A stretch of DNA of 64,000 nt from a bacterium. Its GTDB lineage: Bacteria > Patescibacteriota > Patescibacteriia > SG8-24. This document shows, one piece after another, positions 1-64,000 of this stretch. Where the stretch lies: positions 225 to 64,224 of the forward strand of contig JAKAKZ010000004.1 of assembly GCA_021824285.1 (NCBI GenBank), written 5' to 3'. The translations under genes were made by a program, and so were the position numbers. The notes under the pieces are model-generated. The model was not told where the DNA came from. It did not search any database and was given only the letters and a program-made list of their open reading frames with translations. Each line of letters starts with the position of its first letter. Position 1 is the first letter of the stretch.

Positions 1-20
1 ATCCTCCTCCCGATAAGCCT

Positions 21-1070
21 ATGGGCATGGTTACGCAAAAAACCCGCGGCGAGCTGATCCGGAATCTGTTTCCAGAGCTACCCGACTACCGCTTCCGCCA
101 GACGGAAGAGGCGGTTTTTCATGCCGGCTGGAAATCCTGGAACGACGTCTCGAACCTGCCGGGTGAGGCCCGCGCCAAATTGGCGGCCGAAGTCCCCTGG
201 ACGTCCTGGACCGCCGCGGACCTGCACCGCAGCGCGGCCGGCGACACCTTCAAGACCATCCTGGGACTGCCGGACGGCAACCGCATCGAAACCGTGCTCA
301 TGAAGAACAGCCGCGGCCAATGGACGGTCTGCGTCTCCTCGCAGGTCGGCTGCGCCATGAAGTGCGCCTTCTGCGCCACCGGTACCATGGGGCTGCTCCG
401 CAACCTCACGTCCGACGAAATCGTCGACCAGGTCCGCTACTGGCTGGATTTCGTCGCCTCACCGGAAGGGCCGGGCAGCCGCATCAGCAACATCGTTTTC
501 ATGGGCATGGGCGAGCCGCTGGCCAACTACGAGAACGTGAAGGAGTCCATCCGAACCGTCCTGAAGCGCACCGACATCGGCCTCACCCGCATTACCGTCT
601 CGACTTCCGGCATGCTGCCGCAACTCGAAGCGTTGCTCCTGGACCAGGACTGGCCGGACGTGCGTCTGGCCGTCTCGCTCCACAGCGCGGACGCCAAGAC
701 CCGCGCACAGATCATGCCGAGCTCGTATGAAGGGTTCTTGGAGCGGCTGAAGAACTGGGCGCTGAAGTACCTGGCCGCGAAAGGCGGCGGGCGGCGGCAC
801 CTCACCTTCGAACACATCATGCTCGGCAACGTGAACGACTCGCCGGAGCACGCGGCGAAACTCGCTGATTTCGCCAAGTCCATCGGCGACGTGCGCGTGA
901 ACCTCATCCCCTACAACCGCACGGACGCCGGTTTCGCGGTCACGCCGGACGCGCGCATCCGCGCTTTCATGGACGTGCTGGAACGGAACGGCATCACGGT
1001 CACGCGCCGCAAGAGCCAGGGCGACGACATCGCCGCGGCCTGCGGTCAGCTGGTCGTCCGAAAAAGTTGA
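21..1070 (+). CDS. rlmN: 23S rRNA (adenine2503-C2)-methyltransferase RlmN, radical SAM
   Basis: 349 aa with the CxxxCxxC cluster (CAMKCAFC) and GMGEP motif typical of RlmN/Cfr. Ends in TGA. Confidence 0.9.
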   Translation: MGMVTQKTRGELIRNLFPELPDYRFRQTEEAVFHAGWKSWNDVSNLPGEARAKLAAEVPWTSWTAADLHRSAAGDTFKTILGLPDGNRIETVLMKNSRGQWTVCVSSQVGCAMKCAFCATGTMGLLRNLTSDEIVDQVRYWLDFVASPEGPGSRISNIVFMGMGEPLANYENVKESIRTVLKRTDIGLTRITVSTSGMLPQLEALLLDQDWPDVRLAVSLHSADAKTRAQIMPSSYEGFLERLKNWALKYLAAKGGGRRHLTFEHIMLGNVNDSPEHAAKLADFAKSIGDVRVNLIPYNRTDAGFAVTPDARIRAFMDVLERNGITVTRRKSQGDDIAAACGQLVVRKS

Positions 1071-1105
1071 TAGTTGAAAGTTTTAGCAGATAACTCTCAA
1101 CTTCC
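1066..1105. repeat. AT-rich inverted-repeat hairpin (gttgatagttgaaagtt ... aactctcaacttcc), an 'empty' copy of the flank structure of repeat family A
   Basis: The same IR arms flank the family-A cores at 24226-24366 and 25833-25975. Here the arms are separated only by ttagcagat. The element overlaps the rlmN stop. Confidence 0.5.
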
Positions 1106-1213
1106 AGCTCTCACCCGCCCGCTTGTCGACCGCCATACGTCATTGACACGGACTTCAAAGACGACTAGGTTGATGCCGACGGAAGTCCGCTCCTTGCCCC
1201 CGAAAGGACTGTC

Positions 1214-1513
1214 GTGAACCGATCGCAGACCGAGAATCAGCCCGGCAGCACCGGATGGCGCTGGATTGTTCTGTTCCTGCTCTGCGCCGCGGGAATTCAG
1301 GCCTTCTTCGGCTACCGAGAATGGAAGCGCAACCGCCTCATTGAGTGCGCCCTGCGCGTCTACCAAGACAACAGCGCGGTAATCGACCGCTACGATCTCT
1401 GCACCCATCTCGAGCCGGTCGCCGGCGAAACGGAGGAACAGCGCAACAGCCGCTGCCAGCAATCCCTGAACCGCGACCTTACGGACATCGACAAAGCATG
1501 TCCGAAAAGCTGA
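1214..1513 (+). CDS. hypothetical small membrane protein
   Basis: 99 aa with a GTG start preceded by GAAAGGA and one predicted TM segment (WRWIVLFLLCAAGIQAFF). A hairpin plus T-tract lies downstream at about 1624-1645. No recognisable family. Confidence 0.3.
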   Translation: MNRSQTENQPGSTGWRWIVLFLLCAAGIQAFFGYREWKRNRLIECALRVYQDNSAVIDRYDLCTHLEPVAGETEEQRNSRCQQSLNRDLTDIDKACPKS

Positions 1514-1623
1514 TCGACCGGAACGGCCATCATAGGCCGTTTTTTGCTGCAACGACTTTGCCGACTGGACGACTTGCGCTCAATGCCGTTGTCCTGTATA
1601 GTCATGAGCGATAAGAGATTCCT

Positions 1624-1645
1624 GCCGCCGCCTAGGCGGTTTTTA
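1624..1645 (+). terminator. putative rho-independent terminator
   Basis: ccgcc-ta-ggcgg hairpin followed by ttttt. Confidence 0.4.
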
Positions 1646-1677
1646 GGACCAAGTAATTCACCTGAATTACGCTCAAT

Positions 1678-1881
1678 ATGGCCGAAAATCAGGCTACCGG
1701 TAACTCCCTCGTGACGTACCTCAAGGAATCCAAAGAGGAACTCAAGAAAGTCGCCTGGCCGTCCCGGGACACGGTCGTCCGCGACACCATCGTGGTACTG
1801 GCGCTCTCCGGCGCCGTCGCCGCTTTCTTCGGCGTGCTCGACTTCCTCCTGACCTACGGCTTTCGCCAGATTCTTCAGTAA
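1678..1881 (+). CDS. secE: preprotein translocase subunit SecE
   Basis: 67 aa with a single C-terminal TM helix. Sits in the conserved position immediately upstream of nusG. Confidence 0.85.
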   Translation: MAENQATGNSLVTYLKESKEELKKVAWPSRDTVVRDTIVVLALSGAVAAFFGVLDFLLTYGFRQILQ

Positions 1882-1919
1882 TCTGAAGCTTAAGGCCTGA
1901 AGCCCCAAGCCCCAACGAT

Positions 1920-2465
1920 ATGCCCAAACAGACCCGCCAACTCGGCAAGCGCTGGTACGCCATCCACACCTACTCCGGCTACGAGGAGAACGTGGCGCAG
2001 AACCTGAAACAGCGCATCGAGTCCATGGACATGCAGGACAAGATCTTCGACATCATGATCCCGAAGGAGAAGAAGATCCGCATCAAGAACGGCAAGCGCA
2101 AGATTGTGGAGGAGAAGATCTTCCCCGGCTACGTGCTCGTGGAGATGATTGTCACGGACGACTCCTGGTACGTGGTGCGCAACACGCCGAGCGTGACCGG
2201 TTTCATCGGCACGGGCGTGGATCCGACGCCGATCGCCGAAACGGAGATCAAGGCGCTGCAGAAACGCATGGGCCTTGAGGAGCCGGAATTCAAGATCGAC
2301 GTGGTCGTGAACTCGGCCGTGAAGATCACCGACGGCCCGTTCAAGGGCTTCGAGGGCAAGGTAGCCGAAATCGACGAGGCGCGCGGCAAGATCAAGGTGC
2401 TCGTCTCGATGTTCGGCCGCGAGACGCCGGTCGAGCTGGATTTCTTGCAGGTGAAAAAAATATAA
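1920..2465 (+). CDS. nusG: transcription termination/antitermination factor NusG
   Basis: 181 aa with an NGN domain (KRWYAIHTYSGYE) and a C-terminal KOW motif. Confidence 0.9.
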   Translation: MPKQTRQLGKRWYAIHTYSGYEENVAQNLKQRIESMDMQDKIFDIMIPKEKKIRIKNGKRKIVEEKIFPGYVLVEMIVTDDSWYVVRNTPSVTGFIGTGVDPTPIAETEIKALQKRMGLEEPEFKIDVVVNSAVKITDGPFKGFEGKVAEIDEARGKIKVLVSMFGRETPVELDFLQVKKI

Positions 2466-2469
2466 GGAC

Positions 2470-2535
2470 TTTCCCGACTTAAAGTCGGGACCCCGCCCCG
2501 CATTAAACTAAGATGAAAGTGGCGGGGCCTCCAGG
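2470..2535. repeat. degenerate copy of dispersed two-hairpin element (family A)
   Basis: tttcccgac-ttaa-agtcggga followed by ccccgcc...ggcgggg. Same architecture as the copies at 24284, 25900, 41646 and 44066. Confidence 0.4.
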
Positions 2536-2563
2536 TCAAAAAGATCTAAACCGAATGCAGACA

Positions 2564-2593
2564 CCCCGGGCCGCAAGCCCGGGGTTTTGTTTT
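2564..2593 (+). terminator. rho-independent terminator after nusG
   Basis: ccccgggc-cgcaa-gcccgggg stem-loop followed by ttttgtttt. Confidence 0.7.
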
Positions 2594-2634
2594 AGCGAAA
2601 GGCAGGAAACCGCCAAGTTCGTCGCATAAGAACT

Positions 2635-2666
2635 GCTAAAAACAAAAACCGGCCGTTGAAGGCCGG
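2635..2666 (-). terminator. rho-independent terminator for the 2679..2930 gene
   Basis: ccggcc-gttgaa-ggccgg hairpin with a T-tract on the minus strand (aaaaacaaaaa on plus). Confidence 0.55.
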
Positions 2667-2678
2667 AAGGCGGAGAGT

Positions 2679-2930
2679 TCAGGACAGCAGGCGGACGATG
2701 GTCATGCCGGCGCACCAGCCGACCGTGAACACCAGGCCGCGGATAACGCTAGGCCAGAGGCCCTGACCGCGCCAGATTCGCCAAAGGGTGATGAGACCCA
2801 TCACCGCGCATGTGGTCGCGACCCCGAGCAGCGCGCTGTTCAGGGGCGTGAGATACTGGGCGGCCGCGCCGCCGGCGAGACACATGACGAACGACACCGG
2901 TACTTCACCTGGACGAAGAGGGGCTTCCAT
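2679..2930 (-). CDS. hypothetical small membrane protein (2 TM)
   Basis: 83 aa with two hydrophobic helices. Its own terminator lies downstream. Confidence 0.5.
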   Translation of the reverse strand: MEAPLRPGEVPVSFVMCLAGGAAAQYLTPLNSALLGVATTCAVMGLITLWRIWRGQGLWPSVIRGLVFTVGWCAGMTIVRLLS

Positions 2931-3037
2931 GTCTGTCCTCCGAAAAAGAACCTTAAGGAGTTAAGCACGCCTACGCTAATAGTCAATGTTCCAAGTTGAG
3001 GCGACAAAAAAAGCCCCACCGAAGGGGCCGAAGAGAC

Positions 3038-3670
3038 CTACCGTCCGAATTCCCGGAGCAGGCCGAGATCCACGAGCTGGGAGACCAGGCGGTCGTCGTA
3101 GAGGAACGAGTTCAGGCTCTCGGCCACGGACTTGCCATGGCCCAGCTCGATCATCAGCCGGCCCGTGTCCGCGCCGAGATGGCGGAACGACGAGAGCCGC
3201 GCGGCCAAAGTCGCGCCGCAGCCTTTCTGCAGGAGCCGCTGTGCCAGGGCGTCATGGTCGAGGCCGGTCAGGTAGTTGACGAGGCGAGGCACCACCTCCA
3301 CATCGCCGATGGTGATCAGCGCCTCCGCGGTGCGGAACCCGAGCCGACCGAAGGAGCCGACGTTGAGCTCGAATTCCTTGGCGAAGCCCAGGGCGACAAG
3401 GCGCAGGGCGACCTCCTCGTTCAGCCCGCTGAACCGGCCGAGACTGTCGATCACCTGACGCGGGTAGCCGAGATCGATGAGGCGCAGGGCCACGCGCGCG
3501 TCGAGCAGGCGAAAGCGGTGCAGGTTGTCGAGCACCGCATGCGTGCAGTACTCGGCGATGAACCGCAGTGCCGTCGCCGGATGCCTGTCGTCCGGCATCT
3601 CGTCCACAATCTTGAGATCGTGGTTGGCGAGGTAGTACGCGACCGCGTCTTCAGGATTCCAGTTGGGCAT
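3038..3670 (-). CDS. hypothetical repeat-containing protein (about 27-aa Leu/Arg-rich tandem repeats)
   Basis: ORF 3038..3715. The probable start is the internal Met giving MPNWNPED... Internal repeats of the form ALRLIDLGY.../ALRLVALGF.../AQRLLQKGC.../GRLMIELGH.../SQLVDLGLL... No known family recognised. Confidence 0.5.
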   Translation of the reverse strand: MPNWNPEDAVAYYLANHDLKIVDEMPDDRHPATALRFIAEYCTHAVLDNLHRFRLLDARVALRLIDLGYPRQVIDSLGRFSGLNEEVALRLVALGFAKEFELNVGSFGRLGFRTAEALITIGDVEVVPRLVNYLTGLDHDALAQRLLQKGCGATLAARLSSFRHLGADTGRLMIELGHGKSVAESLNSFLYDDRLVSQLVDLGLLREFGR

Positions 3671-3766
3671 GATTCTCTTTCCTCGTACGTGAAATGAGCG
3701 GCCGCAACCTATCATGTCCGGACGGCCACGTCAAGCCGACGCACAGCGGTCCGCCTTATTTTCCCA

Positions 3767-4501
3767 TTGCCGACTGCGGCCAAAGTGCTAACATTCAGCG
3801 ATGTCCTTTCACTTTCGAAGCGAGGTTACGCCATGTTCGATCCGCTGGCACTCGATGAGTTCGAATCCCGCACCGGCATCCGCAAAAGCGATTTTTCCGG
3901 CATTTGGGACCGCGCCGACCGCATCGTGGCCCTGCGGGACCTGGCCGCAGTCACGGGCGTGCAGGCCATGCCCTGGCCGTATCTCGAAAAGCTCATCCGC
4001 GGCGTGACGCTCGCCGGCGACCGCACCCGCCGCCCGTACCGCGACGGCCAGATTCGCCAACTCCGCATGGACCCCCGCGGCCTGACGCTCGGCCAGACCT
4101 TCATCCAGCGCTCCAAGTACCAGGCGCTCCTGGAGCACTTCGGCGATTTCTTCCGGGGCTTCTGCGTGACGAACGGCGTGGCCAAGTCGACGGCCGCCAT
4201 CGTCCTGGGGCGGACAGCGGACGGCACCCCGGCCATCGCGCACTACCTGCCGCCGATCGTCGAGGAACACGACGGGAAGTTCATCCTCATGGACGGCGTG
4301 CACCGGAACTTCCTGGTCCGCTGCGTCGGCACGACCATCGAGTCGATCGTCGTCCGGAACGTGGCCGAACCGTTCCCCTGCGACGCCCGCCCGTGGGAAG
4401 AGGTCCAAGTGACGGAAGAGAAGCCGGCCAAGGACCAGCGTTTCTTCAACCTCCGTCCGGAACTCTTCCGTGACGTGAAGCACATCGGCATCGACGGCTG
4501 A
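3767..4501 (+). CDS. ParB/Srx-like nuclease-domain protein (DGxHR motif)
   Basis: 244 aa with a TTG start. The motif ILMDGVHRNF matches the ParB-N/sulfiredoxin-fold catalytic signature. There is no HTH/ParB C-terminal dimerisation region, so this is not a canonical partition ParB. Confidence 0.55.
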   Translation: MPTAAKVLTFSDVLSLSKRGYAMFDPLALDEFESRTGIRKSDFSGIWDRADRIVALRDLAAVTGVQAMPWPYLEKLIRGVTLAGDRTRRPYRDGQIRQLRMDPRGLTLGQTFIQRSKYQALLEHFGDFFRGFCVTNGVAKSTAAIVLGRTADGTPAIAHYLPPIVEEHDGKFILMDGVHRNFLVRCVGTTIESIVVRNVAEPFPCDARPWEEVQVTEEKPAKDQRFFNLRPELFRDVKHIGIDG

Positions 4502-4544
4502 CTCCAGCCGTCTTTTTTTATCTCATGTGCCGCACCTGAATAAA

Positions 4545-4572
4545 AAAAGACCGGATCAGTTCCGGTCAAAAA
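4545..4572. terminator. bidirectional terminator-like hairpin
   Basis: aaaaaaa-gaccgga-tcagt-tccggtc-aaaaaa. Confidence 0.5.
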
Positions 4573-4832
4573 AGGGCGGGAATCCGTCGTAGCGGCTGAT
4601 TCGGCCGGCGCTGGCGCTTACGGCGCTCCGGCCTGAGCGGGATGGAATCGAATCGTTCCGACAGCCGGCGAACCTCGAGGAAACGCGCGGCCGGAATCGG
4701 CATCAGGACACAGCAGAGCCCCATGCCGGCTATCGCCAAACCGAGGAAACTCGCGCGAACCGACTCCCGAACCGCCCTCTTCAGACGCGTTTTGCGCATG
4801 TAAAGGCCTCTGATACGGCGTGTGGTGCGCAT
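4566..4832 (-). CDS. doubtful small basic ORF
   Basis: 88 aa, Arg-rich. The 3' end overlaps the terminator hairpin and no RBS is evident. Confidence 0.2.
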   Translation of the reverse strand: MRTTRRIRGLYMRKTRLKRAVRESVRASFLGLAIAGMGLCCVLMPIPAARFLEVRRLSERFDSIPLRPERRKRQRRPNQPLRRIPALF

Positions 4833-4974
4833 AAGTTAGACAAATAATTAAGGATTGTCAACCTAGCTGACAAGGTACGCGATTCGCCAGTGAAAGCAGC
4901 GCGTATCGCCAAAAACTCCACAAATATAAATGTGCCCTCCCCCGAAGCCGGGGAAGGGCACAGACTGCGTTCTT

Positions 4975-5055
4975 TGGCCCCAACGGGCCGTACGGGGTTT
5001 GGTTAGGCTCTGCCTTCTGCGATTTTGGCCCCAACGGGCCGTACTGGGTTTGGTT
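4975..5055. repeat. tandem direct repeat, 2 x about 31 nt (ttggccccaacgggccgtacKgggtttggtt), spaced 50 nt
   Basis: Two near-identical copies with one mismatch in the untranslated region upstream of rplK. Each contains a ggccc/gggcc mini-hairpin. Confidence 0.6.
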
Positions 5056-5376
5056 TCTTTGTTCGGCTTCATCACCGAACATCATAGGATAACACAAAAA
5101 GGCGTTTTTGTCAAGGGTATTTGACGCCATAAGAACGCCTTAATATAGCGAAAAAATAGACTAAAAACACGGCCAAATCTGGGCAATGGCTCTAGTGCGT
5201 CGCCTTTTTTGGTGAGGACGGAGAAACCAAACATCAACTGACCATCCCCGCCCGCCCACGCGCCCTTGCGCAAAAACCGTCTATAAGCTAATCTGGTGGT
5301 CGAATAAGCGGTGGGGCCGATGAGGCCCGCTTCTCGCCGCGACGTCACCTTATTGAACGTCGTTTTTTATTTTCGT

Positions 5377-5802
5377 ATGGCCAAGAAAATCAAAGTCCTC
5401 ATCAAGCTCCAGATTCCTGGCGCCAAGGCCAATCCGGCCCCGCCGGTCGGTCCGGCCCTCGGTCAGCACGGTCTGAACATCGCGGAGTTCTGCCAGAAGT
5501 TCAACGCCGCGACCCAGAAGATGGCCGGCGACATCATCCCGGTCGTCATCACCGTCTACGAGGACCGCACCTACACCTTCGTCCTCAAGACCCCGCCGGC
5601 TTCCGAGCTCCTGAAGAAGGCCGCCGGCATCCCGAAGGGTTCGGGCAAGCCGCTCACCGAGAAGGTCGGCAAGGTCACGAAAGCCCAGATCCGCGAGATC
5701 GCCGAAAAGAAGCTCCCAGACCTGAACACCACGAACATCGAGTCCGCCATGCGCACCATCGAGGGCACCGCCCGGCAGATGGGACTCGAGGTGACTCCGT
5801 AG
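5377..5802 (+). CDS. rplK: 50S ribosomal protein L11
   Basis: [32 protein letters not shown]... is the canonical L11 N-terminus. The internal Met is taken as start (ORF opens at 5311). Confidence 0.9.
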
Positions 5803-5931
5803 GAGTCATCCCGAGCGCAGCGAGGGATCCCGTCCATTTCGCGTCGAGATTGCTTCGCTCCGCTCGCAATGACATAAGATATTATTCACGTGGGAGGACC
5901 GATTTAACGGCCCGCCCGTACCACGACATAT

Positions 5932-6615
5932 ATGGCTCGCAGCAAACGCTACAAGGAACTCAAGACGCAGGTCGACTCCAAGAAAACCTACTCCCCGGAG
6001 GAGGCCATCGAGCTCGTGAAGAAGACCGCCACGACCAAGTTCGACTCCTCCGTTGAGGTCCATGTCCGCCTGGGCATCGACCCGAAGAAGGGCGAACAGA
6101 TGGTCCGCGGCACCACGACCCTGCCGCACGGCACGGGCAAGACCAAGAAGGTCGCCGTCTTCACCACCTCCCCGGACAAGGAGAAAGAGGCCAAGGATGC
6201 CGGCGCCGATCTCATCGGCGGCGAGGAGCTCGTCAGCCAGATCGTCTCCACCGGCAAGTGCGACTTCGACATCGCGGTCGCCACGCCGGACATGATGCCG
6301 AAGATGGCCAAGGCCGCCAAAGTCCTCGGTCCGAAGGGCCTCATGCCGAGCCCGAAGAACGACACCGTGACCGCCAAGGTCAAGGAGACCGTCGCGGCCC
6401 TCAAGAAGGGCAAAGTCGCGTTCAAGAACGACGACACCGCGAACGTGCACCAGGTCATCGGCAAGGCCTCGTTCGCTTCGGCCCAGCTGGTCGAGAACTT
6501 CAGCGCCCTCATGGATGCCCTGCGCCGCGCCAAGCCGTCCAGCTCCAAGGGTACCTATCTCATCTCCGTGACCCTGACCTCCACGATGGGCCCGGCGGTG
6601 AAGGTCCAGCTCTAA
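5932..6615 (+). CDS. rplA: 50S ribosomal protein L1
   Basis: 227 aa. MARSKRYKELKTQVD... is canonical L1. Confidence 0.9.
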   Translation: MARSKRYKELKTQVDSKKTYSPEEAIELVKKTATTKFDSSVEVHVRLGIDPKKGEQMVRGTTTLPHGTGKTKKVAVFTTSPDKEKEAKDAGADLIGGEELVSQIVSTGKCDFDIAVATPDMMPKMAKAAKVLGPKGLMPSPKNDTVTAKVKETVAALKKGKVAFKNDDTANVHQVIGKASFASAQLVENFSALMDALRRAKPSSSKGTYLISVTLTSTMGPAVKVQL

Positions 6616-6699
6616 TCAGTTATCCGATTCCGACTGGACGGCATATGGCGTATAATGCCATATGCCGTCTGCGTTTGGCGGCTAGTCCGCCTCACTGAC

Positions 6700-7053
6700 A
6701 TGAAACTTCCCGTCCGCAAAACCCTGGCCGTCGTGAGCGGCGCGCTGCTCACGGCCTCCCCGGCTTCGGCCGAGGTGCTGTTCACGGCCAATGCCCCAAC
6801 CGAGACCGTCGTCACCGGCATCCTCCGTTTTGCCCTGGCGCTGACGTCGCTGTTCCTCATGGTCGGCGTCGGTCAGGCCTGGCACCAGCTGCAAAACCAC
6901 GGCGGCAACGAGGAACGCAAGGCCGCGGCCCACGTCGCCTTCCGCGATGCGGTGCTTTTCTTCCTGCTGATCATCGCGGCCGGCTATGCCGTACCGTCGG
7001 CCGTGAACATCGCCTTCGCCGTGATCAATAACGGCGTCTCCATCAGCCTTTGA
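6700..7053 (+). CDS. TrbC/VirB2-like pilin family protein
   Basis: Signal peptide (MKLPVRKTLAVVSGALLTASPASA|EV), then two TM helices separated by a short charged loop, then a short tail. This is the VirB2/TrbC topology. The ORF opens at 6655, and the 6700 Met is the likelier start. The stop overlaps the dut start. Confidence 0.5.
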   Translation: MKLPVRKTLAVVSGALLTASPASAEVLFTANAPTETVVTGILRFALALTSLFLMVGVGQAWHQLQNHGGNEERKAAAHVAFRDAVLFFLLIIAAGYAVPSAVNIAFAVINNGVSISL

Positions 7054-7054
7054 T

Positions 7055-7486
7055 ATGCGCCTTAACCTCACGCGCGTCGACCGGGAGCTCCCCCTTCCCG
7101 CCTACGCCACCGCGGGCTCCGTCGCCTTCGACGTCTACGCCCGGACGGAGACGACTGTCGCGCCCAAGACAGTCGCGCTCATCCCCACGAACCTGATCGT
7201 GCAGGTGCCGGAAGGCTACGCCTTCCTGCTCTGCTCGCGCTCTTCGACGCCGGTCAAGAAAGGCCTGCTCACGCCGCACGGTTTCGGCATCGTGGACCAG
7301 GATTTCTGCGGGCCAAACGACGAGCTGCGGGCCCAGGTCTACAACTTCACCGATGCGCCGATCACCGTGGCGCGCGGCGAACGGATCGCGCAGGCGCTCT
7401 TGGTGCCCATCGCCAAATGCGATCTGCAGGAAACAGAGGTCGCGACCGCCGCGAGCCGCGGAGGCTTCGGTTCCACCGGAAGGTAG
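7055..7486 (+). CDS. dut: dUTP diphosphatase
   Basis: 143 aa with dUTPase motifs (AGSVAFDVYA, RSS, GxVDxDF.G, RGGFGSTG). Confidence 0.85.
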   Translation: MRLNLTRVDRELPLPAYATAGSVAFDVYARTETTVAPKTVALIPTNLIVQVPEGYAFLLCSRSSTPVKKGLLTPHGFGIVDQDFCGPNDELRAQVYNFTDAPITVARGERIAQALLVPIAKCDLQETEVATAASRGGFGSTGR

Positions 7487-7504
7487 CCCGGAATATCTTC
7501 CGGA

Positions 7505-7537
7505 ACAAAAAAGCCCGCGCAAGTGCGCGGGTTTTGC
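7505..7537. terminator. bidirectional rho-independent terminator between dut and gmk
   Basis: aaaaaa-gcccgcgc-aagt-gcgcggg-ttttg. A second hairpin, gcctgac-g-gtcaggc, lies at 7541-7555. Confidence 0.6.
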
Positions 7538-7563
7538 GTTGCCTGACGGTCAGGCGCCGACGG

Positions 7564-8157
7564 CTACTTGATCTGGCCGGAAGTCAGCAGGCTGTTCACG
7601 AAGGCGTCGAGACGGTCGATGGCCTCGTCGAGCCGGCCGTCGCGGTTCACCACGACGAGCGACACCAGATCGGCGCGCTCCGTGACGAAACGCTCTTCGC
7701 GGGCCGCATTGCGGACGCGGCGCTCCAGGTCCTCCGGCGTGGTGCCCGGACGCTCCGAGAGGCGGCGCCGGATCTCGCGGATGTTGCCGGCGTCGACGAA
7801 GACGACGCGCGCCTCCGGCAGCACCCCCTTGATCGTCGCGGTGCCCTGCACGTCGACCACGCCGAAGACGATCGGATGGTCGATGCGCAAGCGCCGCAGA
7901 ACCTCGCGCGAAGAGCCGTAGAAGTGGGCGTGGACTTCCGCCCACTCCAGGAACTCGCCGCGGTCGCGGCGGGCCGTAAAATCCTCGGGCGTAGTGAAAT
8001 GGTAATCGCGCCCGCTGACCTCGCCGGGCCGTGGCGCCCGCGTGGTGGTGGTGATGAGGCGCGCCGCCGAAGGGTGGCGGCGCAGCATCTCGTCGACCAG
8101 AGTGGATTTTCCGGCGGCAGATGGGCCGGTGATGATGACGAAAGCGCCGAGTTGCAT
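7564..8157 (-). CDS. gmk: guanylate kinase
   Basis: 197 aa with P-loop GPSAAGKST and the guanylate kinase fold. Confidence 0.9.
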   Translation of the reverse strand: MQLGAFVIITGPSAAGKSTLVDEMLRRHPSAARLITTTTRAPRPGEVSGRDYHFTTPEDFTARRDRGEFLEWAEVHAHFYGSSREVLRRLRIDHPIVFGVVDVQGTATIKGVLPEARVVFVDAGNIREIRRRLSERPGTTPEDLERRVRNAAREERFVTERADLVSLVVVNRDGRLDEAIDRLDAFVNSLLTSGQIK

Positions 8158-8276
8158 GGTATCTCCGGTTCAAAGAGCCTTGTATTTTGTTGGCGCTACC
8201 TTAGCGGCCCGGCGGCCAATAGTCAACGGCGGACGGGACCGGCGGACCGGCCAGGATTTGGGAGCAATAACCCCGG

Positions 8277-9488
8277 CTAACGCACCTCAATGCGGATCCT
8301 CTTAGCCACCTGGGGCAGACGGCTGGCCCAGACCGGCGAAACGGATACCGAGGCGGACGAGACGCCATCCAGCTTCTCCAGGTAGCGCTTGGCCGCGTCC
8401 GCGGTGATGCCGACCAGCTTCTCCGGATCGAGCGAGGGGTTAGCCGGCGACAGCACTGCGGTCCCATGCGCGGCGATCCGCAAGGTGGCGCGCCCGGCGG
8501 CGAGATCGGTTTTTTCAAGATGCAATTCCTCGTCTTTCTCCGCCACCTCGTTCAGGGCGCGGCCGCTGGGCAACTGCCGTTCCAGATCGCTCCGCACCGC
8601 CTGGTTCAATGAGTTCCGGTCATAGAAGACGCCCACGGCCTTGACCGTCACGGACATCTCGAATGAATCCGCCTCCTCACCTGGCTGGACGCTCGACTGC
8701 TCGCCGAGGGTCGTCAGCACGGTGAATTCGGCGTCGCCCGTCGCCGCCCCGGCCTCGCGGCGCAATCGCTCCTTGAGCGTCCGCGCCAGCTCGTCTTCCA
8801 GCATGGCCTTCGCCTTCTCCGTATCCTCGAGCGTGACGGCTTTGATGTTCTGGGAGCCGCCGCTGATGGGCTGGATGATCTGAACCTTGAAATAGCGGCG
8901 CAGGTCTTCGTTCAATCCGGGAATCGAAAAGTCGGCGTCCGCGGTCTCTCCCTGCCGTCCGGAGACCGTGGAAAAGACCTCGACCTCCGTTCCCCCGCCG
9001 CCTGGTACGGTCACGGTCTTCTTGGTGCGGTAGAGTCGCCCGTCAGCGGCCAACAGGCGAGTCGTGGCGACGAGCGTCTGGCTGCGCGTCAGCCGGCTCT
9101 CGATGCGCACTCGACCTTCGGCCGGCACGTCCATGTTGACGAGCGAGGAGGCGGGGAAAACCCGCGTCAGGGTATCGGTAACCTCGTAGACGCCACCGGC
9201 GATTTCCCCCGAGGACGGCGATTTCGTGACGTCCAGCAGGAAACTGTCCTTGACCGTCTGGGGCGCGGACATGACCACGACCGTGGCGCGGGTAAAGACC
9301 ATATAGAGCACGAGCGCCACGAGACCGGCGGTAAACAGCACGAAAAGCGTCGCGATGCGCCGATAGACGGCGAGCGACGCGTTAGCCGCGAAAACGGCCG
9401 CCCCCTTGGGCGGAACCGCGGTCGGCGGCTTTACCGGCGGAGCGTCGGGCCTATCACCCGGCGGTTGTCCGTTACCGATGACCAACAT
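8277..9488 (-). CDS. hypothetical membrane-anchored protein (Pro-rich N-terminus, single TM, large extracytoplasmic domain)
   Basis: 403 aa with a TM at about residues 45-70. No recognisable motif. Confidence 0.55.
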   Translation of the reverse strand: MLVIGNGQPPGDRPDAPPVKPPTAVPPKGAAVFAANASLAVYRRIATLFVLFTAGLVALVLYMVFTRATVVVMSAPQTVKDSFLLDVTKSPSSGEIAGGVYEVTDTLTRVFPASSLVNMDVPAEGRVRIESRLTRSQTLVATTRLLAADGRLYRTKKTVTVPGGGGTEVEVFSTVSGRQGETADADFSIPGLNEDLRRYFKVQIIQPISGGSQNIKAVTLEDTEKAKAMLEDELARTLKERLRREAGAATGDAEFTVLTTLGEQSSVQPGEEADSFEMSVTVKAVGVFYDRNSLNQAVRSDLERQLPSGRALNEVAEKDEELHLEKTDLAAGRATLRIAAHGTAVLSPANPSLDPEKLVGITADAAKRYLEKLDGVSSASVSVSPVWASRLPQVAKRIRIEVR

Positions 9489-9677
9489 AATTCCATATTA
9501 GCATAAGGTTTGGAGTCTTGGAGGTGTGGAGAAAGAAAGTGGCGGAGAGAGAAAGAGAAAAAGTGACAAAGTACGGCCTTTTTCACGGCACTCAAAGATC
9601 AAAAATCGCGCCTTATCAGCGCGATTTTTACATTCACTTTCACTCTCCATCTCTCCTTCTCTCATTCTCTATAATCC

Positions 9678-12600
9678 TTATTCCGCCAGCACCGCACCTT
9701 TACCGACCACCGCCTCAATGTCCGCAATCGTATCCGCCGAAAAAGCTATGGAATAGCTCGTGGCATAGTGCCGCGCCGCGCCGTTCTCGCGGATCTCCAG
9801 CACCACGCGCCGGTTGCCGGGGTGCTCGCCCATCACGCGCTTGAGCTCGTCGGCCATCTGACGCGGCAGTTTCGGAGGCACGAGAACGCGCACCTTGGCC
9901 TGATCGGCGAAAGTGGCGGAGACTGGTTCGAGCCGGCGATGGCCGTTGGCGTAACCGAGGCGCGTACGGATGTCGGCGAGCGACTCCTGTTTCATCTCTT
10001 CGGCCGACTCCACCAGAAAACGGTGTTCGCCGTCCTTGTCGCTGAACTTGCCCTCGATCATGAGCGCCACGTCCGGCCGCCAGAGCGCGCGGTCCTTGGC
10101 CAGCACGGAGGGGAAGATGACGCATTCGATGCTGCCGCTCACGTCCGCCACGGTAGCGAAGGCCATGGGGTCGCCCTTCTTGGTGATGATGTCCTGCAGG
10201 GTCAGCACATAGCCGCCGATGCGCACCAGACCGCCGCGGCGGTCCTTGTACGCCTGTGCCACATCGCGGATGGGCGTCAGCAGATCGCCGAAATAGTCGC
10301 CGTATTCCTTATATGGATGTTCGGAGACATAGAGCCCCAAGAGCTCGCGCTCCCAGGAGAGCTTTTCGCGCTTGGTGGCCGCGGGCACGGGCCGCAACGT
10401 CACCTCGGCCCGATCGGCGAGCACCGGCGCGGCGCCGAACAGGTTCGACTGGCCCGAAGCCGCATCCTTCACTGCGGACTTATGGTAGGACAGAATCTGG
10501 TCGATGTTCGTGAGCAGGAGGTTGCGCTCCCCCATCGCATCCAGCGCGCCGGCCTTGATGAGCGACTCGAGCGCGCGCTTGTTGAAGCCCTTGGAATCCA
10601 CGCGAGCGGCGAAATCCGACAGGTTCTGGAACGGGCCGTGGGCCTCGCGCTCCGCGATGATGGCCGCGGCGATATCCGTGCCCAGGTTCTTGATGGCGCC
10701 GAGACCGAATCGGATCGACTTGTCGTCGATGTAGGTGAATTGCTGCTTGGAGGAATTGACGTCCGGCGGCAGGACGGCGATGCCGATGCTGCGGCAGTGC
10801 TCGACCATCTGGGCCACGGTCTCCACGTCGCCGGATTCCTCGGTCAGGACCGCGGTCATGTATTCGGCCGGCCAGTTGGCCTTGAGGTAGCTGGTCTGGT
10901 ACGCGACCATGCCGTAGGCGCAGGCATGGGCCTTGTTGAAGCCGTACGCGGCGAACGGCTCGATGAGCGCCCAGAGCTGCTGCGCGACCTCGGGCTTCAT
11001 GCCGTGCTTCACGCAGCCGGTCAGGAACTTGTCCTTCTGCTTGGCCATCTCCTCCGGGATCTTCTTGCCCATGGCCTTGCGGAACTTGTCCGCTTCCTCC
11101 CAGTTGTAGCCGGCCAAATGGATGGCGGAGAGCATGATGTCGTCCTGATAGGTCAGCACGCCGTAGGACATGCCCAGGATGTCCTTGAGCCGCGGGTCGA
11201 GGTAAGTGACGAGCGACGGGTTGTGCTTGCGGCGGATGAACTCTGGGATGGAGTCGATGGGTCCCGGGCGGTAGAGCGCGACCATGGCCATGATGTCCTC
11301 GACGCGCGAGGGCTTGAGGTCCATCAGGTACTTGGTCATGCCCGAACCGTTCAGCTGGAACAGGCCGATGGTCTCGCCGCGGCCGAGCATCTCGTAGGTC
11401 CGGGAGTCGTCGAGCGGGATGTTCTGCAGGTCGATGTCCACGCCCTTGGTGCGCTTGATGATCTGCACGGCGCGGCCGAGGATGGAGAGGTTGCGGATGC
11501 CGAGGAAATCCATCTTCAGCACGCCGGCCCCGTCCTCGCCGATGGCGCCCATGTCGTATTGGGTGATGAGCTTGTCGCCGCCGGACTCCAACTGCAGGGC
11601 GGTGTAGTCGGTGAGCGAAGTGGGCGCGATGACCACGCCCGCCGCGTGCACGCCGACCTGGCGGGCGCGGCCCTCGATGCGCTGGGCGAGCTCCAGGAGC
11701 CGCTTGGCCTGCGGGTCGGTGTCGATGAGGTTGCGCAGGTCCGCGGTCTCGTCGATGGCCCGCTTGATGGTCATGGCAAAGCCCTGGCTGCCCATGGGGA
11801 TCATCTTGGCGACGCGGTCCACGTACTGGATCGGCAGGCCGAGCGCGCGGCCGACGTCGCGCACGGAACCGCGCGCGGCCATGGTGCCGAAGGTGCAGAT
11901 CTGGGCCACGCGGTCCTTGCCGTATTTCTCGGTGACGTAGGCGATGACCTCGCCGCGCCGCGAATCCTCGAAGTCCGCGTCGACATCGGGCGCGGACGGG
12001 CGGAAGGGGTTCAGGAAGCGCTCAAACGGCAGGTTGTAGGTCAGCGGGTTGATCGGCACGATGTCGATGCAGTAGGACACGAGCGAGCCGGCGGCCGAAC
12101 CTCTCGTGGTCGTGACGATGCCGTGCTTCTTGGCCCAGCTGACGTAGTCGGAGACGACCAAAAAGTAGGTCGAATAGCCTTTGGTCTCGATGATGCCGAG
12201 CTCATAGTCCAGTCGCTCCTGCATGGCCGGCGTGAAATCCGGTATCTTGGCGCGCAGCCCGTCGTTGGCGAGCTTGCGCAGATACTGGTCGTGGGTCAGG
12301 CCGTCGGGCACGCGGAAATCCGCGAAGTGCCACTTGCCGATCTCGATCTTCACGTTGCAGCGTTCGGCGATCTTCACGGTGTTCTCCACGGCCTCGGGCA
12401 CGTCCTTGAACGCCTCCAGCATGTGGGCCTCGTCCGTGAGCGAATAGTCGGCGTCGGTCATGCGCAGGCGCCGCTCGTCGTCGAGCGTGCGGCCGTCCCC
12501 CACCGCCAAGAGCACGTCGTGCGCTTCCGCGTCCGATGGCTTGAGGTAATGTACGTCCTTCGTGGCCACGAGCGGGATGCCGGTGCGCTCCGAGAGGCGG

Positions 12601-13178
12601 ATGAGGTCGCGGTTCCGGGCCACCTGCTCGTCGAGCTCCGGATGGTCCTGCAGCTCCAAAAAGAAATTTCCCTTGCCGAAAATATCTTCGTATTCGCGGG
12701 CGACGGTCTCGGCCTTGCCGAACTCGTCGTTGGCGAGAGCCTTGCAGATCTCGCCGCGCAGGCCGCCGGAGAGCCCGATGAGCCCTCTGTGGTATTGGCG
12801 GAGCAGATCCTTGTCGATGCGCGGGACGTAATAGAAACCGTCCAAATGCGCTTTGGTGGTAAGCTGAAGCAGGTTGCGGTAGCCCTCGTCGGTCTCGCAG
12901 AGCAGGATGAGCTGACTCGTCTTGTCGTCAATGCGCGGGCGCTTGTCCGTGTGCTTCTCGAGCGCGACATAGGCGCACTGGCCGATGATGGGCTTGATCT
13001 CCTTCTTCTGGCATTCCTTGAAGAACTCGATGATGCCGTAGGTCGCGCCGGAGTCCGTGAGCGCAATGGCCTCCATGTTCGCGCCCTTGGCAGCCTTAAC
13101 CAGCTCGTCCACGGCCGGCAGGGCCTTGAGGAACGAGTAGTGGCTATGGACGTGCAGGTGGACGAATTTGGAGTTCAT
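9678..13178 (-). CDS. dnaE: DNA polymerase III alpha subunit
   Basis: 1166 aa with an N-terminal PHP domain (VHLHVHSHYSFL) and polymerase core motifs. Confidence 0.95.
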   Translation of the reverse strand: MNSKFVHLHVHSHYSFLKALPAVDELVKAAKGANMEAIALTDSGATYGIIEFFKECQKKEIKPIIGQCAYVALEKHTDKRPRIDDKTSQLILLCETDEGYRNLLQLTTKAHLDGFYYVPRIDKDLLRQYHRGLIGLSGGLRGEICKALANDEFGKAETVAREYEDIFGKGNFFLELQDHPELDEQVARNRDLIRLSERTGIPLVATKDVHYLKPSDAEAHDVLLAVGDGRTLDDERRLRMTDADYSLTDEAHMLEAFKDVPEAVENTVKIAERCNVKIEIGKWHFADFRVPDGLTHDQYLRKLANDGLRAKIPDFTPAMQERLDYELGIIETKGYSTYFLVVSDYVSWAKKHGIVTTTRGSAAGSLVSYCIDIVPINPLTYNLPFERFLNPFRPSAPDVDADFEDSRRGEVIAYVTEKYGKDRVAQICTFGTMAARGSVRDVGRALGLPIQYVDRVAKMIPMGSQGFAMTIKRAIDETADLRNLIDTDPQAKRLLELAQRIEGRARQVGVHAAGVVIAPTSLTDYTALQLESGGDKLITQYDMGAIGEDGAGVLKMDFLGIRNLSILGRAVQIIKRTKGVDIDLQNIPLDDSRTYEMLGRGETIGLFQLNGSGMTKYLMDLKPSRVEDIMAMVALYRPGPIDSIPEFIRRKHNPSLVTYLDPRLKDILGMSYGVLTYQDDIMLSAIHLAGYNWEEADKFRKAMGKKIPEEMAKQKDKFLTGCVKHGMKPEVAQQLWALIEPFAAYGFNKAHACAYGMVAYQTSYLKANWPAEYMTAVLTEESGDVETVAQMVEHCRSIGIAVLPPDVNSSKQQFTYIDDKSIRFGLGAIKNLGTDIAAAIIAEREAHGPFQNLSDFAARVDSKGFNKRALESLIKAGALDAMGERNLLLTNIDQILSYHKSAVKDAASGQSNLFGAAPVLADRAEVTLRPVPAATKREKLSWERELLGLYVSEHPYKEYGDYFGDLLTPIRDVAQAYKDRRGGLVRIGGYVLTLQDIITKKGDPMAFATVADVSGSIECVIFPSVLAKDRALWRPDVALMIEGKFSDKDGEHRFLVESAEEMKQESLADIRTRLGYANGHRRLEPVSATFADQAKVRVLVPPKLPRQMADELKRVMGEHPGNRRVVLEIRENGAARHYATSYSIAFSADTIADIEAVVGKGAVLAE

Positions 13179-13341
13179 CGGGCTTGTCTGGCCGCTCCTC
13201 TCCAGCGGCTTCGTTCATCACCAGTCTACTGAATCCGGCGGATATAAAAAAGACCCCATAGGCAGGCAGCTGGCCGCTCGGGGTCTTGACTTTTCGGCAA
13301 AAATCCTTACAATCAGCCGAGCCATAAAAAGGAGGCCAAAA

Positions 13342-13809
13342 TTGCCCAAAGACTTCATTTCCAAGCTGCGGCAGGACGAGGCGACCATCGCCAAGCTCAT
13401 CACGAACGAATTTGGCCCCATGTTCGCCTGGGTCGGCATGGCGGACGACGACGCGCTGTTCGCCGGCATCCTGCTCTCGGAGACCGAGCGCCGCATCCAG
13501 CTCGCGGTCCGTTCCTACCTGGAGTGGCTGGCGAGCCGCGCATTCCGCGGCCAGGACTTCGGCCCGGCGGACCTCATCGAGATGCCAGAGGCCGACCTCT
13601 GGACCGCGGTCGCCAAGTACGGCTATGGGCCGGCGCCGCACGGCGAAGTGCAGCTCCTGAAGCAGACCGTCAAATGGCTGCGCTGGCGCGCCGATGACCG
13701 GCGCCTGCCTCCCCTCTCGACTGCGCTCGGCCAGCTCAAGGATGGCCAGTTCGTGCCGAACGAGGCGGCCGTCCGCGCCTGGGCGGCGCACTACGATTGG
13801 AGCAAGTGA
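13342..13809 (+). CDS. hypothetical protein
   Basis: TTG start 6 nt after AGGAGG. The longer ORF from 13168 would overlap the dnaE start. A terminator lies downstream. Confidence 0.45.
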   Translation: MPKDFISKLRQDEATIAKLITNEFGPMFAWVGMADDDALFAGILLSETERRIQLAVRSYLEWLASRAFRGQDFGPADLIEMPEADLWTAVAKYGYGPAPHGEVQLLKQTVKWLRWRADDRRLPPLSTALGQLKDGQFVPNEAAVRAWAAHYDWSK

Positions 13810-13812
13810 TCA

Positions 13813-13839
13813 CACGGCCCGCTTGGGCCGTGTTTTTTT
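13813..13839 (+). terminator. rho-independent terminator
   Basis: cacggccc-gctt-gggccgtg followed by ttttttt. Confidence 0.6.
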
Positions 13840-13924
13840 GTGGACGAATTCGTTGAACCATAAGCTGACGCCCGTGAGTCAGCAGCCGCTGGACGGGATG
13901 CTCTGCGCCAGCGGACCCAGCGGC

Positions 13925-13953
13925 TGCGACAAAAAACCGGCCCGCAAAGGGCC
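13925..13953 (-). terminator. rho-independent terminator for 13961..14605
   Basis: ccggccc-tttgc-gggccgg with a T-tract on the minus strand. Confidence 0.55.
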
Positions 13954-13960
13954 GGTCGGT

Positions 13961-14605
13961 TCAGCTGACGTTGATGCCGTGGAGGAGCAGGTACTCGAGC
14001 GCCTCCTCGGGCAGCCCGAGGCCGGGCGCGAGCGCTTCCCGACGGCGCGCCAGGATATCGCGCGCGTCCTTGGCCGTGAGCACGTCCAGGTCCTCGGCCA
14101 GCCAGTCGTCGAACGACTTCAGGTCGCGACCCTGGAGCACGGCGGCGAGCGCCGGACCGCAGGCCGAGGCCTGCGGCAGCATGGCCGCATCCACCGCCGC
14201 GAGCGGCAGGTGGCGCTGGCCGTCCCGGTCCTCGGCGAGGAGCTCGAAGGACTGCATCCAGGCCGCGGCGAGCCGGTCGGCGATCTGCTCGGCGTCCTCC
14301 CGGACAGTCGCCTCGTCCAGCTCGAGCAGGGGCTCGTCGCCGGGCAGGAGATGCTCGAGCACGCTGTCGATCTCGTCCTCGGTGACGTCCTTGCGCCGCA
14401 GGTCGGCGACGATGTCGGAGACGACCACGACGCTCGGGAGCGGCGGGAACGGCTTGGCGCTCCGCACGATCTCCTCGTAGAAGCGTCGGACGTACGGCTC
14501 CACGAGCGGCTTCAGGCCGTCGGACAGCTCCGCGAGGAGCTGGCCACGGTAGGCCGAAAGGCCGTCGGTGGACTGCGATTCGGTATCAGCTTCGTTCAGG
14601 TTCAT
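13961..14605 (-). CDS. hypothetical acidic protein
   Basis: 214 aa. A strong RBS (GGAGGAAAG) precedes the ATG and a terminator follows the stop. Confidence 0.55.
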   Translation of the reverse strand: MNLNEADTESQSTDGLSAYRGQLLAELSDGLKPLVEPYVRRFYEEIVRSAKPFPPLPSVVVVSDIVADLRRKDVTEDEIDSVLEHLLPGDEPLLELDEATVREDAEQIADRLAAAWMQSFELLAEDRDGQRHLPLAAVDAAMLPQASACGPALAAVLQGRDLKSFDDWLAEDLDVLTAKDARDILARRREALAPGLGLPEEALEYLLLHGINVS

Positions 14606-14712
14606 CTTTCCTCCAGTTGGAAGGGGCGTATTTCGGGCAGACTATCAGAAAATAGGCTCGCTGTCAAGGTTGTCGGGCAATCTTATATTGATAAAAAAAG
14701 CTTAACTAACAT

Positions 14713-14735
14713 AAAAAACACGGCTCTAGGCCGTG
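14713..14735 (-). terminator. rho-independent terminator for 14736..15146
   Basis: cacggcc-taga-gccgtg followed by tttttt on the minus strand. Confidence 0.5.
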
Positions 14736-15146
14736 TTAAGGAACCCCGCCGTCCGCTTCCGGACAGCCGCGGCAATCGCACGAATTGTGCGTCTCGCAGA
14801 AGCATTCCTGGCGCTGCCGCCGATAGCACTTGTCGTTCACCTCGCCCCAAGCGATGTTGGCGCAGGAGTCGCGGCAGACTTCGGCGTCGCCGCACCTGGC
14901 CAGGCACTTGGCTTTCCAGGCTTCGACCTGCTCGCGGCAGGCCAGGTACTCGCGGTTGCGGCGGTCCCAGCAGGCGCTCTCGCAGTCGCGACCGGCCGCG
15001 AGTTCCTCCGCCAACCTGGCGCGGCAGGCATAGCACGCCTGGCAGTCCGCGGGCTGCTTACTGATGTGGCCATAACGCTCCTCGCAGCCGGTCAGGGCCA
15101 GCAGGAAAACGGCGGCCAAGGACGCGATTCCAGCATTATTTTTCAA
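14736..15146 (-). CDS. cysteine-rich lipoprotein (19 Cys in 136 aa)
   Basis: Lipobox-type signal (AAVFLLALTGC) with many CxxC / CxxxC pairs. No family recognised. Confidence 0.5.
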   Translation of the reverse strand: MKNNAGIASLAAVFLLALTGCEERYGHISKQPADCQACYACRARLAEELAAGRDCESACWDRRNREYLACREQVEAWKAKCLARCGDAEVCRDSCANIAWGEVNDKCYRRQRQECFCETHNSCDCRGCPEADGGVP

Positions 15147-15259
15147 ACTTTTGTCCTTCTGGGTAAAGAGCGGCCGTCCGATGGTTATCGGTCCGATGAC
15201 TGATATTTAGCCTTTTATTGGCTAAAAGTCAAGATGGCCGCTGGCTCCGGCCGAAACGA

Positions 15260-15285
15260 AAACGGCCCCGAAAAGGGGCCGGTCT
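15260..15285 (-). terminator. rho-independent terminator for 15292..15621
   Basis: cggcccc-ttttc-ggggccg followed by ttttcgttt on the minus strand. Confidence 0.5.
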
Positions 15286-15291
15286 GCCTGA

Positions 15292-15621
15292 TTATTCCTC
15301 ATCTTCCGCCTCCGCTTTCTTCCTCCGGCGTGGCCGTGGCTCCTCGCTGGCGGCGCGGCGCTGGGCCATGGCCCAACCGATGATTTCCTTGGCCGCCTGG
15401 GCAGCTAGAGTGAAGGAAGCGGCAGAACGCTCAACCTTGTCGTGGACCACATGAGCCAGATGATCGATGGTCTCCACGGCCTCCCGCACGCGGCGCATGA
15501 TGATCTCCGCGTCGCGCACTGCGGCCATCAGATAATAGAGCAGCCAGCAAAGGAAGACGGTCAGCCAGATGACGCAGAACGCCAAGGTGACGAAGAGTAG
15601 GTCTTTGCTGGTCTCGATCAT
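15292..15621 (-). CDS. hypothetical membrane protein
   Basis: 109 aa with an N-terminal TM helix and a charged C-terminal tail. Confidence 0.45.
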   Translation of the reverse strand: MIETSKDLLFVTLAFCVIWLTVFLCWLLYYLMAAVRDAEIIMRRVREAVETIDHLAHVVHDKVERSAASFTLAAQAAKEIIGWAMAQRRAASEEPRPRRRKKAEAEDEE

Positions 15622-15824
15622 GGCCGTGGGGGCTTAAGTTGGCCTTATGGTCAGATTGTAGCACGCGACCGGCTGGGGGCGGAAGTGGCATGCGGCACGT
15701 ACCGGACTGCGGCGCCAATCTTGACAGGCGGACGGAGTTCCGCTAGATTGTTTCCCGGCATCTGGGGTCAGACCCCGATGCGCGCAGTCCGACAGTCCCA
15801 CCCGACGGAACACGAGGCAACGCG

Positions 15825-15992
15825 ATGAGCAAGAAGGCCACCCAGGTGACGAGCTCCGGCTACGACCCGCAGTGCCCCTACTGCCGCGGCAAGAACAAGC
15901 ACGGCCCGAGCCAGCGCAAGGCCTGCAAGAACGGCAAGTTCAAGACCGTCTCGAGCGGCAGCGGCACGACCGCGGGCAACAAGCCGACGTAG
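15825..15992 (+). CDS. small basic zinc-ribbon-like protein (55 aa, below the ORF-track cutoff)
   Basis: Reads MSKKATQVTSSGYDPQCPYCRGKNKHGPSQRKACKNGKFKTVSSGSGTTAGNKPT. GAGG lies 7 nt upstream of the ATG and a strong terminator follows directly after the stop. Confidence 0.4.
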   Translation: MSKKATQVTSSGYDPQCPYCRGKNKHGPSQRKACKNGKFKTVSSGSGTTAGNKPT

Positions 15993-16011
15993 CACGCGAC
16001 TTCTTAAGAAA

Positions 16012-16037
16012 CACCGCCCCCATGAGGGCGGTTTTTT
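16012..16037 (+). terminator. rho-independent terminator
   Basis: ccgccc-ccatga-gggcgg followed by tttttt. Confidence 0.6.
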
Positions 16038-16040
16038 ATA

Positions 16041-16151
16041 GTGTGAAGGGTGAAGTTGGGAGTGTGGAGTTAATGTAAAAATCGCGCTGCGGCGCGATTT
16101 TAATCTTGAATAACGCGACTCCATACTCCACACTCCCCGCTCCACACTACC
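16041..16151. repeat. dispersed GT-rich / CA-rich long inverted-repeat element (family B), with a central bidirectional terminator palindrome
   Basis: Left arm gtgaagggtgaagttgggagtgtggag, right arm gactccatactccacactccccgctccacac. Core aaatcgcgc-tgc-ggcgcgattt at about 16078-16100. It lies between convergent genes. Confidence 0.55.
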
Positions 16152-17586
16152 GTACTGCTTTCAACGCAAAACTGAACGTCGTTCCCTTCCCTGCCTCGGA
16201 ACGGAACCAGATGCGGCCGCCCATCCGCTCAACCAGCTGTTTGGTGATGAAAAGACCCAGACCGGTCCCGGGCGCGCTGCGGATGACCCGCTCGCCGGAA
16301 CGGAAGAACTTTTCGAAGACCTGCTTCTGCTCCTCAGCGGCGATGCCGTAGCCGGTATCCTGGACATGGGTGATGATCTCGCCGTCCGCCGCCTCGTGCC
16401 GCACCGTAATCCGGCCGCCCTCGGGCGTGTACTTGATGGCGTTCGTCAGCAGGTTGGCCATCACTTCCTTGAGCCGCCCGGCATCCGCCAAAACCGGACT
16501 CGCGCCCGCAGCGAGATATTCCACTTCCTGCTTCTTGCTCTCCGCCGGCAGGCGCTGTTCCGCGACGATCGCGCGCACCGCTTCGCTGAGATCGCACGGG
16601 CTGACCTCCACCGAAAGCTTGCCGGCTTCGGACCGTGCGATATCCAGGATATCGTTCACGAGCTGGGCGAGACGGCCGTTCGCCGTCTTGACGTTCTCGA
16701 TGTACTTTGAAGCCTCCGGTGTCACCGCACCGCCGCCGAGCTCGTCCAGCAGGCTCAAGTAGCCGTTGATCACAGTCACCGGGGCGCGGAGCTCGTGCGA
16801 GGCGATGAAGACAAACTCGTTGCGGAGTTCCTGCAGGCGCTTGAGGCCATCGGACATCCGGTTCAGCTCTCCGCCCAAACGCCCGATCTCATCCCGCGAC
16901 CTGATCTTCAGCTTATTGTCGAACTTGCCTTCGGCGACCTCGGAAATGAAGACGCCGATGCGCCGGAGCGGCGCGCCGAGGAAAAACTGGGCGGTCAGCA
17001 GGATAAACGCGATGAGCAGCAGGGTGCCGACCGCCAAAATCCAGAAGATGGCGCCGAGCTGGCGGCTGACGGGCGCCAAAACCGCACCCACGACCGAATG
17101 CACTTCGGCCACGCCGCGCACGCGGCCGCCCAAGCTGATGGGCACGAAGATGTCCACGAACTGGCCGACATCGGTCTGCACGAAATCGGCATCGTCTTTC
17201 TGGCGGACGACGTATTCCGGCTGGCCGCTCGCCAAAACCCGCGTCAGGTCGGGGTGATCCGATGCGGTCCGGCCGATGAGCGACGGCAGATCGGAAAAGA
17301 TCACGCGTCGATCCGTATTCCACACGGTCAGGCGGGCCGTCGTCGGGTCGGTCGTGTCCTGCAGGAAGGTCAGAAAATTGCGGCGGCCTTCTTCGCTATC
17401 CGGGTTCGTGAAATCCTCCGCGCGCAGGTGCTGAATGGCCTGTGAAATCACCAGCTCGCGCACATCGAAAAACTCCTCGCGGATCAGCGAGTTGCGGATC
17501 GCCTGCTCGGAATACAGGGCAATGAAACCCATGAGCAGAAGCGAAAACGTGACGATCGGCAGGACGATTTTAGTGACGAGCCTCAT
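16147..17586 (-). CDS. sensor histidine kinase (2 TM, periplasmic sensor, HisKA and HATPase_c)
   Basis: H-box FIASHELRAPV and G-box GTGLGLFITKQLVERMGG. The start is placed at the internal Met (MRLVTKIVLP...). The track's longer N-extension is Arg/Gly-rich junk. Confidence 0.8.
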   Translation of the reverse strand: MRLVTKIVLPIVTFSLLLMGFIALYSEQAIRNSLIREEFFDVRELVISQAIQHLRAEDFTNPDSEEGRRNFLTFLQDTTDPTTARLTVWNTDRRVIFSDLPSLIGRTASDHPDLTRVLASGQPEYVVRQKDDADFVQTDVGQFVDIFVPISLGGRVRGVAEVHSVVGAVLAPVSRQLGAIFWILAVGTLLLIAFILLTAQFFLGAPLRRIGVFISEVAEGKFDNKLKIRSRDEIGRLGGELNRMSDGLKRLQELRNEFVFIASHELRAPVTVINGYLSLLDELGGGAVTPEASKYIENVKTANGRLAQLVNDILDIARSEAGKLSVEVSPCDLSEAVRAIVAEQRLPAESKKQEVEYLAAGASPVLADAGRLKEVMANLLTNAIKYTPEGGRITVRHEAADGEIITHVQDTGYGIAAEEQKQVFEKFFRSGERVIRSAPGTGLGLFITKQLVERMGGRIWFRSEAGKGTTFSFALKAVR

Positions 17587-17590
17587 AGCT

Positions 17591-18271
17591 TTACCGCGTT
17601 GGGAGCGGCCCTGTCCGCCGCGCCCGGCGCCAAGCCCATGCCGTGCCCATGAGTGCGAAGACCGCCCCGACCGCAAAGGGCGCGGTGGCCGGCAGGAAGG
17701 CGGCACGGATATCGCGGTCCAGCACCAGCACGGGCTCGTAGACCTCAACCAGGCCGTAAACCGAGCCGTCGACGTTCCGAAGCGGGACGTAAATCTCGGC
17801 CGCAGCGGCGAATTCGCGTTCAGAAACGTGCTCGCTCTTCTTTTCCTCGATGGTCAGCACGATTTCGCCGCCGAACGCCTCCCGGACCTCCTCGTTGTCC
17901 GGAAACTGCTGGCCGATGATTTCGGCCAGATTCGACCAGAGCACGGTCCCGTCTTTTGCCCACACTTTCATGCGGAAAATGCGCGGCGATTGCACCGCGG
18001 AGTAGAGGGCCCGGAACGCCGCTTGAGCCTCGACGGAGTTGGGGGCGGCGAAATGCTCCGGTCGGATGAGGCCGGCAGCGCGCTCCAGGACCACGCCGGC
18101 GACCTCCGTCTTCTCCAGCTCGATGCGCGCGGCGCGACGCTGGGCGTAGTCCCGCGACAGCAGGGCAGCCGCCCCGACGAGAAGCAGGGCGGAAATAACG
18201 GTCAGGATGACGGCAAAACCGAGACGCCGATTCATGGCTATGCTGGTCAGGATGAATACGATTTCATGCAT
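17591..18271 (-). CDS. membrane protein with periplasmic sensor-like domain, paralogous to the sensor domain of the adjacent kinase
   Basis: 226 aa with TM helices at both ends. The central domain is visibly similar to the kinase sensor region (FAAPNSVEAQAAFRALY... versus FTNPDSEEGRRNFLTFL...). Confidence 0.5.
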   Translation of the reverse strand: MHEIVFILTSIAMNRRLGFAVILTVISALLLVGAAALLSRDYAQRRAARIELEKTEVAGVVLERAAGLIRPEHFAAPNSVEAQAAFRALYSAVQSPRIFRMKVWAKDGTVLWSNLAEIIGQQFPDNEEVREAFGGEIVLTIEEKKSEHVSEREFAAAAEIYVPLRNVDGSVYGLVEVYEPVLVLDRDIRAAFLPATAPFAVGAVFALMGTAWAWRRARRTGPLPTR

Positions 18272-18394
18272 TCATTATACCATGCGCCGACATCCAGGGA
18301 CGACCGGTGCGGCCGAACTGCCGACGGCACCGCGGGGTCACTTGTGCCGGGATTCGCCGCCATCAGCGGCGGGTCTGATGCTTCCGAGAAGGTA

Positions 18395-18425
18395 ATAATA
18401 CGAAAATCCGCCTGAGTGGCGGATT
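18395..18425 (-). terminator. rho-independent terminator for 18458..19132
   Basis: aatccgcc-actca-ggcggatt followed by ttcgtattatt on the minus strand. Confidence 0.5.
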
Positions 18426-18457
18426 TATCGCGTGGACATTGACGCGCGCCGGACATC

Positions 18458-19132
18458 CTACCGTCCCGCTTCGACCAGTTTACCGTCCTCGACCTCCAGG
18501 TACTTCGAGGTGCCGACCGAGGGCGAATCGCTCATCGGGGCGCCGGCGGGTCGGTCGGCGAAGTTGGCGATGATGCGCCCGTCGCGGATTTCCGTGGGCT
18601 GCGGCGCGACACGGTCACCGAGCAGGAAGGCCCCGGTCCCCTTGTAACCTTCGACGGTCCAAAGGGCGGCGACGACATAGTAAAACAGTCCGCTGCCGCC
18701 TGCGTCTTCCGTAATGATGAAGGCCGCATCCGGCCGACCATCGCCATCCAGGTCACCGACGGCTTCATTCCCGAAATAGCGGATGACGCGCTTCGTGGCC
18801 GCGCCCGGTTCGAGCTCCTGCTCGAAAACCCCGTCCCGCATCGTGACGACCCCATCGCCCATCGTGAACGTCAGGTTCTTCAGCTGCGCGTAAAGCTCGG
18901 CCGACGCGGTTTCGCACTTCTCCTCCCAAATGCGCAGGCATTTCTGTTTTGCCTCGCACCAGGTGTAGCCGGCGGAGCCGATGCAGCCGTGGGCGTCACG
19001 GTCGCCGCCAACAAGAGGGGCGTCCGATCCGCCGCAACCGACGCCGGCAAGGGCCAGAAAGACGGACGAGAGCAGAAGGGTTTTTGCGGCAGTGCGCATA
19101 GCTCCGATGGTTACGTTATTATTTTCTATCAT
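18458..19132 (-). CDS. secreted lipoprotein with DGDGRPD (FG-GAP/VCBS-like) motif
   Basis: Signal plus lipobox (FLALAGVGCGG) and an N-terminal Cys cluster. Confidence 0.55.
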   Translation of the reverse strand: MIENNNVTIGAMRTAAKTLLLSSVFLALAGVGCGGSDAPLVGGDRDAHGCIGSAGYTWCEAKQKCLRIWEEKCETASAELYAQLKNLTFTMGDGVVTMRDGVFEQELEPGAATKRVIRYFGNEAVGDLDGDGRPDAAFIITEDAGGSGLFYYVVAALWTVEGYKGTGAFLLGDRVAPQPTEIRDGRIIANFADRPAGAPMSDSPSVGTSKYLEVEDGKLVEAGR

Positions 19133-19207
19133 ACGCCGTTCCGCTAAATGGCGCTAATGGGACGAAAAAGGGATCCGGTCGGATCCCTCTTCCGCAAAAG
19201 CGTGCGT

Positions 19208-19315
19208 TTAGCGGCGTTTCTTGCCGCCCTTCTTCGCCTTCTTCGCGCGCTTCGCCTTCTTCGCCGGCTTGCGCTTGGCGAGCTTCTTCGCCTTCTTCTT
19301 CAGCTTCTTGGCCAT
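19208..19315 (-). CDS. possible 35-aa Lys/Ala-rich basic mini-protein (MAKKLKKKAKKLAKRKPAKKAKRAKKAKKGGKKRR)
   Basis: Read from the (aag)n-rich stretch. The track frame 19119..19340 is a low-complexity Glu-rich alternative. No clear RBS. Uncertain. Confidence 0.2.
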   Translation of the reverse strand: MAKKLKKKAKKLAKRKPAKKAKRAKKAKKGGKKRR

Positions 19316-19700
19316 ATGCGTAGATAGTTATTTTTTTCAATAATTAACCCTCGACCTTTGATTCCGGGCCGCGACTAAGACAAAAACCCGCGGCCGAAAT
19401 TTTCTGAATTCAACATAACATGAGTCCGCCGCGAGACACAATGCTTTTTTGTGGACAAGTGCCGATCCGACGCGACCGACCAGCGCCGCACCGCCTCCCG
19501 TTGCGTCGGCGCGGCTGCCATAAAATGAAAATTTGTTCAATTAAAGGGATTGCGCCGAAATCCCGAAGGCCGGAAGGCGCGCGCCGTGCTCGACGGACAG
19601 GACCATCGGTCTCCAGGACCGCCGACAGCCGCGTCACCGCCTTGACCCGAACCGTTTTTTCCGCTATGGTGGCGGCGCACTTTGAGATCAGGAGGACGCA

Positions 19701-20432
19701 TTGCGCCCGACCCAGACCCACGCCGTCGTGTTCGATTTCGACGGTACGCTGTTGCCGAAAACCCTGGCTTCCGCCATGCGCATCATCGAGCTCAAGCTCT
19801 ACTCGCCGGCGAGCCTGACCCGAGTGGATAGGCACGTCGCCCGGCATAAGGACAGTATCGTGAACGGCACCATCACGCCGCACGATTCCGAGCAGGGCTG
19901 GCGTTTCACGCACGACCTCTACGCCCGCGAAGGCGTGACGCTCGGCCGCGTACGGAAGGCGCTCCGTGACGCGCGGCTGCGCGACGGCGCGGCGGACTGC
20001 CTGCGTCTGCTCCGGCGGCGCGGCATCCCGACGGCCATCATCTCCTGCGGCGTCGCGGCGTTAATCCCGCCCATCCTCGAAGCCAACGGCGTGGCCGATT
20101 GCGTGACCGCGATCTACGCGACGCGTATCGGCTTCGACCGGCGGAGCGGCGCCCTGCTCCCCTACGAGCCGCACCGCCACGTGAGCGCCAAGGACAAGGG
20201 CAACCTCTCCCGGGAGTTCGCCGCGCGGCACGGCGTGGCGCCCGCCAACCTGCTCGCCGTGGGCGACTCGCGCGGCGACCGCAAGCTGGGGCACCTGAAG
20301 AAAAACCGCCTGGGCCTGGCCGCCGACGCCGATGAGGCCGCCCTGCTCGCCCCGTTCATGGGCTGCGTACTCGTCACGAAAAGCTTCCGGCCGGTCACGG
20401 ACTGGCTCCTCAAGAAACTCAAATCCGCCTAG
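19701..20432 (+). CDS. HAD-superfamily hydrolase
   Basis: TTG start 6 nt after AGGAGG. Motif I VVFDFDGTL, then a conserved Ser/Thr, then a C-terminal GD..D. Confidence 0.7.
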   Translation: MRPTQTHAVVFDFDGTLLPKTLASAMRIIELKLYSPASLTRVDRHVARHKDSIVNGTITPHDSEQGWRFTHDLYAREGVTLGRVRKALRDARLRDGAADCLRLLRRRGIPTAIISCGVAALIPPILEANGVADCVTAIYATRIGFDRRSGALLPYEPHRHVSAKDKGNLSREFAARHGVAPANLLAVGDSRGDRKLGHLKKNRLGLAADADEAALLAPFMGCVLVTKSFRPVTDWLLKKLKSA

Positions 20433-20465
20433 TCAGGCGGATTTTTTCGTTCGTCATCCGGCGCC

Positions 20466-20816
20466 TTAGTGCGGGAACAGGAATTCGCCGGCAATCATTA
20501 AAATCCAAAAAGCGGCGATGAAAATCGAGGGAATCAGCCCGAGCCACATGGCCCAAGACCGCTCCCCGGCGCGGTAGGCGCGGACCGAGACGATGAGCGC
20601 GGCGATAGAGAGCCCCAAGACTCCGAAACCGAACAGGAAACCGACCGCGCGTCCGGCGGTCTCGCCGACTAAACCGTCCACGAACGGCCGACCCACGGCC
20701 GCAAAAACGCCGAGCGCCGGCGGGATAAAGAAGGACGCCAACCCGAAACCGCATGCCCACCAGCCGATGTCGGTCTTTGGATGTTCTCGGAAACGGCTGA
20801 TGACGGTCTGCGACAT
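20466..20816 (-). CDS. hypothetical integral membrane protein (4 TM)
   Basis: 116 aa, highly hydrophobic. Confidence 0.5.
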   Translation of the reverse strand: MSQTVISRFREHPKTDIGWWACGFGLASFFIPPALGVFAAVGRPFVDGLVGETAGRAVGFLFGFGVLGLSIAALIVSVRAYRAGERSWAMWLGLIPSIFIAAFWILMIAGEFLFPH

Positions 20817-20830
20817 GGGAATGCGGGACT

Positions 20831-21736
20831 TTATTTGATTGCGCCTTTCTTCACGAATGTCCCGGCTTCGTATTCGGCGAAGGCCTGCCGGATTTCCGCT
20901 TCGGTGTTCATGACGATAGGACCGTACCAGGAAATCGGCTCGCCGAGCGGGCGGCCGGAAACCAGCAGGACGCGGGCGCCGACCGGACCGGCGGTGAATC
21001 GCACGCCCTCCCCTGCCCCGAAGTGGACCACGTGGTCGGCGGTAATGTCCGTCGCGCCGACACCTAAATCAACCGCGCCCTCGGCCACATAGGCGAAAGC
21101 GTTGCGGTCGGCGGGAATATCGTGCGTGAAACCAGCGCCCGCCGGCAGCAGGACATCGAGATATTCCGGCCGCACGGCGAGATCTTCGACCGGACCGGTA
21201 ACGCCGCGGTAGGAGCCGCAGATGACCTTCACTTTTACGCCGCCGTCGGAGGCGACCTCCGGGACCGCGGACGCGCGGATGTCCTGGTAGCGCGGATCGG
21301 CCATCTTGTCCTTGGCCGGCAGGTTCACCCAGAGCTGGAAGCCGCGCATCCGGCCCTCGAACACCTCGGGCATCTCCTCGTGGATGATGCCGCTGCCGGC
21401 GGTCATCCACTGGATATCGCCCGAACCGATGGTGCCTGAATTGCCGAGGCTGTCCTTGTGCCGCACGCTGCCCGCGAAGACGTAGGTCACGGTCTCAATG
21501 CCGCGGTGCGGATGCCACGGGAACCCGAGCAGGTAGTCGCGCGGATCATCGGACCCGAAGTCGTCGAGCAGGAGAAACGGATCGTATTTCGGCACTTCGT
21601 AATAACCGAACGCACGGTGCAGGTGCACGCCCGCGCCTTCGATGGTCGGCTTACTCGCGGCGATATGGTCGACGGGACGGAAGTTCATGGGCCGGAAAGT
21701 GAATTGCATTTTGAGGATATCATCTGGGAGGCACAT
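20831..21736 (-). CDS. pirin-family cupin protein
   Basis: 301 aa with the HPHRGIETVTYV metal-binding motif and a bicupin layout. Confidence 0.85.
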   Translation of the reverse strand: MCLPDDILKMQFTFRPMNFRPVDHIAASKPTIEGAGVHLHRAFGYYEVPKYDPFLLLDDFGSDDPRDYLLGFPWHPHRGIETVTYVFAGSVRHKDSLGNSGTIGSGDIQWMTAGSGIIHEEMPEVFEGRMRGFQLWVNLPAKDKMADPRYQDIRASAVPEVASDGGVKVKVICGSYRGVTGPVEDLAVRPEYLDVLLPAGAGFTHDIPADRNAFAYVAEGAVDLGVGATDITADHVVHFGAGEGVRFTAGPVGARVLLVSGRPLGEPISWYGPIVMNTEAEIRQAFAEYEAGTFVKKGAIK

Positions 21737-21802
21737 CGGAGAATACGCCGGTCACCTGAAACGAAACCGCCTCGGATTGCCGAGGCGGTCAGCCTTATGG
21801 AT

Positions 21803-24214
21803 TTAGGCGCGGCGCACCGCACCGAACTTCTTGGCGAGCTCGTCCATGATGCCGTTCACCGCCGCGTCGCATTCCTCGGCCGTCAGCGTCCGTTCGGGAT
21901 GGGCGAAGGTCAGGTGCAGGGCCAGGCTCTTGCTGCCGTGGTCCACGCCTTTGCCGCGATAGACGTCGAAAAGCTCGGCATCGACGAGAAGCGGCGCGGC
22001 GCCGCGGATGGCCGCGAGCGTCTCGGCGTACTCGATGCGCTCCGGCACGATGAAGGCCAGGTCGCGCAGGACCGGCGGATAGAGCGGCACAGGCACGTAG
22101 CGGAGCGCGGGCTTGAGGAGCGCGACGAGCGCGGCGACATCCAGATCGAGCGCGGCCGCGCGCACGTCCAGGCCGAACTTCTGGCTGATGGTCGGGTGGA
22201 TTTCCCCCACCGTGCCGACGACCTCGCCGTTCAGGAGCACGCGGGCACTGCGGCCCGGATGCCAGTGCCGATCGTCAGACACGCGCTCCAGAGACAGATC
22301 GCCGGATGCCGGCGGGACGAGCGCTTCAAGCAGTCCCTTCACCTCGCGGAAAAGCGAATCATCGGACGTGCGGCCGTAAGCCACTGCCAAGACGCGCGGC
22401 TTCTCCTCGGGCAGACCCTTGTCGCGCTTCAGGTAGGTCTGGCTGACCTCGAAGACGCGGCCATCCGGGAAGAGACCCTGATTCTGGCTCAAGGTGGAGA
22501 GCGTGGACGGGATAAGCGACGGTCGCATGAACTCGAAGTCTGACGAGAGCGGGTTGGCGATGCGCAAGGCGCCGTCCGGCGAGAAGCCGTAGCGCTCCAG
22601 CTGGTCGCGCGAAATCATCGAGTACTGCAGGAGCTCGGTGTAGCCGGCCGCGCGCAGGAAGTCGCGCAAGCGGTCCTCGAGCGCCAGCACCGGATCGGCC
22701 GGCGCGAGCGGCAGGGTACCCGTCGGCATCTCGGAAGGCAGGTTGTGGTAGCCGTAGATGCGGGCGATCTCCTCGGCGAAGTCACGCTCGTCCTCGATGT
22801 CGCGGACGCGCCAATAAGGCACCGTGACCTCGAAGCGCTGGCTCTTGCCCGCGCCTTTCGGCGTGACGCCGAAGCCGAGCGACTTGAGGATGCCGACCAT
22901 CTCCTTTTTCGGCAGTTGCACGCCGATGAGCTCGGCGGCCTTCTCCGGGCGGAACTGGAACTTGTCCTTGTGGGCCGGAGCGTGGTCGAGATCGACGAGC
23001 GGACTCGCGACACGGCCGCAGGCGACCTTCTGGCAGAGCTCCACGGCGCGCGCGAGCGCGGCGCGGGTCAGCTCCTCGGGCAGGCCCTTCTCGTAGCGGA
23101 GCGAGGAATCGGAATGCAGGTTGAGCGCGCGGGCCGTGCGGCGCACGGACACTGGATCGAAGGTCGCGCACTCGAAGACGATGGTCGTGGTCTTGTCGGT
23201 GACACCGGAATCCTCGCCGCCCATGACGCCGGCGACCGCGACCGGACGGGCGGCATCCGCGATGACCACATGCGCCGCGGCCAGCTCACGCTCCACGCCG
23301 TCGAGCGTCGTGATCCTCTCCCCCGCTTTGGCGTGGCGCACCGTGATGGTGCGGTCCTGCAGCTTCTCGTAGTCGAAGGCGTGCATCGGCTGGCCGTACT
23401 CGAGCATCACGTAATTGGTGATGTCCACGACCGTATTGATGGGCCGGATGCCGGCCATGCGCAGGCGGCTCTTCAGCCACCACGGCGACGGCGTGACACA
23501 CACGTTGTCCATGACCACGGCCAGGTACTTGGTGCAGACCTCCGGTGCCTGGTCCTTGACCGTGAGCGGCAGGACACGGACGGATTTGGACGGTGTCGGG
23601 ATGACGCCTTCGCGCCAGAGGAACTTGCCGCCGAGGATGGCCGCGGCCTCGCGCGCCAGACCGATCATGCTGAAGGCGTCAGGGCGGTTCGTCGTCACTT
23701 CTATATCAAAAACCGTGTCTTCGAGGTCCAAAGCCTTGGCGAGCGGCGTGCCGGGCTTGGATTTGCACCACGAAAGGTCGAGGATCTCCTTCTCCTCGTG
23801 CGGAAAAGCGTCCGCCAGGCCGATTTCGTTGGCGCCGCAGATCATGCCCGCGGACTTGAGGCCGCGGATTTCGGCTGGCTGCAGTTCGACGAGGTCGCCC
23901 TGCCCATGCCAGCGGACCTTGGCGCCGACAAGCGCCACCGCCACCTTCATGCCCACGTTCAGGTTGCTGCCGCCGCAGACAATCTGCGCGACCTCGCCGC
24001 CGATGTCGGTCATGGCGAGGCGCAGCTTGTCCGCGTTCGGGTGCGGCTTGACCTCGACGATGCAGCCGACGACCATGCGGTCGAACGGCGGTGCCTGCGG
24101 ATAGAGACGCTCCACGCCCGGACCGCACAGCGAAACCTTGCGCGCGAACTGTTCGGCGGTCTCCTTCAGGCTGACGAATTCCTTGATCCACTGGTAGGGG
24201 GCGAGGAGGTTCAT
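21803..24214 (-). CDS. pheT: phenylalanine--tRNA ligase beta subunit
   Basis: 803 aa with a tRNA-binding N-domain, B3/B4 and B5 domains, and a C-terminal anticodon-binding region. Confidence 0.95.
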   Translation of the reverse strand: MNLLAPYQWIKEFVSLKETAEQFARKVSLCGPGVERLYPQAPPFDRMVVGCIVEVKPHPNADKLRLAMTDIGGEVAQIVCGGSNLNVGMKVAVALVGAKVRWHGQGDLVELQPAEIRGLKSAGMICGANEIGLADAFPHEEKEILDLSWCKSKPGTPLAKALDLEDTVFDIEVTTNRPDAFSMIGLAREAAAILGGKFLWREGVIPTPSKSVRVLPLTVKDQAPEVCTKYLAVVMDNVCVTPSPWWLKSRLRMAGIRPINTVVDITNYVMLEYGQPMHAFDYEKLQDRTITVRHAKAGERITTLDGVERELAAAHVVIADAARPVAVAGVMGGEDSGVTDKTTTIVFECATFDPVSVRRTARALNLHSDSSLRYEKGLPEELTRAALARAVELCQKVACGRVASPLVDLDHAPAHKDKFQFRPEKAAELIGVQLPKKEMVGILKSLGFGVTPKGAGKSQRFEVTVPYWRVRDIEDERDFAEEIARIYGYHNLPSEMPTGTLPLAPADPVLALEDRLRDFLRAAGYTELLQYSMISRDQLERYGFSPDGALRIANPLSSDFEFMRPSLIPSTLSTLSQNQGLFPDGRVFEVSQTYLKRDKGLPEEKPRVLAVAYGRTSDDSLFREVKGLLEALVPPASGDLSLERVSDDRHWHPGRSARVLLNGEVVGTVGEIHPTISQKFGLDVRAAALDLDVAALVALLKPALRYVPVPLYPPVLRDLAFIVPERIEYAETLAAIRGAAPLLVDAELFDVYRGKGVDHGSKSLALHLTFAHPERTLTAEECDAAVNGIMDELAKKFGAVRRA

Positions 24215-24225
24215 ATATGTTGGTT

Positions 24226-24366
24226 AGTTGAGAGTTCGAAGTTGATAGTTGAAAGTTCCGAATCGCAGATGACTTTCAACTTTTCCCGCCTCTTTAGGCG
24301 GGACCCCGCCTTCTTTGACTAAAGATAGGGGGCGGGGCAACTACGAACTTTCAACTGCCCGACGGC
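24226..24366. repeat. composite dispersed repeat: AT-rich IR flanks plus a two-hairpin CCCCGCC core (family A)
   Basis: gttgagagtt..gttgatagttgaaagtt / actttcaact around the core tcccgcc-tcttta-ggcggga ccccgcc-(loop)-ggcgggg at 24284-24347. Near-identical to the 25833-25975 copy. Confidence 0.6.
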
Positions 24367-24716
24367 GGAGCGGGCGGCATGGGCGGCTGGACACCGCCGA
24401 TATTCGGTCGTTTGACCATGAAATAATAGAGCAGCCCGGACAGCCAATGAAAGCCGAAAAACAGGCTGACGATCAGGGCCACCACCCAGGTGTTCTTTTC
24501 CGGCCACTCGCGTTTGAGGCAGTCGACCAGCATGAACACCCAGAAGACGAGCAGGGCGACGTTCAGAACCACGATGAAGAGCAGAAACAGCAGCAGGCCG
24601 CCCATGATGCCGGCACCGGCGGCGGCCGGAACGGCGTTGGTCAGGTCCACGGTCTGAGCGAATGCGGCCGTCGGCAGCAGGGAGAGGGCCGCGGCGAGGG
24701 CGAACTTGGTTCTCAT
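24351..24716 (-). CDS. hypothetical secreted/membrane protein
   Basis: 121 aa with a signal peptide and two TM helices. The 3' end overlaps the repeat flank. Confidence 0.5.
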   Translation of the reverse strand: MRTKFALAAALSLLPTAAFAQTVDLTNAVPAAAGAGIMGGLLLFLLFIVVLNVALLVFWVFMLVDCLKREWPEKNTWVVALIVSLFFGFHWLSGLLYYFMVKRPNIGGVQPPMPPAPPSGS

Positions 24717-24763
24717 ATGATCGGAAGCTCCAAGCTTTCAGCTTCAAGCTCCAAACTACGTGA

Positions 24764-25825
24764 TTAGAATTGTCTCAAGAACCGGAAATCATTCCGGTAA
24801 AGTTCACGGATGTCGTCGAGCCGCACGCCCGACTTCATCATCATGGTACGCTCCACGCCCCAGCCGAAGGCCAAGGCGCTCCACTCGTCCGGATCCAAGC
24901 CGCCGGCCTTGAGCACGTTGGGGTGCAGCATGCCGGCGCCGCCGAGCTCCAGCCAGCCCTCCTTGCAGAGCCGGCATTTGGCGCCGCTCGCCACGATTCC
25001 CGTACCGCCGCAGACGCCGCAGCTCACGTCGATCTCGAAACTCGGCTCGGTGAAGCGGAAGTGGAACGGGCGCAGGCGCGTCCGGCGGTCGGGACCGAAG
25101 AACTCCTGGGCGAAACGGTCGAGCACGCCCTTGAGGTTCGTGACCGCGATGCCCTTGTCGATGAGCAGGCCCTCGAACTGGTGGAACATCGGGACGTGCG
25201 ACACGTCGATCTGGCGGCGGTAGGTCTTGGAGATGTTGATCATGCGCACCGGCAGGCGGCCCTTCTGGATCTCGCGCACGTCGCCCGAGGTCGTGTGCGG
25301 CGTGAGCACCATCTTGCCGAGCTTGGCGTCCGGCGACGCATCCATGAAGAAGGTCTCCCACTCGTCGCGGGCCGGATGGTCGCCCGGCATGTTGAGCGAC
25401 TCGAAGGCGAACCAGTCCCATTCCACCTCCGGATGGCGCACGCGGGTGAAACCCATGCCGGCGAAGATGCCGGTGATCTCGCGGATGGCCTGGCTCGTCA
25501 GGTGCAGATGGCCCTCCGGCGGACGCTCCCCCGGCACGGTGACGTCGATCCATTCGGTCTCGGCCACGGCGGCCGCGGCGCGAGCGGCGAAGGCCGCGCG
25601 GGCCTCCATGAAAATGCCTTCAATCGTCTTCTTGGCCTCGTTGGCGCGCTGGCCGAACGTGCGCCGGTCCTCCGGCGGCAACGCGCCCAGGCTCTTCATG
25701 AACTGGGAAAACTCGCTCTTGCGGCCGAGATACTCGATCTCCAGCTCTTCGAGCACCTTCAGGTCGCCGACCTGGGCGACCGCGGCCTTGGCCTTTTCGA
25801 TCAGTTCTTCGAGTTTGTTGTGCAT
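24764..25825 (-). CDS. pheS: phenylalanine--tRNA ligase alpha subunit
   Basis: 353 aa with class II motifs (GDHPARDEWETFF, GWGVERTMM). Confidence 0.95.
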   Translation of the reverse strand: MHNKLEELIEKAKAAVAQVGDLKVLEELEIEYLGRKSEFSQFMKSLGALPPEDRRTFGQRANEAKKTIEGIFMEARAAFAARAAAAVAETEWIDVTVPGERPPEGHLHLTSQAIREITGIFAGMGFTRVRHPEVEWDWFAFESLNMPGDHPARDEWETFFMDASPDAKLGKMVLTPHTTSGDVREIQKGRLPVRMINISKTYRRQIDVSHVPMFHQFEGLLIDKGIAVTNLKGVLDRFAQEFFGPDRRTRLRPFHFRFTEPSFEIDVSCGVCGGTGIVASGAKCRLCKEGWLELGGAGMLHPNVLKAGGLDPDEWSALAFGWGVERTMMMKSGVRLDDIRELYRNDFRFLRQF

Positions 25826-25832
25826 ATCGGCG

Positions 25833-25975
25833 GTTGAAAGTTGAGTGTTGGAAGTTGAGAGTTCCGGTCGATTGTTGAAAACAATAAACTTTTCACTTTT
25901 CCCGCCATTTGGGCGGGACCCCGCCTTCTTTAACTAAAGATAAGTGGCGGGGCAACCCTCAACTCTCAACTTCCC
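25833..25975. repeat. composite dispersed repeat (family A) immediately upstream of pheS
   Basis: gttgaaagttgagtgttggaagttgagagtt ... tcccgcc-atttg-ggcggga ccccgcc-ttctttaactaaagataagtg-gcgggg ... caaccctcaactctcaacttcc. Confidence 0.6.
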
Positions 25976-27045
25976 GCAAAACGGACGATGTCCTGATAGG
26001 TGACGGCGAGGATGAGCAGGAGCAGGACGGCAAAACCGATGTTGTGGACCACGGCCTCAAAACGCCGGTCCAGCGCGCGGCCACGGACCGCCTCCACCGC
26101 CAGGAAAAAGACGCGGCCGCCGTCGAGCGCCGGAAACGGCAGGATGTTGATGACCGCCAAGTTGACCGAAAGGAGCGCGGTGAACTGGAGCAGGTAGCGG
26201 AAGCCGAGTTTGGCCACTTCCGAAGTCACGACCGCGATGCCCACCGGTCCCGAGAATTCCGCGGTGACCTCGTGCCGCACGAACAGGTCGCGAATGAAAC
26301 CGGCGAACGTGCCGACAATCTCGCTCACGAAGGACCAAGTCGCGCCGAGCCCCTGGATTGGCGCCAGATAGAACGGATATGACACCACGGCCGTGGTCAT
26401 GAGCGCGACGCCGATGCCGGGGCGCCCGGTTTCGGCGAGCGTCACGGGCGTGAGCGGCACGGAAAGCAGCTTGCCGTCGCGCTCAACGGACATGCTCACG
26501 GAACTGCCGTCATGCTCCGCCGTGTACTGGCGCAGGAATTCGATATCTTTGACTTCCTGGCCGTCGACCGAGCGCACGGCATCGCCGGACCGGAGACCGG
26601 CGCGGTCAGCCGGCGAACCGGTCAGCACCGAACCGACGCGGATGCGCACTTCGGAAAGCCGGGCGTAGGCCGGCGGCTCGTCGATGACTTGCGGCAGTCC
26701 GACCATGTAGCCGACCGAGAGCAGGAACCACGCCAGAACCAGGTTCATAAACACGCCGGCGCAAAGGATCAGTGCCTTCTGCCAACGCGGTTTAGCGGCA
26801 TAGGAATCCGGATCCGAGGCGTGCTCGCCGAGCTCGCCCTTGATGCGCACGTAACCGCCGAGCGGCACCCAGTTCACGGCGTAGAGCGTCTTACCGCGCT
26901 TCAGGCCGAAAATCCGCGGCGGAAAGCCGAAAGCGAACTCCTCCACGTGCACGCCGCAGCGGCGCGCCATGGCAAAATGCCCGTACTCGTGCACCAGCAC
27001 GAGTACGGAGAGGACGGCGACGAAAATCAGGATAGTGGTAATCAT
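25966..27045 (-). CDS. rseP: site-2 (RIP) zinc metalloprotease RseP, M50 family
   Basis: HEYGH zinc motif in TM1, PDZ domain, and LDG motif. Confidence 0.85.
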   Translation of the reverse strand: MITTILIFVAVLSVLVLVHEYGHFAMARRCGVHVEEFAFGFPPRIFGLKRGKTLYAVNWVPLGGYVRIKGELGEHASDPDSYAAKPRWQKALILCAGVFMNLVLAWFLLSVGYMVGLPQVIDEPPAYARLSEVRIRVGSVLTGSPADRAGLRSGDAVRSVDGQEVKDIEFLRQYTAEHDGSSVSMSVERDGKLLSVPLTPVTLAETGRPGIGVALMTTAVVSYPFYLAPIQGLGATWSFVSEIVGTFAGFIRDLFVRHEVTAEFSGPVGIAVVTSEVAKLGFRYLLQFTALLSVNLAVINILPFPALDGGRVFFLAVEAVRGRALDRRFEAVVHNIGFAVLLLLILAVTYQDIVRFAGS

Positions 27046-27827
27046 CCGAGTCTGACGGTTTCGAGTTCAACCGGCCGGCCGAGCCAGTCGGAAGCGATGC
27101 GCGCGAACTGGTCCGTGCGGTCGCTGACCGTATAGCTGTCCGAACCGACGCGGTCGAGGGACTTGGCCAATTCCGGATTGACGGCCAGATGGCGCTTGAG
27201 TGCGGCCACGGTTTCCCGGGCCGGATCGATTAGCCGCACTCCCTTGCCCACCGCCGCGGCGATGACCGGGCGCAGGAAAGGATAGTGCGTGCAGCCCAAA
27301 ATCAGGGTATCAATGCGGCGTAATTTTAGCTGATTAAGGTAAGTTCTGGCAACTTCCCGGACCGCCTTGGAGCGGTGCCAGCCCTCCTCCACGAATGGCA
27401 CGAAAAGCGGACACGGCTCGGCGAAGACTTCCGCCTCCGGTGCCTCGATCTCCAGGTGGTGCTGGTAAGTCCCAGAACCGACCGTAGCGCGCGTACCGAT
27501 CAGGCCGATGCGGCCCTTCGTGACCTTGACCGCCGCGGCCACGGCCGGCGAAATCACCTCCCAAACCGGCACCGGGAGCTCGGCCCGCAGCGTGCCCATG
27601 GCAACCGCGGAAGCCGTATTGCAGGCCACGACGATGATCTGCGCCCCGCGGGAGACCAAAAACCGCGCGTCCTCCAAGGCGTACTGGCTGATGAGCTCTT
27701 TGCTTTTGCCGCCATAGGGCGTACGGGCCGTATCGCCGAAATAGGCGATGCGGTAACCGGGCATCTGGCGATGCAGTTCTTTGACGACCGTCAGTCCGCC
27801 GAGTCCGGAATCGAAGACGCCGATCAT
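27042..27827 (-). CDS. murI: glutamate racemase
   Basis: MIGVFDSGLGGLTV... is the hallmark N-terminus. The track ORF extends to 27908 only by translating the family-B repeat. Confidence 0.85.
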   Translation of the reverse strand: MIGVFDSGLGGLTVVKELHRQMPGYRIAYFGDTARTPYGGKSKELISQYALEDARFLVSRGAQIIVVACNTASAVAMGTLRAELPVPVWEVISPAVAAAVKVTKGRIGLIGTRATVGSGTYQHHLEIEAPEAEVFAEPCPLFVPFVEEGWHRSKAVREVARTYLNQLKLRRIDTLILGCTHYPFLRPVIAAAVGKGVRLIDPARETVAALKRHLAVNPELAKSLDRVGSDSYTVSDRTDQFARIASDWLGRPVELETVRLG

Positions 27828-27830
27828 GGT

Positions 27831-27913
27831 GGTGGAGGTTTGGAGGTGTGGAGGTTTGGAGGTGTGGAGTATTGCTTTCTCCAAACCTCCAAGACTCCAA
27901 ACCTCCAAACCTC
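27831..27913. repeat. long imperfect hairpin of the GT-rich / CA-rich dispersed repeat (family B)
   Basis: ggaggtttggaggtgtggaggtttggaggtgtggag - tattgcttt - ctccaaacctccaagactccaaacctccaaacctc. It fills the gap between the phosphohexomutase stop and the murI start. Confidence 0.6.
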
Positions 27914-27916
27914 TAA

Positions 27917-29284
27917 TTACGCTCTAATTAACCCCAAAAGCTCTTCCTGCTTGGATTCCATCTTAGTCCGCGATTTGGCTTCCAGATTCAAGCGCAACAA
28001 CGGTTCGGTGTTGGAAGAACGGACGGAAAACCACCAGTCCTCCTCCGGCCGGACAGCATCGCGGAAATCATAGCGCAGACCGTCTATCGTGGTCTCGGTC
28101 GCTGCCTCATGCCCGTAGGACTCACGCAGGCGGGCAAAGACAAGGGAGGGGTCGGCGACTTCGGAATTGATCTCGCCGGAATGGTGGTAGCGGCGGAGCG
28201 GCGCGACGATTTCGGAAAGGGGTTTCTTAAGCCGCGACATCATGGCCATGATGAGCAGCATAGCCACGTCCGACGACTCGCAGCCGTAGAGGTCACGGAA
28301 ATAGAAATGCAGCGACAGCTCGCCGCCGAAGATGGCGCCGGTCTGGCGCAGGAGCGGCTTGATCAGCCCGTGGCCGACCGGGCACATGACCGGATTGCCG
28401 CCCGCGGCCGCAATTGCCTCGGCCGTCGCCATGCTGGAGCGCACGTCGTAGAGAACGGTCGCACCCGGCTCGGCCGGCAGGAGCTCGGCCGACAATAGCG
28501 CGGTCAGCAGATCGCCGCGCACGACCTCGCCGCGCTCGTCCACGACGCCGATGCGATCACCGTCGCCGTCGAACGCGAAACCCACGTCCGCGCCCTCGCG
28601 CCGTACCCGCTCCGCGAGCATCACGAGGGTTTCCTCCTTGAGCGGGTTGGCCTCATGGTTCGGAAAATTGCCGTTCGGCTCCAGACAGAGGGTCTTATAG
28701 GTCACGCGGCGGCAGCGGTCCAAGAGGTCCTTGATGATGGCCCCCTCCATGCCGTTTCCGGTATCCGTCACTACCTTTAATTTGGCTAAGTACTGCGGTT
28801 CTACGGCCTCAAAGAGGCGGTCCAGATAATCGCTCCGAATGTCGGTTTCGACGATGGTTCCCGGCTCCCCGACTTCCGGATAGGGGCCGGCTGCGGCCAG
28901 ATCGCGGATTTCCGCCATGCCGGTCGTCGCGCCGATGGGACTGGCGTCGCCCAGACAGAGCTTGATGCCGTTGTACTCCTTCGGATTGTGGGACGCGGTG
29001 ATCATCGCGCCAGCGTCGTGCAGGTCATAGGCGCCGACGGTGAAGTAGAGCATCGGGGTCGTGACCTGGCCGATGTCGATGACGTCAGCACCGAGCGAGT
29101 TCACGCCGCGGGCTAACGCCTCAAACAGTTCCGGCGAGGTAGCGCGCATGTCGCGACCCACCACCACGGCCTTGGCGCCGGAGAATTTCACGAGCGCCTG
29201 ACCGACGCGGTAGGCGGTGTCCGCGTCGAGCTGTCCGGGGGCTAGGCCGCGGATGTCGTAAGCCTTGAAAATTTTCTGGTCCAT
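27917..29284 (-). CDS. phosphoglucomutase/phosphomannomutase family (alpha-D-phosphohexomutase)
   Basis: FKAYDIRG start region and the TASHNP active-site serine loop. The internal Met is taken as start. Confidence 0.8.
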   Translation of the reverse strand: MDQKIFKAYDIRGLAPGQLDADTAYRVGQALVKFSGAKAVVVGRDMRATSPELFEALARGVNSLGADVIDIGQVTTPMLYFTVGAYDLHDAGAMITASHNPKEYNGIKLCLGDASPIGATTGMAEIRDLAAAGPYPEVGEPGTIVETDIRSDYLDRLFEAVEPQYLAKLKVVTDTGNGMEGAIIKDLLDRCRRVTYKTLCLEPNGNFPNHEANPLKEETLVMLAERVRREGADVGFAFDGDGDRIGVVDERGEVVRGDLLTALLSAELLPAEPGATVLYDVRSSMATAEAIAAAGGNPVMCPVGHGLIKPLLRQTGAIFGGELSLHFYFRDLYGCESSDVAMLLIMAMMSRLKKPLSEIVAPLRRYHHSGEINSEVADPSLVFARLRESYGHEAATETTIDGLRYDFRDAVRPEEDWWFSVRSSNTEPLLRLNLEAKSRTKMESKQEELLGLIRA

Positions 29285-29394
29285 AAGGTAAGGGGTGCGG
29301 GCTGGCAGGGAACCGCGCGGCACCTATAGAAAATAGCACTCCCCGGCTCGAATCCTCAACCCCGCCGGAACATTGCAGCCGACGAAAAACACCC

Positions 29395-29421
29395 GCCGAT
29401 GGCGGGTGCAAGACGAGGTGT
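29395..29421 (-). terminator. rho-independent terminator for 29422..29661
   Basis: cacccgcc-atcg-gcgggtg followed by tttttcg on the minus strand. Confidence 0.5.
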
Positions 29422-29661
29422 TCAGCGACGGCGGACGGACTTCAGGACGGACCGACCGGCGGGGCCGGTGCGGGAGGGGCGGCGCCAGTAGCTCGCGATG
29501 ATCGCGTCGGGGTCGTCGCCGGGCTCGGCCCGCAGGCTCCGGCCCTCGAACCGCGCCGTAACGGTCTGCTTGATGTCGTTGGCCAAGGAGACCATCCCCT
29601 GGGCCGCGGTCTTGATGGTGTCGCCGAGTTTCGGGTTGTAGGTGATCACGTTGTCCTCCAA
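29422..29661 (-). CDS. hypothetical small protein
   Basis: 79 aa. A terminator lies directly downstream. Confidence 0.4.
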   Translation of the reverse strand: MEDNVITYNPKLGDTIKTAAQGMVSLANDIKQTVTARFEGRSLRAEPGDDPDAIIASYWRRPSRTGPAGRSVLKSVRRR

Positions 29662-29871
29662 AAACGGTGCCGTGCCTCCCGCACGACTGGGCCAGACGAC
29701 TGCTGGAAGCTCAATCTAGCAATAAATGCGGTGGCAGTCAACTATTGGCCGCGTGATCATTCAAGCATAAACATATCCACTTTACCCTTATGCCCCACCA
29801 TTTTATAATGAAAGGGTCTAAAATAAGGCTACTTGGCCTTATCCATATCTGCGGCGCTGGCCGCGAAAATT

Positions 29872-30426
29872 ATGAACCTTATTCCGCTCATCCTGCTCGG
29901 GGCACTGGTGCTGCTCGTCGGCTGGCTTGTCGCCGTCTATAACGGCCTGGTGACCCTCAAAAACCGCACTGACGAGGCCTGGTCGGATATCGATGTCCAG
30001 CTCAAACGCCGCTACGACCTCATCCCCAACCTGCTGGAAACTGTGAAGGGCTATGCCGCGCACGAGGCCGGCACGCTCGAAAAAGTCGTGCAAGCGCGCA
30101 ACATGGCCATGAACGCCCAAGGCACCGCTGAAAAAGCGCAAGCGGAAAACATGCTCTCCAACACGCTGAAATCGATTTTCGCGCTTTCCGAGAGCTACCC
30201 AAACCTCAAGGCCAACGAGAATTTCGCCCAGCTCATGACTGAACTCAAGGACACGGAAGACAAGATCCAGGCCGCGCGCCGCTTCTTCAACGCCAACGTC
30301 CGCGACTTCAACACCAAGATCGAGGTCTTTCCGAACAACCTGATTGCCGCGAAGCTGCAGTTCAAGAAATACGAGTTCTTCGAGGCCAACGGCCAGGAGC
30401 GCGAGGCGGTAAAGGTGCAGTTCTAA
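29872..30426 (+). CDS. lemA: LemA-family membrane protein
   Basis: N-terminal TM followed by the conserved EAWSDIDVQLKRRYDLIPNL segment. The internal Met is taken as start. Confidence 0.8.
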   Translation: MNLIPLILLGALVLLVGWLVAVYNGLVTLKNRTDEAWSDIDVQLKRRYDLIPNLLETVKGYAAHEAGTLEKVVQARNMAMNAQGTAEKAQAENMLSNTLKSIFALSESYPNLKANENFAQLMTELKDTEDKIQAARRFFNANVRDFNTKIEVFPNNLIAAKLQFKKYEFFEANGQEREAVKVQF

Positions 30427-30429
30427 AAG

Positions 30430-30506
30430 CGTGAAGGGTGGAGCGTGAAGGGTGAAGCTTGATGAATTTTCAACTCCACACTCCCAACTCCACACTCCAC
30501 ACTCCC
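30430..30506. repeat. family-B GT-rich / CA-rich repeat between lemA and htpX
   Basis: gtgaagggtggagcgtgaagggtgaag ... ctccacactcccaactccacactccacactccc. Confidence 0.55.
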
Positions 30507-30507
30507 G

Positions 30508-31398
30508 ATGACCACTTACGACTTCATCTCCGGCAACAAGCGCAAGACGGCCCTGCTCATGGCCGTCTTTGCGGCGTTTGTGCTGGCCATCGGCTGGTTC
30601 CTGGATCGGGTTTATGACACCGGCGGCGCGGCCGTCATCATCGCCGGCGGCTATTCGGTCGTCTCCGGCCTCGTCAGCTATTACGCGGGCGACCGGATGG
30701 CCCTCGCCATGTCCGGCGCCCGGCCGGTGAACGTCGAAGATGCGCCGCGCCTCGTGCACACCATCGAAAACCTCTGCATCGCTTCCGGCACCCCTCTGCC
30801 GAAAATCCACATCATCCCCGACCCGGCCATCAATGCCTTCGCCACGGGACGGGATCCGGAGCACGCTTCCATCGCGGTCACGACCGGCGCCCTGGAGAAG
30901 CTGGATAACGGCGAACTGGAAGGCGTGCTGGCGCACGAGCTGTCGCACATCCGCAACTACGATATCCGGCTCATGACTGTGGTCATCGTGCTGGTCGGCA
31001 CGGTCGCCATGCTGTCGCAGATATTCTTCCGCTTCGGCAGGTGGGGCGGCCGATCACGCGATCGCCGCGGCGGCGACGGCGGCCTCCTCCTGCTCATCGG
31101 TGCGGTCCTGCTAATCTTCGCCCCGCTCATCGCGCAGCTGATCAAGCTGGCGGTCTCCCGGCGCCGCGAATACCTAGCGGACGCGTCCGGCGCGCTCCTG
31201 ACCCGCTTCCCCGACGGCCTGGCCAGCGCGCTCCGCAAGATCCAGGTCGAAAACCAGCCGCTTCAGAACCGTTCCGCCGCGACCGCGCACCTCTACATCG
31301 CCAATCCCTACTCCGGCAGCGCCTTCGCCGACCTCTTCTCGACCCATCCGCCAATCGAGAAACGCATCACCGCGCTGGAGAAGATGGGACGGGCATAA
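30508..31398 (+). CDS. htpX: zinc metalloprotease HtpX (M48)
   Basis: HELSH zinc motif and a downstream EYLAD glutamate. 4 TM. Confidence 0.9.
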   Translation: MTTYDFISGNKRKTALLMAVFAAFVLAIGWFLDRVYDTGGAAVIIAGGYSVVSGLVSYYAGDRMALAMSGARPVNVEDAPRLVHTIENLCIASGTPLPKIHIIPDPAINAFATGRDPEHASIAVTTGALEKLDNGELEGVLAHELSHIRNYDIRLMTVVIVLVGTVAMLSQIFFRFGRWGGRSRDRRGGDGGLLLLIGAVLLIFAPLIAQLIKLAVSRRREYLADASGALLTRFPDGLASALRKIQVENQPLQNRSAATAHLYIANPYSGSAFADLFSTHPPIEKRITALEKMGRA

Positions 31399-31490
31399 AG
31401 TTTAGAAGTTTAAGAGTGTAAAGGTCTAAAGGTCGTGCGTCGCGCGACCTCTCGACCTCTAAACCCTTAAACCCCTAAACCCACATCACC

Positions 31491-34061
31491 ATGGACATCC
31501 TCGACAAGTTCACTTCGCATCTCAAGAGCGTGCTGGCGAAATCCTATTCGCTGGCCGTGGAGGCCGGCTCATCCGACATCAACCCGGAGCATCTCCTGCT
31601 CTCCCTGCTGCTGCAGAAGGGCAGCCTTGGCGGCGAACTGCTCCGCAAGTCCGATGTCGGCGCGGAACCGGTCCGCGCCATGCTGGGGCGGCTGCGCGGC
31701 CTCGACCAGCCGGAAACGGCGACCCACGCGCACGCCCTGCCGAAACTCTCGCCGGACGCCAAGCGGGCCATCGAGAAGGCCGTGCTCACGGCCAACGTGC
31801 ACGAGCATAAATACGTCGGCACCGAGCACCTGCTCGCCGGGCTCCTGGACATCAATTCCCCGGCCATCGAGGCCATCATGAACGACCAGGACGTGGATAT
31901 CCTGAACCTCAAGGAGAAGGTCGAGGACAACCTGCGCGGCACGTCGCGGTTCCCGGAGATTACCGAGACTTTTGAGGCCGGCAAGGCCCCGCAGAAGGAC
32001 AAGGCCGAAGCGAAGGAGGAATCCAAACCGGCCAAGAAGCAGAAGGCCGCCGCCAAGGCCGCGCAGAAGACGCCCGCACTCGACTTCTTCGCCGTGGACA
32101 TGACCACGCCGGAATACCAGAAGAAGGTCGACCCGGTCATCGGCCGCGACAAGGAGATCGAGCGGCTGATCCAGATTCTCTGCCGCCGCACCAAGAACAA
32201 CCCGGCGCTCCTCGGCGAGCCGGGCGTAGGCAAGACCGCCATCGTGGAGGGACTGGCCAAGAAGATCGCGCAGGGCGAGGTGCCGGACGTGCTCACGGGC
32301 AAGCGCATCTACTCGCTGGACCTCGGCCTGATGCTCGCCGGCACCATCTACCGCGGCGAATTCGAGGGCCGTATCAAGCAGATTGTGGACGAGGTGAAAG
32401 CCGACCCGGACATCATCCTGTTCATCGACGAGCTGCACAACATCATGGGCGCCGGCGCCACTTCCGGCTCCATCGACGCCGCCAACCTGCTGAAGCCCGC
32501 CCTGGCGCGCGGTGAACTGCACTGCATCGGCGCGACGACCCTCAACGAATACAAGAAGCACATCGAGAACGACAGCGCGCTCGAGCGCCGCTTCCAGTCG
32601 ATAATCGTCGACCCGCCGACGCCGGAACACGCCGTCATCATCCTCAAGGGCGTGCGCAGCAACTACGAGCAGTACCACGGCGTGGAAATCAGCGACGAGG
32701 CCATCGAAGCCGCGGTCCAGCTCTCTGAACGCTACATGACCGACCGCTTCCTGCCGGACAAGGCCGTGGACCTGATTGATGAAGCCGCCGCCTGCGTGCG
32801 CGTCGCCCACTCCGCCGAGGCAGGCGCGCGCAAAATCGCGCTGGCCGAAGAGGAGCTGGAGAAGATCAACAAGAAGAAGCAGAAGGCCGTCTCCGGCGAG
32901 AACTTCATCGAGGCGCTGGACCTCAAAGCCCGCGAAAAGCAGCTGGAACACGAGATCGTCCGCCTGCGCCGCGAAGCCGCCTCCAAGGACAAGCCGAAGG
33001 TCGGCCGCATCGGTCGCGCTGACGTGGCGGCCGTCATCGCCCGGGCCACCGGCATCCCCGCCTCCGAGCTTCTCGCCACGGAAAAGGATCGCCTGCTCAA
33101 GATGGAGAAAATCCTCGGTGGCCGGCTCATCGGCCAGGACGAGGCCGTGGCCGCGGTCTCCGAGACCGTGCGCCGCGCCAAGACCGGCATCGGCCACCCG
33201 GGCCGCCCGCTCGCCTCTTTCCTGTTCGTCGGCCCCTCCGGCGTGGGCAAGACCGAGATGGCTAAACTCCTCGCCGAGACTGCCTTCCAGGACCCGCGCG
33301 CGCTAGTGCGCATCGACATGTCCGAGTTCTCCGAGGGCTTCAACATCTCGAAGCTCATCGGCGCGCCGGCGGGCTACGTCGGCTACAAGGAGGGCAACAA
33401 GTTCACGGATGTCATCAAGCGCAAGCCGCACTCCGTGGTGCTCTTCGACGAGATCGAGAAGGCACACCCGGATGTCCATAACCTGCTGCTGCAGATCCTC
33501 GAGGACGGCCACATCACGGACGCCACGGGCCGCAAGGTGGATTTCAAGCACACCATCATCGTCATGACCTCGAACGTCGGCGCCCAGCAGATGTCCGCAG
33601 GCAGCATCGGGTTCTCTTCGGCCGCCGATGGCGAGGTCAACGAAGAGCTGGCCGAGGAGATCAAGAGCCGCGCGCAGAAGGAGTTGGAGAGCGCCTTCCG
33701 GCCGGATTTCCTGAACCGCATAGACAAGGTGATCGCCTTCCGCCCGCTCGGCAAGTCCGACCTCGAGCAGATCGTCCGCCTGCAGATTGCGGATCTCGAC
33801 GGCCGCATCTCCCGCGACTACGGGGTGCATGTCAGCGTACAGGCGCCGGCCGTGGCCATCATCGCGGAGAAGGCCTGGAATCCCCTCTTCGGGGCGCGCG
33901 GCGTGCGCCGCCAGATCCAGGAGCTGGTCGAGAATCCGCTGGCCAAACGTCTGCTCGAAGACGACTGCGTCTCGGGCGACAGCTTCGTCCTGGGGGCGAA
34001 GAGCGGAGCTCTAGCGCTCGTAAAGAAACAGACCCATGCCCGCGCCGCAGCCGCCAATTGA
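31491..34061 (+). CDS. Clp/Hsp100 ATPase with two AAA+ modules, ClpC-type short middle domain
   Basis: Clp N-domain repeats, Walker A GEPGVGKT and GPSGVGKT, and a sensor arginine. The M-domain is about 60 aa, which is ClpC-like rather than ClpB-like. Confidence 0.9.
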
Positions 34062-34701
34062 ATTCCGACCGAAGCCGAAGCCGGTCTCTCCGACCGGCGC
34101 GGGAATAAGCGTCCCGGAACGCCCACGGGCTCAAGCCGCGGCGCCAGCGGCACCGGAGAATCAAGGCTACGTCGGGGAAGATGACGAGGAAGAGGCGGGG
34201 GAGCCGATGGAGGCCGGTGCCGAAGAGCCGGAAGATGTCGACGTGACCGATCTTTCGCAAATATCGCAGATTGCGGTCGGCGTCGGCTCCGGCGTGTTCT
34301 GGCGCTACGCGCTGGCCTATACGTCCTTTTTCATCATCCCGGCGGGAATCTTCTGGCTGGTCAACCTCGGTTCGAACCGCGACTTCATAACAAAATGCGG
34401 CCAACTCAAGCAGCTGAAGGATAAGCTGCCGACGGACCAGATCATCAAGCTCATTCCACCGCCCTACCAGCTGCTGGCCCGCGCCATTTCGCTGGCCATC
34501 GATATCGGACCGGGACCGCTCATCTTCGCGACCTGTCAGATTTCCGTGCTCCTCTCGGCTATGGGTATAGCCGTCCTGATGGTTTACGCGTTCTTCTTCT
34601 TTACGGTCGACTATTGCAAGGCCGCAAGTCACATCAATGAGTGCATCAGCATTTTCGGCTGGAAAGCGATGCTGAATATCCTTAAAGACATCTACGGCTA
34701 A
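34036..34701 (+). CDS. hypothetical 4-TM membrane protein with acidic N-terminal region
   Basis: 221 aa. The start is uncertain and a downstream Met (MEAGAEEPEDV...) would avoid the overlap with clp. Confidence 0.45.
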   Translation: MPAPQPPIEFRPKPKPVSPTGAGISVPERPRAQAAAPAAPENQGYVGEDDEEEAGEPMEAGAEEPEDVDVTDLSQISQIAVGVGSGVFWRYALAYTSFFIIPAGIFWLVNLGSNRDFITKCGQLKQLKDKLPTDQIIKLIPPPYQLLARAISLAIDIGPGPLIFATCQISVLLSAMGIAVLMVYAFFFFTVDYCKAASHINECISIFGWKAMLNILKDIYG

Positions 34702-34736
34702 GCCCGCCGTCACCAAATGCCCTTAGCGCCTCGCCT

Positions 34737-35978
34737 ATGAACCTGAAACGCGTCGCCATCATCGCCCTATTCATCTTGGCCGTCGTGCTCGGCGGACTGG
34801 TGCTATACCGGATTTTTTTCCGGCCGCTCCTCACCATCCAACCGCCCGCTCCGGGAGCCGAAAACACCGTGAACGGCGGCGGGTTGCAGCCCTCCGTGAA
34901 CGGCCGGCCAGTGACGGTGCCGACCAACGTCAACGCGCGGCCGACGACACCGCCGCCCGTGACGCCGACGCGACCGGCCGTCTCCCCCACCGCACAGGGC
35001 GGCGTAACGGCCGTAACCCAACTCGAAACGGCACCGACGGTCGGCGCGACGCTCGCTGCGGACGGTACGCTGCGCTTCTACAATAAAGATGACGGCAAAT
35101 TCTACCGGCTGAACGCCGACGGCACCATGTCGACCATCTCCAATAAGACTTTCTTCAACGTCAGTGCCGCGACCTTCAACCCGCAGGGCAGCGGCGTCAT
35201 CCTGGAATACCCTGACCGCACCAAGTTCTTCTACGACTTCAACGCCAACCGCCAATACACGATCCCCCAACACTGGGAGCAGTTCCAGTTCAGCCCGGGC
35301 GGCGACAAGATCGAGACGAAAAGCATGACCTTAGACGCGGAAAACCGCTACCTGGTCATCTCCAACCCCGACGGCTCCGGCGCCAAGGCGATTCAGGAGC
35401 TGGGCAACAATGCGGACAAGGTGGCGCTGGCCTGGTCACCGAACAACCAGATCGTCGCCACTGCGGCCACGGGCACCAACCAGGGGCTCGGCCGCACGGA
35501 AGTCTACTTCGTCGGACAGAACAACGAGAATTTCAAGTCCATGATGGTCGAGGGCATCGACTTCCGGCCCCAGTGGTCTCCGACGGGCAACAACATGCTC
35601 TACAGCGTGACCGGTCCGCTCACGGATTGGCGGCCGACGCTCTGGGTAGTCGACGCGAGCGGCCAGAACGTCGGGTCCGGCCGCCGGATGCTCAACCTCA
35701 ACACCTGGGCCGACAAATGCAGTTTCGCGGGCGGCACCACCCTTTACTGCGCCGTACCGCAGACGCTCGAGCGCGGCGCCGGCCTCCAGCCTGACGTCGC
35801 CGATACCACTCCGGACGACATCTACCGCGTCGATCTCACGACCGGCACCCAGACCAAGATCGCCACGCCGGAGGGCGACCACACCGTGGACAAACTGATG
35901 CCCTCATCCGACGGCCAATATCTCTTCTTCACGGACCGGGGTTCGGGATTGATCAACAAGATCAAACTCGCACCGTAA
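34737..35978 (+). CDS. membrane-anchored beta-propeller (TolB/PD40-like) protein
   Basis: N-terminal TM, a Pro/Thr-rich linker, then repeated DG..I/..Y.. blade-like segments (PDGSGAKAI, SPNNQIVA, SPTGNNMLYS, SSDGQYLFFTD). Confidence 0.55.
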   Translation: MNLKRVAIIALFILAVVLGGLVLYRIFFRPLLTIQPPAPGAENTVNGGGLQPSVNGRPVTVPTNVNARPTTPPPVTPTRPAVSPTAQGGVTAVTQLETAPTVGATLAADGTLRFYNKDDGKFYRLNADGTMSTISNKTFFNVSAATFNPQGSGVILEYPDRTKFFYDFNANRQYTIPQHWEQFQFSPGGDKIETKSMTLDAENRYLVISNPDGSGAKAIQELGNNADKVALAWSPNNQIVATAATGTNQGLGRTEVYFVGQNNENFKSMMVEGIDFRPQWSPTGNNMLYSVTGPLTDWRPTLWVVDASGQNVGSGRRMLNLNTWADKCSFAGGTTLYCAVPQTLERGAGLQPDVADTTPDDIYRVDLTTGTQTKIATPEGDHTVDKLMPSSDGQYLFFTDRGSGLINKIKLAP

Positions 35979-35981
35979 GCT

Positions 35982-36671
35982 ATGCGCACCTCACCTGCCG
36001 TTCCGGCCATCATCGGACTCGCGGCACTGACCGTGCTTTTGGTCTTCGGAATCACGGCCTATTCCGACTACAAGGCGGTCACGCCCGCGCCGACGCCGGC
36101 CACGGCCGACGGCACCGGCAACGCCGAGCAGAAAGCGCCGAAAATCGACTTTGCCAACCCCTCCATCGGCCCGACCGATGCGCCCTTGACCATCGTCGTC
36201 TACGGGGACTATCTTTGCGGCGCCTGCGGCGACCAGGAAAAAACGCTCCTCGAAACGCTCAAGGAATTCAGCGGCAAATTCCGGCTGGTCTGGAAGGATC
36301 TGCCGAATGAAACCGCCCATCCCGGCGCGGGCGCCATGGCCGAAGCGGCACGATGCGCCGGCTTGCAGGGGCAGTTCTGGTCCATGCATGATCGCCTATT
36401 CGCTAACCAGGATACGCTCAACGGATCCTCCCTGCCGGCCTTGGCCGAAGGGCTGAACATGGATACGAACGCCTTCCAGTCTTGCGTGACTGACCGCAGC
36501 GCCAAACCGCTGATCGACCGCGATGTCGAAGAGGCGGTGGCCCTCAAAATAGATGCGACACCATACATGTTCGTCGGCACCCGCCGCATCTCCGGCGCCA
36601 TGGGGGCAGCCGAGCTGAAGACGGTGATCGCGGCGCAGCTGGAGGCAGCGACGCCAAAGGCCAAGCCATAA
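35982..36671 (+). CDS. DsbA-like thiol:disulfide oxidoreductase
   Basis: N-terminal TM anchor and a thioredoxin fold with CGAC active site (YGDYLCGACGD). Confidence 0.75.
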   Translation: MRTSPAVPAIIGLAALTVLLVFGITAYSDYKAVTPAPTPATADGTGNAEQKAPKIDFANPSIGPTDAPLTIVVYGDYLCGACGDQEKTLLETLKEFSGKFRLVWKDLPNETAHPGAGAMAEAARCAGLQGQFWSMHDRLFANQDTLNGSSLPALAEGLNMDTNAFQSCVTDRSAKPLIDRDVEEAVALKIDATPYMFVGTRRISGAMGAAELKTVIAAQLEAATPKAKP

Positions 36672-36687
36672 TCGCCACAACCAACCT

Positions 36688-38016
36688 ATGACCATTGCCA
36701 GCCACCGCCGTTCGACCAAACGCCTGCGCCCGCTCGCCGCCACCTTGGCGCTCAGCGCCGTTCTGGCGTTCACCGTGGCCCCGGTAGCCGGCTTCGCCCA
36801 GCAGGTTGATCGCTACGGCAACGACATGGGTGCGCAATACGCCGGCCAACCTTACAACGAACCGAACGCCACGACGGCCTATTCTTTTAGTCTTGGAGAG
36901 GATTGTGGCCTGCTGAACGTCGGGTATTCCTGCAACGCCAACACGAAATATTTCAAATGCAGGCCGAAAGACGGCGGCGCGACTTGCCAAGACATAAGTC
37001 CGGCCAAACAGCAGCCAGCCACACCGGAACCGGAGCAGATCCTGCCGAACCTATCCATACCGATTCCCGACCTGACGTTCAGCAACGCGGTAATCGCGAC
37101 CCAGGACGGGCAGGCCGGCATCCAAATCAACTGGATCGCCCAATGGATCCAGGCCGTCTACCGCTTCGGCATCGGTGTCGCGACCGTGCTTGCGGCCGTC
37201 ATGATGATGATCGGCGGCATCCAGTGGCTGACGGCCGGCGGCGACGCCAGCAAGGTCTCTGCGGCCAAAGAGAAGATCAGCGATGCGGTCATGGGCCTGG
37301 CGCTCTCGCTCGGCGTCTTCCTTATCCTGTCGCTCATCAATCCGGATATCCTGAACCTGAACTCGCTGTTTGTCAGCAAAGTCCCGGCCGACACGGTGGA
37401 CTCGCCCTTCAGCGGCACCATGACCGGCGCCAATGCCGCGAACTGCGCGGAGGCCGTAAAGGCGGCCCAAGCAGCGAAGTGCGCCTTCGCTGAGGGCATC
37501 GTCCCGGCATCGCCGGGCAGCTCGCTGGCCTGCAATTACCATTTCAGTACGCTGAACTATGACTACACGAAGATAAACATGGTGGACTACACTGGCAACT
37601 GGGGCTCCGTCATCACCGCGCCCATCAACGGAACAGTCAAATACACCAAAGCCGACGGCATCTGCGGCAATTCCATCAGGGTCATAAACAGCAACGGCTA
37701 CATTACCATCTGCCACGCGAAAGACTTCATCGGCGAGGATGGCAAGCAGCTGGCGAACGGGACCGCCGTCACGCAGGGCACTCCCCTTGGTCACGTCGGG
37801 GGCCGCTGCTGCAGCGGTGAGACCGTGCCCTCGAGCTGGACTCACCCGAATGCCGGCAGTTGGTGCCACTTCGACGGCCGCGCCTGCAACGATCCCAGTT
37901 CGGCGGAAAGCTGCGAATGCCAGACCTCGGCCCAATCCGGGCAGACCTCCGGCCCGCACCTGCATTTGACCTATCGGGGCTCGACTGGTTATCTGCTGTC
38001 CTGCATCAAGCAATAA
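36688..38016 (+). CDS. fusion protein: VirB2/TrbC-like pilin module plus C-terminal M23 (LytM) peptidase domain
   Basis: Signal peptide, a Cys-rich segment, and two TM helices around a short loop (IGGIQWLTAGGDASKV...VMGLALSLGVFLILSLINPDIL). The C-terminus carries HxxxD (ICHAKD) and HxH (GPHLHLT) M23 signatures. Confidence 0.6.
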   Translation: MTIASHRRSTKRLRPLAATLALSAVLAFTVAPVAGFAQQVDRYGNDMGAQYAGQPYNEPNATTAYSFSLGEDCGLLNVGYSCNANTKYFKCRPKDGGATCQDISPAKQQPATPEPEQILPNLSIPIPDLTFSNAVIATQDGQAGIQINWIAQWIQAVYRFGIGVATVLAAVMMMIGGIQWLTAGGDASKVSAAKEKISDAVMGLALSLGVFLILSLINPDILNLNSLFVSKVPADTVDSPFSGTMTGANAANCAEAVKAAQAAKCAFAEGIVPASPGSSLACNYHFSTLNYDYTKINMVDYTGNWGSVITAPINGTVKYTKADGICGNSIRVINSNGYITICHAKDFIGEDGKQLANGTAVTQGTPLGHVGGRCCSGETVPSSWTHPNAGSWCHFDGRACNDPSSAESCECQTSAQSGQTSGPHLHLTYRGSTGYLLSCIKQ

Positions 38017-38028
38017 TCCCCTCCGGCC

Positions 38029-39408
38029 ATGCCCAAAACCGCCGTTACCGCCGTCTACGTCTGCGCCCAATGCGACGCCCAGAGCCCGAAATGGAACGGG
38101 CAGTGCCTGGAATGCGGCACCTGGGGTTCGCTTCAGATCCAGGCCGCGCCGTCTAAGGCCGCGACCGCCAAAAAACTGGGTGCGCTCGTGGCCGCCTCCC
38201 CCATTACGGGTTTCGGCGATATCCGCGCCGAGGACGCCCGCCGCATCACCACCGGCATCGGCGAACTCGATCGCGTCTTCGGCGGCGGCATCGTACTTGG
38301 TTCCGTGACGCTTTTGGGCGGCGAGCCGGGCATCGGCAAATCCACGCTCTCCTTGGCGCTTGCCTCCTCCGTGGCCGCGCGCGGCCGCAAGACCCTCTAC
38401 GTCTCCGGCGAGGAGTCGGCCGCGCAAGTCAAGCTCCGCGCCGACCGGCTCGGCCTGCGCCAGGACGGGATATATTTCCTCGGCGAAACGGACGTGGACG
38501 CCATCATCGCCACACTCGAGAAGGAAGGAGCCGAATTCGCCGTCATCGACTCGGTCCAGACCCTGACTGCCGCGGAACTGCCGTCCGAGGCCGGCGCGAC
38601 CAACCAGGTACGCTACGCGGCCGCGCGGCTCGTCGGTTTCGCCAAGGCGCGCGGCGTACCGCTGATTGTCATCGGCCACGTCACGAAAGACGGCAACGTC
38701 GCCGGCCCGAAGACCCTCGAGCACGTGGTGGATACGGTGCTCTCTTTCGAAGGCGAACGCAGTCACCCGCTCCGCACGCTGCATTCGGCCAAGAACCGCT
38801 TCGGCTCCACGGACGAGACCGGCATCTTCGCCATGACCGAGACGGGACTCGCGGAAATCAAGAACCCGTCCGCCTACCTGCTCGACGAACGCCGTGCCGG
38901 CACGCCCGGTTCGGTCATCTGCTGCGTCATGGAAGGCACGCGCCCGATGCTCGTCGAGATACAGGCGCTCGTGCGGCACATGCAGTTCGGCTACCCGACG
39001 CGCCGCGCCACCGGTTTCGACCAGGCGCGCCTCGAAATGCTCGTGGCCGTGCTCGCCAAGCGCGGCGGCATCGACCTGGGCCAGCATGACGTCTACGTGA
39101 ACGTGGTCGGCGGACTGAAGGTCCGCGAACCCGCGGCTGATCTGGCCGTGCTCGCGGCCCTCGTTTCCGCGTATCGCGACCGGCCACTGCCGGACGATGC
39201 GGCGGCCTGGGGCGAAGTCGGCTTGGGCGGCGAGGTCCGCTCAGTGCTCTCGGCCGACCGGCGGCTTTCCGAGGCCGCGGCGCTCGGCGTCAAACGCGTC
39301 CTCACCTCTCTACCACGCTCCGGCAAGATGAAAATGCCGGACGGGCTAGGCATCACGGAGATTGGCACCGTGGCCCAGTTGGCCGCCGTTATCGGGAAGA
39401 AGAACTGA
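38029..39408 (+). CDS. radA: DNA repair protein RadA
   Basis: C4 zinc finger (CAQCDAQSPKWNGQCLECG), Walker A GGEPGIGKST, KNRFG motif, and a Lon-like C-domain. Confidence 0.9.
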   Translation: MPKTAVTAVYVCAQCDAQSPKWNGQCLECGTWGSLQIQAAPSKAATAKKLGALVAASPITGFGDIRAEDARRITTGIGELDRVFGGGIVLGSVTLLGGEPGIGKSTLSLALASSVAARGRKTLYVSGEESAAQVKLRADRLGLRQDGIYFLGETDVDAIIATLEKEGAEFAVIDSVQTLTAAELPSEAGATNQVRYAAARLVGFAKARGVPLIVIGHVTKDGNVAGPKTLEHVVDTVLSFEGERSHPLRTLHSAKNRFGSTDETGIFAMTETGLAEIKNPSAYLLDERRAGTPGSVICCVMEGTRPMLVEIQALVRHMQFGYPTRRATGFDQARLEMLVAVLAKRGGIDLGQHDVYVNVVGGLKVREPAADLAVLAALVSAYRDRPLPDDAAAWGEVGLGGEVRSVLSADRRLSEAAALGVKRVLTSLPRSGKMKMPDGLGITEIGTVAQLAAVIGKKN

Positions 39409-39465
39409 TGAGGCGTCGTGACGTCTGGTCAACCAAAAACGGCCCCGAGTGGGGCCGTTTCGCGT

Positions 39466-41541
39466 TCATTCCAGATGGACCTTGTTCAGTGCGTTAGAGG
39501 ATAGTACCGCTTCCGCCGTCTTCTCCTGCTCACCTCCCAACATAGCCACGGCGGCCTTCACTTCCTGGATGAGCCGGGCATCACCGAGCGAGGCCACCCG
39601 GAATCCCGGAAACCCGGATTGCAGCTCGCCCAAAAGTTCGCCGGGGCCGCGCATGGCCAAATCCTTTTCTGCGAGATCAAAACCGTCCTGCAGCTCGACC
39701 ATGGCGCGCAGCCGTTCCTTTTCCGCCGCTTCGTCGGTGGACGGCAGCAGCAGGCAGTAGGACTGGTGCTCGCTGCGGCCCACGCGGCCGCGGAACTGGT
39801 GCAGCTGGGCCAGTCCGAAGCGCTCGGCTCCGGAGATGCACATCACAGTGGCGTTCGGCACGTCGATTCCGACCTCCACCACCGAAGTGGACACGAGAGC
39901 CATGATCTTCCTTTCCAGAAAATCGCGCATCACGGCCTCCTTCTCCGCCGCCGCCAGGCGGCCATGCAGCAGACCGACCCCAATGCCGGGCAGCTCCACC
40001 TTGGACAGCCGATCGAATTCCTCTTCCGCGGACACCGTCTCCACCGCCTCCGACTCCTCGATGAGCGGACAGACCACGAAGGCCTGCCGACCAGCGGCTA
40101 TCTGTTCCCGGATGAAATCATAGGCGTCGGTGCGGCGGCTGGCCGGCACGAGCCGCGTCAGGATCGGTTTACGGTCCTTGGGTTTCTGCCGGAGCAGGGA
40201 AAGGTCCAAATCGCCGAGGACCGTGAGCGCCAGTGAGCGCGGGATGGGCGTCGCGGTCATGGACAGCAGGTGCGGCTCCACGCCTGGTTCCGCGCCCTTC
40301 TCGCAGAGCAATTGCCGGGCCCGGACGCCGAAGCGGTGCTGCTCGTCCACGACCGCCAGCGCCAGACGGCGGAACCCGACGGCTTCCTCAATAAGCGCGT
40401 GGGTCCCAACCACGACCGGCACGCGGCCGGCCGCGATATCGTCCGCCAGTCGCGCGGCCTCGGCCTTGTTGGCGCAGGCGAGCTCCTTGCCGTCCGCGAA
40501 GCAGCGGCGATAGGCGTTGGTCCAAAGCGCCACGGAAACCGGCTGGCCGGCGAAGACCTTCTTGAGCGACTCGTAATGCTGCTTGGCCAGGATTTCGGTC
40601 GGGGCCATAAGCGCGCTCTGGCAGCCCGAAGCGGCCGCGTTAATCATGGCGATGGCCGCGACCACGGTCTTGCCACTGCCCACATCGCCGTCGAGCAGGC
40701 GGTTCATGGGTGCGGCCTTAGCCATGTCGAGCAGCGCCTCCCAAGCGGCGCGCCGCTGGTCGTCCGTGAGGCGGAACGGTAGTGCGGCCACAAGACGCCG
40801 GGTGACGGCCTCGTCGAACCGTACCGGAATCCCCTTTTTACCCTGCCGCAGTCGGCGCAACTCGGCCATGGACAGCTCCAGACGGAACAGCTCGTCGAAA
40901 CCGAGACGGCGGCGGGCCGCATCGCGTCCGTCATGTGTCGCCGGAAAATGTGCCTCACGCACCGCCTCCGCCAGGCTGACCAGGCCGAAACGCCGCCGGA
41001 CCTGCCCAGGCAGCGTCTCCTCCAACTCTGCGGCAAGCGGTTCGGCCGTGCGCACCAGGCGGCGCATCAGCGCCTGGCTGATGCCCTTAGGCAAGGAATA
41101 GACCGGGAGGAGCGGCGACAGGTAGCCGCGTTCGCTTGTCGTCGGCTCATGCAGCGGACTGATAAGCCGGAGCCCGAATTTAGAGGCAGTCACCTTGCCG
41201 GCCAACCTATAGGTCGAGCCGACGGTGAGCGACTTCTGCAGATACGGCTGGTTGAACCAGAGTGCCGTCAGTTTCCCGCTGTCGTCCTTGAGGACGGCCT
41301 CCGTGAGCGACATGCGCCGGCCCCAGGCCCGGCGGCTGCGGACCTTCTCCACTTCGGCGATGACCGTAACCTGCTCCCCCGCTCGCGCGTCGGCCAACTT
41401 CACGCAGCGGCTGAAATCCTCATAGCGGAACGGGAAATGGAAAAGCAGATCGCGCACGGTGCGGATTTCGATGGAGTTCAGGGCGGAAATGGCGCTGCGG
41501 CTTTTCGGGCTCAAGACCGAGACCGGGCTGGAGAGGTCCAT
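39466..41541 (-). CDS. recG: ATP-dependent DNA helicase RecG
   Basis: 691 aa with wedge domain, DVGSGKT Walker A, DEQHRFGV and helicase C motifs. Confidence 0.9.
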   Translation of the reverse strand: MDLSSPVSVLSPKSRSAISALNSIEIRTVRDLLFHFPFRYEDFSRCVKLADARAGEQVTVIAEVEKVRSRRAWGRRMSLTEAVLKDDSGKLTALWFNQPYLQKSLTVGSTYRLAGKVTASKFGLRLISPLHEPTTSERGYLSPLLPVYSLPKGISQALMRRLVRTAEPLAAELEETLPGQVRRRFGLVSLAEAVREAHFPATHDGRDAARRRLGFDELFRLELSMAELRRLRQGKKGIPVRFDEAVTRRLVAALPFRLTDDQRRAAWEALLDMAKAAPMNRLLDGDVGSGKTVVAAIAMINAAASGCQSALMAPTEILAKQHYESLKKVFAGQPVSVALWTNAYRRCFADGKELACANKAEAARLADDIAAGRVPVVVGTHALIEEAVGFRRLALAVVDEQHRFGVRARQLLCEKGAEPGVEPHLLSMTATPIPRSLALTVLGDLDLSLLRQKPKDRKPILTRLVPASRRTDAYDFIREQIAAGRQAFVVCPLIEESEAVETVSAEEEFDRLSKVELPGIGVGLLHGRLAAAEKEAVMRDFLERKIMALVSTSVVEVGIDVPNATVMCISGAERFGLAQLHQFRGRVGRSEHQSYCLLLPSTDEAAEKERLRAMVELQDGFDLAEKDLAMRGPGELLGELQSGFPGFRVASLGDARLIQEVKAAVAMLGGEQEKTAEAVLSSNALNKVHLE

Positions 41542-41559
41542 ATGCGCCTATATCGTATC

Positions 41560-41571
41560 GGGGACTGTCCC
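41560..41571. promoter_or_regulatory. GGGGACTGTCCC palindrome about 20 bp upstream of the recG start. The same 12-mer occurs twice at 54541-54578.
   Basis: Perfect dyad GGGAC-T-GTCCC, candidate operator. Confidence 0.35.
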
Positions 41572-41625
41572 ATTTAGGCAAAAATCAATCAAACGAAAAA
41601 CACCGGTGTTCCCGGTGTTTTCCGA

Positions 41626-41724
41626 TGGTGCGCCCGGCACGATTCCCCCGCCACCCATCTTTAGTCAAAGAAGGCGGGGTCCCGCCAACGGCGGGAGAAC
41701 GTGCGACCTCATCCTCCGCAGGGG
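41626..41724 (-). pseudogene. duplicated 3' fragment of tRNA-Arg (anticodon arm to CCA) with a family-A element inserted in the T-loop
   Basis: Matches tRNA-Arg positions about 29-76 plus 45 nt of downstream flank including the terminator. The T-loop attc|gaa is split by the 52-nt ccccgcc...ggcggga element at 41646-41697. Confidence 0.5.
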
Positions 41725-41912
41725 TCAGGCGCGAGACACGCAGCGCCTGGCGGGCGGCAAAAGCCGCCCGGGCTTGTCGGTTCTGTTTTTTGACCGAGCC
41801 GAAGGCGAGAAATACGCGCACGGCCTGACCAATATGACACATCGGCTGGTGGGACGGCTCCAGGCGCATCCCTGCGAAAACAGAAAACACCGGTGTTCCC
41901 GGTGTCCTCCGA

Positions 41913-41990
41913 TGGTGCGCCCGGCACGATTCGAACGTGCGACCTCATCCTCCGCAGGGATGCGCTCTATCCAAACTGAGCTACGGGCGC
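41913..41990 (-). tRNA. tRNA-Arg (anticodon read as GCG)
   Basis: Cloverleaf: acceptor GCGCCCG/CGGGCGC, D-arm GCTC-AGTTTGGATA-GAGC, anticodon stem CATCC/GGATG with loop CTGCGGA, T-arm GCACG-TTCGAAT-CGTGC, encoded CCA. A terminator hairpin follows. Confidence 0.7.
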
Positions 41991-42124
41991 GGCTTATTTT
42001 CTGCTTCCAAAGAAGGGGCTAACCGGCTCGGCGGCGACTTCCCCGCCCCAAGACTGACGCCGAATACGATAACACAACTCCCCAATTTTGGGAAGGGGCT
42101 TACCGTCCGACCGGTAGACTAACT

Positions 42125-42646
42125 CTAGAGCTTAAGGAAACGCCCGATGAAATCGCTGGCCGTTGGCTGAGTATTGATGCGGTCCTCCTTCAAAAACCTA
42201 CCCAGGATAGGCCGAATCTCCTCCGGCAGGACATCCGACAGGTCGATGCCGACCTCGCCCTTGAACAGGTCGCGGGTGCGCAAATAGACGCTCTGAACCA
42301 CGGGCGGCTCATAGACTACACGGAAACTTTCAATGGAAGAAAAGGGCAGGAACTCGCGGCCGATCTGTATTCCGCGTTCCGTAATGGCCATCCGCAGGAC
42401 ACGCGGTTCAGCGGCCGCGTTCAGGTAAATGACCAGGGCGAACAGCAGGATAAGCAGGGCGAACAGGAAGTTCGCAGTCGCGACGGCGTAGATGAGCAGG
42501 GCGATGCCCAAACCGGCGGAAATGCCGTACCAAAGCAGGCCGCGCTCATAGTGCGGCCGTTCCGAAAACTCCCAGGCGATCAGCACCTGCGGCTCCATAA
42601 GCTCGGCTACCTCTGTGGTCGCTTGGTCCTGAACTTGGTCGGTCAT
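42125..42646 (-). CDS. membrane protein with bacterial PH (YdbS/YdbT-like) domain
   Basis: 173 aa with a two-TM hairpin, then a beta-rich region (FRVVYEPPVVQSVYLRTRD...). Confidence 0.55.
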   Translation of the reverse strand: MTDQVQDQATTEVAELMEPQVLIAWEFSERPHYERGLLWYGISAGLGIALLIYAVATANFLFALLILLFALVIYLNAAAEPRVLRMAITERGIQIGREFLPFSSIESFRVVYEPPVVQSVYLRTRDLFKGEVGIDLSDVLPEEIRPILGRFLKEDRINTQPTASDFIGRFLKL

Positions 42647-42760
42647 AAGCTTATTTAGGCTAACGCCTACCTCTTATTTATAGCGTATTCCGGTCATCTT
42701 GACAAAAGGCCCTAAATGGGCTAAGCTACGCAGTTCTTTAAACATGGAAAGGAGAACGGC

Positions 42761-43600
42761 GTGTTCGCGAACGAGTTTGGTATCCTGCCGCAGCTGTCTG
42801 ACCAAGAGGAACCGATTCCCCTCCCCGGAGGGGTGGCCGACGAGAAACTGCTCGGCACCATCAACCACGTCCTGCGCCAGCACGGGCTCGACTCCTGGAC
42901 GGCGATCCAGTTGGGCCGGCCCGACCGGTGCGAGGTCATCGACCTGAACGGCTACGCGACGCTCAACCCGGGCCGCGTCCGACTCAACCTGAAGATCAAG
43001 GACGGCGACCAGACCTACGATACGCACCTCAACGTCGGCGGCCGGTTCGCCTTCGTCATCCCGATCGTGACCCTCACGGAGCGGGACGCGAGCATCCGCC
43101 CGGAAGACGAGGGGCTGCATCTGCTGACTCGCTCGCGTCTCGAGGGGCGCCAGGAGGAGGCCGGCTGGCTGAAGACGTTCGGACCCGAAGAGGCCGCCAC
43201 CATCCGGCAGTTCCACCTGCTGGGAACTTCCTGGGAGGCGCCGCGCAAGCTGCTCATGGAGTTCGACGAGAACCGCGAACTGGATCCGTTCGCCGGACCG
43301 GCCCGCGAGGTGCTGCAGAGCGCCTTCGGCGACGACTACGTGGCGGCTTTGGACCAGGCGTCAGTGATGCCGCTCGGCGCGCTGCGCATCAAGGGCGAGT
43401 TCGCCTTGGCCCGCGCCTACTTCTTCCGCGCCTGCATCTACGGCAAGCTCAGCTGGAACGACCTGCGAGGCCGCGTGATCCGCATTCCGCTCAAGAAGGT
43501 CAGGCCGGCGCTCAATCGGCTGGCTGGCCTCGCGGACACCGAGACCTTCGCCGTGCTGTCCTCCGCCATCCTCAAGGCACCGGCCGGAACCTTCGGCTAA
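42761..43600 (+). CDS. hypothetical protein
   Basis: 279 aa with a GTG start after AAGGAG and a TTGACA-17-TAAGCT promoter-like sequence upstream. No family recognised. Confidence 0.55.
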   Translation: MFANEFGILPQLSDQEEPIPLPGGVADEKLLGTINHVLRQHGLDSWTAIQLGRPDRCEVIDLNGYATLNPGRVRLNLKIKDGDQTYDTHLNVGGRFAFVIPIVTLTERDASIRPEDEGLHLLTRSRLEGRQEEAGWLKTFGPEEAATIRQFHLLGTSWEAPRKLLMEFDENRELDPFAGPAREVLQSAFGDDYVAALDQASVMPLGALRIKGEFALARAYFFRACIYGKLSWNDLRGRVIRIPLKKVRPALNRLAGLADTETFAVLSSAILKAPAGTFG

Positions 43601-43826
43601 ACAGCCGCTTTTGACCCCCTTTCGGGGGTCTTTTTTATAGATTAGGCCTTCACAAAGGGCGTCAGATGTATTAGGATACCGCTTGCCGAATGGAGGGTTG
43701 CGCCGAATGGGTCGCCGTGAGACATCGAACGGCGACGGGCGGCAAAAGACGCCCTGGCTTCCCGGCTCATTTTTTTGACCGAGGCGGAGCCGAGACCTAT
43801 AGGTTCTTTTGACCAAACTAACGCAT

Positions 43827-43915
43827 GGAGGGTTGCGCCGAATGGTAAGGCAACAGTTTGCTAAACTGTGACCTCGAAAGGGGTCTTATAGGTTCGATTC
43901 CTATACCCTCCGCCA
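43827..43915 (+). tRNA. tRNA-Ser (anticodon GCT), class II with long variable arm
   Basis: Acceptor GGAGGGT/ACCCTCC, anticodon stem ACAGT/ACTGT with loop TTGCTAA, variable arm GACCTCGAAAGGGGTC, T-arm ATAGG-TTCGATT-CCTAT, encoded CCA. The D-arm is slightly irregular in my hand fold. Confidence 0.7.
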
Positions 43916-43920
43916 CGCAA

Positions 43921-43950
43921 AAACCGGAGCCTTCTGGCCCCGGTTTTTGC
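43921..43950 (+). terminator. terminator-like hairpin after tRNA-Ser
   Basis: aaaaaccggagcc-ttct-ggccccggttttt. Confidence 0.45.
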
Positions 43951-44049
43951 GTTGTCAGACTGGCTCACGTTCCAGCTAACCCGCCTGATTTTCGGATCAT
44001 GACTACTCCCCTGTCCGCCCACTCGGCCACCCATGTTTACTTTTAAAGC

Positions 44050-44148
44050 GGAGGGGGTGAGATTCCCCCGCCACCCATCTCTAGTCAGAGAAGGCGGGGT
44101 CCCGCCCCAAAGGCGGGAGAACTCACGGACCCTTGCGGGTCAACAGTT
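44050..44148 (-). pseudogene. duplicated 3' fragment of tRNA-Ser(TGA) with a family-A element inserted in the T-loop
   Basis: gagattc|[ccccgcc...ggcggga at 44066-44120]|gaactcacggacccttgcgggtcaacagtt. The insertion point in the T-loop is the same as in the tRNA-Arg fragment. Confidence 0.5.
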
Positions 44149-44164
44149 TGGCCGCCTGACGACT

Positions 44165-44230
44165 TTCCGGCGGAGGGGGTGAGATTTGAACTCACGGTGC
44201 CTTTCGGCACGGCAGTTTTCAAGACTGCTG
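44165..44230 (-). pseudogene. second tRNA-Ser-like 3' fragment (anticodon arm, variable arm, T-arm, acceptor 3' strand), sequence-variant paralog
   Basis: Reverse complement reads GCAGT-CTTGAAA-ACTGC CGTGCCGAAAGGCACC GTGAG-TTCAAAT-CTCAC CCCCTCC. No matching 5' acceptor strand upstream. Confidence 0.45.
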
Positions 44231-44349
44231 CCTTGTTCGGCTCGACAATAATCTGAAGGTCTCGCCGAACACCAGGGCAGCCAATGCTGCCCGCAGACGC
44301 TGCGTCAACTCGCGTCCGCCCACTCGGCCACCCATGTTTACTTTTAAAG

Positions 44350-44434
44350 CGGAGGGGGTGAGATTCGAACTCACGGACCCTTGCGGGTCAACAGTTTTCA
44401 AGACTGTCCTCTTAAACCGCTCGAGCACCCCTCC
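44350..44434 (-). tRNA. tRNA-Ser (anticodon TGA), class II
   Basis: GGAGGGG-TG-CTC-GAGCGGTTTAA-GAG-G-ACAGT-CTTGAAA-ACTGT-TGACCCGCAAGGGTCC-GTGAG-TTCGAAT-CTCAC-CCCCTCC-G. CCA is not encoded. Confidence 0.75.
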
Positions 44435-44489
44435 ACCCTAAAAATAAACTCCGCGGCTATCCTATTATATATGAAGGGGTTTGTTAAGC

Positions 44490-45245
44490 CTATCGGCCTA
44501 AACCTGGGCCGCCGCGCAAGACGGCCAAGGCGTACACTTGGCGCGCTCCTGCGGTTTTAAGCGCTGCGGCGCAGTCGTTCAAGGTAGCCCCGGAAGTTAG
44601 GACGTCGTCCACCAACAGGCAGGATGGGGGGACGCTCTGGCCAAGCCGCGCGGCAAAACTGCCGGCCCGCAGGCGGCGGCGATCAGCTTCGGGCGTGGCG
44701 GCCTGCCGCCGCAAAGAGAAGCGGCGGCGCAGCAATCCCACCTCGCATTCGGTGCCGAAATGCTCTGCAAAGGCGCGGGCCAGAACCGCCGCCTGATTGA
44801 AGCCGCGCAGGGCCAGGCGATACGGATGGAGCGGCACCGGCACGGCGACCGCCAGGGGCGCCAGTCCACGCCAGAACGGCGATGAATCCCAAGCTGCGCG
44901 GCAGAGGCCAAGAAGGGCACGGCCTTCCGCGAGGCCACCCTCGTACTTCCAGCGGCGCAGCAGCGTGCCCAGCGCCGGTTCCGCGTACGAACCAAGATAC
45001 ACGGCCCCATCGAGCGGCGACTTTCCGCACAAGCGCCGACCGCAGCGGCCGAGCAGCGCCGTATGCCGACCGCAGCCGGGACAAACAAAAACGGCCGCCA
45101 GGCGGCCGCTGATCTTGGCTCGACACCCGTCGCACATGACCGGCCCTTCGGAACCGCAACCGGAACAGCGGTCAGGAAAGACCGCCGCGAGTACCGTCCT
45201 CAATAATTCCTTTTCTCTCCCCAATCCACGGAATCCGTCTTCCAT
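44490..45245 (-). CDS. comF: ComF-family protein (competence, phosphoribosyltransferase domain)
   Basis: N-terminal Cys4 zinc finger (CSGCG...CDGC...CPGCG) and the PRTase motif LLVDDVLTSGATL. Confidence 0.8.
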   Translation of the reverse strand: MEDGFRGLGREKELLRTVLAAVFPDRCSGCGSEGPVMCDGCRAKISGRLAAVFVCPGCGRHTALLGRCGRRLCGKSPLDGAVYLGSYAEPALGTLLRRWKYEGGLAEGRALLGLCRAAWDSSPFWRGLAPLAVAVPVPLHPYRLALRGFNQAAVLARAFAEHFGTECEVGLLRRRFSLRRQAATPEADRRRLRAGSFAARLGQSVPPSCLLVDDVLTSGATLNDCAAALKTAGARQVYALAVLRGGPGLGR

Positions 45246-45847
45246 ACGCCATCGGCTAACTTCATGACAAGTGCGGCATCCTGATAAAACAGCGAGGCAG
45301 TGCCGTCGGCCAGCGATTCGCGGCGCTGTGTCGTGACTGTGGCCTTGGCGATACCTCCGTCCTTATCGAACAGCTGAAACTGGACCGACAGGGCCCTGGT
45401 CGTGACGCCGTAGAATTCGGCGTTGACCGCCGACCGCTCCTTCTGCGCCGCCACGTAGGCGTCAGTCTTGGAAGCCAGTCCGGAAGTCATAAGCGGCTTC
45501 AGGTCGAGCAGGTTGGAGTAATCAGCAGTGTTCGAGAAACTGCCGTAACGTTCGACGAAAGCCATGGCCAGACGGCGGGCATCGGCCCGCTCGTCCACCG
45601 TAACGGCCGGCTGGGCCGGCTGCGGTTGGGGCTGCGGCTTGGGGGCAGGCGTGATATCCGTGACCGTGCCGCCGGCCGCGCCCCCGCTCGACGGCAAAGC
45701 CGCCGTACCGCCCTGTTCGGACGGTGCCGGCACGTTGACCGTTTCCGGAGCCTGTTGGGTCTGCCGCAAAAGCAGCAGCGCCAAAGCCGCCAGCAGCAGC
45801 AGGACGACGACGGCAATCCCGATTTTCTGACCGCGACTTAATGCCAT
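45200..45847 (-). CDS. membrane-anchored protein with PQPQPQP linker, possible VirB8/TcpC-like NTF2-fold periplasmic domain
   Basis: 215 aa with N-terminal TM (IGIAVVVLLLLAALALLLL). The VirB8-like assignment comes from position and topology only. It overlaps comF by 46 nt. Confidence 0.45.
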   Translation of the reverse strand: MALSRGQKIGIAVVVLLLLAALALLLLRQTQQAPETVNVPAPSEQGGTAALPSSGGAAGGTVTDITPAPKPQPQPQPAQPAVTVDERADARRLAMAFVERYGSFSNTADYSNLLDLKPLMTSGLASKTDAYVAAQKERSAVNAEFYGVTTRALSVQFQLFDKDGGIAKATVTTQRRESLADGTASLFYQDAALVMKLADGVWKTDSVDWGEKRNY

Positions 45848-45901
45848 ATGCGTACGCTCCGCCGCTTCTTACATCCGCTGCCGGTCGGCGTCAAATCAAG
45901 C

Positions 45902-47797
45902 TCAGGTCTTCATTTCCTTGGCCCGTTGGGCGGCCTCAAACTCCTTCTTGGCCTGCTCGATTTCCAGTAGCTGCTGCGGGTTCGTGGTGACGACCTGGTC
46001 CTCGGCATAGGAGGCCACGACCTTGATGGCCGCGTGCTTCATGCCGGCGAAGAATATGCCCTCGCCCACCCCGCCCTCAAGCAACAGGTATTTCTCCCCC
46101 TCGGTCAGCATGAAGGTCTTGGCGATGTTGTCGATAGCCGCCGGCGACTGCTTCAGAAGCAGCTGCATGGCGGAGTTGGTCACGATGGCCTGGCCGTAAG
46201 GCGAGCGCAGGAAGTCGTTGACGTCCTGGGTGATGGTCGTCACGCCGAGATAGTATTTGCGGCAGCGCTTCACGAGCGCGAAGATAAACTTGGCGGAGTC
46301 CTCGTGCTGCATGAGCCACCAGGCCTCATCAATCACCAGGATGCGTTTCTTGCGCTCGGAGCGGACCACGTTCCAGATGTAGTTGACGATGGCGTAGACC
46401 GCGAGCGGGCGCAGCTCGTCCTCCAGGTCACGGACCGAGAAGACGACGAGGAGGTTCTGCATGGCCACGGTGGTCGGCGAGTTGAACAGGCCGGAGAACG
46501 TGCCCTCGGTGAACTTCTTGAGCTTGATGACGATGTCCTTCGTGCCTTCCATTCCCTCCAGAACCTCAATGAAGTCCTGCATGATCGGCGGCTCGACGCG
46601 GGCCAGGTCGGCGTCCGGCGTGATGTCCTTCTTGGCGTAGGTTTCGAGCAGGGCGCGGTCCAGCACGGAGTCCTCTTGCGGCGTGATCGTGCCGAGCATG
46701 ATGCGCAGCAGGCCCTTTACCGTGATGACCGCGCTGCGGATGATATCCTCGACCGAAACCTCCTCCCCCACCGGCCGCGGCAGGTCGAACGGGTTGATCT
46801 TGGCGTCGGAGGCCAACGAGATGTTGATGTAGGTCCCGCCGACCGCGTCGGACAGGTGTTTGTATTCCATTTCCGGGTCGATGACGATGACCTCGGTGCC
46901 CATCATGAGCGAGCGCAGGATCTCCAGCTTCACGGTGTAGGATTTGCCCGCGCCGGAAGTGGCGAACACGATATAATTCGCGTTCTGCATGGAGAACCGG
47001 TCGAACAGGATCAGACTGTTGTTGTGGCGGTTGATGCCGAAAAGGATGCCGTTGTCCGAGGTCAGGTCCGCCGAGATGAACGGAAACGAGGAGGCGCACG
47101 GCGACGAGTTCATGTTGTAGGTGATCATGAGCTCGTCGTTGCCGAGCGGAATCGTGGAATTGAATCCCTGCTCCGCGGTGTAGAAAACGCGCTTGGTGTA
47201 GATCAGCTTGCCGCCGAAAATGGACTCAACGTCCTCGCTCAGCTTGTCGAGGGCCTTCTTGTCCTTGGCGTAGACCGTGACGTAGAGGGCAAACTGGAAG
47301 AAGTGCTCCGTGCCCTGGGTCAGGCTGTCGCGGAGGTCCTCGACGTCGCGCAGGGCCTGCTCGGAAATCGGGTCGCGCGGCTTGCCCTTCTCGGCATCTG
47401 AAAGGATGGTCGCCTCGAGCACGCCGGCTTTCTTCTTGAGCTGTTTCAGGATGACGGGCGCCTTCACCGGATAGAAGAACATGGCCACGTCCAGCGGGTA
47501 GTTCATGTTAATCACCGGCGAGAACCAGCCCAGCGAGATGTAGCGGGGATATGTGACCACGAAGATGGTGCGCAGGAAGGTCTCGCCGAGCTGGACGAGC
47601 GTCGGGTCGACTTTCATGCCCGCCGGCGCGATGAGGTCACGAATGGAGACGACGCCCTTGCGGTAGACGCGCTCCTCCTCCAGGAGCTCGCGCTCGCGCG
47701 AGATCTTTTCGGTCTCCTGCCGCTTCTTCACCTCTGCCGCCGTGTCCTTCTTCGGAGGCGGCGCGACAGCTCCTAATTGTGCGGGATTGAAGGCCAT
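45902..47797 (-). CDS. virB4: VirB4/TrbE-family T4SS ATPase, C-terminal 631 aa (Gram-positive PrgJ/TcpF type)
   Basis: Walker A FATSGAGKSYTV, Walker B RILVIDEAWWLM, and the conserved GETFLRTIFVVTYPRYI block. Confidence 0.85.
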   Translation of the reverse strand: MAFNPAQLGAVAPPPKKDTAAEVKKRQETEKISRERELLEEERVYRKGVVSIRDLIAPAGMKVDPTLVQLGETFLRTIFVVTYPRYISLGWFSPVINMNYPLDVAMFFYPVKAPVILKQLKKKAGVLEATILSDAEKGKPRDPISEQALRDVEDLRDSLTQGTEHFFQFALYVTVYAKDKKALDKLSEDVESIFGGKLIYTKRVFYTAEQGFNSTIPLGNDELMITYNMNSSPCASSFPFISADLTSDNGILFGINRHNNSLILFDRFSMQNANYIVFATSGAGKSYTVKLEILRSLMMGTEVIVIDPEMEYKHLSDAVGGTYINISLASDAKINPFDLPRPVGEEVSVEDIIRSAVITVKGLLRIMLGTITPQEDSVLDRALLETYAKKDITPDADLARVEPPIMQDFIEVLEGMEGTKDIVIKLKKFTEGTFSGLFNSPTTVAMQNLLVVFSVRDLEDELRPLAVYAIVNYIWNVVRSERKKRILVIDEAWWLMQHEDSAKFIFALVKRCRKYYLGVTTITQDVNDFLRSPYGQAIVTNSAMQLLLKQSPAAIDNIAKTFMLTEGEKYLLLEGGVGEGIFFAGMKHAAIKVVASYAEDQVVTTNPQQLLEIEQAKKEFEAAQRAKEMKT

Positions 47798-47800
47798 ACG

Positions 47801-48502
47801 TCAGATTTCGGTACCGGAATCGGTGACCCGGAGCTTGCCGGGGTCCTGGATCTTCTGCGTGTCGTAGGAATCAGGATTGTAGACGCGGTAATACAGCTCG
47901 ATGAGGCCCTGGGTGTCGAGCGTCACGGCCGACAGGCCCATGCTGCGGAGCGAGCCGACCATGCGGTCGGCGCGGGTCATGAGATCGCCGCGCTGGCGCT
48001 GGAAGCGCTCCTCGGCCAGACGCACCGCGGCGCCGGGCATGAAAGCGGCCTGCAGGCGCTCGAAGAAGCTCTTCTGCCGGTCGGAAAGCGGATTGTACTG
48101 CACGACGACGAAAAACTGCTTCTGCATGATCTGGCCGAGCGACACGAGTTCCTGCACGAAGGCGCGATAGTCGGCGATCTGCACCTTGAGCAGCTCGTTG
48201 GACTGGGACTTTTCCTGCTCGCGCAGGCGATCAATGTACTTGTCGATGTTCAGGCGCCGCGACTGCACGACAATCTGCAGCGGAAACTCCAGCGAGTTCA
48301 GAAAGGCGACGTACTGCGCGATGATGGCGTTCTGCTCGTCTTCCGACTTGAGCGCAAAATTAATGGAGGACACGAGCATCACGGCGCGCATGGTACCGTC
48401 CTTGAGCACCACCACGCCCTCCTTGATTTCGGCGATGTCCAAGTAGCGCTGGGTGGCAGCGCCCGGTTTCGTGCCGGCAAGTTGCGGTGACTGCATGTCC
48501 AT
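47801..48502 (-). CDS. VirB4 N-terminal region (233 aa), in the same reading frame as the ATPase ORF and separated from it only by TGA plus one codon
   Basis: The block KDGTMRAVMLVSSINFALKSEDEQNAIIAQYVAFLNSLEFPLQIVVQ resembles the N-terminus of Gram-positive conjugative VirB4 ATPases. The stop at 47801-47803 is in frame with the ATG at 47795-47797. Confidence 0.55.
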   Translation of the reverse strand: MDMQSPQLAGTKPGAATQRYLDIAEIKEGVVVLKDGTMRAVMLVSSINFALKSEDEQNAIIAQYVAFLNSLEFPLQIVVQSRRLNIDKYIDRLREQEKSQSNELLKVQIADYRAFVQELVSLGQIMQKQFFVVVQYNPLSDRQKSFFERLQAAFMPGAAVRLAEERFQRQRGDLMTRADRMVGSLRSMGLSAVTLDTQGLIELYYRVYNPDSYDTQKIQDPGKLRVTDSGTEI

Positions 48503-48503
48503 A

Positions 48504-48929
48504 TCACTCTTCGGGGTTGAACACGCCGCCGGTGTTTACGACGAGCGACAGCTCGGCGAGTTTGGACGCGGCCAGGGCCTCCTTCACGATCTTGGGCTTG
48601 GGCGGCGGCGGTGGTGTCTCGCGGACGAAAGCCAGGACTTCGGCGTCGGTCGGTTCCTTATTCCAGACGCGCAATCCGGGCCGACGCGTGGTGAGAATCA
48701 GGTTGAGGACGAAATAATGGAAGGCCTGGCCGTTAATGCGCGTGAAGGCGAAAACGCTGAAGAGTATGAAGGTCGGGATACCGACGAGCAGGAACAGCGC
48801 GAAATCGAACATCTTGTAATACGCGAACTCCAGGCCCAGCATGGCCAATTCAATAAGGAACTGACGGGCCGTCAGCGGACCAAGAATCTTGTCCTCGGTA
48901 TCGATGAATTGGGGAACGGCGTATTTCAT
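48504..48929 (-). CDS. VirB3/PrgI/TcpE-like small 2-TM protein
   Basis: 141 aa with two adjacent TM helices after EDKILGPLTARQFL and a Pro-rich tail. It sits immediately upstream of VirB4, as in Gram-positive T4SS operons. Confidence 0.4.
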   Translation of the reverse strand: MKYAVPQFIDTEDKILGPLTARQFLIELAMLGLEFAYYKMFDFALFLLVGIPTFILFSVFAFTRINGQAFHYFVLNLILTTRRPGLRVWNKEPTDAEVLAFVRETPPPPPKPKIVKEALAASKLAELSLVVNTGGVFNPEE

Positions 48930-49052
48930 CGGCTGGTCTCTACCTTACGTACATTTTTAACGCACAAAACCACGGCTATGAGGACCGTTTTAGCCTATTT
49001 TTAGGTTTATTTTAGGCTAATCAAGTATACCACGACCGGGGTGTGGACATCA

Positions 49053-51110
49053 TCAGCCGAAACGGAGCGTCCGATTCAGGGTCATGATGGCATCGAACTG
49101 CGGTTTGCTGAGGTTGGGCTGCTTGGCGGCCTCGCGCGCGGCAATCACATCCAGCACCGGCTTGCCCTCGAGACTGGCGCGAAGCAGCTCCAGATACAGA
49201 CGGTTGACTTCGGACTCGTGCCAGGCCTTTATCCCCTGCTGTTTTACCTCAAAGCCCTGATCCTCGAGCAAGTCGATCTTATCCTTGATCTTGAGCGTGG
49301 CCTCCGTCGGTTCCTTGGAGAGCCGGATGAAGTCCGCAAGCGTCATGGAGCGAAGTTCCTCGACCGGACCGGTGAGGCGCGGGGCCGCGATGATGTCGGC
49401 AACTATCGGTTTCTGCGTGGCGACTGGCTGGACCGGCGGTGCGGGCGGGCGCTGGGGCACGGAAACATAGCCCGGACCAGAAACGTGGGGCGCGGACGGT
49501 CCGCTCGTCGGCAGGTTCATCGGCGGCGCGGCCGTGGCGGTCGGCGGTTGCGGCGGTTCCGGCCTGGGGGCGGACGGCGGAGCCGGCTTGGCCGGCGGCG
49601 CTGGCGGCACAGCTGGCTTTGGCGCCGGCGGCGGCGTCAGAGGTGCGCTCGGCGGAACTGGAGGCTTCGGGGCCGCGGGGGCGGCGGTCGGAGCCGATTG
49701 GCCCACGGACGGTTGCTTCATGGCCGGGCCGGTGAGGTCCGGCAAGACCGGCTCTGGTTTCGGCGGCGGTGCGGCCGGGACGGCAGGACGCGGCGGAGCT
49801 GCCGCAGCGACAGCGGCTGACGGAGCTGCGGGCCTGGGGGCCGCGACAACCGGTACGGTGACCGGTGCGGAGGGAGCTTTCGGTGCCGGAGTCGGTGCGC
49901 TCCCCGGCGGCATCTGGATACCGGAACGCTGGACCAGATCCTGGTAGCGACGGTCTAGATCCTGCTTCTCCAGACGCTCGGTGCGCTCCTGCTGGAGCAG
50001 ATGGCGGCGCGCCTGTTCGGCTACGAATTTCTCCTTGTCCGCCGCGACCTGGCCGACGGCCTGCGACAGGAACTGCTGGCGCAGCGGCTTAAGCGCGGTC
50101 ATGACGCGGTCGGCGTCTGCCTCGGATAGGCCCAAGCCGCCAGTGGCGACCTGCGAAGTAAGTTTGGATTTCGTCTCCAGCGCGTCGCGCAGGTCGCGCA
50201 GATAAAGCGCGGATGCCATGCGAAAACGGTTGAGCGACTCTGGCGTCGGGCTTGGCAAGGCGGCCGCCTGCACGGCCCGTTCGACGAAGAAATCGAGGTC
50301 GCCGGCCGGCTCGGCGGCAGGCTCCATCGTCCTGCGCAAGGCCTCAACCTCCTTGATGTCCTCGACCTGGACTGTTTCGAAGGTGGGGACAGTGGGGAGG
50401 TTTGGAGGTTTGGAGGTTTGGAGGTTTGGAGTGGCCGTCGGCGCTTCCGCAATCGGAGGGATGACGACGGGTTTCGGTTTTTCGGCGGCCAGCACCTCAT
50501 CGGGAACGACGACGATCGCCCTCGCCTCAAGCGCCTTCATCTCCTCTTCCGCAGCCGCGACAACAAGCGCGGCCTCATCGCCGTTCAAACCAACGCCCGA
50601 CGTCTTCGCCGGACCCATGAGCGTCTCCGCCAGCTGTTCCACCTTGCGGCCGCCGAGGGCCACGGAGGCCAGAACCTTATCAAGGCGGCGGTCCAGGATG
50701 TCGTCGGAAACGACCACGCCGGACTTGCGGCGGATGACCGCGACGACGTCCGATGCCGCGACCTTCTTTTTGAAGATGTTAGGGTCGCCGCCTTCCTGCA
50801 GGATGAGAGCGGGGATGTCGGAATTCAGCCAATCCGCGATGTCCTGAAAATCATAGCCGAGTATCTTTTGGGCCACGTCAGGATAGCGGCCGTTCCCCTT
50901 GAGCAGGTCGCGCAGGAAGGCGAGGAAGGAGGACGGGGTAGTGACGCGGAAATAAACGTCAAACAGGGCCTCGGCGACGGCGAAGCGCTGACCCTCGTCG
51001 ATCAGCGGGAAAATTTCCTCGGCGTACCGCTCAGCCAACTGGGCGTCGAAAATGTGCGCCCGAACCTGGTCGGGCAGGCCACGGAGCTGTTCAAGTGAGT
51101 ATTTCGGCAT
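49053..51110 (-). CDS. hypothetical 685-aa protein with central Pro/Ala-rich low-complexity region
   Basis: No TM. Globular N- and C-terminal regions. It contains an in-frame copy of the family-B repeat encoding PNLQTSKPPNLP. Confidence 0.6.
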   Translation of the reverse strand: MPKYSLEQLRGLPDQVRAHIFDAQLAERYAEEIFPLIDEGQRFAVAEALFDVYFRVTTPSSFLAFLRDLLKGNGRYPDVAQKILGYDFQDIADWLNSDIPALILQEGGDPNIFKKKVAASDVVAVIRRKSGVVVSDDILDRRLDKVLASVALGGRKVEQLAETLMGPAKTSGVGLNGDEAALVVAAAEEEMKALEARAIVVVPDEVLAAEKPKPVVIPPIAEAPTATPNLQTSKPPNLPTVPTFETVQVEDIKEVEALRRTMEPAAEPAGDLDFFVERAVQAAALPSPTPESLNRFRMASALYLRDLRDALETKSKLTSQVATGGLGLSEADADRVMTALKPLRQQFLSQAVGQVAADKEKFVAEQARRHLLQQERTERLEKQDLDRRYQDLVQRSGIQMPPGSAPTPAPKAPSAPVTVPVVAAPRPAAPSAAVAAAAPPRPAVPAAPPPKPEPVLPDLTGPAMKQPSVGQSAPTAAPAAPKPPVPPSAPLTPPPAPKPAVPPAPPAKPAPPSAPRPEPPQPPTATAAPPMNLPTSGPSAPHVSGPGYVSVPQRPPAPPVQPVATQKPIVADIIAAPRLTGPVEELRSMTLADFIRLSKEPTEATLKIKDKIDLLEDQGFEVKQQGIKAWHESEVNRLYLELLRASLEGKPVLDVIAAREAAKQPNLSKPQFDAIMTLNRTLRFG
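50394..50423. repeat. family-B repeat unit (ggaggtttggag x3) embedded in frame inside the CDS
   Basis: Same unit as the intergenic 27831-27913 element. Confidence 0.5.
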
Positions 51111-51135
51111 GATATATGGCCGTTAGACCATGGTC

Positions 51136-54100
51136 CTAGCGACCGAGCTTCCGTTCGATGGCGTCGAGCAGGCGGGTGACTTGGGACTTGTCCGATTGGG
51201 ATGAATCCTTGAGCTTGTCGACCAGACCCTCGAGCGCCGAGGTCTGATCAGCGCCGGCATCGTTGATCGCCTCAATCAGCTTGTCGAAATTCTCGGGGGT
51301 GGGCCGGACACTGACATCATCCAGCGCATCTTTCACGGCTCCAGAAACGGATTCGGCGACGCCGGAGAAGGCCCGCTCGATCTCCTTCTTGTCGATCCAG
51401 TCGCGGCCGCCGCGACCGCCCGACGAATCAGAACCGTAGGACCTTGGCGCTTCCGTCGGCCGGGCACCCGGACCGCCCATCTCTTTGAGCCGCGCGCTGG
51501 CGGCCTTCAGGTCTTCAGTGGCTTGCCGCAAGGCTTCGGTTAGTGCTTCTAGTGTCTGCGGATTGGCACCGCCAGTCTTGGCTTTGTCATATTCCTGCTG
51601 GGCCTGCTGGGCCTTATCACCGGCCTTCTTCACCACATCCTGCTGCATACCCGCCTCGGTGGCGTCGAACTTGGGCATCTTGTAGCCGCGCCGGGCAAGA
51701 ATCTCCTCGATCTTTCCGATATTGTCGGCGGCTTCCTGACGCTCCTTATCGATCCGTTCCAGATCGCGTTTCTTCTGAAGTTCACCGCCGTTATAGTCGA
51801 AACTCGGCGTCGCCTGGATGCTGTCGCGCTCCGCGCCGAGCGAGAGGACTTTCGACTTCGCCTCGTCAGCATTCTTGAAGGCGTCCTGCGTTTCGCGCTC
51901 GACGCGCTTACGGTCCTTGACCCCGGACTCCCCGCCTTTCTCGGACACGATCTGCATCACCGGATTATTGATGGAGCGGCTCAAGTCGCGGTTGGCCTCG
52001 GCCCAGCCGCCTTTGATGGCGTCGGTTACCGCTTTGAGAAGCGCCGACTCGTTGGCCGATGCGGTGCCGCTCGCGGACTTCTCGGCCAAGCCGAGCAGGG
52101 CACCGCCTTTCATGCCGTCGATCAGCGCCTGCATGGCCTCCGTCGGCTCCCCGTCCTTGGTCAAGGACGATGCGTCAATCTTGGAAAGGGCCTCCGGGCC
52201 GTTGGACTTCACGAATTCCTGAAACGCAGCCTTGCCGAATTCGCTGCCGAACTGGCCTCCGGCGCCAAGGTCGAAGGCCTTGGCCGCACCGGCGGCATCT
52301 TCAGCCGTGCGGGCCACGGCCTGCCGCGCGTGCAGCGATTCCTCGGGGTGCTCGGCTATGTACTTCTCGTTCTCCTCGCGGTAGGCCTTTTTCTGCTTGC
52401 CTTCCAGCTTGGATTCGACGCGGTCGGCGTCATCCCGGAGGGCCACGTCATTGGCGTATTTGCGGATCTGCGCCTCGGTAAAGTCCTTGGGCTGCTGTTT
52501 GCCCTCACGCACCTCGCGGGCCATCTTGGAAGAGAGCTCCTGCAGCTTGTCCTCGAGAGTCTCCCCTTCTTTCAGGGCTGCCGGATCAAACGCCTCATCC
52601 GGGAAGTTCTTCTTGGCTGCCTCAACCGCGTCATCGACGGTTTTCTTGTCGGCGCCAGCTTCCTTCATGCGGCGGATGACCTCATGCGCGCCGCCGGCGT
52701 CATGGACTTTGGCGTTGCGCTTCTCCAGGGCCTGCTTGAGCGCGGCCACGCGTTCCACCTCGGTGAATTCCGCGGCGCGGCCGGTGAGGATGGCCTCGAT
52801 GCTGTCTTTGCTGAGCTCCTTCTGGGCCTTGGCGTAGATGCCGGCCTGACCTTCCTTGCCGGTCTGCTGAAGCTGACGACCGATGCGCCGGCCTTCAGCT
52901 GCGGCCTCTTGGCCGGATTTCACGATGCCGGCGCCGAGACGGCCGCCGGTGACGCCCTGGACAGCGCGGCCGGCTGCCTGACGCAGGCCGCCACGGAGCA
53001 ACGGCGTGACCCCCTCGCGGGCCTTACCGATTTTCTCGGTGTACTGCGCCGTAGTCAGGGCGATGCGCTCCTTGTAGCGGTCATCGCCGGCCTTCATCAT
53101 GGCGCCGACGGCACCGCGCGCGCCTTCCACGCGCTGACGCAGACCGGTCCGCTTGTATATCGCGCCGAGGGCTCCGCCGACGACGGCACCAGGCGCGAGC
53201 TTCTTGGCCCCCGGCAGGCCGCCGCCGAAGCCGCCGCCGCTAAGCTGCTGCGCGAAATCCACGCCCAGATACATGATGGCCAGCGCCATGATGAAACTGA
53301 GCAACGAATCCATTTTCATGAAGTTCGTCCGGAAGACAGCGTCCGCTCCCGATTCCGCATTGAACTGCAGCTGCTTGACGGTGGCCAACGACAGCCAGAG
53401 GAAAAAAGCCAGCACCGGACCGGTGAGGATCTGGGACTGGAGGTTGGACCACCACTTGCCATAGTAGGACTGCGTAGCCTTGAAGGGCATGCCGCGCATG
53501 GCGAAGGCCAGAGGCGAAAAGATGACCACGCCCCAAAGAACGACGATGCGCTTGAGGATGAAGAGCGTCATGATGAGGATGACGCCGCAGGCCGCGAGCA
53601 GGAACAGGCAGGTCGCGAAATAGGTCAGGAACATCGTAAAGGTAGTCTGGGCAGCGGAGAGAGTCAGTCCGGTGCTGTCCGGGCTCATGACGTTCATCTG
53701 CGTGGTGTTCAGCGACGTGATGAGGTTCTGTGCGGCCGCGCCCTTGAAGCCGTTCACGAAAGTCAGCATGACCACCTGACCGATATCGATCAGCACACCG
53801 ACGAAAGTCCGCGAAAAATTCACGAGAATCGCCATGATCAGCAGACGCGAGAGCTTCTTCCCCTTATAGCTGTATTCGTCCATGCCGAGAATCGTCGCGA
53901 ATGCCATCACAAGCATGCTGACCACGATGAGCATGTTGGCCATGTCACGCACGACGAGCCAGCCGGCGGTGACGACGGGATTGTTCACGAAGCTGTTGTA
54001 CTGGATGAAGAAAATCAGCAGTTCGATAAGCAGCGACAGGATCTGGCCGATGGCGAAGGCCAAGGCCTCGAAAACCCAGTAGATGAAGCTCTGGATGAAA

Positions 54101-54384
54101 CCCTGCTCTGTCTGCGCCGGCGGCTTTTTTTCATCGGCGGCGGTATTCGAGGCCGGGGGTGTCGTGGCCGATCCTTGACCTGATCCGCCAGCGGTCTGTG
54201 CGAGCTGGACCGTGCGCACCGCGGACAGGTGGTTCCCGGCGGCCAGTGCCGGACGGGCAAAGTGCGGCAGGACCGAAATCAAAACGCCAAAAACCGCCAC
54301 AGCGGCGATCATCCGCAATGCAGCGTGGCCCGAGGCGCGATGCCGGTTCTGATGGCGCGTGGCTTCGGGTTGGAAAAACAGCAT
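51136..54384 (-). CDS. VirB6/TrbL-like polytopic membrane protein with about 650-aa charged coiled-coil C-terminal extension
   Basis: 1082 aa. The N-terminal 420 aa carry a signal-like segment plus 7-8 TM helices in the TrbL/VirB6 pattern. The C-terminal half is Lys/Glu/Ala-rich. Confidence 0.6.
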   Translation of the reverse strand: MLFFQPEATRHQNRHRASGHAALRMIAAVAVFGVLISVLPHFARPALAAGNHLSAVRTVQLAQTAGGSGQGSATTPPASNTAADEKKPPAQTEQGFIQSFIYWVFEALAFAIGQILSLLIELLIFFIQYNSFVNNPVVTAGWLVVRDMANMLIVVSMLVMAFATILGMDEYSYKGKKLSRLLIMAILVNFSRTFVGVLIDIGQVVMLTFVNGFKGAAAQNLITSLNTTQMNVMSPDSTGLTLSAAQTTFTMFLTYFATCLFLLAACGVILIMTLFILKRIVVLWGVVIFSPLAFAMRGMPFKATQSYYGKWWSNLQSQILTGPVLAFFLWLSLATVKQLQFNAESGADAVFRTNFMKMDSLLSFIMALAIMYLGVDFAQQLSGGGFGGGLPGAKKLAPGAVVGGALGAIYKRTGLRQRVEGARGAVGAMMKAGDDRYKERIALTTAQYTEKIGKAREGVTPLLRGGLRQAAGRAVQGVTGGRLGAGIVKSGQEAAAEGRRIGRQLQQTGKEGQAGIYAKAQKELSKDSIEAILTGRAAEFTEVERVAALKQALEKRNAKVHDAGGAHEVIRRMKEAGADKKTVDDAVEAAKKNFPDEAFDPAALKEGETLEDKLQELSSKMAREVREGKQQPKDFTEAQIRKYANDVALRDDADRVESKLEGKQKKAYREENEKYIAEHPEESLHARQAVARTAEDAAGAAKAFDLGAGGQFGSEFGKAAFQEFVKSNGPEALSKIDASSLTKDGEPTEAMQALIDGMKGGALLGLAEKSASGTASANESALLKAVTDAIKGGWAEANRDLSRSINNPVMQIVSEKGGESGVKDRKRVERETQDAFKNADEAKSKVLSLGAERDSIQATPSFDYNGGELQKKRDLERIDKERQEAADNIGKIEEILARRGYKMPKFDATEAGMQQDVVKKAGDKAQQAQQEYDKAKTGGANPQTLEALTEALRQATEDLKAASARLKEMGGPGARPTEAPRSYGSDSSGGRGGRDWIDKKEIERAFSGVAESVSGAVKDALDDVSVRPTPENFDKLIEAINDAGADQTSALEGLVDKLKDSSQSDKSQVTRLLDAIERKLGR

Positions 54385-54540
54385 GTTTCAGGTTAATTAC
54401 GGCTAATGCGCCGAACTTGCGGCGACGCCGTTTCCTCTCCCTATATCATATCACGAATAAGCTCGGCTGCGGAGAAGAGATGTATACCTAATTTTAGGCC
54501 AATTTCAGGGGGTAATAGAGCGTCAAACACTTATCCACAC

Positions 54541-54578
54541 GGGGACTGTCCCTTTTGCGGCAAAAAGGGACTGTCCCC
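54541..54578. promoter_or_regulatory. two copies of the GGGGACTGTCCC palindrome arranged as cccTTTTgcggcAAAAAggg, upstream of the VirB6-like gene
   Basis: 54541-54552 and 54567-54578. The same 12-mer occurs at 41560-41571 upstream of recG. Confidence 0.4.
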
Positions 54579-54587
54579 TAACTGAAA

Positions 54588-54615
54588 CCGCCGTCCTTAT
54601 CTGGACGGCGGTTTT
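54588..54615. terminator. strong hairpin ccgccgtcc-ttatct-ggacggcgg followed by ttttctt, directly after the giant gene stop
   Basis: The T-tract is better on the plus strand than on the minus strand. Confidence 0.5.
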
Positions 54616-54626
54616 CTTGGTGCTTA

Positions 54627-57600
54627 TTAAGGTTTGACGACGATTTCTCCGGCGAACGTGTCCCAGGCCGTGTTGTAGCTGTCGCAGACGCCGCCGCCGG
54701 CGTTGGTTCCGGTATCCGGTCCGACGCAGAGCCCGTTCGGGTTGGCGACCGTCTTGTTGCCGGCGGAATCCAGCAGCAAGCCGCTGCAGGAACCGCTGCA
54801 CACGCCCCAATAATCCGTGAACTGGACGCGCGGCTTGAAGTGACACATGGAGCCGTCCTGGCACGGATACTTGTTGCCGTCGCAGGCCGGGAAGGTGGAG
54901 AGGTCGGAAGCCGTGCAGGTGTAGAGGATGGATTCGCGGAAGTACCGCGTGACACAGGACTCCGGCGTCTTGCCCCACTCGGTCGTGCCGGCGCAGATTT
55001 CCGTCGGGGCGGCACCAGAGGTGGCCGGCTTGATCACGCCGCGCTGATTCTTGTAGAGGCCCTTGGTCTCCACGTAGTCGGCGCTCACGATATTGGGATT
55101 TTTGTAAGTCGCGCCGTTGGCGTCGAAGCGCTTCTTGACGAGCGGCATGTGGTCCTTATCCGCGTAGCCGTAATAGGTGATGTTAGCCAAGTAGGAGCCG
55201 CCGCCGGCCGTATTGCCCACCTGGCCGCTCACGAAGCCGTCGACGGTCATCGCATTGGTCCCATCCTCTTCGCAGGCCCAATCGTTGACCGACGGATAGC
55301 AGCGCTGGCGCGTCGTGGCGGTAGAGCCCGAACCGATGATTTCCGGCGCAGTCAGGGCGGCGGCGACTTTCGGCTGGCTGTTCGCGCCGGCATCGGCCAT
55401 GACCGCAGTCATGCCCCAACCGGTGCCGGACGACAGACCGTAGGCCGTGCCGGTAAGTCCGTAGCGGCCATAGGACTGCACGAACATCTTCTGGAGCTCC
55501 GCTTGGGTATAAGTGTTGCCGGCGGCGGCGAAACCGACGTCGAACCGCTTGACCGGAGGATTGGTTCCCATCGGGTCGGTCTTCACGAAGCCCTTATTGT
55601 TGTTGTTACCGGCGCCGCCGCGCAGGGCCGACCAGAGCGGCAGACCGGAGGTGTACGGTGCGTCGCTGCCGAAGACACCGTTTGCCGCCGGCGTGGCCGG
55701 GAACACGTGCCCGTAGGGGGCGATGTCCTGGGAAGTCTTATTGTCGGCATCCTCCGGATTGTAGATATCTACCGTAACTCCATAAGGGATGCCCAAGTCG
55801 TTGGCCAGCTTCATCTTGAACTGGTTGGTCTTGACGATGGCCGGGGTGTTGGTCGAGGAGCTGCCGCCCAAATCCGTGTATTCGCGGCACTGCTCGCGGA
55901 GATAGACGGTAACAGTGCCCTCGCGGTTCACGGTCACGCTGTGGTTCCGATCAAGAATTCCGGTGCCGGACGCAAAGATGTCGTGACCGACGCACCAGAG
56001 ACTGCCGATGCTGCTTAGGGTGCCGTTGTCCCAGTTGGCCTGCGCATACATGCAGCCCTTGTCCTTGTCGATGGCGTCAGAGGCCCCGGTGGTGTTCGCC
56101 TGATCGCCGCACTTAAAGCCAGTGGCGTCATAATGCGGCGCGCAGAACGGACTGATGCCGCTACTGGTCCACTCGCCGGTAGACAGGAATTCCGTAGCTG
56201 GCGGCTGCGGCGGGTCCGCGCTCCCCTTCCAGCCAACCTCGAATTTCCAGCCGTTCGATGGCGTCAGCCAGAAATCAGTTATGGCGTTATCGGTAAAGTC
56301 GCGGCTGTAATGCTTAACCGAAATTTTGATGGCCGCGACATCATTGATGCTCAAGCCCACGGAACTGACATCAGAATTGTGGACGTCTTTTGTCGTCCAA
56401 TTGGCCGCAAGCCGCTTTTCGCCCCAAATCCAGGCTGACCAGAACATGTCGTTCCACAACCATGATGGAGGGGCACCGCCAGGATTGTTCTCCAGTTCAT
56501 ACAGGCCGACCTGATACTCATCGGTACACTGATAGTCAGGCGAATTGCTTGTGTAGGCGTCAATACCGCCCGCGAGCATACCGATGGTGCATCCGACAAG
56601 CGGAACCGTGGCGCATGCAATCGCCATTTCAGACGCGATTCTTGCCCAGTTAGGGCAATTCCTAACGGTTGTAGACCAATGATCGGTCCAGATGATGTTT
56701 GAATACTGCCCGGTCGGCCAGCCCTTGGACGCGTACTTGCCCGGCACGTTGACCTTATCGGAGCAGTAGAGCAGCTTGTCGACTCCGGCATCGATGGCCG
56801 GATCGAAACCGGCTTCCGGATACTGGTTATAGATGTCCGGCTGGCCGGAGAGCTGGTCCACCGGGAGCCACTGCAGGCAATGGTACTGGTCCGGCGTGCC
56901 GTTGATGCGCGTGCCGTAGTCCTTGTCGATGCAGATGCCGGTCCAGCCGGTGGCGTTCCGGGCCTTGGTCTTGGCGGAGCAGGAGCCGGTGCTCGCGTCC
57001 GCGCCGGTCGCGGCGCATGACGCGTTGCTCGTGCAGGGCTGTCCGAGTTTGGTGGCGTCGCCCATGGTGCAGACGCTGTTATCCATGGCGGTGCCGACCG
57101 GCTTGAAGACCGAGAAGCCGGGACCGTAATCGGCGCGGCTGTAGGAGCAGTCGCAGGCGTTGTTCAGGCCGGACGAATCGCTGTCCAAGCAGAGATTGGC
57201 GCTCTTGAAATTGGAGATCGGCTGGCTCCGGTTGGAGTAGGTGCCGCCCAAAAGCACAGTCTTGCCGTAGGGCGAGTCGGATTCCGGATAGCCGCGGCAC
57301 ATCATGGAAGCGCCGGCGCTCCGGGTGTCGGCCTTCATGGCCGGACCGCCGAAGAGGTCGAAGGCACAGACGCCGTTCTTGGCCTGGGCGTTGGATTTGA
57401 TGCAGCGGCCGTGGTTCTTGTTCGGATCGGGATCGTCGGTGATGACGCACTGGCTGTCGTTGGTGCAGGTCGTGATTATGCCGCCGACGTTGGAGTCGCG
57501 GACGATCGCGGCAACGTAATCCGGACTGCTGTCCTTGTCCGTGAGCGACAGCAGGGCCTCCGGCGGATAGGCGTTCGGGACGGTGTAGCCGGAAAATTCC

Positions 57601-60600
57601 GGTCCGCGATAGCTGATATCGCGGTCCGCGTACTTGTCCACGGTGAAACGGCCGTCCTCGGGCGAGCGCACGGTGAAGTCCACGCACTTAACGCCGCTCG
57701 CGGTCATCTGATACTGCTGGCAGAGCGCCATGGCGACGCATTGCGACTTCCACTTGGTGGAGCTGTTCTCGTCGTAGACCGGCACGGTCTGGCGGCACTC
57801 CAGCCACTCGGAGCACTCGCGGTCGCGGCGGACCTTCAGAATGACGTTGCCGTCGTTCTTCGGCGGTGCGGCGCTGATGTCACGGCAGACCGCTCCCTCG
57901 CACTTCTCGCCATAGCCGGTGCACTGGCTGTCCGCCGTGCAGAACTTGCCGGATTTGGTGCAGGTCTTCGGTCCGCAATCCGCATCCGCGACGCAGCTGC
58001 TGCCCCAAATATCAGTGCCATTCGAGGCGGTCCGGAAGCAGCGGTGGTCGCAGGCCGGATCGCGGACATTCGCGGCCGCCTCGCAGTTCACCGTGGGCAC
58101 GCGGTCGCTGTTCTTGTTGAGATCCTCGTGGCGATAGGTCGCATAAGAGGAGATGCGCTTCACCGGGACACTGGATTGGTTGAAGATCACGCAACCCTGT
58201 TTGAGCGAAGCCGTGCCGGAACAGGAAGACTTGTCCAACTTGTTGTTGTCCATGTAGTAATAGGCCGTACCCTCCGGGTTGGTGTTCGAGGTCTCGAGCG
58301 GATCGATGAACTCCTCGCACCGATTGAACTGTTCGGGGCACTTGCCGACCCAGCCCTGGTAACCGCAGCCGGTCTGGCCGAGCGCCACGCTGCAGACCGG
58401 CGTGCCGGTCTCGGGGCAGGAGCAGCCAAGCGGTTTATTGCAGGCCGCCGCAAGATTGCAGGAGACGTCGCCCTGCTTGGCGATCGGATAGAGAATGCCG
58501 TTCTGCAGCTCGCCCGGGGCGCAGGGAATCAGGGCCCCACCCGAACTCTTGCGGAACCAGCCGTTGCGCTTGGCGCCATCCGGCATGATGATGTCCTCCT
58601 TGTATTCGCAGATCTTGTCGCCTGGATCCTTGAAGAACTTGAGACCGTCCGCGGAGTTGTACTCCTTGCAGCCGAGCGCGGCCTCGGTGCAGAGCTGCTG
58701 GTCGTACTTGGCTGGGTTGTTCTTGATGGCGACATTGTCCCAGCGGTCAATGACGCCGGCGCCGAGCGAGAGCGTACAGGAGGTCTCGCCTTTCTTCATC
58801 AGGCAGAAATTGCCGGTGGCCGTATCCGTGCACTTGCAGGCGTCGTATTTCTGCGAGGTGCAGCCGTAAGCGCCGAAGGAGCAGGAGTCCACGGTGGTGC
58901 AGACGGCCTGCTGGCCGGATTCGTAGTGCAGGCATTGCTTCTCATAGACCTGGTGGGACTGGCCCATGACGCGACAGCCCACAGCCTCGGCTTTGCACTG
59001 GTATTTGACGTCCGCGGCGAGATACAGGCGCTCATCAGCAGCCACGCGGACGCGGTCGGGCGTGGAGAGGAGACATTTATTCGCGGCACCGCAGTCCGTA
59101 TCCGCACTGCAGAGCTTGTTCGCGTCGTTGGAGCACCGGCCGTCCGGCACGGAGACGTCCCAGCCGTCATAGTGGAAGCGGCAGGAGGTTTCGCCGTTCG
59201 GTACGCGGCAGACGTCTTTCAGCACGGCGGCCGGATTGCCGGAAGTCGGATCTTTGACCTTATAATCGCATGGCGTACCCAGGCCGGTCGCCGGCGAAGA
59301 CAGGCTGCAGACCGCGTTCCAGGTCTCGGAGTACGGGTTCTGCAGGGTGTTCTGTGTGTTGACGTAGGTGCCGCAGCCCACGGCGCGGTCGCGGCAGAGC
59401 TGGCTGAACTGGCGCAGGGTGGAAACCTGGCCCTTGGTGTCGCGGTATTCGCGGCAGCCGAGCATCTGGAGCGGGGCCGGCGTGCCGTCCGGCGCGGTGT
59501 TGCAGGAAGCCGGCGTCTGCCAGGAATTCGCGACCGCGTAGATGTTCTCCTGGACTTCGCGCATCACGAAATTGTCGATGTAGGCTGCCTGACCGGAGGG
59601 GTGCAGGGAAAGCGAGGTCAGGGCCGCATTCAGGAAGATGGGGCCGACGGAATAGAGCTTCCAAGAAGGCGATAGCGTGATTGTCGGCAGGGACGGCGTT
59701 GCCGCGGCGGCCGGCACGACGGAGATGGAGAGATTGCCGCTGCCCCGCGCCCAGAAGCTGAAGGAGTAGGAGCGGCCGGATTTGGCGAGGCCCGCAAGAG
59801 AGCGGCTGGCGGTGGCGTTCGCCGTGATGACGAGCGAGTGTCCGCCGACGACCACCGATTCCGCAGACTGCTTGGCGTCGGCCGCGGGCGTCCAGCCGGC
59901 CGTGCCGGATTCGAAATCATCCAGCGCCACCTGCCGGACGTTGCCGGCGGTGTTGCCCTTGTAGGCGCGGCAGCCGGCCAAGGCCGCGGAGCAGGAATCG
60001 CTGCCGGATGCGGTGAAGCGGTAAACGCAGGTCAGGGTGGTTTCGTTCCAGACGCCGCGGCTGGCTTCGCAGTCGAGTTTCGACTCGGCGATGTCGGTCG
60101 TGCGCGCGGTGATGCGGTTGTAGCGGCAGTCCGCGGTCGCGAGCACGGTCTGCGACAGGCGGCGGTAATGGCGGTTGCCGTCCTGGTCATAGAACTCGCG
60201 ACAGTCGAAGTCGCCCTGCTCGATGTCGGCGCGGGAACAGTAGCCGGTCGTATCCTGGTCGTTGCAGGTGAAGGCCTGCGTCACGGCGCTGCGCGTGAGC
60301 GCGGTGCATGGCGCAAACCCGGCATTGGCGCAGCTGCCTGGCGTGGTGCAGACATCGGAAGCGTTGTGGCCCGCGCTCTGGTCCGGAACCGTCGCGGCGG
60401 TCTTGCGCATGCTCCACTCCTTGATTTCGTAGCCTTGGGTGTCTGATCCTTCCCATGTATAGAAGGTCTGCGTTTCCGGATCCGTCGGCAGCTGGCACTG
60501 CTGCACTCTCTTATAATATGAAACCTGTTCGTTCTCGATATCCGTGAACTCGGAACAGCCGACGTCCGCGGCCGAACAGGCCTGGGCGGTCTTAGGGATG

Positions 60601-63434
60601 AAGTAGACCGGGAACTTGTCGCGCTCAAACGCGGTTGCCTCCTGCTTGAAGACGTCGTAACCGACGCACTCGGCCGGACAGCGATCACCATCGTTGACGA
60701 TGGCCGGGACGGCCGGGTCGCCGTTGGCCGGCGTATAGCGGTCACAGCCGACTTCGGTCTCACGGCAGATGGCAGCGTAGTTGGCGCAGGCAGCCGGATC
60801 ATTGCCCTCGCCTTTGCAGCCGAGTTCCGGCGGAGGAAGTTTGAGGTTGGCGTACTGCAGGTCGCCGCCGTACTGCTCATGGAAATCCGTCAGATTCCCC
60901 TCTTCCACCTGAACGTCGTCGGCCAGCAGGTAATCGTTGCCGTTGTTCACGAGACTCAACGTGGCGCTCGCCACGCGGTCGTCTGACACCATGAAGGAGC
61001 AGGAGAGGCGGTATTTGGTGAGCGCGTTGGCCGCGGTCAGGCGCACGCCGCCGCCGGTGGCGGTGCAGGTCGTGCCGCCCGGGGAATCCGTAAAGATTAG
61101 GGAGGCCGGGACGGTCAACGAAGTGCCTTGTTTGTCGGAGAACACCAGGCTGACCCTGGCATCGATGCCGGTCTTGCCGGTCTGAGTCAGGAAAACGGCG
61201 GAAACAGTGGTCGTCTTGAAAGGACGGACCGCGATGCCGACCTGGGACACGGATTGGGTGCGCTCGACCGTCATGGCATGGCTGCCGTGCGAAATCGGCT
61301 GGGGTGCGGTCGAGACGTAGCCGGAAGCGCCGGTCGCGGACACGTTGGCCATCGGCCACCAGAAGTTCGCGTGCTGGGCCGCACTGCCGTTGTTGTCGAA
61401 ATCCTCTATGGTCTCGAAACCGGGGTTGCGCACGAGGTTCAGCGACGAGCCGGCCGGCAGCATGGCCACGGCGCTGCAGCCGTCGTCCGCCGCCTGGCAT
61501 TTTTCGGCCTGGCGGTTCAGGTACAGCTGCGGCGCGGAATTCCAGGCCTGGTCCACGCTGGCAGGAGCGGCGGCGGTGTTGAGCGACGTGGAGTAGGCGG
61601 TGCAGCCCACGTTATCGCTGCCGCAGATGCCGGCATCGACCGTATTCAGCAGATAACTCACCTGTTTCTTCGTGGAAGTATCCGTGAGCGTGCGGCAGGA
61701 GGCGAACTGCGCCGGACACCGGTCGCCGTCGAAGCGCCAGACGTTCTTCTCCTGGGTGCAGTAGCCGTAGGAATCGCCGATGCAGTTGCCGGCATCGTCC
61801 TGCTTAAGGCAGGTGCGCTCATCGACGCACTCCTCGTTACGCTTCGGAGAATCCGGGCTCAACAGCGTCGGACCGAAGGCCTGTGCCTTGCACACCACCG
61901 GCGGTATCTTCACGACCCAGTCAGGATCGATCAGATGACAGTACGGGGTCGTCTGGCTCCAATGGCCGTTCTGATCGCATTCGGTGAAACGGGCGATGGC
62001 CGCACTGAGAGTAATCGCCTTGCTGGGATTGGTCTGGGCCTGCTGTGCGGCGAGTTCCCAACCGATCGGCAGGACACGGAGAGCGCGGAGTTTCTTGAGG
62101 TTAGCCTCGCAATAGCCGCTCGCGTAACATGTCCGGCTGCTGTCGGCCAGCGGATCGGTCGCGGGGATGAGTTTCCAGTCTCCGTGCAGGGCGCCGGTGG
62201 CGATCAGTTCCCGGACGGTCATCGGCTTGATGCGGGATTCGGTCAAGGCCTGCGCCAATTTGGCGTCGATGCTGCAGTTGTCCGGAGTGCGGCCCTGCGT
62301 TTCGCCGGGACAAATGGACATGTCGGCGACCGGGTCGATGGCCCCCGGTTCCTTGGGCTTGGCGACCGCATACTGCGGCGCGATGGCCTGGGCCACGGAT
62401 TGCGGCGTGGCAGAGACAGGATTGCTCAAGAAGTCGTAGGGCAGGTTGGGGTCAGCGGCGATGAGCATCTCGTTCGACATCATGCCGTTGACCATCTTGT
62501 TCCAGAGACGCGAAGCGAGCACCTGGGCGAAAGTGGCGGCCGCGCCGATGAGCGCGCCGACGATGCGGTTGCCTGACACCTGCGCGTTCGTGGACTGTTG
62601 GCCGGCTTCGGCCGTGCCCTTGTCCTTGGCGTCCTTGGCGTTCTCGGCTTCCTGCTTGACTTGGGAGGCCGGCGTCTTCACGCGCCCGGAGACCATATCG
62701 TAGATGCCGGAAAAGCCACCGCCAGCCGTGGCCTCATACTGCCGCTTGGCGGTATCGAGCTCCTGCGACTTCAGCCCCTGGGATTTGAGCGCCTCCTGGG
62801 CGGACATGAAAGTATCCGCCGGAGACTGGCCGGGGATGAACTGCAGGGAGACGTTCTTCATCAGCTCGCTGGGCTTCAGCGTCGAGGCTGCGCTTTCCCA
62901 GTTCTTGATGACATTATTGAAATCGCACTTCGGCTTCGGCGGCTGGTATTCGTCCATGATGCCGAGACCGACGTTGAGTTTGAACTTGAAATCAATGCCC
63001 TTCGGTTCGCAGAGGTTCAGACCGAGCTTCTCCAGACCGGATTCCTGGGAGAAGGTGCCGATGGCCTCGCCGAGGCCGCCCATGAGCGCGTCCTTCATGC
63101 CGGATTCGAACGACTTGCTGTTCCAGCAGGGCTTCTGGCCCGGGCAGTCGCTCGTGAGCGCCACGGCCGCCTGATAGGCAATCTGGTTGATGGTGTAGGA
63201 AAAGAGGTTGCTGGCGGCGGAGGTGATGGCCGGGACCGCGAACTCCTTGATGGTGTCGATGATCGTGTCCTTGGTCTTCATGACGTTCCCCGGAACGTCC
63301 ACGACCGGCAGGTCGGCGCGGGCCGGCTGCGGCGAGAGGAGGATGAACGAGGCCGAAGACACCGTCAGGGTGATGCCGAACAGCAGCGCGGCCAGCGCTT
63401 TCTTGAGCCGGTGGATGTAGCTGGAGGACTTCAT
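54627..63434 (-). CDS. giant secreted cysteine-rich surface protein (2935 aa)
   Basis: A single uninterrupted ORF with an N-terminal signal/anchor (LAALLFGITLTVSSASFILL). Cys is very abundant throughout as CxnC pairs. There are no internal TM segments. The ATG is preceded by a spacer and the gene lies immediately upstream of the VirB6-like gene. Confidence 0.85.
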   Translation of the reverse strand: MKSSSYIHRLKKALAALLFGITLTVSSASFILLSPQPARADLPVVDVPGNVMKTKDTIIDTIKEFAVPAITSAASNLFSYTINQIAYQAAVALTSDCPGQKPCWNSKSFESGMKDALMGGLGEAIGTFSQESGLEKLGLNLCEPKGIDFKFKLNVGLGIMDEYQPPKPKCDFNNVIKNWESAASTLKPSELMKNVSLQFIPGQSPADTFMSAQEALKSQGLKSQELDTAKRQYEATAGGGFSGIYDMVSGRVKTPASQVKQEAENAKDAKDKGTAEAGQQSTNAQVSGNRIVGALIGAAATFAQVLASRLWNKMVNGMMSNEMLIAADPNLPYDFLSNPVSATPQSVAQAIAPQYAVAKPKEPGAIDPVADMSICPGETQGRTPDNCSIDAKLAQALTESRIKPMTVRELIATGALHGDWKLIPATDPLADSSRTCYASGYCEANLKKLRALRVLPIGWELAAQQAQTNPSKAITLSAAIARFTECDQNGHWSQTTPYCHLIDPDWVVKIPPVVCKAQAFGPTLLSPDSPKRNEECVDERTCLKQDDAGNCIGDSYGYCTQEKNVWRFDGDRCPAQFASCRTLTDTSTKKQVSYLLNTVDAGICGSDNVGCTAYSTSLNTAAAPASVDQAWNSAPQLYLNRQAEKCQAADDGCSAVAMLPAGSSLNLVRNPGFETIEDFDNNGSAAQHANFWWPMANVSATGASGYVSTAPQPISHGSHAMTVERTQSVSQVGIAVRPFKTTTVSAVFLTQTGKTGIDARVSLVFSDKQGTSLTVPASLIFTDSPGGTTCTATGGGVRLTAANALTKYRLSCSFMVSDDRVASATLSLVNNGNDYLLADDVQVEEGNLTDFHEQYGGDLQYANLKLPPPELGCKGEGNDPAACANYAAICRETEVGCDRYTPANGDPAVPAIVNDGDRCPAECVGYDVFKQEATAFERDKFPVYFIPKTAQACSAADVGCSEFTDIENEQVSYYKRVQQCQLPTDPETQTFYTWEGSDTQGYEIKEWSMRKTAATVPDQSAGHNASDVCTTPGSCANAGFAPCTALTRSAVTQAFTCNDQDTTGYCSRADIEQGDFDCREFYDQDGNRHYRRLSQTVLATADCRYNRITARTTDIAESKLDCEASRGVWNETTLTCVYRFTASGSDSCSAALAGCRAYKGNTAGNVRQVALDDFESGTAGWTPAADAKQSAESVVVGGHSLVITANATASRSLAGLAKSGRSYSFSFWARGSGNLSISVVPAAAATPSLPTITLSPSWKLYSVGPIFLNAALTSLSLHPSGQAAYIDNFVMREVQENIYAVANSWQTPASCNTAPDGTPAPLQMLGCREYRDTKGQVSTLRQFSQLCRDRAVGCGTYVNTQNTLQNPYSETWNAVCSLSSPATGLGTPCDYKVKDPTSGNPAAVLKDVCRVPNGETSCRFHYDGWDVSVPDGRCSNDANKLCSADTDCGAANKCLLSTPDRVRVAADERLYLAADVKYQCKAEAVGCRVMGQSHQVYEKQCLHYESGQQAVCTTVDSCSFGAYGCTSQKYDACKCTDTATGNFCLMKKGETSCTLSLGAGVIDRWDNVAIKNNPAKYDQQLCTEAALGCKEYNSADGLKFFKDPGDKICEYKEDIIMPDGAKRNGWFRKSSGGALIPCAPGELQNGILYPIAKQGDVSCNLAAACNKPLGCSCPETGTPVCSVALGQTGCGYQGWVGKCPEQFNRCEEFIDPLETSNTNPEGTAYYYMDNNKLDKSSCSGTASLKQGCVIFNQSSVPVKRISSYATYRHEDLNKNSDRVPTVNCEAAANVRDPACDHRCFRTASNGTDIWGSSCVADADCGPKTCTKSGKFCTADSQCTGYGEKCEGAVCRDISAAPPKNDGNVILKVRRDRECSEWLECRQTVPVYDENSSTKWKSQCVAMALCQQYQMTASGVKCVDFTVRSPEDGRFTVDKYADRDISYRGPEFSGYTVPNAYPPEALLSLTDKDSSPDYVAAIVRDSNVGGIITTCTNDSQCVITDDPDPNKNHGRCIKSNAQAKNGVCAFDLFGGPAMKADTRSAGASMMCRGYPESDSPYGKTVLLGGTYSNRSQPISNFKSANLCLDSDSSGLNNACDCSYSRADYGPGFSVFKPVGTAMDNSVCTMGDATKLGQPCTSNASCAATGADASTGSCSAKTKARNATGWTGICIDKDYGTRINGTPDQYHCLQWLPVDQLSGQPDIYNQYPEAGFDPAIDAGVDKLLYCSDKVNVPGKYASKGWPTGQYSNIIWTDHWSTTVRNCPNWARIASEMAIACATVPLVGCTIGMLAGGIDAYTSNSPDYQCTDEYQVGLYELENNPGGAPPSWLWNDMFWSAWIWGEKRLAANWTTKDVHNSDVSSVGLSINDVAAIKISVKHYSRDFTDNAITDFWLTPSNGWKFEVGWKGSADPPQPPATEFLSTGEWTSSGISPFCAPHYDATGFKCGDQANTTGASDAIDKDKGCMYAQANWDNGTLSSIGSLWCVGHDIFASGTGILDRNHSVTVNREGTVTVYLREQCREYTDLGGSSSTNTPAIVKTNQFKMKLANDLGIPYGVTVDIYNPEDADNKTSQDIAPYGHVFPATPAANGVFGSDAPYTSGLPLWSALRGGAGNNNNKGFVKTDPMGTNPPVKRFDVGFAAAGNTYTQAELQKMFVQSYGRYGLTGTAYGLSSGTGWGMTAVMADAGANSQPKVAAALTAPEIIGSGSTATTRQRCYPSVNDWACEEDGTNAMTVDGFVSGQVGNTAGGGSYLANITYYGYADKDHMPLVKKRFDANGATYKNPNIVSADYVETKGLYKNQRGVIKPATSGAAPTEICAGTTEWGKTPESCVTRYFRESILYTCTASDLSTFPACDGNKYPCQDGSMCHFKPRVQFTDYWGVCSGSCSGLLLDSAGNKTVANPNGLCVGPDTGTNAGGGVCDSYNTAWDTFAGEIVVKP

Positions 63435-63548
63435 CTCCGTGACGGTTTACGGATGAATGATGGCGACGGTCGGACCGGATTTAACCGGCATTATCGCGCT
63501 GGCTTATTGTAGCACTGATTCTGTCGGCTGTCCTGTGCTTTTTTGAGC

Positions 63549-64000
63549 TTAATTTCCGGCGGAAAGCTCGCCAATCGTGTCCTTAAGCAGGCGGCGCAGC
63601 GTGGCGTCGTCGTTCTTCGCGATGGCTTGCGGCGGCATACCGATGCTTTCCAGGAAGGAGCGCAGGTCGGCCGAACTCATCTGGTCGACCTTCTGGGCGA
63701 TGTCCGCGTCGCTCATCTTGCTGATGTCGCCGAAAGCTTTGGTGAAGGCCCGGTAGACGGCCGCGTCGGCGGACGATGGCACGGCAGTTCCCGTGCCCTG
63801 CGCCGGGGGGCTAGCCGGAACTGGGGCCGGGGCGGCGGGAGCGGGGGCGGCTACGGCGCGGCACGTCTTGCCCGACGGACAGGTCGGATCGCCGCCGCTC
63901 CTGACCTCTACCCCATCCGGAATGCCATCGGAATCGGAATCGTCGTTGTAGGCGCTCGTATGATAGATGTACATCTCGTCGTAATCGGAAAGACCGTCGC
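63549..64000 (-). CDS. partial secreted acidic protein with Dx[DS]xDGxxD (thrombospondin-type-3-like Ca-binding) repeats. The 5' end lies beyond the window.
   Basis: The frame stays open to the window edge (..DGLSDYDEMYIYHTSAYNDDSDSDGIPDGVE..). Pro/Ala-rich linker. Confidence 0.5.
   Translation of the reverse strand, partial: DGLSDYDEMYIYHTSAYNDDSDSDGIPDGVEVRSGGDPTCPSGKTCRAVAAPAPAAPAPVPASPPAQGTGTAVPSSADAAVYRAFTKAFGDISKMSDADIAQKVDQMSSADLRSFLESIGMPPQAIAKNDDATLRRLLKDTIGELSAGN

What the first reader, a model, noticed from the sequence alone, without database searches (positions are those of the whole stretch)
54627..63434. 2935-aa cysteine-rich secreted protein with no recognisable domains
This is a single 8.8-kb ORF with an N-terminal signal anchor and no internal TM helices. 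Cysteines occur as closely spaced pairs along the whole length, which implies extensive disulfide bonding outside the cell. That is consistent with the DsbA-like gene at 35982. I could not recognise adhesin, RHS, cadherin or Ig-like signatures by eye. Giant proteins next to T4SS-like genes are a recurring but functionally unexplained feature of CPR genomes.
Basis: partly seen in the sequence, partly recalled or inferred. Interest (0 to 1): 0.65.

Follow-up and report, generated by a model that had tools for sequence, protein, structure and literature searches.

The report
Giant disulfide-stapled surface protein beside T4SS
This is one real 2,935-residue gene for a secreted, disulfide-rich protein with two sugar-binding-type domains; it belongs to a large undescribed family found only in ultrasmall Patescibacteria, usually beside their type IV secretion genes, and is a good candidate for the part that touches the host cell.

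Summary
The ORF is real: 54627-63434 on the minus strand, 2,935 aa, 130 Cys. It is not an assembly fusion. More than 1,000 clusters at 50% identity, from 269 species-level genomes, encode colinear 2,600-3,800-aa relatives. Where their records carry a meaningful label, it is Uhrbacteria, Magasanikbacteria or Patescibacteria.

All relatives start with a signal peptide that has a conserved PxPAxA|Q cleavage motif. Most Cys are 90-100% conserved. Cys-x6/7-Cys spacings are three times over chance. There is no CxxC, and Cys counts are even in 48 of 56 relatives, so structural disulfides are likely.

"No recognisable domains" is only partly right. Two beta-sandwich modules resemble CBM4/9/16/22 carbohydrate-binding modules. 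The rest matches nothing in Pfam, NCBIfam, PHROGs or PDB.

A small membrane-anchored protein with TSP3 repeats sits upstream in 43 of 48 loci. A co-oriented polytopic VirB6-like gene, followed by PrgI, TrsD and VirB4, lies within 10 kb downstream in 34 of 50. Between close relatives the CBM-like modules and a 450-aa region diverge fastest, while the N-terminal domain and Cys scaffold stay conserved.

Best reading: a surface, glycan-binding host-attachment protein, probably working with the Patescibacterial T4SS. Function is inferred, not shown.

The parts
54627..63434 (-). Whole gene, 2,935 codons plus stop. A second in-frame TAA follows at 54624-54626.
   Evidence: Identical protein P0001.
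63315..63434 (-). aa 1-40: Sec signal peptide. It has a K/R-rich n-region, a 21-aa hydrophobic core, then ARA|D.
   Evidence: The PxPAxA|Q motif is conserved in 56 relatives. Cleavage is inferred from the -3/-1 rule.
62325..63314 (-). aa 41-370: N-terminal domain, predicted helical at low confidence. C142 and C170 are invariant, and an amphipathic helix recurs at about aa 280-310. This is the best-conserved part between close relatives (76-98% identity).
   Evidence: No Pfam or PDB match.
61875..62312 (-). aa 375-520: small alpha/beta domain stapled by conserved Cys pairs. It contains one of the best-conserved stretches of the family (NLKKLRAARIIPIGWE..., with G458, E460, P504 and W506 invariant).
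   Evidence: pLDDT 80-90 over aa 380-510. No family match.
61455..61874 (-). aa 521-660: Cys-hairpin block I. It holds the invariant pairs C573/C580, C604/C611 and C646/C653. Motif: C-x4-5-GC-x2-[YF].
60855..61454 (-). aa 661-860: CBM-like beta-sandwich 1.
   Evidence: pLDDT 75-93. Foldseek against PDB gives CBM16, CBM61, CBM22 and CBM4, best E 5e-6, TM normalised to target 0.55-0.76.
59943..60854 (-). aa 861-1164: Cys-hairpin block II. The pairs C890/897, C953/960 and C1148/1155 are invariant.
59535..59942 (-). aa 1165-1300: CBM-like beta-sandwich 2.
   Evidence: Pfam CBM_4_9 at E 0.001-0.004, 17.8-19.9 bits against a 25.9-bit cut-off. hhalign to module 1: 88% for aa 672-753 vs 1173-1234, and 96% for aa 822-900 vs 1271-1357. 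PF02018 is precomputed on 21 of 56 relatives.
56685..59534 (-). aa 1301-2250: Cys-rich block III. It has further invariant Cx6C/Cx5C pairs at 1347/1354, 1480/1487, 1582/1589, 1699/1706, 1874/1880 and 1899/1905. Lineage-specific Cys-rich insertions lie between them.
55335..56684 (-). aa 2251-2700: variable region. Mean pairwise identity is 0.20, 65% is unalignable, and its length ranges from 294 to 1,148 aa across relatives.
   Evidence: The AF2 model is of low confidence here.
54630..55334 (-). aa 2701-2935: conserved Cys-containing beta-rich C-terminal domain. It ends in the family motif PW-x-x-F-x-G-x-I-x-V.
   Evidence: pLDDT 80-93 over aa ~2687-2887. No significant fold or family match.
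63506..63534 (-). Sigma-70-like promoter match (AGGACA-17-TACAAT with TG), between the upstream gene and the giant's ATG.
   Evidence: This is a consensus match only; shuffles give a mean of 1.9 such matches for this region.
54585..54611 (-). Hairpin CCGCCGTCC-AGATAA-GGACGGCGG followed by TTT, 16 nt after the stop codon. It is a possible terminator.
   Evidence: Read directly from the sequence. The terminator scan did not call it because the T run is short.
63549..64000 (-). Partner gene, cut by the window edge. It encodes a small protein with TSP3-type Ca-binding repeats, a CPxGxxC pair and a helical C-terminal domain. Full-length relatives are 220-280 aa and carry an N-terminal TM anchor.
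   Evidence: It lies upstream of the giant in 43 of 48 loci.
51136..54384 (-). Context: 1,082-aa polytopic membrane protein with about 7-9 hydrophobic segments in the first 375 aa. It is VirB6-like by topology and position only.
   Evidence: No Pfam or NCBIfam hit. A homologue lies co-oriented downstream of the giant in 34 of 50 loci.
44490..51110 (-). Context: the rest of the T4SS-type cluster. It comprises a 685-aa protein (49053-51110), PrgI/VirB3 (48504-48929), TrsD / VirB4 N-terminal part (47801-48502), the VirB4 ATPase (45902-47797), a 215-aa bitopic protein (45200-45847) and ComF-like (44490-45245).
35982..36671 (+). Context: membrane-anchored DsbA-like thiol-disulfide oxidoreductase with a CGAC motif.

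Best explanation
**Shown**
The gene encodes one Sec-exported protein of about 310 kDa. It belongs to a large, colinear family that appears restricted to Patescibacteria, in Uhrbacteria- and Magasanikbacteria-type lineages. From N to C terminus it has:
- a helical N-terminal domain;
- a long scaffold of conserved Cys-x6/7-Cys hairpin modules;
- two CBM-like beta-sandwiches;
- a hypervariable region of about 450 aa;
- a conserved beta-rich C-terminal domain.

**Inferred**
- After export, the membrane-anchored DsbA-like enzyme oxidises the roughly 65 Cys pairs. This would give a rigid, protease-resistant extracellular stalk.
- The conserved N-terminal domain holds the protein at the cell surface. 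The likely partner is the co-conserved small membrane-anchored TSP3-repeat protein encoded just upstream, and/or the polytopic VirB6-like protein encoded downstream.
- The fast-evolving CBM-like modules and the variable region bind surface glycans or other envelope structures of the host cell.
- In that role it would be the attachment arm of the monoderm-type T4SS of these bacteria, for which no adhesin has been identified. This makes it analogous, not homologous, to PrgB in enterococcal conjugation systems.
For: - **Real gene and large family.** There are 56 full-length relatives at 25-44% identity. The search of 50%-identity representatives found 1,229 hits, 1,056 of them at E<=1e-30, with the query tile at the same position in almost all. 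269 species genomes encode a relative.
- **Export.** The signal peptide with its AxA motif is conserved.
- **Disulfides.** Most Cys are 90-100% conserved. Cx6-7C is enriched, 31 observed against 9.1 +/- 2.8. CxxC is absent. Cys counts are even in 48 of 56 relatives, p = 5e-8. A DsbA-like enzyme with TM anchor and CGAC is encoded in the window.
- **Lectin-type modules.** Foldseek gives E 5e-6 to CBM16/61/22/4 with TMt up to 0.76. Pfam CBM_4_9 hits are weak. hhalign shows a duplicated CBM-plus-hairpin unit.
- **Divergence pattern typical of a ligand-binding surface protein.** In pairs 61-87% identical, the N-terminal domain is 76-98% identical. CBM1 and CBM2 drop to 46-67% in most pairs. The variable region drops to 31-63% in most pairs, with large indels.
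- **Gene linkage.** The partner gene is upstream in 43 of 48 loci. The VirB6-like gene is co-oriented downstream in 34 of 50, and PrgI, TrsD or VirB4 is also seen within the flank in 20.
- **Literature.** The Patescibacterial T4SS is related to monoderm conjugation machinery, lacks a relaxase, and "no adhesins, such as PrgB, were detected". ABY1 loci carry comF, recG and radA, as this window does (PMC12102498). In a Saccharibacterium, the T4SS and several polysaccharide-binding surface proteins are essential for epibiotic growth (PMC10633639).
Against: - No experiment bears on this family, so every functional step is inferred.
- The T4SS link rests on neighbourhood alone. In 16 of 50 loci no VirB6-like gene lies within 10 kb.
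- Where linkage exists, unrelated genes such as serS or a transposase-like gene are often inserted. Adjacency may therefore reflect conserved chromosome order; rsmA and prfA upstream are also syntenic.
- In this window the giant is followed by a hairpin and a 242-nt spacer, so it may be transcribed separately.
- The CBM hits are below Pfam's cut-off in this protein. Sugar binding is untested.
- About 85% of the protein has no fold assignment. The two AF2 models are poor overall (mean pLDDT 58 and 54), so an unrecognised enzymatic domain cannot be excluded.
- No membrane or wall anchor has been demonstrated for the mature protein.
Confidence: 0.5

Rival explanations
1. It is a general envelope or surface-scaffold protein, S-layer-like or a glycan-capturing coat. 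It is a core vertically inherited gene of these lineages with no functional tie to the T4SS, and the adjacency is only conserved chromosome order.
For: - The gene pair (small TSP3 protein plus giant) sits in a housekeeping context, groES/EL-prfA-tsaC-rsmA, in distant relatives.
- The T4SS is absent from the 10-kb flank in 16 of 50 loci, and is often separated by serS, a transposase-like gene or lipoprotein genes.
- In the window a hairpin and a 242-nt spacer follow the giant.
- Every one of the 80 retrieved loci came from a different contig.
Against: - All 34 loci counted as linked have the VirB6-like gene downstream on the same strand; in some the spacing is very short, for example 29 nt in L005.
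- Typical S-layer proteins are much smaller, Cys-poor, and carry SLH or similar anchors. None was found here.
- Hypervariable lectin-type modules fit specific recognition better than a coat does.
Confidence: 0.25
2. It is a secreted enzyme or lytic factor that acts on the host envelope, for example a polysaccharide or cell-wall hydrolase. The CBM-like modules would target an as yet unrecognised catalytic domain, such as the highly conserved aa 375-520 domain with invariant E460 and D538.
For: - CBM4/9/16/22-type modules are most often appended to glycoside hydrolases (established knowledge of CAZy families; hits).
- One of the best-conserved stretches of the family contains invariant acidic residues.
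- Giant proteins of predatory bacteria have been linked to cell-wall degradation (bioRxiv 10.1101/2023.11.21.568195).
Against: - No hydrolase, peptidase or lysozyme-like family was detected. This holds for single-sequence searches and for scans of 12 or 26 family members against Pfam, and for profile searches against PDB.
- The listed Foldseek hits were all CBM-type.
- Invariant residues can equally well be structural.
Confidence: 0.12
3. It is a T4SS substrate, or a polymorphic toxin of RHS or teneurin type, delivered to the host cell.
For: It lies next to a T4SS that lacks a relaxase and might export proteins (PMC10633639; PMC12102498). It is very large and has a variable region.
Against: - It has a classical Sec signal peptide, so it need not use the T4SS.
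- No RHS/YD, toxin or immunity signatures were found.
- The extreme C-terminus is conserved. The variable part is internal, which is the opposite of polymorphic toxins.
- A heavily disulfide-bonded protein is unlikely to be threaded through a T4SS channel (inference).
Confidence: 0.05
4. It is an artefact: several genes merged by mis-assembly, or a spurious long ORF in GC-rich DNA.
For: The window has 62% G+C and contains long shadow ORFs, for example a 1,154-aa ORF antisense to dnaE.
Against: Hundreds of independent assemblies encode colinear full-length relatives with conserved Cys and the same domain order.
Confidence: 0.01

Closest known systems
PrgB / aggregation substance and related LPxTG adhesins of Gram-positive conjugative T4SSs (pCF10)
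   Same: A large Sec-exported surface protein encoded at the head of a monoderm-type (MPF-FATA-like) T4SS cluster. Its expected role is to bind polymers on the partner cell's envelope and so hold the two cells together.
   Different: There is no sequence or fold relationship. It has no polymer-adhesin (GbpC-type) domain and no LPxTG sortase signal. It is more than twice as long. It is disulfide-stapled, whereas PrgB-type adhesins are Cys-poor. PMC12102498 found no PrgB homologues in Patescibacteria.
CBM4/9/16/22/61 carbohydrate-binding modules (Pfam CBM_4_9, galactose-binding-like beta-sandwich)
   Same: Two modules of the giant have this fold. The first is supported by Foldseek (E 5e-6, TMt up to 0.76). 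The second is supported by weak Pfam hits and by profile similarity to the first.
   Different: Scores in this protein are below Pfam's gathering cut-off. No catalytic partner domain is recognisable. Sugar binding is untested. The modules make up under 12% of the protein.
Helicobacter pylori CagY (from my own knowledge, not tested here)
   Same: A very large, surface-exposed, T4SS-associated protein. Its repeat region carries regularly spaced Cys, and its variable repeats modulate host interaction.
   Different: CagY ends in a VirB10/TrbI domain and belongs to a diderm T4SS. No VirB10 or TrbI match was found in this protein. Its repeats are ancient and diverged rather than recombining DNA repeats.
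Giant surface proteins of other ultrasmall episymbionts or predators: the SPEARE protein of Nanohaloarchaeum (from my own knowledge) and the Omnitrophota giant proteins next to secretion genes (bioRxiv 10.1101/2023.11.21.568195)
   Same: The concept is shared: one very large secreted multidomain protein, encoded beside a secretion or pilus system in a host-dependent microbe, and proposed to mediate attachment to or attack on the host envelope.
   Different: The families and domain sets are unrelated. Those proteins carry recognisable protease, nuclease or hydrolase domains, whereas this one has none detectable. No paper in the searched library describes this family.

Membership tests
CBM_4_9-type carbohydrate-binding module (PF02018) | Sequence match to the Pfam model at or above the gathering score of 25.9 bits | tested here: not met
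   17.8 bits (whole protein) and 19.9 bits (tile) at aa 1172-1237, E 0.001-0.004. PF02018 is precomputed on 21 of 56 relatives.
CBM_4_9-type carbohydrate-binding module (PF02018) | Beta-sandwich jelly-roll fold superposable on solved CBM4/9/16/22 structures | tested here: met
   For aa ~660-850 (pLDDT 75-93), Foldseek against PDB gives 2zey/2zew (CBM16), 2xom (CBM61), 4xuo (CBM22) and 1k42 (CBM4). Best E is 5e-6 and TMt is 0.55-0.76. Module 2 is linked only through hhalign (88-96%).
CBM_4_9-type carbohydrate-binding module (PF02018) | Binds a carbohydrate ligand | not testable with these tools
   Needs glycan arrays or pull-downs with recombinant modules.
PrgB / antigen I/II-type T4SS adhesin | Polymer adhesin (GbpC-type) domain | tested here: not met
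   No such Pfam or NCBIfam hit at E<=0.1.
PrgB / antigen I/II-type T4SS adhesin | C-terminal LPxTG sortase signal followed by a TM segment | tested here: not met
   The C-terminus is ...AWDTFAGEIVVKP, with no LPxTG and no hydrophobic tail. The family consensus is PWxxFxGxIxV.
PrgB / antigen I/II-type T4SS adhesin | Encoded with a monoderm-type T4SS | tested here: met
   VirB4 of the CD1110 family at E 3e-97, TrsD, and PrgI at E 5e-7 lie downstream on the same strand. This recurs in relatives.
RHS/YD or other polymorphic toxin | RHS/YD repeats, and a variable extreme C-terminal toxin domain with an adjacent immunity gene | tested here: not met
   No RHS or toxin families were found. The extreme C-terminus is conserved and the variable part is internal.
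VirB10-type giant T4SS protein (CagY-like) or extended VirB6 | VirB10/TrbI domain, or a polytopic VirB6 membrane domain | tested here: not met
   No TrbI or VirB6 hits. There is no conserved internal TM segment.
S-layer protein | SLH or another wall-anchoring module, with Cys-poor self-assembling domains | tested here: not met
   No SLH hit. Cys content is 4.4%. Lattice formation cannot be tested here.
Sec-exported, DsbA-dependent disulfide-bonded extracellular protein (a class, not a family) | Signal peptide; conserved, paired Cys without redox or metal-binding CxxC motifs; an extracytoplasmic thiol oxidase in the genome | tested here: met
   The disulfides themselves have not been observed.

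The most novel reading that the evidence does not exclude
The giant protein is the missing extracellular, host-contacting arm of the Patescibacterial T4SS in Uhrbacteria- and Magasanikbacteria-type lineages. It would be a disulfide-stapled stalk docked through its conserved N-terminal domain to the small TSP3-repeat membrane protein and to the VirB6-like translocon. Its hypervariable lectin modules and variable region would determine which host cell is recognised. Its engagement would then position, or license, T4SS-mediated transfer or uptake of macromolecules at the contact site.
Probability: 0.25. Interest if true: 0.8.

Novelty: new variant of a known kind. Interest (0 to 1): 0.58.

Why it matters
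- **An open question about the T4SS.** Patescibacteria are a large share of bacterial diversity and live attached to other microbes. How they recognise and hold their hosts is known only for a few Saccharibacteria. Their T4SS is essential in the one species tested, but its function and its extracellular parts are unknown. The published survey found no adhesin.
- **What this family offers.** It is large, with over 1,000 clusters at 50% identity and 269 species genomes. It is strongly conserved and single-gene. Its predicted location and divergence pattern fit a host-recognition factor. It usually sits at the head of the T4SS neighbourhood.
- **What becomes testable.** Localisation by cryo-ET or immunolabelling in enrichment cultures. 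Glycan binding by the CBM-like modules. Complex prediction with the TSP3-repeat partner and the VirB6-like protein.
- **A structural gap.** About 85% of the protein, including a repeated Cx6C hairpin module, has no structural or family assignment.

Tried and rejected
- **Family scans of the whole protein.** Pfam gave only a sub-threshold CBM_4_9 hit. NCBIfam and PHROGs gave nothing.
- **Family scans of tiles.** Pfam at E<=1 again gave only CBM_4_9.
- **Scans of family members.** Twelve members of the aa 41-520 alignment and 26 members of the C-terminal alignment were scanned at E<=5. No family recurred. A PKD-like look of the C-terminal motif (..VDFGDG..H.Y.C) seen by eye therefore has no support.
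- **PDB by sequence.** The whole protein and two profiles gave nothing meaningful.
- **Fold searches.**
  - The N-terminal model returned only CBM-type hits.
  - The C-terminal model gave no hit at E<=1e-3 in PDB or BFVD, only weak Ig-like sandwiches.
- **AF2 models.** Both are poor overall (mean pLDDT 58 and 54), so only four segments were interpreted. An alignment in which the tile's tail was smeared across the long rows (A1) was discarded.
- **Explanations considered and rejected.**
  - TM anchor at aa 2270-2288: not conserved.
  - Lipoprotein signal: no lipobox Cys.
  - Sortase anchoring: no LPxTG.
  - RHS or polymorphic toxin.
  - VirB10/CagY-type protein.
  - Assembly fusion.
- **Own contig.** The lookup of the window's own contig failed because the exact product is not on record.
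- **Literature.** Searches found the T4SS papers but nothing on this family.
Full report

The window contains one uninterrupted ORF on the minus strand, 54627-63434, ATG-started and 2,935 aa long. An identical protein is present in NCBI-derived data on a 67.9-kb contig. A near-identical one, with at least one substitution, lies on a 68.3-kb contig.

The protein has 130 Cys, or 4.43%. Neighbouring Cys are 6 or 7 residues apart 31 times. Two thousand shuffles of the mature sequence give 9.1 +/- 2.8, with a maximum of 20. There is no CxxC and no CC. The "closely spaced pairs" are therefore real and non-random.

They are not spread along the whole length, however. Cys-rich blocks alternate with Cys-poor stretches at aa 171-374, 654-789, 1156-1310, 2304-2430 and 2517-2711.

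The N-terminal hydrophobic segment (aa 15-33) is followed by ARA|D. The only other strongly hydrophobic stretch (aa 2270-2288) is not conserved in relatives.

**2. One gene, and a large family**

A word-indexed search found 56 relatives. All are 2,596-3,779 aa long and 25-44% identical. Those with a credible organism name in the source record are called Uhrbacteria, Magasanikbacteria or Patescibacteria; a few carry implausible phylum names.

An exhaustive phmmer search used aa 370-1165 against 1.84 billion 50%-identity representatives. It found 1,229 proteins at E<=1e-3 and 1,056 at E<=1e-30. Most of the 150 listed are about 2,600-3,800 aa long, and some are shorter, probably fragments. The tile falls at about residues 360-1,180 in almost all.

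A scan of one genome per GTDB species found relatives in 269 genomes. Many of those records carry implausible names such as "uncultured Gammaproteobacteria" or "Binatia", which look like placeholder or mis-binned labels.

In a MAFFT alignment of the 56 relatives, most Cys are 90-100% conserved and the order of segments is the same throughout. This rules out an assembly fusion or a spurious GC-rich ORF.

**3. Anatomy**

- **aa 1-40, signal peptide.** All 56 relatives have the motif PxPAxA|Q at the end of the hydrophobic core. By the -3/-1 rule this is a cleavable Sec signal, not an anchor. This is an inference, because no predictor was available.
- **aa 41-370, N-terminal domain.** AF2 models it as long helices at low confidence. 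C142 and C170 are invariant. A recurrent amphipathic helix lies near aa 280-310.
- **aa 375-520, small alpha/beta domain.** It is modelled at pLDDT 80-90. It contains one of the best-conserved stretches of the family, with G458, E460, P504 and W506 invariant; D538 just beyond it is also invariant.
- **Cys-hairpin modules.** The motif is C-x4-5-G-C-x2-[YF], often preceded by an aromatic strand. At least ten Cx6C pairs are invariant or nearly so (573/580, 604/611, 646/653, 890/897, 953/960, 1148/1155, 1347/1354, 1480/1487, 1582/1589, 1699/1706), as are two Cx5C pairs. Profile self-comparison confirms that the modules are repeats.
- **Two beta-sandwiches.**
  - The first (aa ~660-850) has pLDDT 75-93. 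It matches CBM16, CBM61, CBM22 and CBM4 structures, with best E 5e-6 and TM normalised to target of 0.55-0.76.
  - The second (aa ~1165-1300) gives sub-threshold CBM_4_9 hits. It aligns to the first at 88-96% hhalign probability, together with the following hairpin.
- **aa 2251-2700, variable region.** Mean pairwise identity is 0.20, 65% is unalignable, and the length ranges from 294 to 1,148 aa.
- **aa ~2687-2887, C-terminal domain.** It is Cys-containing and beta-rich, with pLDDT 80-93, and ends in PWxxFxGxIxV.

Outside the two sandwiches nothing matches Pfam, NCBIfam, PHROGs, PDB sequences, PDB folds or BFVD folds.

**4. Evidence for extracellular disulfides**

- The Cys are conserved.
- CxxC metal or redox motifs are absent.
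- Cys counts are even in 48 of 56 relatives (binomial p = 5e-8).
- The window encodes a DsbA-like protein with a TM anchor and a CGAC active site.
- Next to that gene lies another Cys-rich exported protein: an M23 peptidase with a weak T4SS-pilin match and 16 Cys.

The disulfides themselves are inferred.

**5. Neighbourhood**

The gene order on the minus strand is:

1. a small gene that runs off the window edge (63549 to beyond 64000);
2. the giant;
3. a 1,082-aa polytopic protein, VirB6-like by topology and position only;
4. a 685-aa protein;
5. PrgI/VirB3 (E 5e-7);
6. a TrsD-like VirB4 N-terminal part;
7. the VirB4 ATPase (CD1110 family, E 3e-97);
8. a 215-aa bitopic protein;
9. ComF.

tRNA genes, recG, radA, the M23/pilin gene and the DsbA-like gene follow further along the window, the last three on the opposite strand. 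This is the arrangement that PMC12102498 reports for class ABY1.

Full-length relatives of the small upstream gene are 220-280 aa. They have an N-terminal TM anchor, two TSP3-type Ca-binding repeats, a CPxGxxC pair and a helical C-terminal domain. Its family is also Patescibacterial, and several members appear to sit on the same contigs as the giants, judged by matching contig lengths.

Across 80 loci from species-representative genomes:

- the small gene is upstream in 43 of 48 informative loci;
- a VirB6-like homologue lies downstream on the same strand within 10 kb in 34 of 50;
- PrgI, TrsD or VirB4 is also visible in 20.

Spacing ranges from under 0.7 kb to 9 kb. Recurrent inserts are an opposite-strand Cys/Asp-rich lipoprotein, serS, a transposase-like gene and a 520-700-aa lipoprotein. 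The link to the small gene is therefore tight. The link to the T4SS is frequent but loose.

In this window a promoter-like site precedes the giant. A 9-bp GC-rich hairpin and a 242-nt spacer follow it, so separate transcription is possible.

**6. How it evolves**

In ten pairs of relatives that are 61-87% identical overall:

- the N-terminal domain (76-98%) and the Cys scaffolds are the most conserved;
- CBM1 and CBM2 fall to 46-67% in most pairs;
- the variable region falls to 31-63% in most pairs, with up to 325 unaligned residues.

A conserved base with fast-changing lectin-type modules is the pattern expected of a surface protein. Its distal parts recognise a changing ligand, and its base contacts a conserved partner.

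**7. Most likely mechanism**

The shown steps are export signal, conserved paired Cys, lectin-type folds, partner-gene linkage, T4SS neighbourhood and the divergence pattern. The inferred steps are these:

- oxidation by the DsbA-like enzyme into a rigid extracellular stalk;
- retention at the surface through the N-terminal domain, bound to the small TSP3-repeat membrane protein and/or the VirB6-like protein;
- binding of host-envelope glycans by the CBM-like modules and the variable region;
- cooperation with the T4SS as its attachment arm.

This works like PrgB-type adhesins of Gram-positive conjugation systems. It is not a member of that family: there is no polymer-adhesin domain, no LPxTG and no homology.

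I put 0.5 on the surface-adhesin reading as a whole. I put about 0.25 on the stronger claim that it is a physical part of the T4SS apparatus.

**8. Rivals**

- A T4SS-independent envelope or coat protein whose adjacency is mere synteny (0.25).
- A secreted lytic enzyme with an unrecognised catalytic core, for which aa 375-520 is the candidate (0.12).
- A T4SS substrate or polymorphic toxin (0.05). The Sec signal, the conserved extreme C-terminus and the heavy disulfide bonding argue against this.
- An artefact (0.01), refuted by the family data.

**9. Novelty**

The Patescibacterial T4SS and its ABY1 gene context are published (PMC12102498, PMC10633639, PMC12857230). Those papers do not discuss this protein, and one states that no adhesin was detected. 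No paper in the searched library describes the family.

It is best classed as a new variant of a known kind: a giant secreted host-interaction protein of a host-dependent microbe. Most of it is structurally unassigned.

The interest score of 0.58 rests on three points:

- the family is large and conserved;
- it is well placed to answer how these bacteria recognise hosts and what the outside of their T4SS looks like;
- its function still rests on inference.

Noticed in passing
window 63549-64000 (-): The gene upstream of the giant is listed as a 141-aa ORF starting at an ATG. In fact the frame stays open to the window edge (…DGLSDYDEMYIYH…). Relatives are 220-280 aa with an N-terminal TM anchor, so the gene is cut by the window.
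   Followed up: yes
window 47801-48502 and 45902-47797 (-): VirB4 is encoded as two genes. A 233-aa TrsD-like / VirB4 N-terminal part is followed by a 631-aa ATPase of the CD1110 family (E 3e-97). The same split is seen in related loci L005 and L006 and is mentioned for Patescibacteria in PMC12102498.
   Followed up: partly
window 49053-51110 (-): This 685-aa protein has no TM segment, no Cys and no family hit. Its best matches are to the second of two separate genes (about 350-460 aa) that occupy this position in relatives, and it matches the first only weakly. It may be a fusion, or one gene may have been lost.
   Followed up: partly
window 36688-38016 (+): This 442-aa exported protein has 16 Cys, a sub-threshold M23 peptidase match and a weak T4SS-pilin match. 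It lies directly after the DsbA-like gene and may be the wall-remodelling or pilin component of the same T4SS.
   Followed up: no
window 54385-54626 (-): After the giant's stop codon comes a second in-frame TAA. A 9-bp GC-rich hairpin follows, and then two copies of the near-palindrome GGGACAGTCCC flanking TTTTTGCCGCAAAA. Their function is unknown; they could be a terminator or a protein-binding site.
   Followed up: partly
window 44179-44242 (-): Rfam reports a fourth, truncated tRNA-like match just at threshold (29.4 against 29 bits). It lies between two tRNA-Ser genes, and ARAGORN does not call it. It may be a tRNA remnant.
   Followed up: no
window 9768-13232 (+) versus 9678-13178 (-): A 1,154-aa ORF lies antisense to dnaE, which has strong Pfam hits on the minus strand. 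It is a shadow ORF typical of 62% G+C DNA. It is a reminder that long ORFs alone are weak evidence in this window.
   Followed up: partly
whole window: G+C is 60-67% throughout, which is high for Patescibacteria. Some related genomes are also GC-rich; record names such as Uhrbacteria RIFOXYB12_FULL_58_10 and Parcubacteria CG1_02_58_44 suggest about 58%.
   Followed up: no
L020, L021, L023, L025, L031, L039, L041, L052, L058, L060, L071, L074, L079; also L001 19912-20577 and L003 18817-19530: In many related loci a 200-290-aa lipoprotein rich in Cys and Asp (MTRF…LxAC…) is encoded on the opposite strand, immediately downstream of the giant. It is absent from this window.
   Followed up: no
loci L008-L087 (record titles) and P0005, P0008: Many public records that carry this Patescibacteria-type gene cluster are labelled "uncultured Gammaproteobacteria", Binatia, Eisenbacteria, Vicinamibacterales or Acutalibacteraceae. 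These are probably placeholder names or mis-binned contigs.
   Followed up: no
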